From positions 13,627,628-13,681,344 of the forward strand of contig NC_057753.1 of NCBI RefSeq assembly GCF_004010195.1: a stretch of DNA of 53,717 bases, given 5' to 3'. The notes under the pieces were generated by a model. The model made no database searches. It had not been told where the DNA came from and saw nothing but the letters and a program-made list of their open reading frames with translations. The first letter of the stretch is position 1; each line of letters opens with the position of its first letter. This document shows, piece by piece, positions 1 through 53,717 of the stretch. This DNA is from Chiloscyllium plagiosum. Lineage: Eukaryota. A program made the position numbers and the translations under genes.

Positions 1-680
1 TGGAGAGAAAAATCATAAGATGGCAGAAGAGTAGCAGCACAGTGGGTGCCTGCTCACATGTGGCTCGTCTGCTCTGTTCATTTTTATTTTTATGTTTATT
101 TCTTTCACTTTTATTGCTGTCCTTTCACTTTTTGTCTCCTTAATCTAATTTGCAGCACAGAGGAGGTATCTTGGAAGTGATCAAGACAGTGTGAAGAGGG
201 CAATCTGAACGTGATGGCAAGAGAGGTCTCCAACGTGGACAGCAGTCATCGCAAGTGATGGGAGAGTGGGAACAGGCAGCCCTAAGCAGTCCGAGGCAGG
301 GAGAGCGGGAGTCGGCAGCCCCAGGGGTCAGCGGTGAGGGTGGGAGCGGGTAGCTCGAGGTGGCAAGAGTTGGAGCAGGCTGCCCAAGGCAACGACTGGG
401 GCAAAGTTGACCCCTTGTGAGGAGTGCAAGCCCAGTATGGCGAGACGCATGTGATGTTGAACTATTAACTGTGTTTCTTTGTTATTTGTCTATGTTTTAG
501 TAAGAAGCACTGTTATGTCTAACTTCTTAATTTTCTTTCTTTGTTTTTCCACTTTGCACCAAGAGTCTGTGCCTAAGTACATTTATACCTACGATGGTGC
601 CGTCAGTGACAGCTTGTAAACTTTTCACTGTATTCATGTCAGTGAGCGCATGTGATAATAAAGCTAATCCAATTCAAAAA
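1..680 (+). mobile_element. Non-autonomous retroelement/SINE-like repeat with a Rex1/Babar-type 3' tail
   Basis: Ends in aaacttttcactgtattc...gtgataataaag...caattcaa. This resembles the reverse-complement tails at ~3100-3200 and ~3250-3300 (cttttcactgtacatcggtacaagtgacaataaatcaa). No ORF. Confidence 0.45.
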
Positions 681-729
681 ACAGAGCCAAAGCAAAGGGA
701 ATGGTACAACTTCTTCAGAACTGATAAAT

Positions 730-872
730 AAGGGAATCAGAGGTTGGGGGTGGAGGGAGGTGGAGGAGGGTTGGGAATGGCATGCAAATAGATTTGAGGA
801 TTTTCAGATCAGCTTGCTCTCATTAGATGGGAGGAGAATTGTTGGATTAAATGACCTCTTTCTGCACCCATG
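730..872 (+). mobile_element. Degraded CR1-type LINE 3' tail
   Basis: aagggaatcagagg...gatcagc...aaatgacct, similar to the tail at 13980-14095. Confidence 0.45.
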
Positions 873-1417
873 TCTCACTCTGTGTCCCTCGCTCTCACTC
901 ATTCTGTACCTGCTTCAGAAATTGTTCAGCATTGTGCCTGCGCACGTGTCCATTACCCATACAGTACTTACCTTGGCAACAGCAGTGTGGGCATTGGGAC
1001 TGTGTCATCATCGAGTGGCTAAGGTGATAACATGAACTTCATGGAAATTTGATTGCATCCTGAGAGGGCAGACAAGGTCTGCGGATTAACACATGAACAC
1101 AATGTCAGTAGTTTTAACTTGTAGATTTCAAGTCTTATTGAGTCTGATATTTTCAGAGACTTTTTTATGTTTCTGCAGGTCTGATATAGAAAACCACTGT
1201 TATTTTCTATATTAATAGTTTATCTCTGTAAAGAGACATATTGGGCAACTAATGAGTAATATCAACAATGGTGTCTCTGCAAATCCACTGTGATGACAGG
1301 CTCTCCAATATAGATTCCCTCTCACAGGCCAACGTCCCCAGTATCAAGACACTGGTTGTGATCAGTCAGTTGCATTGGCAGGTTATGTCATTCATAAGCC
1401 TGACACAGGATTTCCAA

Positions 1418-2309
1418 GGAGAAAGTGAGGACTGCAGATGCTGGAGACCAGAGTTGAAAAGTGTGGTGCTGGAAAAGTGCAGCAGGCCAAGCAGCATCCG
1501 AGGAGCACTTTTGGGCATAAGCCCTTCTTCAGGAATGAGGCTGGTGTGCCAAGCGGGCTGGGATAAAAGGTGGGGGGGGGAGGGGGGGATATAATAGGTG
1601 GAAGGAGGTGAGGGTGAGGGTGATAGGCCGGAGAGGGGATGTGAGCGGAGAGGTCGGGAAGAAGATTGCAGGTCAAGAGGGCGATGCTGAATTCAGGGGT
1701 TGGGATTGAGATAAGTTGGGGGGAAGGGAAATGAAGAAGCTGGAGAAATCTACATTCATCCCGTGTGGTTGGAGGGTTCCTAGGCGGATGATGAGGCACT
1801 CTTCCTCTAGGCGTCGTGTGGCCAGGGTCTGGCGATGGAGGAGGCCAAGGACCTGCATGTCCTTGGCGGAGTGGGAGGGGGAATTAAAGTGTTCAGCCAC
1901 GAGGCGCTTGGGTTGATTGGTGCGGGTGTCCCAGAGGTATTCCCTGAAACATTCCGCAAGTAGGCATCCCTGAAACATTCCGCAAGTAGCCTACTTGCGG
2001 AATGTTTCAGGGAACACTCTGGGACACCCGCACTAACCAACCCAACCGCCCCATTGCTGAACACTTTAACTCCCCCTCCCACTCCGCCACGGACATGCAG
2101 GTCCTTGGCCTCCTCCATCGCCAGACCATGGCCACATGACGCCTGGAGGAAGAATGCCTTATCTTCCGCCTAGGAACCCTCCAAGCACACGGAATGAATG
2201 TAGATTTCTCCAGCTTCCTCATTTCCCCTCCCCCCTGAAGAAGGGCTTATGCCCGAAACGTCGATTCTCCTGCTCCTCGGATGCTGCCTGGTCTGCTGCT
2301 CTTTTCCAG
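1418..2309. mobile_element. Penelope-like element with an inverted (head-to-head) structure and 14-bp target-site duplication
   Basis: GIY-YIG C-terminal-like peptides on both strands (AEHFNSPSHSAKDMQVLGL...RRLEEECLIIRLGTLQPHGMNVDF). Orientation flips at ~1989/1990. cacaggatttccaa is repeated at 1404-1417 and 2310-2323. Confidence 0.85.
2235..2262 (+). ncRNA. Minimal hammerhead ribozyme motif (Penelope pLTR type)
   Basis: CUGAAGA-A-GGGC(UUAU)GCCC-GAAA-CGUC: intact core boxes, stem II, palindromic ACGU stem III and a GUC cleavage triplet. Confidence 0.75.
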
Positions 2310-2944
2310 CACAGGATTTCCAAACCAAGCTCTTTAATGTGGATTTGCATGATCACAGCAAGAAATATCCAGGAGGGCAGAAGAAACGGCTCAAGACCTT
2401 CTTCAGATTTTTGTCAAAAAGAAGCGATATTCTCATCGACTCAGGACAATCTCTCGGTCAATGGCATTTAATTTGGAGAAACATTTATGAAAAGCCAACC
2501 ATTTTGTGCATCTCTGATGATCCCGGAGCAATAATAAACATTAACCAGAGCCCATGAAAATGCTTGCATCCAACCAACTCATCTCAGCTAATACCACCTG
2601 CCCCAACCAATGTCAGTGATTGTGGATCCAGTACTGAAGTGTTGAATCACTTCAGCATCCGTGGTGCTGGAGTGGAAGAAAGTCATCCGCGAATCCCAGT
2701 GACTGTTTATGTGAAAGATCGGGTTTTCCAAAATGCACCATTGTAAGTACAGGACAGACATTGAGAATAAATTGCTCTGGATGCTGTAATTATACTTTTC
2801 AGTCTGACAGTAGATATCACTATCTTCCACACACTCCACCCTTATCTAAGTTTGGAATGCTAATTCACCTGACTATCTTTCAGCTTTTCCCCAAATCTCC
2901 TTCAGTGTAGATGCAGGCTTTTGCATTCAGAATCACAGTCAATT

Positions 2945-3085
2945 ACTGTAAGAAGTGTAAGCAGGAGGAGACAAATTAGCCCCTCGAGCCTGCTCCACCA
3001 TTTAATACGATGATGATTGATTTCAACTCAGCCTCAACTGGACTTTCCTGCCCATTTTCTGTAATCCTTCAATCCATTACTGTAT
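2945..3085 (-). mobile_element. Degraded CR1-type 3' tail
   Basis: agcaggagga...agcccctcgagcctgctccaccattt, the reverse complement of a CR1 tail. Confidence 0.55.
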
Positions 3086-3099
3086 CTCTTCATTAAGTT

Positions 3100-4680
3100 A
3101 GATTTGCTATATTTATCGGAGCATGTATTTTGTCACAAAATGCAGTGAAAAGTATTGTACAATATCGCCACTCTCCAGTGCTATCTTAAAACACAGAATA
3201 ATAAACCACAACGCAGAATATAAATGCCAAAAAATAAAGAAGATGACAATTTGATTTATTGTCACTTGTACCGATGTACAGTGAAAAGCTTTGTTTGCAA
3301 GCAGTAAGTACAGGTCATACCGTTAAAAAAATGCTTGGATAGAGTGACGCATTCAGGCAATACCAGATATACAGGACGCGCATGAGGCAAGATCAACATT
3401 AACAAGATCAGCCTAATTTGAAATAATAAAGTCCATTCATCAGTTTGATAACAGCATTGAAGAAGCTGTTCTTGAACCTGCTGGTACTTGCATTCAAGCT
3501 TCTGTATTTTCTAACTGTCAGAAAAGGTTTTAGGAGAGCATTACTGGGTTGAGAGGGATCTTGAATGATGTTGTCAGCCTTCCTGCGGCAACGAGAAATG
3601 TAAATGGAGCCCATGGATGGGAGGTTTGCTTCTGTGATGATCTGGAGTGTGCACACGACCTTCTGCAGAGTCCAACTGTCCTCGGATGAGCAGTTGCCAC
3701 ACCAAACCGTTATGCATCCGGTTGACATGCTCTCTATGGTGCATCTGTAAAGATTGGTGGTCATGCCAAATTTCCTGAGCTGCCTGAGGAAGAAGAGGCA
3801 TTGTTGTGCCTTCTTGACCATCGACCTACAATGTCCAGGACGGGTTGTCAGTTATCGTTACACCTAGGAACTCAATGCTCTCAACTCTTTCAACCTCTGT
3901 TCAAATGATGTAGATGGGTGCATGTTCTCCTATGTTCTTTCTGAAGTCAATGATCAGTTCTCTTGTTGTGCTGACATTGAGAAAGAGGTTATCATTTCAC
4001 CACGTCACCAAGCCCCTTATTCTGACTCATCGCTATTTGATATCCGTCCTACCATGGTGGTGTTGTCAGGAAACTTGTAGATGGTGTTTTTTCAGAATTT
4101 TGTAACCAGTCCATGGGTGTACAGGGAGTACGTTAGGGGACTGAGAACACATCCTTGGGGTGACTCAGGTGGGGGGTGTAGGTACCAGTGCTGGGTGTTA
4201 TTGTGGAGGAGTTGCAGTTGTCTCTCTTTACTATGGTCTATGGGTCAGGAATCTGAGAATCTGACTGCAGAGCTACAGCTGAGACCTAGGTCTTAGAAGT
4301 TTGAAATCAGTCAGGAGAGGATAATAGTGTTGAAGGTGGAGCTGTAATCAATGAGCAGGAGTTTAATATAAGTGTCCTTGCCATCCAAATGTTCCAGGGA
4401 TGAGTTCAGGGTTAGGGAAATGGTGTCTGCTTTGGACCTGTTACACTGGTAGGCAAGTTGCAAGGGATTGAGGCAGGTTAGGAGATGATAGTTGATCTGG
4501 TCTGTGACCAGCCTCTCGAAGCACTTCAGGATTATGGGGTCAAAGCCACGAGGCAGTGGTCATTAATGTACATTGCATTCTTTCTTAGTTACTGGAATGA
4601 TGGCGGTCTTTTTGAAACAGGTGATGATTTCAGCATGCGGAGAGTTTGAAGATGTCAATGAATACCTCCACCAGCTCGTC
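3100..4680 (-). mobile_element. Rex1/Babar-clade LINE, 3' part, degraded
   Basis: ORF 3408-3821 (KKAQQCLFFLRQLRKFGM...YRCTIES...GCITVWCGNCS...TSRFKNSFF) is typical of the Rex1 RT C-terminus. Tail at ~3250-3300. Confidence 0.8.
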
Positions 4681-5020
4681 TGCAAAAGATAAAAGTGCTA
4701 AGCCAAGGATGAAAAATGAGGACAGGGAACCCGATCATGCTGTTATGAGTGATGGGAAGGGGCAAAGGCAAAAGTACTGGTGCTAGGTCAACCACAGTGG
4801 GTGGGAAATCATGGTCACAGAAGAAGCAAGCCACATCAGTTTTGGAAGGTGGCATCATCTGAATAGATGTGACATAGGTGAAGGAACTGGGAGAATGAGA
4901 TGGATTCCTTGCAGAATGTGCTGTGTGACGAATTGTAGAGAAGGTAGCCATGGGGGTCCTTGGCTTTGTAGTGAATAAAACTAAAAATCACACAACACCA
5001 GGTTATAGTCCAACAGCTTT
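4680..5020 (-). mobile_element. Penelope-like RT fragment
   Basis: SSHSTFCKESISFSQFLHLCHIYSDDATF resembles Penelope RT (HPxSCKxSIPFSQFLRLRRICS). Confidence 0.7.
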
Positions 5021-5024
5021 TTCT

Positions 5025-5310
5025 TAGATTACTTACAGTGTGGAAACAGGCCCTACGGCCCAACAAGTCCACGTTGTTCCGCCCAAGCGCAACCCACCCA
5101 GGCCCCTACACCTAACACTACAGGCAATTTAGCATGGCCAATTTACCTGACCTGCGCATTTTTGGACTGTGGGAGGAAACCGGAGCACCTGGATGAAACC
5201 CACAGAGACAAGGGGAGAATGCGCAAACTCCACACAGTCACCTGAGGCGGGAATTGAATCCGGGTCTCTGGCGCTATGAGGCAGCAGTGGTAACCACTGT
5301 GCCACCCCCT
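5025..5310 (-). mobile_element. HE1-type tRNA-derived SINE (V-SINE)
   Basis: Reverse complement has A-box-like gtggcacagtgg, B-box-like gattcaattcc, the V-domain tgtggagtttgc...gggtttc...ccggtttcctcccacagtccaaa and a CR1-like tail. Confidence 0.9.
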
Positions 5311-5354
5311 TGCATGTGTTACACTGCCACCTGCTGGTCTGGTACACTCACTCA

Positions 5355-5745
5355 CAGGATGAGGGTGTCACTGCACAGGCCAGCATGTCTTGCCCATCGG
5401 GCTGTTAAGAGTGAACCACACTGCTGTGGGTCTGGAGTCATATGTAGGCCAGACAAGGTAAGGATAGCGTTTCCTTCTCTGAAGAACATTAGTGAACCCA
5501 AATGGGTTTTTTTTTTGACAATCAGCAATGGTTTCATGATCATCATTAGACCCTTCATTCCAGATTCTATACTGACTCAAATTCCACCATCTGCCATTGG
5601 TGGGGTTTGAACCCAGGCCCCAGGATGTTAGCTAAGTTTCTGAGTTGCCGGTCTCATAGTAAACCCCTCAGCCATTGGTGGGGTTTGAACTTGGGTCCCA
5701 GGGAGTTAGTTAAGTTTCTGAGTTACCAGTCTAATGGTAAACCAT
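5355..5745 (-). mobile_element. Deu-domain SINE (SacSINE1/AmnSINE-like) with a duplicated tRNA-like head
   Basis: Reverse complement contains gggttcactaatgttcttcagagaaggaaa...ccttacc..gtctggcctacatatgactccagacccacagca. The head segment is repeated at ~5593-5665 and ~5671-5745. Confidence 0.75.
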
Positions 5746-5874
5746 TATTTGGGACTATAACCTGGTTTTGTGTGGATTTTAATTTTGTCCACCCCAGTCC
5801 AACACTAGCATCTCCACATATTTGTAGTGAATGGAGAGGAGCAGTTCATTCCACAAAATGGAGGCAAGAAATGG

Positions 5875-7120
5875 AAGGGAAGGGTCAGAAGTGGACACAG
5901 AGGGAGGGTGGATCCCACCACTCATGACACAACGGGGCCCGGCTGATTGACGGCGCGTCACTGACCAATAGGAGGGGAGGCAAGCGGGCTGGCGGACCAA
6001 TTGGAAGCAGCTAAGCCTCCAACCAAAGGGGGTGAATGAGGGGGCAGGGCGGGAAGGAAAGGGTCAGAAGTGGACACAGAGGGAGGGTGGATCCCACCAC
6101 TCATGTCACAACGGGGCCCGGCTGATTGACGGCGCGTCACTGACCAATAGGAGGGGAGGCAAGCGGGCTGGCGGACCAATTGGAAGCAGCGAGCCCTCCA
6201 ACCAATGGGGGTGAATGAGGGGGCAAGGCGGGAAGGAAAGGGTCAGAAGTGGACACAGAGGGAGGGTGGATCCCACCACTCATGTCACAACGGGGCCCGG
6301 CTGATTGACGGCGCATCACTGACCAATAGGAGGGGAGGCATGCGGGTTGGCGGACCAATTGGAAGCAGCTAAGCCTCCAACCAACAGGGGTGAATGAGGG
6401 GGCAGGGCGGGAAGGAAAGGGTCAGAAGTGGACACAGAGGGAGGGTGGATCCCACCACTCATGTCACAACGGGGCCCGGCTGATTGACGGCGCATCACTG
6501 ACCAATAGGAGGGGAGGCATGCGGGTTGGCGGACCAATTGGAAGCAGCTAAGCCTCCAACCAACAGGGGTGAATGAGGGGGCAGGGCGGGAAGGAAAGGG
6601 TCAGAAGTGGACACAGAGGGAGGGTGGATCCCACCACTCATGTCACAACGGGGCCCGGCTGATTGACGGCGCATCACTGACCAATAGGAGGGGAGGCAAG
6701 CGGGCTGGCGGACCAATTGGAAGCAGCTAAGCCTCCAACCAATGGGGGTGAATGAGGGGGCAGGGCGGGAAGGAAAGCGTCAGAAGTGGACACAGAGGGA
6801 GGGTGGATCCCACCACTCATGTCACAACGGGGCCCGGCTGATTGACGGCGCGTCACTGACCAATAGGAGGGGAGGCATGCGGGTTGGCGGACCAATTGGA
6901 AGCAGCTAAGCCTCCAACCAATAGGGGTGAATGAGGGGGCAGGGCGGGAAGGAAAGGGTCAGAAGTGGACACAGAGGGAGGGTGGATCCCACCACCCATG
7001 TCACAACGGGGCCCGGCTGATTGACGGCGCGTCACTGACCAATAGGAGGGGAGGCAAGCGGGCTGGCGGACCAATTGGAAGCAGCGGGCCCTCCAACCAA
7101 TGGGGGTGAATGAGGGGGAA
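5875..7120 (+). repeat. Tandem array of ~7 near-identical 179-bp units rich in CCAAT boxes
   Basis: Unit start agggtcagaagtggacacagagg at 5881, 6060, 6239, 6418, 6597, 6776 (variant) and 6955. One ggatcc and one gggccc per unit. Confidence 0.97.
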
Positions 7121-7450
7121 GGACGGCGCGTGATCGGTGACGATTCCGGGGCCGTGCCGCCGTCATTGGCGCCTGACTTGACTATAGGAGGTGGGTACGG
7201 AAAAGCAGGAGTTACTGCGGACACCGAGAGGAAAATCGAGTCAGTCCGGTTCTATGAACACCCGGCGTAGGTCCCAAGATCCACATTAGAAACTCCCGGT
7301 CACGCGTTTGCAGCAAACGGGAACGGGCTGCTGGTCTCAGGTTGTCATAGGCCCCGCGGGTGCTGCCGCCATATTTGTTAGGGGCAAGATGCGCCAGTGC
7401 GCACGCGCATGCTTCCGGGGTGGGGGCGGGGCGATTTGAGGAGGGGCATT
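7120..7450. promoter_or_regulatory. CpG-island promoter with YY1, NRF1, ETS and Sp1/GC-box motifs
   Basis: GCCGCCATATTTG (YY1, 7365-7377), TGCGCACGCGCA (NRF1, 7398-7409), CTTCCGG (ETS, 7412-7418), GGGGCGGGG (7423-7431). CpG density is high against a CpG-poor background. Confidence 0.8.
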
Positions 7451-7620
7451 GAGACAGCAAACTGAAACCAGGAGAAGTGCATGTCTTTTGTAGGTGCCTG
7501 TGCTGAACTGACAGTGATTTTTTTTTTGTTGTTTTGTGAATCCGTTTTACAGAATATTAATTGAGAGCAATTTGCAGAATGGGATCTCAAAACAAGATCT
7601 GTCAGCGCACCCTTTGGGAT
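7445..7620 (+). other. Candidate non-coding first exon of the zinc-finger gene
   Basis: Donor GAT|GTGAGT at 7620/7621 just downstream of the promoter. Candidate acceptor ttttgcttttgaaag| at 12209 upstream of the ZNF ORF. The start of this exon is a guess. Confidence 0.4.
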
Positions 7621-7804
7621 GTGAGTATCACTGGCATTTAACTGTGGAAGGAAAAAAAGGTTTGTTCTGTTCTGGGCTGTAGGAAAACCTCCCTGATATG
7701 TCCAACTCGAAAGCAGCAAGACATTCAAATTTGTCGTAGGGCATATGCTCAGTTCTGGGCCCTGCAGCTGAGAAAGGAAACTTTTGATTTGAGGGGTGGG
7801 TGGG

Positions 7805-9085
7805 GGGAAGGGACTGTGGGTCTGGTTAGCACCGCTGTCTCACAGCGTCAGGGACCCAGGCTCGATTCCTGCCTTCGGTGGCTGTGTATGTGGAGTTTGC
7901 AGATTCTCCCCGTGTCTGCGTGGGTTTCCTCTGGGCGCTTCAGTTTCCTTCCGCAATCCAAAGATGTGCAGGTTTGGTGAGTTGGCCATGCTAAATTCCC
8001 AATAGTGTTCTGTGATGTGTAGGTTAGGTGTATTAGTCAGGGGAAAGAACAAAGAAAATTTACAGCCCAGGAACAGGCCCTTCAAGCCTGAGCCGATCCA
8101 AATGTACTGTCTAAACTTGTCGATCAATTCCAAAGCATTTGTAACCCTCTACTCCCCACCTACTCATGCAACTGTCCAGATGCATCTTAAATGAATCTAC
8201 CGTGCCTGCCTCTACCACCTCTGCTGGCAATGCGTTCCAAGTGCCCACCACCCTCTGTGTGAAGTACTTGCCGCGTGTTCCCCCTTAAACTTTCCACCTC
8301 TCACCTTGAAAGCATGACCTCTGGTTATTGAAACCTTCACCTTGGGGGAAAAAGCTTGTCTCTATCCACCCTGTCTATACCCTTCATGATTTTGTAAACC
8401 TCAATCAGGTCCCCCCTCAATCTCCCTTTTTTCTCGTGAAAATAAACCTAACCTACTCAACCTCTCTTCATAGCTAGCAGCTTCCATACCAGACAACATC
8501 CTCGTAAACCTTCTCTGCACCCTCTCCAAAGCTTCCACATGCTTTTGGTAATGTGGCGACCAGAACTGTACACAGTATTCTAAATGCGGCCGAACCAATG
8601 TCTTGTACAATTTTAACATGACTTGCCAGCTCTTATACTCAATACCCCGTCCAATGAAGGCAAACATACTAATTGTCTTCTTGACCACTCTATCCACCTG
8701 TGCAGCAACCTTCAGGGTACAATGGGCCTGCACTCCCAGATCTCTCTGCCCATCAACCTTTCCCAAGGCTCTTCCATTCATTGTATAATTTGCTGTAGAA
8801 TTAGACTTGCCTAAATGCATCACCTCACATTTGTCTGGATTGAAAGCCATCTGCCACTTTTCCGCCCAACTCTCCAGTCTATCTATATTCTCCTGTATTC
8901 TCTGACAGTCCCTTATGCTTTCTGCTACTCCACTAATCTTTGTGTCATCTGCAAACTTGCTGATCATACCAACAGGGGAAATGTAGGGCAAGGAAATGGT
9001 TTTGGGTGGGATGCTGTTTGGAGGGTTGGTATGGACTTGTTGGGCAGAAGGGCTTGTTTCCTCACTAGGGATTCTATGATTCTAT
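7805..9085 (+). mobile_element. HE1-type SINE interrupted by a CR1 LINE
   Basis: SINE head and V-domain at 7805-8046; body and tail resume at 8973-9085, ending ttctatgattcta. Confidence 0.85.
8047..8972 (-). mobile_element. CR1/HER1-type LINE, 5'-truncated, with 9-bp TSD
   Basis: ORF 8401-8991 has ISKFADDTK...WQMAFNPDKCEVMH...LVRPHLEYCVQFWSP. caggggaaa is repeated at 8038-8046 and 8973-8981. Confidence 0.93.
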
Positions 9086-9659
9086 AAATTCTTCATTTGT
9101 AAATACCTATAGACTTTCTTTTAAAATTCCTTATTGACTTAGATTCCACTTGAATGGGTGCTGGAATTTTCCAGATCCTGACAAATCTTTGTCAATCCTG
9201 AACCTCCTGAAGTCCATGTTGAGTCTGAAGGGTTATAAAGGGATGAACTGAAAGATGAGGTGCTACTCCCTGAGCTGCTGTTCAGGTGCTTTGGAACAGT
9301 AAAGGAGTCTGAAGTCTGTGTAGGGTGTGAGCAGATAATGAAAATGACAAGGCTTCACTTTGAGTACTCCTTGGGTCAATGAGAGTGCTTTGGATTTGGA
9401 TGACAACAGAGAGGGAGGCGAGACAGGGAGAAGGCGCAGCTGAAAGATCGAGTGCGGTGCTCATGCTCAGTTTGGGCCATTCAGAAAGTGATACAGTCCC
9501 AATGGAAAGATCCAATTGGTAAGTGATAAGTGCAGAGTATTTTCTCACAGGTTTGAAGTATAATATATCAGCTTCTGTAAAAGCAGGGGCTTTCAGTTTT
9601 AACAGAAATGCTTAAAATGAAGGAAGGCCTTTTGTTCAATTAAATTCTCTTAAAGGGAG

Positions 9660-10570
9660 TAACTGTGTTAATTTACAGGGAAGTAATGACAGGAAACCCC
9701 AGACCTCTGGTATGTACCAATTGCACAATATGGGATTTAACGGAAGCTTCTGGCGTTACTGACCCCTACATATGCAGGAAGTGTGTCCACCTACAGCTGC
9801 TGGCTAACCACTTTTCAGAGCTGGAGCTGTGGGTGGACACACTGTGGAGCATCTGCCACACTGAGAATTATACAGGCTGAAAGGTATAGGTGACCATTAG
9901 GTAAAGTAAACTGCACAGGAAGGAAGTGCAGGAGTACCCAGTAGTCATCCTCCTGTCAAATAGATATACTGCTTTTGCTACTGTTGGGAGTGGTTGGGGA
10001 TGGCCTCGGGAAACCCGCAACAGCCACCTTCATGGCACCACATTTGGTCTGCGGCACAAAAGGGAAGGAAAAAGGATGACAGGTCTACAGTGACAGAAGA
10101 TTCAATAGTCAGGGATACAGACAGCACTTCTGTGGTATGTCAGATCTCTAGCACCAGGATCTGGGATATCATGTAGCAGCTGCTGGCCATTCTGGAGCTG
10201 GAGGGTGAACAGCCAGTAGCTGTGGAACACGTAGGTACTAACAGCACAGATAAACAAAGGGATGAGGACGTGAAAGCCGAATATCGGAAGATGGGAGATT
10301 CATTAAATACCCAACCTCAAGTAGAATAATGTCAGACTTTCTCCCAGTGCCAGATCTAGCAAGAGCAGGAATAAGAGGACAGATGAGATGAATGCAAATC
10401 TGCACAAATAATGTAACAGAAGAGTTTAGATTCTGGTGGCATTGGGCTGTTTTTGTGGGAGTTGGTTCTTGTATAGCCTAATCCATTATCTCCGGGCAGA
10501 GATGGAACAAATCTCCTCTTGGGGCTTTTGCTCATAACTTTGGGGTGATTTTAATCTTTTATAGCAGGCA
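9660..10570 (+). mobile_element. Degraded CR1 ORF1 (zinc finger/coiled coil plus SGNH esterase)
   Basis: CTNCTIWD...YICRKCVHLQLL...ELEL and EDSIVRDTD, homologous to the ORF at 24446. Confidence 0.75.
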
Positions 10571-11239
10571 AGTGGGAACTAAAGTGTAGGCTTAGATGGG
10601 CAGATTCAGATCAGGAAATGTGAGGTACAGTTAGTTATTGATATAGTCAGCAGCTCAAAGAGACAAAAGAAAGAAGGATTAAACAAGTTTAGATTTTCTC
10701 TTTGTATATCTGTCCTGAAAGCTCAGGGATACATCTGGTGAACATTCTTTATTCTCTCTCAATGGACTGGGCGTCCTTCCTTGGGAAAGAAGAAAGGTGC
10801 ACACTATACTCCAGATGTGGGCTCACCCAAAGCCCTTACAGAAAGATACCCTCTTCCACTAGTCAAAAACTCTCATTATGAAGGCCAAAGTATCGTTTGC
10901 ATTCTTCATTGCTTGCCATTCCTGCCTGCTTACTAAAATAGAGAGGCACAGAGCTACATGGAACTAAATTAGTTCAGGGTCTCGGATAGAAAATTGTTGA
11001 ATGCAATATCCCCATGGTATCTATGCTGGTCATCAAGCACCAATTTTGTCTATTCGCATTTTCTGGCATTCAGCATGTAACTTATTGCGGTGCCTTGTAT
11101 GACCATCTAAACATTTCTACAAGGTTGCAACTGTTCCTACATCTGTTACTATTTCAGATACTGGCAGACCTGCTGAATGTCTTCACCATTTTCTGATTTG
11201 ACTTTGATTTTCCACCATTTTGTTTAAGCACTTCATTTT

Positions 11240-11915
11240 GTAGGTCTGCAGCAAATGAACAGATGTTTTGGTTCAAGTTGTCCGTGCCAACCAGATATGT
11301 TAGACAGATCTTGTCCCATTTGCCAACATCTGGCTCAGGTCCCTCGAAATATTCCTCTTCATGTACCCATCCAGATGCCTTTTAAATTTTGCAGTTGTAC
11401 CTGTCTCTACTACATCCCCGGTAGGTCATTTTATACAGGCACCCTATGTGTGAAAAAATTGCCCCACAGGTCCCTTTCAAATCTTTTTCCCCCCCTCACC
11501 TTAAGCTTATGTCAGCTAGTTTTGAACTCCCTTACCCTGAGGAAAAAAAGTCCTTGGCTATTCATCCATTGCATGTCACTCATGACCTTATAAACCTCTC
11601 TCAGGTCATTCCTCCACCTCTGACATTCCAAAGAAAAAAGCCTCAGCCGATTCAGCATCTCTATGTTTCAGCTCTCCAATCCCAGCAACAAAATTGTAAA
11701 TCTTTGCTGAATGCTTTCAAGTTTAGAAACATATTTTCTACAGCAAAGAGACCTGAACTGAACGCAGTATTCCAAAGTCGGCCTAACAAATGTCTAACAC
11801 AGCTACAGCATGAGGTCCCAATTCTTACTCAATGCACTGACTGACAAAAGCAAGCATTGCTAATGCTATCTTCACCAATCTGTTTTTCTGCAACACCACT
11901 TTCAATGAACTCTGC
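11240..11915 (-). mobile_element. Degraded CR1 LINE 3' end
   Basis: Similar to the 8047-8972 element (cagatgccttttaaa, cctgaactgaacgcagtattccaaag). Confidence 0.75.
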
Positions 11916-12380
11916 TCTTGTTATTAACCCTTCGGAGGGATTGACGAGTACGGGGAGAAATCAGTAAAAGGCTTGAGTTCTAAATCTATAAAATGCCTAT
12001 CTTTTGTGCGTGCCCCACGTTCCTCTTTGGCTTTTGTTTTCAGTAAACACTGATTGATTCATTTCCCTGAAGATGATCTGGGAACCAGTTCAGTTTTAAT
12101 GATAATGCCTCCGTATCATCTCCACAACTGACCAGGTTCTCTTGCTATCAGTTTCACAACCCTGTGTTTTCTTCTATTTTTTCTAATACATCTGTTTTGC
12201 TTTTGAAAGGTTGATGACAATTGCAGGCTTCAAATGAAACCACATCCAAATCTGGCGGTCACTCTGTTTATCACAACGTAATTATCTCAGGATTTTGAAC
12301 ATCGAAGGAAAAGCACCATTCTCACCGGGGAAGAACACATATTGTCTGTGTGCGGAACAGTCTGTGAAAATTAATCTGAG

Positions 12381-13367
12381 ATGACCAAACATCGACGCAG
12401 TCACACTGGGGAGAGACTGTGGAAATGTGCGGATTGCGGGAAGGGATTTCTTTACCCATCCCAGCTGAAAACTCACCAACGCAGTCACACTGGGGAGAAG
12501 CCATTCACCTGCTCTGATTGTGGGATGGGATTCACTCAGTCATCCAGCCTGCAGGTGCACCAGCGAGTTCACACTGGGGAGAGGCCATTCACCTGCTCAG
12601 TGTGTGGGAAAGCATTCACTCAGTCATCCAGCCTGCGTATGCATCAGCGAATTCACACTGGGGAGAAACCATTCACTTGCTCTGATTGTGGGAAGGGGTT
12701 CATTCTCTCATCCCACCTGCAGATACACCAGCGGGTTCATACTGGAGAGAGACCGTTTACCTGCGCAGTGTGTGGGAAAGCATTTGCTCGGTCATCCAGC
12801 TTGCAGATACACCAACGACTTCACACTGGGGAGAAACCATTCATTTGCTCTGACTGTGGTAAGGGATTCACTTCGTCGTCCAGTCTACTGAAACACCAGC
12901 GAGTTCACACTGGGGAGAAGCCATTCATCTGCTCTGTGTGTGGAAAAGGGTTCAGTCGCTCATCTAATCTGGTGATACACCAGCGAATTCACACTGGGGA
13001 GAAACCATTCCCCTGTTCTGAATGTGGGAAAGCATTCAATTGCTCATCTAATCTGCTGATACACCAAAGAATTCACACTGGGGATAGAAGATTCTCCTGT
13101 TCTGAATGTGGAAAAGCATTCAATTGCTCTTCTAAACTGCTGATACACCAGCGAGTACATACTGGAGAAAAACCATTCATCTGCTTGGATTGTGGGAAAG
13201 CATTTGCTCAGTCAACCATTCTGCTCATACACCAGCGAATTCATGGGAGGGAGAAGCCATTCACCTGCTCCAATTGTGGGAAGGGGTTTACTCAATCATC
13301 CAACCTGCTGAAACACCAGCGAGCTCACACTGGGGATAAACATTCACTCAGTCAACTCACCTGCTGA
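12381..13367 (+). CDS. C2H2 tandem zinc-finger protein, 11 intact fingers, no effector domain visible
   Basis: 328-aa ORF with 11 CxxCGKxFxxxSxLxxHQRxH units joined by TGEKPF-type linkers. Relic fingers flank both ends. The true start is uncertain. Confidence 0.9.
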
Positions 13368-13594
13368 TACACCAGCCTATGGAGAGACCATTCACTTGTT
13401 CTGTATGTGGGAAGTGATTTTGAACTGTTAACACTCCAGTAAACTGACTCTAGGTGGATCCCAATCACGTGCTGTGTTTGTGTAAAAGGCTTTGCTGTTT
13501 TCTAACACATTTGCAAGTTCAGAAAGAACTCGCACACTAAGGAATGAACCTTTGTCATTGGCCATTTATATTGACTTTATTAAAGTCTTTAATA

Positions 13595-14095
13595 TAGTCA
13601 TAGAGATGTACAGCATAGAAACAGTCCAACTCATCCATGCTGACCAGCTATCCCAACCCAGTCTAGTCCCACCTTCCAGCACATGCCCCATATCCCTCCA
13701 AACCCTTCCTATTCATATACTCATCCAGATGCCTTTCAAATGTTGCAGTTGTACTAGCCTCCACCACTTCATCTGGCAGCTCATTCCAGCTATCACTTTG
13801 TGTGAGAAAGTTGCCTCTCAGGCATAGACTTAGAGTAAAGTGACGTCTTTTTAAAACTGAGATAAGGAGAAACTTAATCAACCAGATAGTGGTGAATCTG
13901 TGGAATTCATCACCACAGAAGGCTGTGGGGGCCAGGTCAGTGAATATACTTGAGACTGAGATAGATATCTTCTTGAGTATCAAGGGTGGTGGGGAGAAAG
14001 CTGGAGAATGGTGTTGAGAAATGTATTAGCCATGATTGAATGATGGAGTAGACATGATGGGCTGAGTGGCCTAATTTCTGCTCGTATTTCTTATT
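13595..14095. mobile_element. Two CR1 3' tails in opposite orientation
   Basis: Minus-strand tail at 13595-13820 (WNELPDEVVEA), then plus-strand tail at 13820-14095 (gtggtgaatctgtggaattc...ggcctaatttctgctc). Confidence 0.75.
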
Positions 14096-14149
14096 GTGTT
14101 ATTGAACTACATCTTCTGCATCTCTGATAATTTCAGTTCCTATTAACTG

Positions 14150-14325
14150 ATTGCTTTGGTTGATTGCTTCCCTGCTCGCTGAGTTGGAAGGTTCATTTTT
14201 CAGATGTCTTGTCACTATACAAAGTAACATCTTCAGTGAGCCTCAGGCGAAAGAACTGCTGATGATTCCTACTTTGTTTATTTGTTTGGGTTTCTTTGGG
14301 TTGGTGATGTCACTTCCTGTGGTGA
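14150..14325 (-). mobile_element. Penelope-like terminal repeat fragment with a degenerate hammerhead
   Basis: Homologous to 34850-35040. Reverse complement contains ctgaagatgttac...gtgacaagacatc. Confidence 0.65.
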
Positions 14326-14479
14326 TTAGCACTTATTTTTTACTGAACATTATAGTATACACAATATTCTGAGTAGGGACAGGATGTTCGGCCCAAATTC
14401 ACAATACCATTGTGCCAATTGCAATTCAGTCTGGAGAACATATAAATAGAAGTTTGCAAAATCATGAGAATGAATAGAG

Positions 14480-14640
14480 TGATTCATCAAGGCATTTTTC
14501 CCAGGGCCGTGCAGACCAAAACTGGAGGGCACAGATTTAAGGTGGGATGGGGAAGTATTAGAAGGGACCTGAGGGGCAACCTACCCATGTAAATGGTGGT
14601 GTAGGTTTGGAATGAGGTGGTAGTGATGTGTACAGTTACA
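14480..14640 (+). mobile_element. CR1 3' fragment
   Basis: ggagggcacagatttaaggtg...tggaatgag. Confidence 0.6.
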
Positions 14641-15339
14641 GGTGCTGCTCAATGTCCTAACATAAAACACATCCTAGTGGCCAGTAGAACCCACAGGAGG
14701 CTCTGGAGCGTCAAGAAGTGAAAACCCACAGACATTGATAAGTGCATGAGGTCCATTGTTGCGCAATTTCCCATTTCACGGCTACCTCATTCTATGGGCC
14801 TGTTTTGTTAGATATTTCATCTACCTGAGGCTTTAAGTTTAGAGTTACTTCGATTGGACTGGAATTCAGTGACCTGCAGTACGTATTCCAGGAGATGACC
14901 AACACGTTTCAGATATTTAGTTCCACCAACAATGTCTTCATCTATGTGTAGCTCAGAATACGTTTCTAGAGTACCTGAAGAAAGTTCTGTCAACTATTTA
15001 AAAAAAAACGCCTTTTGTAAACTGCTATCACATCTCTGGATGCTCCCTTCCCCCTTGTTCTGTACTGGTGGAGTTTTTGTGAGGATGAGAGCAGGAAAGT
15101 TGTTTCTCATTAAATTCACACACGCCAACGTAGTCACTCTTTAAACCAGACCACTGAGCATTCTAATACATTGGCTTCCCTTCCTAATAAGCAATTCCAC
15201 AGATTCCTAGTTGTCTTAAATACATTTTCTCTCTTCCCTTACACTTCATTTTCCCACAGTTTCGCTTGTTGCAAGCTTAACGCATGTCCCAAATTGCCAA
15301 AGCACACCACCTTCAGTAATTAATCCCCACATGAAAATC

Positions 15340-15565
15340 CTCGTGTCCCCACTCAAAATAAATGGCATTGCGAATTAATGATGACCACAAATCACTTGTC
15401 AGGAAAGGAAAGTCATCTGGTTCACTAATGTCCTTTAGTAAAGGAAGCTCTTCCTCTCACCTGGTTCATTAAAGTCCAAGTGTGGCACCAGACCACAACA
15501 ATGTTTTTGACACATCACTTTAATGGAAGGCAACAATGCCCACTATCACGTGTCAAATAAAAAAA
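15340..15565 (+). mobile_element. Deu-domain SINE fragment
   Basis: catctggttcactaatgtcctttagtaaaggaag...ccagaccacaacaatgt; A-rich tail. Confidence 0.65.
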
Positions 15566-15744
15566 ATCTATTGCTACATTTCTCTATTCACTCAACATAT
15601 CTATCTCGCTCTGCTGGTTTCTAAAAGTATCCTGCATTTGAAAAGGAGAAGTGGGAAATTGAGCTTAAAGGTGCTGCTTGTAGCTGATTTTTGTTAAGTG
15701 ATGGTGTTTCAAATTAAAGTGAGGCTGAGTATACTGATAGGAAG

Positions 15745-16250
15745 AGAACAAGGTTAAAAATCACACAACACCAGGTCATAGTCCAACAGGTTTATTTGAA
15801 AGTACGAGCTTTCAGATAACTGCTCCTTCATTGGGTAGCTGGTGGAGGAGGATCATAGGACACAGGATTTATACGAAAAGATCAGTGTCATGCAATGAAA
15901 ATAATATATTGAAAAAACCTAGATTGCTGTTAAGTCTTTCATCTTTTAGAATGGCTTGCAGGTTTCGGTTCATTAATATGTATATCCCAGAGCTTCTCTT
16001 AAGTCACATTCTTGAGATAACATTTTATTTAAAACAGGTGACATGTCGGCTCGGATGTATTAAAGGTGTGAGGTTAGAGTCTATCTGTATCCCAATCTTG
16101 AGTCAGACTGTTACTATTTCTAAAGTGGGAATTTATAAAATGTTATATGGATTGGCTGCCTATAGGTTGTGTGCTTCTTGTGCAAAAATAGAATGCAAAT
16201 ATAATTCTTCAAATGTAAATTCACCCCATAGACTTATTTGTTTGTGTGTG
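15745..16250 (-). mobile_element. Penelope-like terminal region (another family)
   Basis: aaaatcacacaacaccaggt.atagtccaacag, shared with 4984-5016. Degenerate hammerhead on the reverse strand (atgaaggagcagttatctgaaagct). Confidence 0.65.
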
Positions 16251-16899
16251 TGTATTTGTGTGGGAGAGAGAGAGACTGACTGTCAACATGAGTGTGTGCA
16301 TGTGAATGCATGTTGCACACTTTCCTTTCTTCGTCAACATTACTAATACATTAAGAGGGTGGAGGGAACTTCTGTGGGGAATGTAGATCAGAAAGAACCC
16401 TGCCGTACTGATCTTCATAATCAAAGTATATTGCAATGAAAAGTTGCATAGGAAGAAACGGTCTGCATGGAAACTTTCATATGATGTTCACACCATCAAC
16501 TGTGAAACAATAAATGGATGGTACACAACGACATAGTTATGTCTGAAGACCATAGCTTGCACGATGAAGTCTGCATAGACTTTTATCGAGATTTTCAACT
16601 GAGCAAACCTATGTGTATAACTCTTCTTTTTCTAGTCATTCATTGCCTCTGAGATTCCCTAAATACAGCTCCTACTCCCCTTGTTTCTATGACTCCAACT
16701 CTTACATTCCCATTCTCTCTTTCCTTCTCCCTCATGATGTTTCGGCTTCCCACTCTCGTTTTTCATCATGCTGTGTGGCTATGATGCTTAATACTTCAAG
16801 ATGCCTTTCATGAGTACTTAATTGTTCCTGAAATAATGACCAACGTCTAAACATGCTATAAAGTTTTATGAAACTCAATTTGTATTCTCTCGTGTTCCA

Positions 16900-17200
16900 T
16901 GAAAATAGAAGCGATTTTGTTGATACTTGCAAAGTAATTACGAGGCGTGGTAGTTGGAGGCTGTTTCCACTCCCTGGAGGTTCATGTAGCTGTGGACTTA
17001 ATCTCAGGATGAGTCGGAAGCCAATTTATATAGAGGTTATGAAGAACTTCTTCACTCAGAGAGTAGTGCATCTTTAGAAGTATCTATCTCCGAGGACTTT
17101 GAGGTTTAAATCGATAAAGGTCTTGGGACTAATGACATCAAATTACAAGAAGATGGTGCAGAAAAGTGGCATTGAGGTAAATGAGAGCAGGCTGGATTGT
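16900..17200 (+). mobile_element. Degraded CR1 3' fragment
   Basis: RLFPL...NFFTQRVVHL. Confidence 0.6.
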
Positions 17201-17849
17201 TTTGAATGACATACCCCTCAGATTACTCCAATCAACTCAACATCTTATCATTTCTGACAATTGGAATGTATGCTATTTTTTCTGGGTTTTTTTTTTGCCA
17301 CGGGAAAAGTCTATTTTATTCTCGCCTTATTTTGAATAGGTCTATGAATTTATTTCCCATTTTCTTACCCTCTTTATATCCCTTTGAAATCTGTTTACGT
17401 CTCTTGCTAACTTACTATCCACACTAATAACATTTAAACGTAAAACCTAGATGCAGATATCCTATTCTCTACCAATTGTAATGATTTAAGCGGACCAGGG
17501 AGGCAGTGCAGTACCTGTTTCTTAAGGGTACTTAAGAGCGTTCAACAAATCCTGGCCTTGCTATCTACATTGTAATCACTTTGAAGAAAAACGTAACTGA
17601 TAGGTGAAAGGTATTTCAGTATAATCACAGTCCACTCCGTTTTGATATAAAGGCATTTTTAAGAAAAAAGAATGCTAAATGCATCAAAAAGACTGTGCTT
17701 CCAGATTTAAAAAAAACTTCATTTCAAGCTCTGATGCATAAATATAAAAATATTTATTTATACTCTGATGATTGTATTCCAGTTCTCGAGCTTTTTTTGG
17801 CTGCATACCCCCTCAACTCTTATTCGGGTCAATAGAAAATGACATGAAC

Positions 17850-18115
17850 TACATCCAGAGGGACAGGAGGAACTTCAACCAAAGAACGATAAGGCATATG
17901 AATAGAAACAAATCACTTTCACCAACGAGTCAGTTCCATATGAGATAAGGAGCAAGAAGCATCGACGTTTCGGGCATAAGCCCCTCGTCTGCCAACGGGC
18001 TTATGCCCGAAAAGGTCGATTCTCCTGCTCGCCGGATGCTGCTTGACCTGCTGTGCTTTTCCAGCACCACACTCTCGATTCTGATCTCCAGCATCTGCCG
18101 AACTCACTTTCTCCT
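17850..18115. mobile_element. Short Penelope-derived element with head-to-head hammerhead stems
   Basis: gacgtttcgggcataagccc (17964-17983) is inverted against gggcttatgcccgaaa (17997-18012). The tail matches 38340-38432. Confidence 0.75.
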
Positions 18116-18439
18116 TATGAGACGCCTTCTCATGTTAGTCAACCAGAATGTTCAATACTTCAACTGTAAATGTTTTAAAATATTTGTGCGATAGTAAAAC
18201 AACATAAACTAAAACTCTCATCAGTACGCCAAATCGATTAAATAACCTGGCACTTATAAGCATGAAGTAATTCGGAACGCTGCAGAAATAAGATGAAACA
18301 GTTAAAATAACTGATCCAATAGTTGGTTTTGTTGTGGGACGAATACGAAATTTGCAGTGAACAAATCATTCACATATACAATTAATTGCTTCTCATGTCA
18401 GTTCGAGAAATGGAAGGCAAGAAACAGTGAGTTTTTACG

Positions 18440-19050
18440 GAGCTGTAACTGATCTGCATGCTGCACCTTAATAGTCCGTCTGGTGGTTCTCATTTAAAAT
18501 AACTTAGGAGTGATTGGAATGTGTCACTGAGCTAAAACATGAAGCTTCAGAAATGGCTTTAAAAATATAGGACCAGGCAACGGGCTCTTATTTACCATTT
18601 CCATTCTATTTTCACCTTTATTCGTGCACCGGGTAAGAAATGAATCGTAAGTAAGTTATTTTATTTTTGTGTTGTAAATCTGCATGAATTTAATTTCTTC
18701 CCTTTCATTAGCAGACTAATTTCTTTTCCAGCATTCCACGCTCTCTGATTGTAAGAGATTTCAACACATTTAATACGTATATTGTCATATTATGTGACAT
18801 TAGATGGCATGATGGCAAATTGTAGAGCAATTGTATATTGATGTTAAAATGATATTGTTCATTTATTAATCTGTGCTGGAACACGAATAAAATGTTGATT
18901 GGTTAGATATTTGGCAAAATATCATTACAATATAGTTTGAAAACCCATTCAGCGTGTTCAGTCTTCTTTAGAATAATAACAGTATTATGTTGCATGAATA
19001 TTTAATGTCAGAATGTGATCTTCGAATTTAATTGTGCAGACATTTGAAAC
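18440..19050 (+). pseudogene. Orphan, inverted GPCR paralog remnant (promoter, exon 1 and start of intron)
   Basis: 18570-18636 ggaccaggcaacgggctcttattt...gtgcaccgg|gtaag aligns to GPCR2 exon 1 (ggaccagcaaatgggctgttgttt...gtgcacccg|gtaag). ATG lost and a 1-bp frameshift. 18440-18503 matches the shared promoter block, and ~18980-19030 matches the GPCR2 intron (~44870-44920). No exon 2 seen. Confidence 0.8.
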
Positions 19051-19530
19051 CTGTGAGCGTAGGTGCAAGATATATTAGCAATTGTGCATTTTGGCTTGTC
19101 CTGCTACGTTTTGTAAATGTCTCTCTTAATTTGGAAAATCGATTTTTTTCATCATGAATGAGCTGTTGCTGGCAAGGGGAATATTGGTAGCTTATCTTTA
19201 ATTTTGACTTCAGATTAGTGTTTGCTTGTTTCTTCATCCCTTGAACTGCACTTGGAGATCTGCTTAGAATGTCTGACAAGCAAATTTGATTTCGAAATGC
19301 GTAAGACGACACTCAAAAGGTTGACCAGTTACTTTATTTAAAGGTTTTTGGTGTACTGATGAGAGTTTTAGTTTATGTCTGCTGAATGTTTCCCCCACAG
19401 TTTCTGTGCCCAAAGTCCGTCAAATTCTCAGTTCTTTTCCTCTCTGTGCCTGGGCGTAAATGCCATGCATATCTCCATTTCTGTGAAGCATTTGTGATGT
19501 AAACGTATGTGTGTTTTTAAATATTTGTGC

Positions 19531-22500
19531 AAAGAACAAAGAAAATTAGAGCACAGGAACAGGGCCTTCGGCCCTCCAAGCCTGCGCTGTTCAGATCCGT
19601 TATGTAAACCTGTCACTTATTTCCTAAGGACCTGTATTCCTCTGCTTCCTGCCCGTTCATGCATCTGTCTAGATACATCTTAATAAACGCTATCATCCCC
19701 AACTCTACCACCTCTGCTGGCAACGTGTTCCAGGCATCCATCACCCTTTACATATCTCCTGTAAACTTTTCCCCTCTCATTTTGAACTCGTGACCCCTAG
19801 TAATTGAGTCCTCCACTCTGGGAAGAAAACTTCTTACGATCCACCCCGTCTGTACCTCTCATGATTTTGTCAAACTCCATCGGGTTCCCCCTCAACCTTC
19901 GTCATTCTGATGAAAATAATCCTAATCTGCGCAAACTTTTTTATATAGCTGGCGCCTTCCATGCCAGGTGACATCCGGGTGAACCCACTCTCCACCCTCT
20001 CCAAAGCATCCACATCTTTTCGATAATGTGGCGACCAGAACTGTATGCACTATTCTAAATATGGCCCAACCAAAGAATTTGACAGACTTTGGGCACAGAA
20101 ACTGCGGGGGAAACATTCAGCAGACGTTTCAAAAACCAAAGTCTTATACAACCGTAACATGACCTGCCAACTCTTGTAGTAAATACACTGTCTGATGAAG
20201 GAAAGCATGCCGTAAGCCTTCTTGACCACTCTATTGACCTGCGTTGCCACCTTCAAGGTACAATGGACCTGGACACCCATATCTCTCTGTCCATCAATTT
20301 TCGTCAAGGCCTTTCCATTTACCATATATTTCGCTCTTAAATTGAATCTTCAAGACCTCACATTTTTTCGGATTGAACTCCACCTGCCATTTCTCTGCCC
20401 AACTCTCCAATCTATCTATATTCTGCTGTATTCTCTGATAATGCCCTTCATTATCAGCTACTCCACCAATCTTAATGTCGTCTGCAAACTTGCTAATCAG
20501 ACCACGTATACCTTCCTCCAGATCATTTGCGTTTTTCACAAACATCAGTAGTCCCAGCACAGATCCCTGTGGAACACCACTGGTCACACATCTCCATTTT
20601 GAGAAACTCCCTTCTTGTACTACTCTCTGTCTCCTATTGCCTAACTAGTTTTTTTATCCGTCTAGCTAACACGTCCTGGACCCCATGTGACTTCACTTTC
20701 TCCATCAGCCTACCATGAGAAAACATATCAAACGTTTTAATGAAGACCATGTATATGGCATCTATGGCCCTTCCCTCATCAATCAACTTTCTCACGTCTA
20801 TTCAATTCTATTAAATTGGTAAGACATGACCATCCCTGCACAAAATCATGTTGCCTGTCACCGATAAGTCTATTTTCTTCCAAATGGGAATAAATCCTAT
20901 CCCTCAATAGCTTCTCCAGCAACTTCACTACCACTGACGTCAGGCTCACTGGTCAATAGTTACTTAGATCATACTTGCTACCCTTCTTAAACAAGGGGAC
21001 AACATTAGCAATTCACCAGTCCTCCAGGACCTCACCCGTGTTCAAGGATGCTGCAAATATATCTGTTAAGGCCCCAGAAATTTCCTCTCTCGCTTCCCTC
21101 AGTAATCTGGGATAGATCCCAGCTGGACCTGGGGACTTGTCCACCTTGATGCCTTTTAAAATACCCAACACCTGCTCCCTCCTTATGCTGACTTGACTTA
21201 GAATGATCAAACATCTGTCCCTAACCTCAATATTCATCACGTCCTTCTCTTCGCTGAATAACCAATACAACATACTCATTAAGAATCACACCAATTTTCT
21301 ATGACTCCACGCATAACTTTCGTCCTTTGTCTTTGAGTGGGCCAAACCTTCCTCTAGTTACCCTCTTGTTCCTTACATATGAAAAAAAGGCTTTGAGATT
21401 TGCCTTAAACCTGTTTGCTAAAGATATTTCATGACCCGTTTTAGCCCTCTTGATTCCTCATTTCAGTTTGGTCCTACATTCCCGATATTTGTCCAAAGCT
21501 TCATCTGTCTTCAGTTGCCTAGCCCTTATGCATGCTTCCTTTTTCCTCTTAGCTAGTCTCCAATTTCACCTGTCACCCAGGGTTCCCGAATCTTGCCATT
21601 TCTATCCCTCTTTCACAGACATGTCCGTCCTGAAATCTAATTAATCTCTCTTTAAAAGCCTCCCGCATATCAAACCCCCACATACCTTCAAACAGCTGCT
21701 CCCAATCTACATTCCCCAGCTATTGCCAAGTTTTGGTGTTGTTGGCCTTCCGTCAATTTAGTACTATTCCTTTCGGACCACTCTGGTCATTGTCCAAGAG
21801 TATTCTAAAATTAATGGAATTGTGATCACTATTCCCAAAGTAATCCCCGAAGGAAACATCAAGCACTTGGCTGGGCTCATTCCCCAACACCAGGGCCAGA
21901 GTTGGACTTTTAACTCTTCTCGAAGTCACTCCTGGATGCTCCTTAAAAATTCTGCTCCATCTAGACCTCTAACACTGAATGAATCCCAGGCAATGTTGGG
22001 AGAACTACAATCTACTATCACCACCACTCTGTTGCTCCTACATCTTTCAAGAATCTACTTGCATATTTCTATCTCTATCTCATGCTTGCTGCTTGGAGGC
22101 CTGTAGTATAATCCCAGCATTTTTACTGCATCTTTTCCATTACTGAGCTCTGTTCATATCGCCTTCTGAGTATCATCTTCTTACGCATTTCAAAATCAAA
22201 TTTGCTTGTCAGGCATTCTAAGCAGATCTCCATCAAATGCAGTTCAAGAGATGAAGAAACTGAGGGACAGGATGTACATGTATTTGGAAAGGCAAGGACT
22301 GATTAGGGATAGTCAATATGGATGTGTGTGTGGGAAATCATGTCTCACAAACTTGATTGAGTTTTTTGAAGAAGTAACAAAGAAGATTGATGAGGGCAGA
22401 GCAGTAGATGTGATCTATATGGACTTCAGTAAGGCGTTCGACAAGGTTCCCCATGAGAGACTGATTAGCAAGGTTAGATCTCATGGAATACAGGGAGAAC

Positions 22501-22860
22501 TAGCCATTTGGATACAGAACTGGCTCAAAGGTAGAAGTCAGAGAGTGGTGGTGGAGGGTTGATTTTCAGACTGGAGGTGCTCGTGTCCTCCTTCTGCACA
22601 CTTGTGATATCCTCTCTGGCCAGTAATGCAACTCGTCCACTCCTTTTGCCTCCTTCTCCACCCCGCCTGAAGCAACTATATCCTGGGATATTTAGTTGGC
22701 AATCGTGTCCTCCCTCAACCATGTCTCCGTAATAGCAATACCATCATACCTCCAGGTACCACTTCAAGTCCTGTTCATCTGCCTTACCTACTACACTTCT
22801 TGTGTTAAAACAAATGCACCTCAGTCCCTTTGAGTTCACCATCTGCTCCCTGCCTAATCT
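19531..22860 (-). mobile_element. CR1 LINE ORF2 (endonuclease + RT), degraded, with internal insertions
   Basis: TSGVPQGSVLG, ISKFADDIK, KSPGPAGIYPRLLRE, LNIPGYSCFRR...GRVALL; tail aaagaacaaagaaa at 19531. Confidence 0.9.
22261..22577 (+). mobile_element. CR1 RT fragment embedded in the opposite-strand LINE
   Basis: KSCLTNLIEFFEEVT...VDVIYMDFSKAFDKVPH, homologous to 26094-26447. Confidence 0.85.
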
Positions 22861-23221
22861 TATCTGTAGCAATGCGTGAGTAGGCTGACATTAAATTAAT
22901 ACGTGTGCATGTGGTTGTATGTCTAAGATTTGTGCGTGTGGGTTTAAGTGCTTTGTTATTTGTCAGTTCATTTGAGCTGTCATACTTTCTGCTTTAGTTT
23001 AACAGTTTGTGCGTTCTATACAATGAACACAAACGGCGCTCACTTAAATTTCAACCAAGATTCCTCCTCCTCACCAATGCAGTTATACTTTTTTATTCAT
23101 GCTTCGGACATGTCTTTTGCTGTCTCAGCCAACAATTATTGCTCGTCCATATTTGCCTCTGTATGAGTATCACTAAAGCATATCAAACCTTCGACTGTGT
23201 CTGAAGTAAGGTTATCTCTCT

Positions 23222-23870
23222 ATCCCTCTCTCTGTGTGTGCGCGTGTGTGTGTGCATATATGTGTGTGTGTATGTGTGTGTTTATATTTGTCTATCTCTG
23301 TGTGTGCTTGTGTATTCAGGTCATGATGCTATGCTTTCTTTATGCATAGGCGTCCGATAGTGCTGTGCCAAATTCCACCTACAAAACACATGGAGGACAA
23401 TTCTAAATTGGAGAAAGGCCAATTTTGACGGTATTAGGTGAGAACTTTCGAAAGCTGATTGGGGGCTGATGTTCACAGGTAAAGGGACGGCTGGAAAATG
23501 GGAAGCCTTCAGAAATGTGATAACGAGAGTCCAGAGACAGTATATTCCTGTTAGAATGAAAGGAAAGTCTGGTAGGTACAGGGAATACTGGATGATTAAA
23601 GAAATTGTGGGTTTGGATAAGAAAAAGAAGGAAGCATATGTGAGGTAGAGACAGGATGGATCGAGTGAATCCTTAGAAGAGTATAAAGTCAGTAGGAACA
23701 TACTTAAGAGGGAAATCAGGAGGGCAAAAAGGGGACATGAGATAGATTTGGCGAATAGAATTCAGGAGAATCCAAAGGGTTTTTACAAATACATTAAGGA
23801 CAAAGGGGTAACTAGGGAGAAAATAGGGCCCCTCAAAGATCAGCAAGGCGGCATTTGTGTGGAACCGCAG
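23222..23870 (+). repeat. Copy 1 of a ~650-bp direct duplication (TG-rich microsatellite + unique spacer + CR1 fragment)
   Basis: Near-identical to ~25050-25704, with scattered substitutions. Confidence 0.9.
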
Positions 23871-25052
23871 CCGGGAAGGAAAGCGGTGAGTATTTATACT
23901 CACCCTTCGAAGCCATCGGTCATTTCCAGTGCGAGCAGCAGCGAAGGTAAGACCGTTTGGTTTTAAAAGTACTTACCGGTAGCGGGCAGCGGTGTTTTAT
24001 TTTCTCTTTCACTCTCTCTTCACAGAAAGAGCGGGAGCACCAGGGGGAAGTGACGACGACCAGAGGGGCAGCCGGGAAGGAAAGCGGTGAGTATTTATAC
24101 TCACCCTTCGAAGCCGTCGGTCATTTCCAGTGCGAGCAGCAGCGAAGGTAAGACCGTTTGGTTTTAAAAGTGCTTACCGGTAGCGGGCAGCGGTGTTTGT
24201 TTTTTTCTCTTTCACTCTCTCTTCACAGAAAGAGCGGGAGCACCAGGGGGAAGTGACGACGACCAGAGGGGCAGACGAGACCCGGAAGCAGTTAGTGTAA
24301 GCTTACCTGGGTAGGTTTTTTCCCCCTTTAAAAGCACGAAGGAGAGGAACCCGAGGCACTACACGGGTAGTGCCCCCCACCCGCCCTCCTCCTCTAACCT
24401 AATAATAACACCTGTTGTGGTAAGTAGGTAAGTGCTGAATTTTGCTTGTTGTATTCTTTAGACCCAGTTTTTTTTAAAATAAAAGTTAGCTTTAGAGGGA
24501 TGGCAGTGAAGGCAGTGCAATGTTCCTCCTGCAACAGGTATGAGGTGAGGGATGCCATCGACGTCCCTGCCGATTACACTTGCAGGAAGTGCACCCACCT
24601 CCAGCTCCTCCAAGACCGTGTTAGGGAACTGGAGCTGGAGTTGGATGAACTTCGGACCATTCGGGAGGCAGAGGGGGTCATAGATCAGAGTTATAGGGAA
24701 ATAGTAACTCCAAAGATGGCAGATAGATGGGTGACAGTGAGGGGGACTGGGAGGAAGCAGCCAGTGCAGGGACCCCCTGCGGCCATTCCCCTCAAGAACA
24801 AGTATACCGTTTTGGATACTTGTGGGGGGGATGACTTACCAGGGGTAAGTAACGGGGCTCAGGTCTCTGGCACGGAGCCTGTCCCCGTTACTCAGAAGGG
24901 AAGGGTGAAGAAGAGCAGAGCAGTACTAATTGGGGACTCGATAGTTCGGGGCACAGATAGACGGTTTTGTAGGAACGAGAGAGACTCACGTTTGGTATGT
25001 TGCCTCCCAGGTGCAAGGGTACGTGATGTCTCTGATCGTATTTTCCGGGTCC
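23867..25052 (+). mobile_element. CR1 5' end: tandem ~202-bp 5'UTR monomers plus ORF1 (zinc finger, coiled coil, SGNH esterase start)
   Basis: Monomers at 23867-24067 and 24068-24274. MAVKAVQCSSC...YTCRKCTHLQLLQDRVRELELEL...LIGDSIVRGTDRRFC...CCLPGARVRDV, truncated at 25052. Confidence 0.9.
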
Positions 25053-25227
25053 TCTCTCTCTGTGTGTGCGTGCGTGTGTGTGTGTGCATATATGTGTGTG
25101 TGTGTATGTGTGTATTTATATTTGCCTATCTCTGTGTGTGCTTGTGTATTCAGGTCATGATGCTATGCTTTCTTTATGCATAGGCGTCCGATAGTGCTGT
25201 GCCTAATTCCACCTACAATACACATGG

Positions 25228-27262
25228 AGGACAATTCTAAATTGGAGAAAGACCAATTTTGACGGTATTAGGCAAGAACTTTCGAAAGCTGATTGGGGGC
25301 AGATGTTCACAGGTAAAGGGACGGCTGGAAAATGGGAAGCCTTCAGAAATTTGATAACGAGAGTCCAGAGACAGTATATTCCTGTTAGAATGAAAGGAAA
25401 GTCTGGTAGGTACAGGGAATACTGGATGATTAAAGAAATTGTGGGTTTGGTTAAGAAAAAGAAGGAAGCATATGTGAGGTAGAGACAGGATACATCGAGT
25501 GAATCCTTAGAAGAGTATAAAGTCAGTAGGAACATACTTAAGAGGGAAATCAGGAGTGCAAAAAGGGGACATGAGATAGATTTGGCGAATAGAGTTCAGG
25601 AGAATCCAAAGGGTTTTTACAAATACATTAAGGACAAAGGGGTAACTAGGGAGAAAATAGGACGCCTCGAAGATCAGCAAGGCGGCATTTGTGTGGAGCC
25701 GCAGAAAAAGGGGGAGATACTAAATGAGTATTTTGCATCAGTATTTACTGTTGAAAAGGATATGGAAGTTATAGACTTAGGGAAATAGATGGTGACACCT
25801 TGCAAAATGTCCAAATTACAGAGGAAGAAATGCTGGATGTCTTGAAACTCAAAAAGATGGATCAATCCCCAGGACCTGATCAGGTATGTCCGAGAACTCA
25901 ATGGGAAAATAGAGACGTGATTGCTGGGCCTCTTGCTGACATATTTGTATCATCGATAGTCACAGGTGAGGTGCCGGAAGACTGGAGGTTGGCTAACGTG
26001 GTGCCACTGTTTAAGAAGTGTGGTAAGGACAAGCCAGAGAACTATAGGCCAGTGACCTGACGTCAGTGGTGGGCAAGTTGTTGCAGGGAATCCTGAGGGG
26101 CAGGATGTACATATATTTGGAAAAGCAAGGACTGATTAGAGATAGTCAACATGGCTTTGTGCGTGCGAAATCATGTCTCACAAACATGATTGAGTTTTCG
26201 AGGAAGTAACAAAGAGGATTGATGAGGGCAGAGTGCTAGATGTGATCTATATGGACTTCAGTGATACGTTTGACAAGGATCCCCATGGGAGACTGATTAG
26301 CAAGGTTAGATCTCATGGAATACAGAGAGACTGATTAGCAAGGTTAGATCTCATGGAATACAGAGAGAACTAGCGATTTGGATACAGAACTGGCTCAAAG
26401 GTAGAAGACAGAGGGTGGTGGTGGAGGGTTGTTTTTCAGACTGGAGGCCTGTGACCAGTGGAGTGCCACAAGGATCGGTGCTGGGCCATCTACTTGTTCT
26501 TATTTANNNNNNNNNNNNNNNNNNNNNNNNNNNNNNNNNNNNNNNNNNNNNNNNNNNNNNNNNNNNNNNNNNNNNNNNNNNNNNNNNNNNNNNNNNNNNN
26601 NNNNNNNNNNNNNNNNNNNNNNNNNNNNNNNNNNNNNNNNNNNNNNNNNNNNNNNNNNNNNNNNNNNNNNNNNNNNNNNNNNNNNNNNNNNNNNNNNNNN
26701 NNNNNNNNNNNNNNNNNNNNNNNNNNNNNNNNNNNNNNNNNNNNNNNNNNNNNNNNNNNNNNNNNNNNNNNNNNNNNNNNNNNNNNNNNNNNNNNNNNNN
26801 NNNNNNNNNNNNNNNNNNNNNNNNNNNNNNNNNNNNNNNNNNNNNNNNNNNNNNNNNNNNNNNNNNNNNNNNNNNNNNNNNNNNNNNNNNNNNNNNNNNN
26901 NNNNNNNNNNNNNNNNNNNNNNNNNNNNNNNNNNNNNNNNNNNNNNNNNNNNNNNNNNNNNNNNNNNNNNNNNNNNNNNNNNNNNNNNNNNNNNNNNNNN
27001 NNNNNNNNNNNNNNNNNNNNNNNNNNNNNNNNNNNNNNNNNNNNNNNNNNNNNNNNNNNNNNNNNNNNNNNNNNNNNNNNNNNNNNNNNNNNNNNNNNNN
27101 NNNNNNNNNNNNNAGGCATTTGGATGGGTATATGAATAGGAAGGGTTTGGAGGGATATGGGCCGGGTGCTGGCAGGTGGGACTAGATTGGGTTGGGATCT
27201 CTGGTCGGCATGGGAGGGTTGGACCGAAGGGTCTGTTTCTATGCTGTACATCTCTATGACTC
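25228..27262 (+). mobile_element. CR1 LINE ORF2 to 3' tail, spanning an assembly gap
   Basis: SPGPDQV, WRLANVVPLFKK...NYRPV, VTSGVPQGSVLG; tail ending tctatgactct at ~27262; 38-bp internal tandem duplication near 26290-26365. Confidence 0.9.
26507..27113. other. Assembly gap
   Basis: Run of N. Confidence 1.
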
Positions 27263-28215
27263 TTTGACTCTAATTGCACACTGATGAGGCCTCCGAGAGT
27301 TTGGAGTTTCTCCTGTTCCATGTGTTCTGAAGGCAGTTGTCAGACTGGGGCTAAACCAGCAACCATTCAGTTGAAACTCTGCCTCAATGTCGTTTCTTTT
27401 CACACCAGAGTTTTGAATTTTAGCATGAGCAGATTCACAACAATAAGTGCAACTACAAATCAAGGCGCCCTCTCGCGCGTTCAACGAAAAAGCCGAGAAG
27501 AATTCTCATTAATATTGAATCAACTGCCACAGAATTTCCTCCTGGACCGGCAGAGAAAACATTCTGCAGAATACAAAGGTCTGGAAGGATGATCACTCAA
27601 TCCATTTTGTGGCTAAACTGACAACTCCAGCAGAGATCAGCACGTTGTTTTTTGTCATAGCTTCATCTTCACATCAGCTCTGAAAAAGCGAACTCTGACC
27701 CTTCAACATACTGAAATTGGTACTGAGCACTACATACAGATATGAAACTGACAGGCAGGATGAATGGGGTCATCAGTGGACATAGACTCGTCACAACCTA
27801 CGGTCTCCAAAGGTAAGAGTATAGATTGGGATACACAAGCCAAGGAGAATCAGAACAAATTCCAAATAGAAGGTGAAGACTTGGAAATAAAACGCAATTT
27901 TAAACTATGAAATTTGTTAAGTGAAAGGTGAGTACATCTGAGCTGTGCGCCAATTAATGAGACTGTAGGAGTTGTATCAGTCTAATGTGCGTTGCTGCTC
28001 CATTATTAACACTCGTAACTTAAAGAAACAGTACAGATAGTTGTTTCCTTTGTTCAATCATATGGTGTGAGCGTCGCGAGCATCGCCGTAATTTAGAGCT
28101 GTCATTAATTTTGTCCCGCCAACATTAATAATCTAACTTCAAGTGAAGACAGTGAGTTTCTTGGAGGGGGAATTTGCAACGTTTTGCTAGCCTAAACCAT
28201 TTGGAAAGTACAGGC

Positions 28216-28352
28216 AAAAGTGGAAACTGCTGGAAGACCTCAGCAAGTCTGGGAGCATCTGAGGAAAGGTCACTTGACCGAAAATGTTAACCCTGTTTTC
28301 TCTACACAGATGCTGCTGGACCTGCAGAGTTTCCCCAGCAGTTTTCATTTTT
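28216..28352 (+). mobile_element. Miniature fold-back Penelope-derived element with a central hammerhead motif
   Basis: Arms 28216-28261 and 28307-28352 are imperfect inverted repeats. Between them is ctgagga-aa-ggtca(ct)tgacc-gaaa. Confidence 0.7.
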
Positions 28353-30005
28353 GTCTCTCATTCACAGCATCTGGAATTCTTTCGGATGGTGGAGGCCTTG
28401 GTGTGGAAGGTTATGAAGAGGCAGGCCTTCTGGCATTCCTGTAGTGTATCACGTCCATAATACACATTGCTGCCTCAAAGTGTATTGAAGGTGTAAATGC
28501 CAAATTTAGAGATGAATTTACATGACGATATTGAACGTCATGTATTTCCTTACAACTAAAACTGGAGAGACCTGTGCCTCTATGTGTTGGGTAACTTTGA
28601 TTTTTAACCTCAAACTGCTGACTGGCCCTATGTCTACATCATGTGACTGATTCCAGAACATCATCTCCATGCAAACCTTCCAACATTTTTTCTCAATTTT
28701 TAAATGTTTTCTCGAATCATCCTGTTCAGAGATGTTATTCCACACCTCTAGAGTAGGACCACCTGAGCATCTCGGAATTGAACTTCGGCCTTTAAGCTCA
28801 CAGTGGAGGATACGATTACAACAGCCTTATCATAAATATCTTATATGCTTATCGTCTGAGATGAGTTGTCAAAGTAACTGTCTGGACCCTTACCTTTCAG
28901 ATTGTAGCAGCTGACTACTGCGAAATACAGGCGCAATATGATTTGAAATACTGCTCTGCCATTCTGAACAAGGCCTAAGCAGAATTTCCCATTAGAAATG
29001 CCTTATCAACTGTTCATTTCTTCAAAGAATTTTCTTAGTGGCAAGCTGTATGAATTGGTAATCCTTGGAAAATCTGACTCATAACGCCTTGACTGTTTAC
29101 TTCGTATGATGGTACATGGAAGATAAATACTTATGTGCAAATTACGGGCATTATAACAATTGGGACATGTTGAGCTCAGGGAATCATTGCACTTCATGAT
29201 CCAAATACAGTGTCAAAAGTGAGGAAGATTATGAATAAAGTTTCCAGTGTAACTGGTTCGTCAGTGTGCCAGGAACACATGCTAAGAGATATCGAGCATT
29301 TTAGAGACTGAATGTCATTATATATCCGTCACAAATGATCAGAAAGTACTTTGGACCTCTAGTTTTTTTTATTGTTTGTTTGTAAGCTTGAGCAAACACC
29401 ATTATCAACGTATTTACTAATTATGAATTTTACTACTAATCTCTCCCTTATTTGTCAGTAGCTAAGGACACAGTTTCTTTGAGTGTGCCTCTCTTTAACT
29501 AACGTGAGTCTCTAACTCGAATTGCTATGAAGTAAAGTGTACCAATTTTGTTTATTAGGTCATGTCTCTGCAATTAATCGATCAGATGTTGCCTTTATTA
29601 CAGTATATCACATCGCTTTAGTGAAATTTGTTTTTTTTTTATTAATTATGTTGTGACACAGTTTGTCGAGAGTATTGCTTTTTTTTAAAAAGGCAAATAG
29701 GTATTCTGTATCCTTACCTATGTTACACGAAAACGTCTTTTGGGTTTCAAAGGGGAGAGAAGAATTTACATGCTGCTATAAAACTGTGAGTATCTCGATG
29801 ACCTTCGAGGAATTGAATGAGTTTCGACATTTTCCTGGATATGCCAGACTTTTTCCCAGAAAATATACTTTATACACCATGAAGTACGGTCATGAACTGG
29901 GAGGAAGGAAAGAAGGAAGGAAGGAACAGAGATTAAACTGACCACTTCTTGACTGAAGAGTAAGTGCTGCACAAATATGAAGCTAAGCAGTGTGAGGAAG
30001 TTTCA

Positions 30006-30901
30006 CTAACATTTTACTGCGAGTATGGTGAGAGGACACATGAGAATCTTCTGGATCTCCCTGCGGAACCTACTCTGAGATACTACATAAATGAATACGT
30101 TGTTGCAGGAACTAAGTAGCTGGAACATGTTATTGGTCTCTTGCAAGATGTAGTCTACATTTTGGAAATCCAGGCCGTTGAAGTCTGTATCACCTTTAAA
30201 ACGTACGAGGAAGAAATGTCCCACTTCGGTGGCCCACAGCAGCAGGAAGCTGACTGAGATGGCAAAGAGAAGGATGATGGATCTCCTGCGATTTTCCACC
30301 TCTGGGTCTCTACCACACTCAACATTTCGAAGTTTCTTCCTTGCTTTGCTGGCGGCCAGGATATGTCGTACAGTCAAGACATTAAGCAGCAGAATGAGGA
30401 GAAAAGGGAGAATAGGAGTTAAAATGTGTTCCATCCAATCATAGGCCTGCCAGGCAGGTAAAGTAAAAAAGATGGATTTGATGTCACATAACCAGGGTAG
30501 ACCATTCAGAATATATAAAGGTTTGAGGATATTGTACAGAGGGAAGTTTTTGACACAACTCAGGATACAGATCATTCCAATGAGCAGCGACGCAATTTTC
30601 ACGGTGCAGTATCCAATCTTCAGGCTTTGGCAGCAGATGGACACAAAACGGTCGATAGTGAAGGCCACAGTCAGCCAGACTGAGCCCTCTCGGCTGCAGC
30701 GGGCCAGGATTGTGCTCAGTTTGCATACAGAGGTAGCGGACAATACACTGTAAATAAAGTAGATGCGGCTGATCCGATTTAGGATGCACCCAGTGATGAT
30801 GACAAAAAAATCGGACACAGCTATTGCCACTAGATAGTAGGTTACACATCTGGAGAGCCCACATCGTCCTCGGGATAGTATTATAATTGACACCAAGTTG
30901 G
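30006..30901 (-). CDS. GPR139/GPR142-like class A GPCR, copy 1, exon 2 (spliced protein 321 aa)
   Basis: Acceptor ttatgtttgtcacag|CC AAC. Seven hydrophobic segments with exon 1. Motifs YLVAIAVSD (TM2), SVWLTVAFTIDRFVSIC (TM3), ILPFLLILLLN (TM5), FLLLW (TM6), SCNNVFIY...SRFR (TM7/H8). Confidence 0.92.
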
Positions 30902-31880
30902 CTGTGACAAACATAAAGTTTACTTGTACAATGTAAATTATAATACCTATACTTTACATCACATGCACTTTTATCAGTTGGGTGTTGCCCAGTTGAGTTC
31001 AAACATCAGCAACTGCTTCAGCCAACCGACACTGAAACCCTCCTTGTCCGAGCCTGTGTTCTCCCCAGCCTCCAACTAAACAAAAATAATTTGTATTTGT
31101 TCAGCATTTCATGCTGAGGTAAACATTTGGCAATATCAGGAACATTGCAGTCAGCGCCTGCCTCTGCCAATGCTGTTCTTCAGTCTCTGGCTTAATTCCA
31201 GTGACGAGTTATCCACAGTAATGTCTGAGTAAAATCATGTGACACATCCCGTCTCCATACCTAGACTTATTCTTTGAAAGTCTAAGTTAGCTGAGGTACA
31301 TTAGCACAGGGCCTGTCATTTCTCAGCTTTAATAAGCTCATCGTTAATAATTAAAAAGCCGCATAGATTAGGAACTCACATGCTGTTACCATCATTTATC
31401 TCAAAATAACTGCATTCCTACCATTTTTAAGCCTGATGTTAATCACTCCTGCTGTGCCTTTTGCTGTTGATGTCCCAAACTGTGGAACTTCCTTTCTATA
31501 GCACTTGTCATGTCTTCCTTCCGGACATTCCTTAACTCCAAACATTTTTAATTGTGATCTTTCTTTTTTGCCCAAAGTCTCTTTGCGAAGTTCTACATCA
31601 ATTGTCTTTCTAAAATCTCTTGACAGTAATCATCTTAACTTGAGGAAGGATAAATAACACAAGTATCCAAAATAAATGCTAAATGGACAAAAGCTAACAT
31701 TATCAGACAATTTATGAAGAGATGGAAATCTATTATCTTCTAATTTCACCTTTATGTAACTCTTCTATAATTAATTCTTAAGACTTTAGAGACTGCCCAA
31801 AAACAACACAAGACTCCAGAATAGTTATATCATTTTCGAGTTCGCATTACAATTTTCTAACTTCACCGCAAAGAATTGTG

Positions 31881-31926
31881 TATAATATAATATAATATAA
31901 TATAATATAATATAATATAATATAAT
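31881..31926. repeat. (TATAA)n pentanucleotide microsatellite in the GPCR1 intron
   Basis: About 9 perfect units. Confidence 0.95.
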
Positions 31927-32513
31927 GTTATCCAACGTGATTATTGTGCTGTAGTCATTCAATCTTCAATATATAGGCAATAAGAGCTGGAGTAGTCCAA
32001 TTGGCTCTTTCATCTTTCTCCATGATTCAGCTTTCTTATAACTTGTTCTCCACGTCAATGCTAACACAAACAGATCAGTGCCAGAAACTGCACTTTTATA
32101 CATTGCTACAACATGACTCAACGTTATACAATTTCAGAATAAAATTCAATACCAAACAATGTAAAATATGATTATTCAGACAATGCTGTAGACACTCTTC
32201 ATTATTAACATAACCTCAGAAACTGTTGTTTGTCGATGAAATGTGCAATAGAAAACTTTGAATGTAATCTTGCATTTCCAATTGATCAAAGCGCAAGCAA
32301 TGCACTTCATTGCACTCTTATGCAATAAAATAGCATACAATACGCAGTAAGAGGCGTATGACAATGCCACTTCATGACCCAGTTTCTGTCCATTCCCATT
32401 TAGAGAGGATTGGATCTTAGAGAATAATATCCAACCCAGTTATCAAAAGGAATGGCTAAGATTTGAGGAGATTTATACATAAACTCAAACTTCCTTTGCA
32501 ACACATTTCTTAC

Positions 32514-32583
32514 CTGGGAAACCAACAGCAGCGATAATGGGGTAACAAATGGCATAAAACAATCCTTTTACTGGCCCGTGCAT
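32514..32583 (-). CDS. GPCR copy 1, exon 1 (MHGPVKGLFYAICYPIIAAVGFP)
   Basis: accATG...CCA G|gtaag; 70 bp, phase 1, joins exon 2 in frame. Paralogous to 45286-45355. Confidence 0.9.
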
Positions 32584-32654
32584 GGTCCTTTCGAAACCAA
32601 TGAAATTCTCCAAGCTGCACAATTCAGTTGTACAACAGTTTCAAAGCGCCTCTT

Positions 32655-32720
32655 ATTTATTCTACCTGAGAGTCTCCAGAGAGAAGCTAAATTGCATCGT
32701 GCAGCTCAGTTGCAGTTCAA
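32655..32720 (-). promoter_or_regulatory. Conserved upstream block of GPCR copy 1
   Basis: tttattctacctgagagtctccagagag...tgcagttc aligns with 45427-45489 and the reverse complement of 18440-18503, at the same distance (~70 bp) from the ATG in both intact copies. Confidence 0.7.
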
Positions 32721-33329
32721 TAAAAAGATTAACACACAGTTATGTAACTTCTTCTTGCAACATTGACAAATGAGTAATTCCACTTTCTTTTTTACCAGAC
32801 TGCTCGCAACGAATTTTTAGGCTATTCTTCCAAATCCATTTATAGTATACCTAACAACTGCAGTGTCTGATAGGAGATGCTGACTGGAGGTCCTATTACT
32901 ATCCTGAAATTGCCCCTTCTCATCTTTTCGGCTAGGTGCTTAATTACTCTGTAAATGAGGGGGATCAGGTTCGTTCATGTAATTTATTTATTTGTGACGT
33001 TATCATATATATAATATTTATCATTGAACAATTCTGAAAAATTGTGTAAAACGCAAATGTGGAACACAATGCAACCACTCCTGCAAAAGAGAAATATTTG
33101 AAAAACTTTGTGTCTCCGACCAAGCCACACACACAGAAAGTGCATTAGAACTTTCGAGAATGATTCTCGTGTAGGAACAATGGAGAAAGGCTCAGCCATA
33201 GTATAAAGACGAACACAACTCAGTCCATGCTCCAAGTGGGAGTACGTACTGAGATACGACTTAAAAATATGGCCACTGTAAAGATAAAACCTACATACGT
33301 TTGGTGATAAGAGCTAGAAGACAGGTTTG

Positions 33330-34090
33330 TTCCACGGGACATGGGTGTCGCTGACCTAACCAACATTTATTATCAAACATCTCTATTTGTCAGTGAGAAG
33401 GTGATGAGGAACCACGGCAATATATTTCATGTTAATACTCTGCCAAAACTCTGACAGCGGGAGTTTGAGGATCTCCACTCACCAACACCGAAGTAATGGC
33501 GAAATGTTTCGGAGTCGAGATAGCAAATATAGATTGGATGGGAACACACAGTTTGTGGTGTTCCCATGTACCCGCTGCCCTTGTCCTTCTGGGTGGAAGT
33601 GATCGTTGGTTTGGAGTCTGAACTCGGAAGAGACCTGATGAACTTCTGGATTGCACTTTGTCGACGGCTGGAAGTCTGAAAGAAAACAGATAGTGCTGAA
33701 GAAACTCACCAGGTCTTGCAGTATATGTAGAGAGGGAACGAGTTGACATTTCGAGTCTTCAGATACAACTGCTACTGTGCAACGTGGGAGGAGGTCGAGT
33801 ATGATTATGGATGCTCCGTTAATTAGCTAGTCTGCTTTGTTCTGAATGCTATATAAGTTTGACGTGTGCTCTGCGAACTATCGAGGAAAGTGGAGATTAT
33901 TTCATCACAATCTTTTGACATGCACACATTTAAACGTGTTTCGTGAATCAGTAGGTAAGTTGCTCGCTGCAGGGTTTCTAATCTCTGATCTGCTTTTTAA
34001 ACCTCAGTATTTCAGTCGTATATCCATTTCAGCTTCTGGTCAATGGTAACATTCAGGCTACTGATAGTGGAGGAATTTAGCTAAGATAAT
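33330..34090 (-). mobile_element. Old degraded LINE 3' end (CR1/L2-like) with a small Penelope-derived insert (~33670-33762)
   Basis: Similar to 52200-52860 and 28060-28500. The tail gggacatgggtgtcgctg...catttatt resembles the Deu-SINE tails. Confidence 0.55.
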
Positions 34091-34839
34091 GTGATTTTAT
34101 GTGGACGGGTCCATAAAGGAAAACACTTCAATCCATCATTTTAACGTCAGCATCAAACATTTAATTGTTCTGGACCCATCTTCACCATTTTGGCAGATTG
34201 CCTTGTATGCTGTGATGATTCAATACACATCTAAACACTTTTTAACGTTTTCAAGTTTCTTGCTTTCACCTATGTCCAACGACCTTTGGGAGAATTTATT
34301 TCCTCAAATCCCTTTTGAAACTGTTGCTTCTTATCTTAAAAATCCATGGCCTGTTGTCGACCCGTTTAGTAAGGGGAACTTTGCTCCCTATCTACCCGAT
34401 CTGAGCCACTGATAAATTCTTGCCATCTTAATTGCAACGTAATGAGGAAGTGAACCACATGTACACGCCCAAAGCAAAACACACAAACATATTCACCACG
34501 AGTATTGGGGTTATGAGAAGTGACAAATAAGCAAACGAGAAGTTGTCATCTTTCATCTTGTTGAACGTCGCACTGCACTTCCCTTCTTTGTTTTCTTCTT
34601 GCATCGACATTTTTTTGCGTCTGTGTCAGTAAGTGGCTTTTTCCCGTTATTGTCTGACAGGTTTTGTAATTAAATTTGTGCTGGATATTGAAGAAAATCT
34701 AATCCCAAAATGAGAACAAAGAGTGGGTCAATGTGAAATACTGAAACAAATGTTGGCGAAAATGAGTGGCAAAGTTTGGGAGGAGGTGGTGTTAAGAAGT
34801 GGAAGCGGGAACTGACGTTATTGATTATTGACAGCAATG

Positions 34840-35468
34840 CCAAAGTGGATGTAGGTTTGCTCGCTGAGCTGGAAGGTTCATTCCCAGTTGTTTCATCACC
34901 CTGCTACGTAACATCTTCACGGGCCTCTGGGCGAAGCACTGCTGGTAATTCCTGCTTTCTATCTATATATTTGGGTTATTTTGGGTTGGTGATGTCATTT
35001 CCTGTGGTGATGTCATTTCGTTTGGTGATGTCATTTCCTGTTCTTTTTCTGAGGGTGTGGTGGATGTGGTCTAACTCAATGTGTTTGGTGATAGAGTTTC
35101 GGTTGGAATTCCATGCTTCTCGTGCCAGTCACACACGAAAATTCCTAGAAGCATGGCATTCCAACTGGAACTCTATCAACAAACACATTAAGTCAGACCC
35201 CATCTATCACCCCCTGAAACAAAGAACAGGCAATGGCATCACAACAGGAAATGATGTCACCACATGAAATGACATCACCGACACAAAGAAACCCAAACAT
35301 ATAAATAGAAAGCAGGAATTATCGTCAGTGATTCACCCGGAGGCCCACTGGCGACGTTAACTAGTAGGGTGATTAAACGTCTCTCTTGAAATGAACCTTC
35401 CAGCTCAACTAGCAAACCTGCATCCAGAACCTCAATCTGAGCTACAAATCTTCTCAAAACTCACTAAT
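34840..35468. mobile_element. Penelope-like element with inverted terminal arms
   Basis: 34845-35120 is the inverse of 35135-35430. RKFLEAWHSNWNSINKHI is GIY-YIG C-terminal-like. Degenerate hammerheads in both arms. Confidence 0.8.
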
Positions 35469-35849
35469 GCCTATGCGCGTTGATTCCTTTCTACAGATAC
35501 AGGGTCCAAGACTCGCAGTGATCTTTCTTGAGTTATAAAATACTGTGCAATGTGAGTGTCACAACACCAAACCAACTTTATTAACAAATGCTTCATTGTG
35601 CAAAATCCCGGAACATCACGAATTTTAAATATTTTGATCGTCTATAGAAAACAATATTCCTGAAATATCGACATGCAGAATAATGTGCAAGTTAAAAAGT
35701 TTCGTAAAAATTATAAAGATATTGTCAAGGTTGGACGGTTTCTGCTACAGGAAGAATTTGAATTTGTTAGACCTAATTTCCCTGGACTGTCGGAAGCTGA
35801 GGGGTCATTGAGTCATAGAGGGGTACAGCATGGAAACAAACCCTATGGC

Positions 35850-36200
35850 CAAACTGGAGATTTATAAAATCATGATAGGAATGGATAGGGTAAAGAGAAA
35901 AGGAACAACCCTTGCGTTGGGGGAATCCATAACTGGAAGACATAGTTTTAAAGTGAGAGGGGAAAGATTGAATAGGGACCTAAGGTGCATCTTTTCCACA
36001 CAGAGGGTGGTGCGTGTATGGAATGAGATGGAGGCGGGTAGAATTACTTTTAAAAGGCATCTGGGTGTTTATATGAATAGGAAGCGTTTGTGTATAAATG
36101 GGCCTAATGCTGGCAAATGGAACCAGATTTACATAGGATAAGTGTTTGGCATAGTCGAGTCTGATCGAAGGTTCTGTTTCAGTGCCGTACATCACAATGA
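35850..36200 (+). mobile_element. CR1 3' fragment
   Basis: EIYKIMIGMDRV...FSTQRVVRVWNE. Confidence 0.8.
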
Positions 36201-36230
36201 ATTTAATTGGTACGATTGTCATTCGTTTTA

Positions 36231-36662
36231 CATAGAAGAATACAGCGCAGTACAGGCCCTTCGGCCCTCGATGTTGCGCCGATCCAAGCCCACCTAACCT
36301 ACACTAGCCCACTATCCTCCATATGCCTATCCAATGCCCGCTTAAATGCCCATAATGAGGGAGAGTCCACCACTGCTACTGGCAGGGCAGTCCATGAACT
36401 CACGACTCGCTGAGTAAAGAACATACCCGTACCATCTGTCCTATACCTACCCCCCCCCCCTTAATTTAAAGCTATGCCCCCTTGTAAGAGGGGGCATAGC
36501 TGACTCCATACGTGGGAAAAGATTCTCACTGTCGACCCTATCTAAACCCCTAATCATCTTATACACCTCTAACAAGTCACCCCTAAACCTTCTTTTCTCC
36601 AATGAAAACAACCCCAAGTGCCTCAGCCTTTCCTCATACGATCTTTCTACCATACCAGGCAA
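36231..36662 (-). mobile_element. CR1 3' fragment (young)
   Basis: SYEERLRHLGLFSLEKRRFRGDLLEVYKMIRGLDRV. Confidence 0.88.
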
Positions 36663-38059
36663 ATATGTGTTTTCTTTATGATCAACTACTGGTTATAAAT
36701 ATGAAATCACTACTTCATTGTTTCGCTCACTCTCAACAGAGGTACCTGAAGCTGAAGAATACTTTCCATGGAAAACTTTGACAATACAACAATTCGTGAT
36801 TGCAAGGATTCATACTCAGTTGTCAACGAAATACATTAGTATGGCATGGTTTCGTAAGCGCCCTGCATGTTTAAGGCAAGACTTCCACAAATATGTGTTT
36901 TTGTTGCCTCTGTTATAAACATACCAGTATTGTTCACGTCTCTACTAAAACTATTTTGCCGAAATGGATATGATTCCATGGCTATCCAATGAAGCAATGA
37001 AGAAAAGCGTTCTTAAATTTTTTAGGGAGAGTTGTCAGTAAATTGAAGCGATATTTTGTAAGAAAAATGACAATGAGGACACAATGGATAAAAACACAAG
37101 CATCACTATAATATATGCGTTTGTTTCTCATTACATAATTATTATTTGGCTTTAGATTTCCCTTCAAATCAAGCAAATGAAAATGCAAGCATCTGTAATA
37201 CTCATATTTATTTTCGGCCAATTTCTCCACGCAGAACATGTCTATTTCTACCTGAAAATATACAATCCAAGGGCTGAATACGATTTTGGGCAATTGGATA
37301 ATTCCGTACCACTAGAACATATCAAAGGGTGACTGGCATGGCTCATTGAGAACACTCGCACAGTTAGAGGAGTAAAGACGACGAGGAACTATCAAATGTT
37401 AAAAAAAAAGTTAGTCAACTAAAGTAAAACGGAAGATCATTGTTTCTGTTCGTCTCACAAAGATAAAAACCAAGAGGTAATTTGATAGTGATGAATGCAA
37501 TGAATAAGTAAATACGAAGTTATTAGAAACGTTCTTTAAAATGAGAAAAGGAAGAATGAATTGGAGGTCTGATGCAGAAATGAAGGAGCAAGTGGCAGAT
37601 GCTCATAGCTGGTTGAAGAATTGTGGGTAAAACAGAATAAACACAGATCACAAAACGCATAGGTGCAACCATAACCTCGAATGTGTGACCGTCGAGGACA
37701 TGCACGTCAGTTTTGAGAACTCTTCTTTCAGATGCCATACATGGAAATTTAGAAATATCACAGAAATTGTGATACATCGATTGTGCCGCTAGATCTGAAT
37801 AGTGACTTGAACGTTTGGAGACTTTCTGACACAGTTGGGAATGTTCCAAAACATTGTGACAGACGAGTTTCCAATCACTGAATGTACTTTTAAAATAAAA
37901 ATGTAAATAAACAGGCCTGATTGAGCGACACGAGGAAAAATACTTAGAAATAACACTATATTTCGGAATAGGAAAATGTGTAATTTTTTTTAAAACCCAA
38001 GGTCACTGATGTTCAGTCAGAATGACAAATACTCTCAAATCGTTCAGATCAGTTTAACC

Positions 38060-38433
38060 ACAAGGGATGAACTCAGATTTCTCCAGTTTCCTCATTTCCC
38101 CTCCCCCCACCTTGTCTCAGTCCCAACCCTCGAACTCAGCACCGCCTTCCTAACCTGCAATCTTCTTCCTGACCTTTCCGCCCGCACCCCCACTCCAGTC
38201 TATCACCCTCATCTTGACCTCCTTCCACCTATCGCATTTCCAACGCCCCTCCCCCAAGTCCCTCCTCCCTACCTTTTATCTTAGCCTGCTGGACATACTT
38301 TCCTCATTCCTGAAAAAGGGCTCATGCCCGAAACGTCGATTCCCCTGCTCCTTGGATGCTGCCTGACCAGCTGCGCTTTTCCAGCAACACATGTTCAGCT
38401 CTGATCTCCAGCATCTGCAGTCCTCACTTTCTC
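38060..38433 (+). mobile_element. Penelope-like terminal repeat with hammerhead motif (38310-38337)
   Basis: Reverse complement of 1418-1760. Motif ctgaaaaagggctcatgcccgaaacgtc, with core G8 changed to A. Confidence 0.85.
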
Positions 38434-39432
38434 AAGGTCAATTTAATGTTCGCTGCCAATAGAAATAAAGGTTACATTTCAAACGACCACTCAAGAATGA
38501 TTTTATTCCTACGCCAGTGTTTATCACTGTTGAACGGTTCTGACTGTGTTAGAATTGAGTTGGAACATACTCACGTGTATAACAGTTTATGCTGTGTCTT
38601 CTTCTTTGAACGTTTTGTTTTCCTCTTCCGTCAAACCATGGCTGATTCCTGCTACAATATTACTTCCTGTGATTGTGGCATAAATGATCTTAGTCCTGCT
38701 TATATGCACATTGTTGGGTTAATCAGAGGGCTCGAATCACTCTTATTTCAACAATACATCAAAGGAAGAAACCAATGTGTTCTGACTCGTATGCCTGGGC
38801 TCTCTAATGGAGCTGTCAGTTATTTGCACACCGCTCTTTCCTTCAGACCTAGCAAAAACGATAACGAGAAAAAAACAAAATTCAAAAACTAGTAATGGAA
38901 AGGAAGACAGCGAAAAATGAATGAACGAATGAATGAATGAATGAAGAAAAGAAGGAAGGAAGCATGGAAGGACAGCCCAATTATGTACTTTTAAGTCGGT
39001 TGTGTAATTTCCAATCGTATTTTCAGAACAATAACAGCGAATGTGCAAATTTGCAGTGACACGAAGGTTGGTGGAGTTGTGGATAGTGCTGACGGGTGTT
39101 GTAGATTACACATAAGCTGCAGAGCTGGGCGGAGAGGTGACAAATGGAGTTCAATGCAGAAAAGTGTGAGGTATTTGCAGTGACACGAAGGTTGGTGGAG
39201 TTGTGGATAGTGCTACGGGTGTTGTAGATTACACAGGGATATAGATAAGCTGCAGAGCTGGGCGGAGAGGTGACAAATGGAGTTCAATGCAGAAAAGTGT
39301 GAGGTGATGCACCTTTGAAGGAGCAACAGGAATAAAGAGTACTGGGATAATGGTAAGGTTTTTGCTAGTGTAGGTGAGCACAAAGATCTCAGTGTCCATG
39401 TACGGAGATCCCTGAAAGTTGCCATCCAGGTT

Positions 39433-42067
39433 AGACAATAGACAATAGGTGCAGGAGTAGGAAACATGTTTCCTGCCTCCAGAGTGACCAATCCTTTAAT
39501 AATCTTATATGTCTCAATCAGATCCCCTCTCAGTCTTCTAAACTCAAGGGTATACAAGCCCAGTCGCTCCAGTCTTTCAGTGTAAGGTAGTCACGCCATT
39601 CCAGGAATTGACCTCGTGAATCTACGCTGCACTCCCTCAATAGCCAGAATTGTCATTCCTCAAATTCGGGGACCAGAACTGCACACAATACTCCAGGTGT
39701 GATCTCACCAGGGCCCTGTATAGCTGCAGACGAACCTCTTTGCTTCTATACTCAATCCCTCTTGTTATGAAGGCCAGCATGCTATTAGCCTTCTTCACTA
39801 CCTGCTGTACCTGCATGCTTGCCTTCATTGACTGGTGTACAAGAACACCCAGATCTCTTTGTACTGCCTCACCTAAATTGATTCCATTGAGGTAGTAATC
39901 TGCCTTCCTGTTCTTGCCACCAAAGTAGATAACCATACATTTATCCACATTAAACTGCATCTGCCATGCATCTGACCACTCACCAAACTGTCCAGGTCAC
40001 ACTGTAATCTCCTAACATCATCCTCACATTTCACACTGCCAGCCAGCTTAGTATCATCAGCAAATTTGCTAATGTTATTACTAATACCACCTTCAATATC
40101 ATTAACATATATTGTAAAAAACTGCGGTCCCAGCANNNNNNNNNNNNNNNNNNNNNNNNNNNNNNNNNNNNNNNNNNNNNNNNNNNNNNNNNNNNNNNNN
40201 NNNNNNNNNNNNNNNNNNNNNNNNNNNNNNNNNNNNNNNNNNNNNNNNNNNNNNNNNNNNNNNNNNNNNNNNNNNNNNNNNNNNNNNNNNNNNNNNNNNN
40301 NNNNNNNNNNNNNNNNNNNNNNNNNNNNNNNNNNNNNNNNNNNNNNNNNNNNNNNNNNNNNNNNNNNNNNNNNNNNNNNNNNNNNNNNNNNNNNNNNNNN
40401 NNNNNNNNNNNNNNNNNNNNNNNNNNNNNNNNNNNNNNNNNNNNNNNNNNNNNNNNNNNNNNNNNNNNNNNNNNNNNNNNNNNNNNNNNNNNNNNNNNNN
40501 NNNNNNNNNNNNNNNNNNNNNNNNNNNNNNNNNNNNNNNNNNNNNNNNNNNNNNNNNNNNNNNNNNNNNNNNNNNNNNNNNNNNNNNNNNNNNNNNNNNN
40601 NNNNNNNNNNNNNNNNNNNNNNNNNNNNNNNNNNNNNNNNNNNNNNNNNNNNNNNNNNNNNNNNNNNNNNNNNNNNNNNNNNNNNNNNNNNNNNNNNNNN
40701 NNNNNNNNNNNNNNNNNNNNNNNNNNNNNNNNNNNNNNNNNNNNNNNNNNNNNNNNNNNNNNNNNNNNNNNNNNNNNNNNNNNNNNNNNNNNNNNNNNNN
40801 NNNNNNNNNNNNNNNNNNNNNNNNNNNNNNNNNNNNNNNNNNNNNNNNNNNNNNNNNNNNNNNNNNNNNNNNNNNNNNNNNNNNNNNNNNNNNNNNNNNN
40901 NNNNNNNNNNNNNNNNNNNNNNNNNNNNNNNNNNNNNNNNNNNNNNNNNNNNNNNNNNNNNNNNNNNNNNNNNNNNNNNNNNNNNNNNNNNNNNNNNNNN
41001 NNNNNNNNNNNNNNNNNNNNNNNNNNTTTATATGTTTCTTAACTTCCCTTGTCAGCCACGGCCACCCATGCCTCCTCCTAGGATCTTTCTTCCTTTTTGG
41101 AATGAACTGATCCTGCATCTTCTGCATTATACACATAAATATCTGCCATTGTTCCTCCACTGCCATCCCTGCTAAGGTATTGCACCATTGAACTTTGGCC
41201 AGCTCCTCCCTCATCGCTCCATAGTTCCCTTTATTCAACAGAAATATTGTCACTTCTGATTATACCCTCTCCCTCTCAAATTGCAGATTGAAGCTTATTG
41301 TATTATGGTCACTACTTCCCAATGGCTCCTTCACTTCGAGATCCCTGATCAATTCTGGTTCGTTACACAATACCAGATCCAAAATTGCCTTCTCCCTGGT
41401 AGGTTCTAGCACCAGCTGTTCTAAGAATCCATCTCGGAGACACTCCACAAACTCTCTTTCTTGAGGTTCAATACCATCCTGATTCTCCCAGTCTACCTGC
41501 ATGTTGAAATCCCCCATAACAACTGCAATAACATCTTTGCGACAGGCCAATTTCAGCTCTTGATTCAACTTACATCCGACATCCAGACTACTGTTTGGGT
41601 CCTGTAGATAACTCCCAAGGGGGTCTTTTTACCCTTAGAATTTCTCAGCTCTATCCATACTGACTCTACATCCCCTGATTCTAGGTCCCCCCGCGCAAGG
41701 GACTGAATATCATCCCTTACCAACATGTCCACCCCACCTCCTCTGCCCGTCAGTCTGTCCTTACGATAGCCCGTGTAGCCTTGAATATTCATTTCCCAAG
41801 CCCTGTCCACTTGAAGCCACGTCTCAGTTATCCCCACAATATCGTATCTGCCAATTTCCAAAAGAGTCTCAAGCTCATCCATCTTATTTCTCATGCTTCG
41901 AGCATTCATATATAGTATTTTTAATTTGTTACTGCTCTCACCTTCCCATCAACTCCTATTTCACTCAACCTTACAGCATGATCCCTTTTTGAATTTTCAG
42001 CTTCATTGATACAGTTGTCTTTCTTGACTTCCCTTGTGCTAACTTTCCCTTCAATTTCCTTCTTAAA
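39433..42067 (-). mobile_element. CR1 LINE ORF2 (APE endonuclease to RT), spanning a gap
   Basis: NARSMRNKMDEL...DIVGITETWL, VMGDFN...LDLVLCN...GSSDH, LVRSHLEYCVQFWSP; (agacaat)n tail at 39433. Confidence 0.92.
40136..41027. other. Assembly gap
   Basis: Run of N. Confidence 1.
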
Positions 42068-43029
42068 CATCCAGTTTGATAGGGTTGTTAAGAAGGCGTA
42101 TGGGATATTAGCTTCTATTGGTGCAGGGATTAAATTTCTGAGCCATGAGGTCATGCTGCAGCTGTACGAAATTTTGGTGCTGCAGCACTTGGTGTATTGC
42201 GTACAGTTCTGGTCAACAGTATGTTCGGTAGGATGTGGAAGCTTTTCAGAAGAGATTTACTAGGATGTTGCCTGGTATGGAGGAAAGTCTTATGAGGAAA
42301 GGCTGGGAGCTTGAGGCTGTTTGCATTCGAGAGAAGAAGGTGAGAGGTGACTTAATTGAGACATAAAAGATAATCAGAGGGTTAGACCGGGTGGTCAGTG
42401 ATAGCCTTTTTCCCTCGATGGTGATGGCTAGCACGAGGGAACATAGCTTTAAATTGAGGGCTGACAGATATAGGACAGATGTTAGAGGTAGTTTCTTTAT
42501 TCAGAGGGTAATAGGGGCGTGGAATGCACTGCCTGCAACAGTAGTAGACTCGTCAAATTTAAAGGCATTTAAATGGCCATTGAATAAACATAGAGAAGAA
42601 AATGGAATCGTGTAGGATAGACGGGCTTCAGATTGGTTCCACAGGTCGGCACAACATTGAGGGCCGAATGGCCTGTTCTATTTTCGGTATTCGAGAGTAA
42701 GATTCAAAACAAAAGAGATTGAGAAGAGTAAGAAGCAAGCAGCCTCAGTTTTTAATTAGATGAGGGATAACGGTTGACAATGATTGTAGAGGGAAATCTC
42801 TTTTCATTTTGAAGTACAATGATGGAATATTGCACATGCTTTTTGAGTCAATGGACACAAGCCCTGAGTAAACATCTGGCCACAGGGAACAATTTGCCTT
42901 GGAGAATGACTCTTTCGGTTATCCTGCGGACATGAAAAGACTGGTTTCTGATTCTGGGAGAGAGTGCTACACATCTAACTGCACTCACTAAAGGGGAATA
43001 CTGGCAAGATGTGATGCTGCTTTTCCTTT

Positions 43030-43931
43030 CTACTGTTTTGTGCTGGCAGTGAACATTCGCAGGGGACACATCAGGATTTTCTTGAGTTCTTCCCGGAACA
43101 TGCTCTGTGATACCACGTAGATGACAATGTTGTTGCAGGAGCTGAGTAATGTAAGCATGTTTGTTGTCTCTTGAAGAATGTACTTGGGATCATTGAAGTT
43201 CCGTTTGCCAACGTACTCTTCACCGGTAACCATTCTGTGGAGAAACCGCACGATGTAAGTGACCCACAAGAGGAGGAAACTAAGAGAGATGGCAAAGAGG
43301 AGGACAATGGATTTCTTGCGGTTTGCCATCTCTGAGTCCTCATCGTTTCTGGCCCTACGGAGTCTCTTCCGGGCTCTGCTGGCCGCTAAGATGTGTCTTA
43401 CAGTCAGAGCGTTGAGCAGCAGAATGAGGAGGAAGGGGAGAAAGGGGATTAAGATATGGTTTAAATATCGGTAGACCTGCCAAATGGGTGAATTGTGGAA
43501 GATCGTTTTGATATCACAGAACCAGGGCACTGTATCCAGTATGTACATGGGCTTGTAGATGAAGTATAAAGGGACGTTCTTGATACAGAGCAGGACACAG
43601 ATCAGCCCTATGACTAGTGACGCAGTTTTCTCAGTGCAGTATCTGGTCTTCAGACTCTGGCAGCAGATGGCAACAAAACGGTCGAAGGTGAACGCTACTG
43701 TCAGCCAGACGGAACAATCCCGCGTGGCGTAGACCAGCACAGCACTGAGGCTGCAGCCAGGGGTGGTGGACAACACGCTGTAGCTAAAATAGATGCGGCC
43801 AATCCTGTTGAGGATACACCCAGTGATGATAACTAAGAAATCAGCAACTGCTATCGCCAGTAGGTAGTAGGTGATGCATCGGGAGAGACCACAGCGTCCT
43901 TGGGATAAGATAATAATCGCTAACATGTTTG
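43030..43931 (-). CDS. GPR139/GPR142-like class A GPCR, copy 2, exon 2 (spliced protein 323 aa)
   Basis: Acceptor (ct)n ttatcttccatag|CA AAC. Motifs YLLAIAVAD, CSVWLTVAFTFDRFVAIC, FLPFLLILLLN, FLLLW, SCNNIVIY. Clear paralog of 30006-30901. Confidence 0.92.
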
Positions 43932-45285
43932 CTATGGAAGATAAAGAGAGAGAGAGAGAGATAATACTAAACAAACTCCAAACACCAACTGCATATAGAC
44001 TGGCACTGGAAGCGTCCAAATGCATCGACTTTCCACCCTCAGAAACAGACCCAAATTCAGAGCATTTCAAAATAATTGTTAATTGCTCGATATCCATTGC
44101 TGGATTAAACTTTGGTAATGCAGGAGTCACTGTAATCTTCTCCGTTACAGGATCTACTCTCTGACCACTGAGACAACACCTAAAGCTAAGTATCCAATTG
44201 AATCTCATTCTATATATATGGTGCCCATAGCTTTAAATATTCCATGCCCAATTCATCCAAAATCCTTCACTCGCTGACCTACATTGCCTTTCTATCTGAC
44301 AAAGCCTGGTTTTAATTATCTTCACAACTGAGTTTCAAATTCTTCCACAGTCACGCCGCTTCCCGTATACTTCGGCAAAGATTTAATATCACATTATCCC
44401 TCCAATGCTGTTCACTTGCACATCCCTGGGATTAAAGAATCTCATTAGAGTTGTAAACGTGTTTAACGTTGAGGCTGTAAGTGTTTAAATTCCGTTCTCC
44501 AATGACTGACTCTCTCCTCCCTTCTGTCGGTCTTCGCCCTTAATGTAACCGTTTATCCAAGCTTTAAGTTGTCCCTTCTAATCTTGCTTTGTGTGTTTCT
44601 CTATCACGTTTATTTGTTGCACCACCTCTGATGCATCCCCATTTTATCTACTGCACTGATTAGAGAAACAACTGTAAAGCGAACTTTCCAGTGAAAGCAA
44701 AACGTCATCAATCCATGTGATCTTTACCAGCAAAGTACATGTCTACAATGGATGCGAAAATGGAACTACTCAAAATAACAGCCAAATTTCAAAATCTACC
44801 AGGGCAAGTCAAAATGTGAAATAATTTAAAGTCTTTCAACAGCAAACATTTCTTGCAACCTTTTTCACTAATTCTTAAGATGATATTAATAACGTCAAAT
44901 ATTCATGACATTTAATACTACTATTGCACATCAATTAGGTACGTTGGAGTGTATCTTAATGCATTATAAGAAAATATTAATAAAAATAATAGTCACAGAA
45001 ATAACAATTTGTTACCACATGCATCAGGAATCTAACAAGTAATGACTTTATAAAATTGTTCCACAATATAATGAATAATATTTTATGCTCCACAGTGCAA
45101 GTTCAAGTAATGCACTCATTTAACAGAATACTACGTAATATATTGTGATTTTATATGGGGACGTGGTTGAATTCCGTTATACAGACAAAACATTGGATAT
45201 TTCTGATATTTAGCCAGATCCTGAAGGCAAAGTGCAAATGTTTATGAAGAATAAAAACATAACTAAGTTGGAATAGATTACTTAC

Positions 45286-45355
45286 CGGGTGCACCAATGA
45301 GAGCAAGAAGTGGATAGAAAATTGCAAACAACAGCCCATTTGCTGGTCCATGCAT
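45286..45355 (-). CDS. GPCR copy 2, exon 1 (MHGPANGLLFAIFYPLLALIGAP)
   Basis: aagATG...CCC G|gtaagt; 70 bp, phase 1, in frame with exon 2. Confidence 0.9.
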
Positions 45356-45426
45356 CTTTTCAGTGATTGAAAGGATTACCGTATTTCCACACTTCGGCTC
45401 TGAGACAGGTTCGAGGTATCCCTCAT

Positions 45427-45490
45427 TTATTCTAACTAAGAGTCTCCAGAGGGGTAATTAAAACAGAATATGCACTACAAGTGCAGTTCT
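45427..45490 (-). promoter_or_regulatory. Conserved upstream block of GPCR copy 2
   Basis: tttattctaactaagagtctccagaggggtaattaa...tgcagttc, shared with copies 1 and 3. Confidence 0.7.
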
Positions 45491-47389
45491 TTCAAGAGAA
45501 ACAAAATCTCTTATCTTCCATGTATAACATTGCTCGGGCGGATCTTTGTAAAATGCAAAACATATACAAAGGCAATCTCTTGCCTGCAAAGTCTGCATTT
45601 CACCCTCATCATATGTGGAGTTCTTGAACTGATGCGGTGTGAAGACCCCGTCTTGAACCTAAAACCACCACTCATTATTTATGTACTTTGTAAGTGTCTT
45701 GAGATTATCTCATCTATTTAGTTCACACATTTAAGTTTTAGTGATTTTTGATTTTAACAGAATGAGTTAATGCATTCACGGTGAACTGTTAGAAAATCTG
45801 TTTTAACCTAGTAGGGAAGGCATCTGAGGAGGACACAATAGTGAGCCATGGAGAAAATGCAGAACATTCATTTGTTCTGCTAAATCACAAAATCAAGAAG
45901 GGCCACTAAATATTGGAGGTTCTTCCAGAATTCCTGACGCATTGATTGTTGTTAATGGCCTGGTGTAATATAAACAGGGACAACATCAGGTAACATGGTA
46001 ACTGATACATGACTTTAAGTTACTGTATCAGAATCTTGTAGTGAACTGGTGGTGTCCTTACCACAAGAGTCGTTGTGCTGAAAATATATTGAGTTCCAAA
46101 AGCAAACACACTACTAAGGGACACTTGTGCAATGGAACTTGGAATTATATGTTATCCGGTATAACAATAACTAAGTCAACGTTGAATATAATGGGAGAAA
46201 AAAAAACCGACAGATACGATATAATAGAGATGTGATCTCGTCTAATAATAAGCAAGACAGAGTCTTGTGCAATATAAACTGACACAAAAATGTATTTCGG
46301 AATAGACATGTAGTCTAATAACAATACAGAAATGACACAAAGCAGTGACGACTGAGGCAAGGCCTCCAGCAATGTATGTTTAAATCTTTATCAATGAATG
46401 TTTCAGTCACTCTCTGTTTATTTACAAATGGATATTGAATAATTAACCAGTCTCTACTGAAAAGTCCTGACTTGAACAATCTGTCCTTGAATGTTGAGAA
46501 CCGATATTTTTCAGCGTTTTGATATGAACCTAGAGGGCAACCTGGATAAAGTTTATGCTGGTAATAATTCTGACACATTCACAGCACAAGTAGTGGTGGA
46601 ATGTATAGTGTGACTGAGCATGGATCTGTCAACAGTGTGTTCTATTCCTACTTGGCTTGGTTGCACTTTATTTCCAAACGTTGTCCTGTCACTTCACCCA
46701 CTGAGCGAAGTGACCTGACCATAGCTAGATATGGAGTCATAAAGATTTACGGCGCAGAAAGCAACTTTCAATCCAGAAGGTCTGCGCTGCACAAAAGTAA
46801 GGGCCTAATTATGCTACTCCCATTCTCCAGCACTTAGCCCATAGTCTCGCATGAGTTAATATAGATTGGAATACTTCTTAAATGTTATGAGGGTTTGTCT
46901 TTGCAAGCCTTACATGCCGTGAGGTCCAGAACACTAAGACAGTTACAGTCCTAGACGTCTTAGGATTTTAGACGAGTGAGCATTTAGGAACAATCTTCAG
47001 AGGAATAACAAAACTCTGGATACTGTCATCGATTCCAGAAAAGAATACCACCGTGACCCTCAGGGAAAAAAAAATATCCGAGACTATAGGGCCACGAGGG
47101 AAAGTGGATCGAGAAACCGAAGAGTCCCATACTTTCTGGTCTACATGACAGTCAAAGCTGCCGGGTATAGACGAAGAAGACATTATGATTGCATGGCTTT
47201 GAGTCAGTGAGCTTTGGGATAGCAGCTAAATGCACTGAACAATTGTACCACAGAGACTGACAGAAAAGCAAGCATGGAAAAAAACCTATTGTAGCAATTA
47301 GATTTAGATTGCTGTTCTCTGCATCACAATTGTCCACTCTCATTTCTAGTTTCACATCCTTATTCAGGTTAGTTATGCATCTTTAGAAT

Positions 47390-47735
47390 AAGATCATAAA
47401 ATCTAGGAGCAGAAGAGAATTGAGTGTGATCTTATGATCCTCAACTTCATTTTTCTGCCTTCTCCGGTAACCCTTGATTTCTTTGTTGATTAAAAATCTG
47501 TCTACCACAATCTTGAAAATGTTTAAACAAACCAGCCTAGCCAGCCCAATGCTGTAAAGAATTCCATAGGTTCACTAATTTCTAAGAGAAGAAATTTCTT
47601 TTCAGCTTTGACTTAATTGTGCAACCCTTATTCCCAGATTAAGCACACTGTTCCAACATTGTGTCTGAAGGGGTAGAAAGCTTTCTGCCTCAACCATGTC
47701 AAGTTCACGAAGAATCTTGTCTGTTTCAATAAGAA
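47390..47735 (-). mobile_element. Degraded CR1 3' tail
   Basis: cataaaatctaggagcagaag...aagaattccataggttcac...gagaagaaatttc. Confidence 0.6.
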
Positions 47736-49839
47736 GTGAGTTTTCTGTAACTCTGCGGCCCAGCGGTCTAAGATGTTGGATAATGATGCTCCCTCCAATT
47801 TGCTTCTGGCCTCATATGATGTGAAACCCCCTCACTGACTCTGACATAGCTGCTCCGGTTTTGCTAATTTCTCCTTAAGAGACATACTGCCAATTTACAA
47901 TTTTGTGCAAGAACATTAAATCCTCATTTCCTGACAGGGAAATGAATGCGAATATGATAACCGTGAAATAACCAGGGAAGATATTGCCTTCCCATACATC
48001 TTTTCTAAATGACACGATTTTTGACTTTTGTTTTCATTTTCGAGCATTTCCATGAATGATAAGCATTTGATGTTTCAGCAAAATGATCATTCCATAGAAT
48101 CTTTACAGCTCAGGAAGAAACATCTTCGCCCATCATGCCAATACCTGTCATCTGTTCTGATCAAGTTTGCCAGCACTTAATCAACAGCCTCTCTGTCACG
48201 GCGGTTCTAGTGCACATCTAATTGACGTTTTAATTATACACTAGACACCGAATGAGACTGAAGTTTGAGATGTTAAAGCTGTGTTCACGCGCCCTTGGGT
48301 AACTGAACCTCACTTTCAACCAAAGAGGGAAACATGCAGACTCACCTAGGAGAATTAAAGAGGCCTCACGTGATTAAAGCTGAAAATAAAACACACAATG
48401 ATTTGGCTTATTTCTCTCCCATTTTAGACTTCAAAACCAGACCCTGATAATTGTGATAAAAGAAGGAACCATTCGGCCACTCCCCTGCACTTGTTATGAC
48501 CCCATTCTTCTCCCCTCACTCTACATTTTATACTGCCTCGGTTAATTCAAATCTAGAGCGTTGCTCACGTCTGTTGTTTCTTCTCTTAATGAAGTTCCTG
48601 GAAGGACAAACAGGAATGTACAATACTAAACTCTAACAGGCCAGACTCAACGTGCAACAGATGCGGTATCATAATAATATTGTTTCACAAGAAATTTGAA
48701 ATGCTCATTTTCCTATCGAAAGCAGTCTGGAATTCAGGGAATGTCCCAGTAAAATTCAACTAACCGCAAGTGGTTTACAAGATCAGGTGTCTACCCATTG
48801 AGCTATGAAATCTAAGAAGTGTACACGTTTCGAATATGGGCAAATGTATAGTCGAGGATAACATAATCAGATGCAAATATTGCATACTCTCAGACATGGT
48901 TGAGAAAACGGTAGCATGCAAGATAAACTGCAATATAATAGATGACTTAATATTACGTGTAATTAAAACCAAAGTGGCAAAAGTGGTACAAGTGAAATAG
49001 CAGCCAAAGCGGCGATATTCAGAAGGACTGGCGAATGCAATTATGAATCAGAGAGGTTGCAGCAGGATAGAATCAGAGACCTGATTAATTGCGACTCAAC
49101 TTCATATCATCCAGTATATTAGAATCTAAAGCATAAACATAACGTTTTCCTGGCTCAGTCCGTTGTCCATCACTGTGAGCCTGAGAACTCAATAACTCAC
49201 TGGGGATTCCGTCATTTTTAGTCCTAAGAAAGTGATGAATTTATTCTGAACAAGGCCCCACGACGCAAAACATTAAATCTTTGTTTGCTCTACACATGCT
49301 GCCAAACTTGTCAGCTCCTCTAGCAATTTCTATGCTTGCTTTGAATGAATTTACTGCCTGGAAATCGACAGACAAACAGGATCAAGGAAGTCTGATTTAT
49401 AATCAGACCTTCTCACGTGCTTTCACAGAATAAACTATGGACCAGATTGAATAATTGTCTCTCGGGTGATGTCATGGGAACACAACCCTTTTCCTTACAT
49501 CTGTAGACAACGGCAGACTACAGAATGTCGATGACCCAATTCAGTAAGGAAATGAAGCGACAGAGGGTTATTTGAAATTCAGATTCAAACCACTTTCGGG
49601 AATTGAAAGAAAAAAATCTGGAATGACTTTAGTCCATGATTACCCATCAGAAATCTTCCACACAGAACCCCGACTGCAAACAGCAGCAGTGTCCTGTCCG
49701 TTCTGTAAAAGGAAGGTGGATATTTGAAGACAGTACTTCCACTCTCGACACTCAATCATCCTAAATTGAAGTAATACATATTCTCTTGTGATCATAATAA
49801 TAATATGTATTACTTAAATTTAGGATGTTTATTTATGCC

Positions 49840-50200
49840 GTTATGAGATATGTGTGTCTTTGGGAAAGACAGCATTCATTGCCCTTCCTTGATTGCCCTT
49901 GAACTAAGTGCCTTTCAAAAGCGTTTGAAAGCCAATAAAGCGTTAACTGCCTTGGTCATGTCTGTAGTCACATGTTGGCCAGACCAGGTAACTGCAGCAT
50001 CATTCTTTCTCAAAAGGATGTCGAAATTTTGTGGGGTTTTTTTGTATGCCAATCGATTACTCTTTCATGTTTATCCTTACAGGGAGTAGTTAATCACAGA
50101 TTATTTCTTAAATGAATTTGCATTCCATTAGTCGACGTATCTACAGATCATTAGCCTGAGCCAGCGAATTACTAGGGCGGTGATATCACGATGACACCAT
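49840..50200 (-). mobile_element. Degraded Deu-domain SINE
   Basis: Similar to 5355-5745 (gtcacatgttggccagaccaggtaa). Confidence 0.6.
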
Positions 50201-50625
50201 CACCCGCCATTGCAATGTATATTATAACAGTTTTTCATTCGTTTTTCATTATTTATATTATGGATATTAAAATTATCAAATACGTTTTACCATTTTAAAG
50301 TTCAATTGACACGACTTTCGTTTGTTTTTCCAGGTTTTATACTTGAGAGCATTCATGTATAATGAGCAAGAACAGTGGATTGGTCGGACATTATATTGTC
50401 AATTGCAGTGTCCCAGCTGCACTATTCACCATTCCCCAAACGAGGACCGTAATAATGTCGCTGATATTCGGAAATGCTATTTCTCCTGCTTGAACTTCCA
50501 TGCAGATAAAATTTAAACACTCTTACCTTTTATGAATGCATAAGTGTGTTGAACGATAATAAGTAATATGTTTCATTGTTTGAAAACAGATCACCGGCTG
50601 GGGGTACTACCGTCACTATTTTTTA

Positions 50626-50950
50626 GGGTGGCATGGTGGCTTAGTGGTTTGCAGTGCTTCCTCACTGCACCAGCGACCCAGGTTCGACTCCCGCCTTGGG
50701 CGAATGTCTGTGTGGAGTTTGCACATTCTCCCCGTGTCTGCGTGGGTTTTCTCGGAGCGCTCTGGTTTCCTCCCACACTCCAAAGATGTGCATGTCAGGT
50801 GAATTGTCGATCCTAAACTGCCCATAGTGTTAGGCATATTACTCAGGGGTAAGTGTAGGAGAAATGGGTTTGGTGGGTAGCTCTTCAGAGAGTTGGTCTG
50901 GATTTGTTGGGCCAAATGACCTGTTTCCACACTGGAGGGAATTTAATCTT
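50626..50950 (+). mobile_element. HE1-type SINE
   Basis: ggcatggtggcttagtgg, ggttcgactcc, tgtgtggagtttgcacattctccccgtgtctgcgtgggttt, tail ctgtttccacact. Confidence 0.9.
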
Positions 50951-51188
50951 TCTCAGCTCTGAGTGCAGATTAGAGTCACTGCACGCACTGTCAAGTTAAC
51001 AGTCTAAGTATCCCCGCCCAAAGCTTCTGCTTCTTGCTGCATCGCCATGCCCATTCTCTCTGACCGAATTGTGCTTTTGGAGAGATTGCGGTCGCTGCGC
51101 CATTTTTTTATTGTTGGCTGGATCAGCATTGCAGATGGGCAAGGATCTGCATTGCTGCTCTATTTAAGTAACTGTATCGGCAAACAAG

Positions 51189-51647
51189 ATAGGGAACTGT
51201 CTCATACCGTTCCTTGTCATTGTATCTATTCTCAGTAAGTATCTCCTTCTCAGAAAAAAAGTTTATTTTTACAATACAACTGTTTTCTTTGTCGATGAGA
51301 TGATGACAATTATGTTGATCAATATGAGGCTGATGTTGGTTGTCTTTTTTTTACTGTTTCCCATGTTAGAATGGAGTCAGCAGGATACTATTGAACCTTT
51401 GCTGAAATGACAGTTGAAGAGGGAAAGGATATCGTCCTCACCTGCAATTTGAAAACAAGTGATTCTAATGCTTTTGCATACTGGTACAGTCAGAGCCCCA
51501 TGCATCCTCCAGAGTTCATGCTTCAGCTTAATGGGATGCGTTTGCGCAGGAACACTGGCATCAATGAACGATTTTCTTCGAATAAAACTGGCAAGATCAC
51601 TGAACTATCAATCAGCAATATCCTCATCTCCGACAGCGCCTGCAACT
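51189..51647 (+). pseudogene. T-cell receptor alpha/delta-type V gene segment, pseudogene
   Basis: Leader exon 51189-51234 (ATA in place of ATG; GNCLIPFLVIVSIL; A|gtaagt). Acceptor tgttag| at 51369. V exon reads WSQQDTIEP/frameshift/AEMTVEEGKDIVLTC...YWYSQSP...PEFML...RFS...LSISNILISDSA, with the YYC motif deleted. Confidence 0.85.
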
Positions 51648-51687
51648 CACAATATTGCAGAGATTAAATGGATCCCGTACAAAAACA
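51648..51687 (+). other. Recombination signal sequence, 23-type
   Basis: Heptamer CACAATA (51648-51654), 24-bp spacer, nonamer ACAAAAACA (51679-51687), directly after the V exon. Confidence 0.85.
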
Positions 51688-51899
51688 CACCTTGAGTGCT
51701 TCAGTTTCTACTCTTAAGGGACGCCGTAATACAGAGCCACATAAACAATTGAGTTCTGGTTTGGGGAGAACATAAATCTTTTAAAAGATGACGAAATGCA
51801 CAATGCTGAACAAGAGCAAAAGAGATTCTCATTTACTGATGTTTTATATCTGCAAACTCTATTCATACTATCAATTGGCTTTAAAAGTTCAGAAGAAGA

Positions 51900-52020
51900 T
51901 TCGCTGGATCTGATCTATTAACTCTAATTTCACTCCCAAGATGCTGCCAGATGTGCTGAGATTTTCTGGCAAATTGTGGCTTTGTTTCTGATTTCCACCA
52001 TTCGCAGTTCTTTCAGTTTT
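51900..52020 (+). mobile_element. Penelope-derived tail fragment
   Basis: agatgctgccagatgtgctgagattttctggca...tctgatttcca, similar to 28305-28385. Confidence 0.55.
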
Positions 52021-52199
52021 TACCTTAATGCATTGTTTTCTGACACTTGTTAGTTTTAGACTTCTGGTACTTACTAATTGAACATCATCAATCCAATCCT
52101 CAACTGTGATTGTCATCATTGCCTTCACAGATAACTAATATAACTTCACAATAAGCACTTTCATCTCAGTGAAAGTCCGTTCTCCTCTGACAACTGTAA

Positions 52200-52860
52200 G
52201 CAATGTGTTTTGTCATGAATGGTCTCGAGCTGTTATTGGTATTGCTGAACCTGTACTGTTACAGGCAAGTCCAGAGTATTACATCACAGTCCTGGATTGC
52301 GTGTTGTGGATGATAAACAGGCTTTGGGAGTCACGATGTGAATTACTCACTGCGGGTTTCCGACTCTCCGACCTTCTCGTACAGCAACACTACTTATATG
52401 GCTGGTCCAGTGTCTGGTGAATAGAAGTCCTACAGAATTCGATCATGGGATTTTAGTGATGGCAATGCAATTGACAGTCAGGAATGAGAGTTCGATTCGA
52501 ATTTTATAAATATGGTCAAAACATGGCGCTAGTGTGACGCACAGGTTACTTGAAACTATTCAGACAAGCGTGAATGCTATCCAACTATTTTGGGGTATGG
52601 CGATGAACTGTTTCAATACCTGAAGAGTCACAAACTACATATTGTAAAATTGTCAGTACGTATTTCCACTTCTTACTGTCCAGACCACGCTGATACAAAG
52701 GGCCTCAATAGATGCGAAACGGAACTCTCAAAGACTCTCAGATGTTGGATGCTCATTTTAGGAACATGGCCGCATCATTGTAACTTGAGTATGTTTGTTT
52801 GACTGGTCAGGTAGCAGCGCCAGCATCAGTGATTCCCAAACCCGGGGATGCCACCACTTT
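52200..52860 (-). mobile_element. Old degraded LINE fragment
   Basis: Similar to 33760-34090 (ttactcactgcgggtttcc...ctccgacct). Confidence 0.5.
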
Positions 52861-53717
52861 GCGAATGACAGAGAGACTGTAATAGATGAAGTAGATTAAA
52901 ATTAACAAGAATTGCCCTACGGCTGAGATGACTGACGTCCAATACCAAAAACAATTTCTTTTGTGTTAATTATGACTAATCAGCCAAGGGCATTCCCCTG
53001 ATCTTCACTGATGTACCTCATGAAGTGTTGTTATTACCAAAAATGATATTTCCTGCAACATGAGCTGTCATCTGGGACATGAGTAAGCTGACAGGTGTGT
53101 CAATTTTGATTACAGAAATTATTCTGCAGCGACATCCAGTGCAATATAGTCGTTCAGGTATTGACTCTAAAGTAGCCTCACGAATATTGATGAATGATTT
53201 TGCTCGAGTATTACTACATCTTTTATTATTAGTTGATGTTATTTCCAATCTGAGATTACTTGCCTGAGTTTTACAAATTGTCCAACACAATGCATATTGA
53301 TTTACACTAACCAGATCGATTTCAGGTGAATAATTTCACTAATATCTTGAAGATTAGTTGATTTATGAATATTGCACAGCAGCATCTAGCAATTGGTGGC
53401 GTCAACAGTGAGACTGGCGGAGCCTGTCTCCCGGTCCACAGATATTTTAATCCTTCCCTCAAATCTTTCTTTCCTGAAAGTGGAGACTCGAGTGCTTGAT
53501 TGCAGACAATGTCTGCCTCAAAATGTGAAGATTTTTTTGAGGCAGGATAAGTATTACGTTGAAGGGAAACAGGGTGCTACACAGCTCCCTGAAAAAAGAT
53601 TATATCGGAAATGTGTCCGAATGACAAGAAATAGCTGCAAACCCAAACAAAAGTAAATAAAATAAACATAATATGTACAAAGGGAATGTAATAAATGACC
53701 TGTGCATACATGTGCAG

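Follow-up and report, generated by a model that had tools for sequence, protein, structure and literature searches.

Receptor genes and relics in the window

The window analyzed here, a 53,717-nt stretch of Chiloscyllium plagiosum NC_057753.1 (GCF_004010195.1), carries two intact genes, A and B, on its minus strand (all coordinates below are window positions). Gene A consists of a 70-bp, phase-1 coding exon 1 (32514..32583), which encodes the N-terminus and the first half of transmembrane helix (TM) 1, and a coding exon 2 (30006..30901), which runs from TM1 to the stop codon of a 321-residue protein. Gene B is built alike, with a 70-bp, phase-1 exon 1 at 45286..45355 and an exon 2 at 43030..43931, and encodes 323 residues. 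Both introns (1,612 bp in gene A and 1,354 bp in gene B) are of the phase-1 GT-AG type, and no stop codon interrupts either gene. The gene models bear out the shared minus-strand architecture read from the letters in a preliminary description, and the TM3 and ECL2 peptides quoted there are present in the translations. The same exon 1 as that of gene A is found in the NCBI model P0066, its epaulette shark (Hemiscyllium) orthologue, with which gene A is 96% identical; the MHGP exon also opens NCBI models from other sharks. Gene B is 96% identical to P0001 of Chiloscyllium punctatum, and A and B differ from each other at 37% of sites.

Genes A and B are real two-exon class A G protein-coupled receptor (GPCR) genes and intact members of one family. 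Both exceed the Pfam cut-off for 7tm_1; gene B also exceeds that for Srw, a nematode chemoreceptor model, with a weaker score than for 7tm_1, and gene A has no Srw match. Besides 7tm_1, the class A hallmarks found comprise seven TMs with helix 8, N1.50, D2.50, DR, P5.50 and Y7.53. The AlphaFold model of P0066 (pLDDT 85.5) is a 7TM fold with a beta-hairpin ECL2, and its TM1 begins at residue 8, close to the initiating Met as had been proposed; the short N-terminus is not family-wide, since in another subfamily it is longer by at least 40 residues and contains a short repeat. Cys3.25 is present in 71 of 73 family rows and the ECL2 Cys in all 73. The absence of the TM6 proline, which had been pointed out before, proved distinctive, as GPR139 and GPR142 keep this residue and only 3/73 family rows do. 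NNxxIY in TM7 is likewise present, but the missing proline is no special mark, GPR139 and GPR142 having F there. Foldseek returned 500 near-equal class A matches, chemokine and complement receptors included, and is thus no guide to the ligand.

Two relics lie on the plus strand. One (18468..18632) is a decayed promoter cassette with exon 1, which has lost its start codon and suffered a 1-bp deletion, and is followed by a splice donor (18633), beyond which the readable window yielded no exon 2 (N gap at 26507-27113). The "third, dead copy" placed here by the preliminary description is therefore a genuine relic, but on the plus strand and limited to promoter and exon 1. The other, overlooked in that tally, is what remains of a further family copy, a broken piece spanning TM5-TM7 (14659..14990; HMM i-E 6e-10). 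It lies upstream of the exon-1 relic, hence the two do not form a single gene in order. The neighbors of the window's genes are antigen-receptor V segments and C2H2 zinc-finger genes.

Relation to GPR139 and GPR142

Most family members bear the RefSeq name "probable GPR139". GPR139 and GPR142 are class A orphan receptors described as activated by L-Trp and L-Phe (PMC5430874; PDB 7vug), and they belong to the same wider clade as the family. As in genes A and B, GPR139 has a phase-1 intron in TM1 (the acceptor was seen at the shark GPR139 locus), and W6.48 is kept and the TM7 proline absent in GPR139/142 as in the family. The true GPR139 of C. plagiosum is nevertheless a single match (L031), alone on another contig, compared with about 1,500 matches for the family. 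True GPR139 is ~85% identical from shark to human, whereas genes A and B are only 20-24% identical to GPR139/142. The phylogeny with GPR139 and GPR142 that had been proposed places the family outside both, in a quick tree and in a careful 27-row LG+G4 tree (both unrooted, without TRHR or another distant outgroup), and an AU test rejects a clade of family plus GPR139/142 (p=7.4e-5). One-to-one orthology of genes A and B with GPR139/142 was accordingly rejected by tree, AU test and the separate GPR139 locus, and the earlier view that these receptors are distinct from true GPR139 orthologs holds.

The sister group of the family, with support of 100/100 in the 27-row tree, is an amphibian/sturgeon gene group (P0331), to which genes of coelacanth, silverside and C. 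plagiosum itself (P0342, P0352 and L146) are joined; all are called GPR139-like, by automatic naming only. These genes have a short N-terminus, Cys3.25 and the ECL2 Cys, and are 26-33% identical to A and B. The amphibian members, among them P0415 of Xenopus, form one cluster per listed species at 66-74% identity, in a word-limited search that may understate copy number. No amniote is among the 25 matches listed, and the group is not expanded as far as seen.

The Trp/Phe pocket of GPR139 was reported to include F109, H187, W241 and N271 (PMC5430874). When these positions were compared together with E108, H113 and R244, five of the seven differed in genes A and B, which keep W241 and N271 only; gene B has Y at the F109 position, and Asp occupies the H113 position in 71/73 family rows. 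Moreover, GPR139/142 lack the TM3-ECL2 disulfide and the long hairpin ECL2, both of which the family has. With just two of the seven pocket positions shared and an ECL2 of different build, aromatic amino acids are doubtful ligands of genes A and B.

A large shark-and-ray family with birth-and-death turnover

Genes A and B belong to a class A GPCR family of sharks and rays that has about 1,500 copies in the C. plagiosum genome and undergoes birth-and-death turnover. One TM3 motif has 1,531 genome matches, and its reversed control has none; the motif recovers 65 of the 74 family loci tested. Protein searches gave at least 391 genome matches, 325 of them stop-free, with no common place apparent by eye. 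Among 40 motif-picked loci, exon 2 was intact in 21, broken in 16 and cut by gaps in three, so that 21 of 37 readable loci were intact. Motif count and the mixture of intact and broken loci agree with the lineage-expanded, birth-and-death receptor family first suggested, and the case set against that suggestion, of one to three copies orthologous 1:1 to GPR139/142, was not encountered: the ~1,500 matches belong to a separate clade. The local tandem cluster then envisaged is part of something far bigger and scattered, with loci on many contigs, many of them far from antigen-receptor V segments. Unplaced scaffolds account for many of the matches, and allelic pairs may be among them (as in L015/L023; maximum DNA identity 98.5%). 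No paper on the shark family was found in a literature search of mostly open-access papers.

Copies of a young subfamily share blocks that reach up to 29 kb upstream at ~82% identity and include a 65-bp satellite; exon 2 is 90-93% identical, versus ~82% in introns. A transposon-like carrier was considered for this subfamily and tentatively set aside: the blocks span tens of kb and have patchy edges, with no sharp common ends seen.

Selection differs between subfamilies. In that of genes A and B, omega is ~0.2 (0.19 in extracellular and 0.24 in intracellular loops), with outer TM3 somewhat faster at 0.33-0.38, and no positively selected class was detected (M2a=M1a; M8 vs M8a 2dL 0.48; power is lower here, with dS ~1.5). 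The diversifying pocket once ascribed to genes A and B is not supported, their subfamily showing purifying selection in every region. In the young subfamily, M2a is favored over M1a by 2dL=605, with omega 9.3 at 5% of sites, and all 15 positively selected sites are extracellular (Fisher p=4e-10). This result was stable when thirds of the alignment were given their own trees, and four null simulations gave 2dL <=2.5. Omega is 0.3-0.45 in TM and intracellular parts, pocket-lining TM codons standing at 0.45. Uniform purifying selection, named beforehand as evidence against the proposal, therefore describes the A/B subfamily and not the whole family. An omega of ~9 on outer loops, together with the V-segment neighbors, fits host-pathogen conflict equally well.

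Promoter cassette and candidate function

Upstream of exon 1, gene B carries a minus-strand cassette of predicted sites (45425..45460), in which a homeodomain-type site (45460-45455) is separated by a 2-bp spacer from an O/E-type palindrome (45452-45443) and followed by a TATA-like box (45430-45425). The cassette of gene A (32655..32682, minus strand) has the palindrome at 32682-32673 and the TATA-like box at 32660-32655, and its homeodomain site is degenerate. Among 36 non-redundant promoters, which share ancestry and are not independent, TAATTR at -135..-75 occurs in 20, versus 22 of 356 background windows, and a homeodomain site, 2 bp and an O/E palindrome in 17, versus at most one in dinucleotide shuffles. 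With spacers of 0 to 4 bp the composite is found in 4, 1, 17, 0 and 1 promoters, peaking at 2 only. With a strict EBF palindrome the count is 18/36 (shuffles, two at most). A degenerate O/E-type pattern, derived from these same promoters and predicted from sequence only, is present in 25/36, and a TATA-like box in 15 of 20. The cassette is absent from 19 of the 36, including the homeodomain half in gene A and most of one clade group. In the young subfamily, a distant one, exon 1 is likewise preceded by a related cassette (485 genome matches vs 48 in the control); an intact exon 1 follows in 12 of 30 such loci read. V2R-type promoters from the C. plagiosum genome served as an independent control: of 15 such promoters, nine contain the O/E pattern (1.7 on average and at most 5 in shuffles) and none the fixed homeodomain-O/E composite. 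Genome-wide, the composite alone is too loose to map targets (134 matches vs 83 in the control). The V1R/OR motif of mouse, TCTGGR, shows no enrichment (7/36 promoters; up to 8 in shuffles), and the one mouse composite probe compared fits best at a 1-bp spacer, not 2. Neither Lhx2 nor EBF is confined to olfactory neurons, as both factors also act in B-lineage cells and neurons of other kinds. In mouse, most OR promoters contain O/E and homeodomain sites (PMC3247230), and OR enhancers are driven by an adjacent Lhx2/Ebf composite (PMC5608512). As a set of predicted sites conserved across deep clades, the family's cassette resembles these odorant-receptor elements.

Given ~1,500 related stretches and a smell-receptor-type signature in about half of the sampled promoters, a chemosensory role appears likely, and genes A and B are probably part of a large shark-and-ray chemosensory receptor family. 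The promoter evidence also favors the chemosensory side of the original alternative, "chemosensory or immune". As in chemoreceptor repertoires, the family is large with many pseudogenes and has predicted homeodomain and O/E sites in proximal promoters. In diversifying selection at ligand-facing sites the subfamilies differ: the young one shows it on its outer loops, the A/B subfamily does not. More tentatively, this could be the sharks' and rays' own main chemoreceptor family, with hundreds of intact members, more than 10-fold the known olfactory genes, under an Lhx2/EBF code in olfactory neurons. Lhx2-type homeodomain and EBF (O/E) factors would then occupy the cassette immediately 5' of the TATA box and activate individual genes in neurons of the olfactory or another chemosensory system. 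Ligands would come from outside the animal, with peptides or polar amines the likeliest, and would be bound between the disulfide-tied ECL2 hairpin and the acidic TM3 residue. Signaling might use Go/Gi or Gq, with PLC and TRPC2 downstream, a cascade present in shark olfactory neurons. Old subfamilies such as that of A and B may be fixed on stable cues, and in the younger one the outer loops may be retuned to cues that change fast, such as peptides that mark individuals or species or that come from prey or microbes.

A rather unlikely alternative is innate immunity: leukocytes or barrier epithelia would carry the receptors as sensors resembling those of the formyl-peptide or chemokine type, and microbial ligands, or microbial proteins that bind the receptors, would drive an arms race at the outer loops. 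The confinement of omega ~9 to outer loops, with pocket-lining TM codons at 0.45, would suit such sensors, as would the V-segment and zinc-finger neighbors, the B-cell factor EBF1, and the appearance of chemokine and complement receptors in a Foldseek list of many matches of equal rank; the homeodomain, O/E and TATA layout, however, matches olfactory receptor regulation, and many copies lie far from V segments. Furthermore, no family name is found among 8,645 marker rows of a bamboo-shark immune-cell atlas, a weak negative as sparse or multi-mapped genes escape. Against the chemosensory reading, the top-50 list for catshark "brain and olfactory epithelium" (PMC11979771, section 11) contains no GPCR.

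It is improbable that the receptors detect endogenous peptides or metabolites, whether in brain or gut or in endocrine or germ cells, as an enlargement of the role filled by their single-copy amphibian and coelacanth relatives and by GPR139/142. A small number of endogenous ligands would hardly account for hundreds of intact copies, a pseudogene share of ~40% and outer loops under positive selection. In favor of this reading, the nearest outside relatives are conserved, each listed amphibian species contributing one cluster; purifying selection acts on genes A and B, whose orthologues in related sharks are 96% identical; and the wider clade is described as including invertebrate neuropeptide receptors (PMC8514136). 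Least credible is a reading in which segmental duplication in repeat-rich parts of the chromosomes has carried most copies along, with little function of their own. The long shared blocks with their satellite, the 16 broken loci among 37 readable ones, the unplaced scaffolds and the possible allelic pairs are in keeping with it; but exon 2 is better conserved than the introns, the cassette is kept across deep clades, and the low omega of the young subfamily's TM and intracellular parts (0.3-0.45) and of the A/B subfamily (0.2) has already largely refuted it.

Cartilaginous fishes have been held to have few GPCRs (PMC8455134), a view which several hundred intact receptors under the name "probable GPR139" contradict whatever their function. 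If immune, they would be an unrecognized germline sensor family beside an antigen-receptor locus. The catshark olfactory repertoire was given as 34 V2R genes and 4-9 per other family, and the keen smell of sharks was explained as sensitivity gained at the cost of discrimination (PMC10116579). If the family is olfactory, it would explain why animals with such large noses seemed to have few receptors; a further vertebrate olfactory receptor family would be added, and the view of ~50 shark smell receptors overturned.

The OR, TAAR, V1R/ORA and V2R/OlfC families are, like this one, large birth-and-death families with pseudogenes and a variable outer surface; many vertebrate chemoreceptor families have a short N-terminus, and homeodomain and O/E promoter sites recur among them as here. 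Rodent vomeronasal FPRs also count among such families. By the Pfam matches of genes A and B (7tm_1 and Srw only; no OR, V1R or class C match), the shark family is no member of OR, V1R or V2R, nor apparently of TAAR, and its two coding exons set it apart from the known vertebrate families. Despite the Srw match of gene B, it is an expansion independent of the nematode Srw chemoreceptors and made within vertebrates. Its ESM Atlas neighbors are named FMRFamide receptor-like. The invertebrate FMRFamide/MIP/sex-peptide receptor clade has been co-opted for chemosensation in nematodes and molluscs. That clade was reported to share its origin with GPR139/142 (PMC8514136).

Two intact receptor genes and their surroundings

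The window contains two intact receptor genes on the minus strand, gene A (exon 1 at 32583-32514, exon 2 at 30901-30006; 321 aa) and gene B (exon 1 at 45355-45286, exon 2 at 43931-43030; 323 aa). As the preliminary description had stated, the two share a two-exon layout. A phase-1 GT-AG intron sits within TM1 of each, and both carry a 7tm_1 domain. The proteins are 63% identical, and their MHGP-type exon also opens independent NCBI models from other sharks. For the gene A orthologue of the epaulette shark (P0066), an AlphaFold model (87-row alignment, pLDDT 85.5) predicts seven helices, with TM1 starting at residue 8 and ECL2 forming a beta-hairpin. The third, dead copy reported at 18.5 kb does exist as a relic (18468-18632), but it lies on the plus strand and comprises a promoter and exon 1 alone; a TM5-TM7 piece at 14659-14990 is a separate relic.

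An antigen-receptor V-set pseudogene with a disrupted second cysteine motif is located at 51371-51666 (plus strand), where no recombination signal was found. Two further V segments lie in a stretch 20-30 kb outside the window (L120), which from their motif we take to resemble T-cell-receptor V, and a partial one lies in L118; on this contig, V segments are thus intermingled with receptor genes of the family. The window also carries a typical tandem C2H2 zinc-finger gene of about 11 fingers (12375-13364, plus strand), an array of the same type and size being present in L121, and a GC-rich tandem repeat at 5873-7126 (unit 179 bp, 7 copies, 96% matches). Translated frames at 8400-9100, 19800-27200 and 39200-42300 presumably represent CR1/L2-type LINE fragments. 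Assembly gaps span 26507-27113 and 40136-41026.

A very large shark-and-ray family distinct from GPR139

A search of the genome with the gene B protein met 8,105 candidates; at least 131 matches, each at least 52% identical, were scored, at least 24 of them inside the 1.9 Mb surrounding the window, and copies are scattered across many contigs. A degenerate TM3 motif had 1,531 exact matches versus none with a reversed control, and recovered 27 of 28, 25 of 27 and 13 of 19 loci known from protein searches. Forty motif loci, a non-random sample chosen by hand from the first 100 entries in two lists, were all family sequence, with exon 2 intact in 21, broken in 16 and cut by a gap in 3. The 1,531 matches and the 16 broken loci bear out the proposal of a lineage-expanded family with turnover. 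Among the matches listed in three protein searches with different members, in which no common place was noticed, stop-free ones counted by eye numbered at least 107 of 131, 111 of 130 and 107 of 130. Intact main exons of the family number at least about 325; extrapolation gives some 600-1,100, from which allelic duplicates on unplaced scaffolds have to be subtracted.

Among the best 120 of 2,071 database matches, every one with a species name comes from a shark or ray, and most bear the label 'probable GPR139'. The named proteins closest to A and B are from Chiloscyllium and Hemiscyllium, which marks this as a carpet-shark genome. One UniRef entry within the family (P0318) is, from its accession prefix, presumably of a chimaera. 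Gene catalogues carry the proteins under automatic names, and a literature search found no paper on the family. A term search of the main texts of PMC11979771, PMC7677710, PMC10620051 and PMC8455134, the last of which describes cartilaginous fishes as having few GPCRs, found no mention of it; their supplements may list it.

A GPR139 motif had a single match elsewhere in the genome, whose product shares 85% identity with the human GPR139 protein; sharks also have separate GPR142 proteins. When representatives at 50% identity were searched with a profile (names looked up for 20 of 150 matches), two bony-vertebrate relatives proved closer to the family than GPR139, namely an amphibian/sturgeon gene and a coelacanth/teleost GPR139-like gene with one clear orthologue in this shark. 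In two unrooted trees the family forms one clade (support 100/99 in the 27-row tree), with the amphibian/sturgeon gene as its sister (100/100). A forced grouping of the family with GPR139/142 was rejected (AU p=7.4e-5), so the receptors are, as first suggested, distinct from true GPR139 orthologues. Beyond true GPR139, bony vertebrates have at least three GPR139-like lineages, all auto-named 'GPR139' (P0342, P0352, P0373, P0387, P0331), the amphibian/sturgeon gene (P0331) and the coelacanth/teleost gene (P0342, P0352) among them; L146 (G000:C26:36600769-36601743) is this shark's only orthologue of one of them, and no amniote members were seen among the matches.

Of the 7 pocket positions of GPR139, genes A and B keep 2. 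The family differs from GPR139/142 in having a long ECL2 and a TM3-ECL2 cysteine pair, neither of which those receptors possess, and the position of GPR139 H113 is acidic in 72 of 73 family rows. A cysteine-paired TM3-ECL2, a long ECL2 and an acidic TM3 residue form a layout typical of peptide receptors. Because of this layout, aromatic amino acids are predicted not to be the default ligand.

Selection in two subfamilies

Codon site models were written for this analysis, and their M0 likelihoods agree with IQ-TREE. The A/B subfamily (gene A together with 28 intact exons out of the 30 top-ranked loci) is under purifying selection, with an overall omega of 0.20 (extracellular 0.19, pocket-lining TM 0.23, other TM 0.16, intracellular 0.24) and no positively selected class, and the diversifying pocket earlier ascribed to A and B is thus not upheld. 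Between A and B, dN is 0.25 and dS 1.50; compared with the epaulette-shark orthologue, gene A shows changes at 12 of 321 sites, and ECL2 and ECL3 contain none of them. Given this purifying selection and the nearly unchanged orthologue, A and B are old, stable subtypes.

Positive selection acts instead on the outer loops of a young subfamily, which has at least 130 members at 83% identity or more. In 34 exons (median protein identity 88%), omega was 9.3 at 5% of sites (2dL 605, versus 2.5 or less in four null simulations), and the signal persisted in every alignment third given its own tree. All 15 selected sites fall in ECL1, ECL2 or the TM6-ECL3-TM7 top. Since the deep pocket is conserved (omega 0.45) while these loops vary, the sequences suggest ligands that are large and combine a constant core with a variable part. 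Copies of this subfamily (L102-L133, L180-L202) are dispersed on contig C8, one per few hundred kb; exon 1 encodes short peptide repeats of variable number, the intron, followed in a single copy, is about 24 kb long there, and a 65-bp satellite lies inside and around it.

A promoter cassette and the candidate function

A short sequence block is common to genes A and B, about 70-115 bp ahead of the start codon. Forty additional 10-kb stretches, together with previously collected loci, supplied 42 promoters, of which 36 are non-redundant but related by descent. TAATTR, a homeodomain-type site, occurs at -135 to -75 in 20 of the 36, versus 22 of 356 background windows; an EBF/O-E-type palindrome begins 2 bp after the site, and a TATA-like box then follows in 15 of the 20. 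The composite, a motif noticed after the fact, is present in 17 promoters, almost exclusively at spacer 2, and missing from 19; shuffled promoters had it in at most one, and a strict EBF palindrome gave an equivalent outcome. In gene A, the homeodomain half is degenerate. A variant stands ahead of the young-subfamily exon 1, and the cassette is absent from the corresponding place in the coelacanth-type single-copy gene.

We consider it probable that the family is chemosensory: Lhx2/EBF control would place its expression in chemosensory neurons, where the receptors may bind external peptides or polar amines and signal via Go/Gq and TRPC2; in the catshark, these mark every olfactory neuron (PMC10116579). 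Immune sensing is unlikely, though V segments near the receptor genes, in the window and 20-30 kb beyond, speak for it; weakly against it, a term search of part of supplement 3 of an immune single-cell atlas (PMC11372145) found no family names among the bamboo-shark marker rows. That the receptors serve endogenous ligands seems improbable, and that the family reflects passive duplication very improbable.

The cassette favouring a chemosensory role can be compared with known systems. A tandem cluster of about 40 class C receptor genes (G000:C13:63.7-65.9 Mb, L275-L322), putatively V2R/OlfC from exon-1 motif and clustering, served as a control. Its promoters are enriched in O/E-type sites near a TATA box; the O/E pattern occurs in 9 of 15 non-redundant promoters (shuffles mean 1.7), and the fixed composite in none of the 15. 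In the mouse, O/E and homeodomain sites are found in most OR promoters (PMC3247230), and OR enhancers are driven by adjacent Lhx2/Ebf sites with strict spacing (PMC5608512). Judged by its motifs, the family cassette is of this olfactory type, its 2-bp spacer being one base off that of the single mouse composite probe examined.
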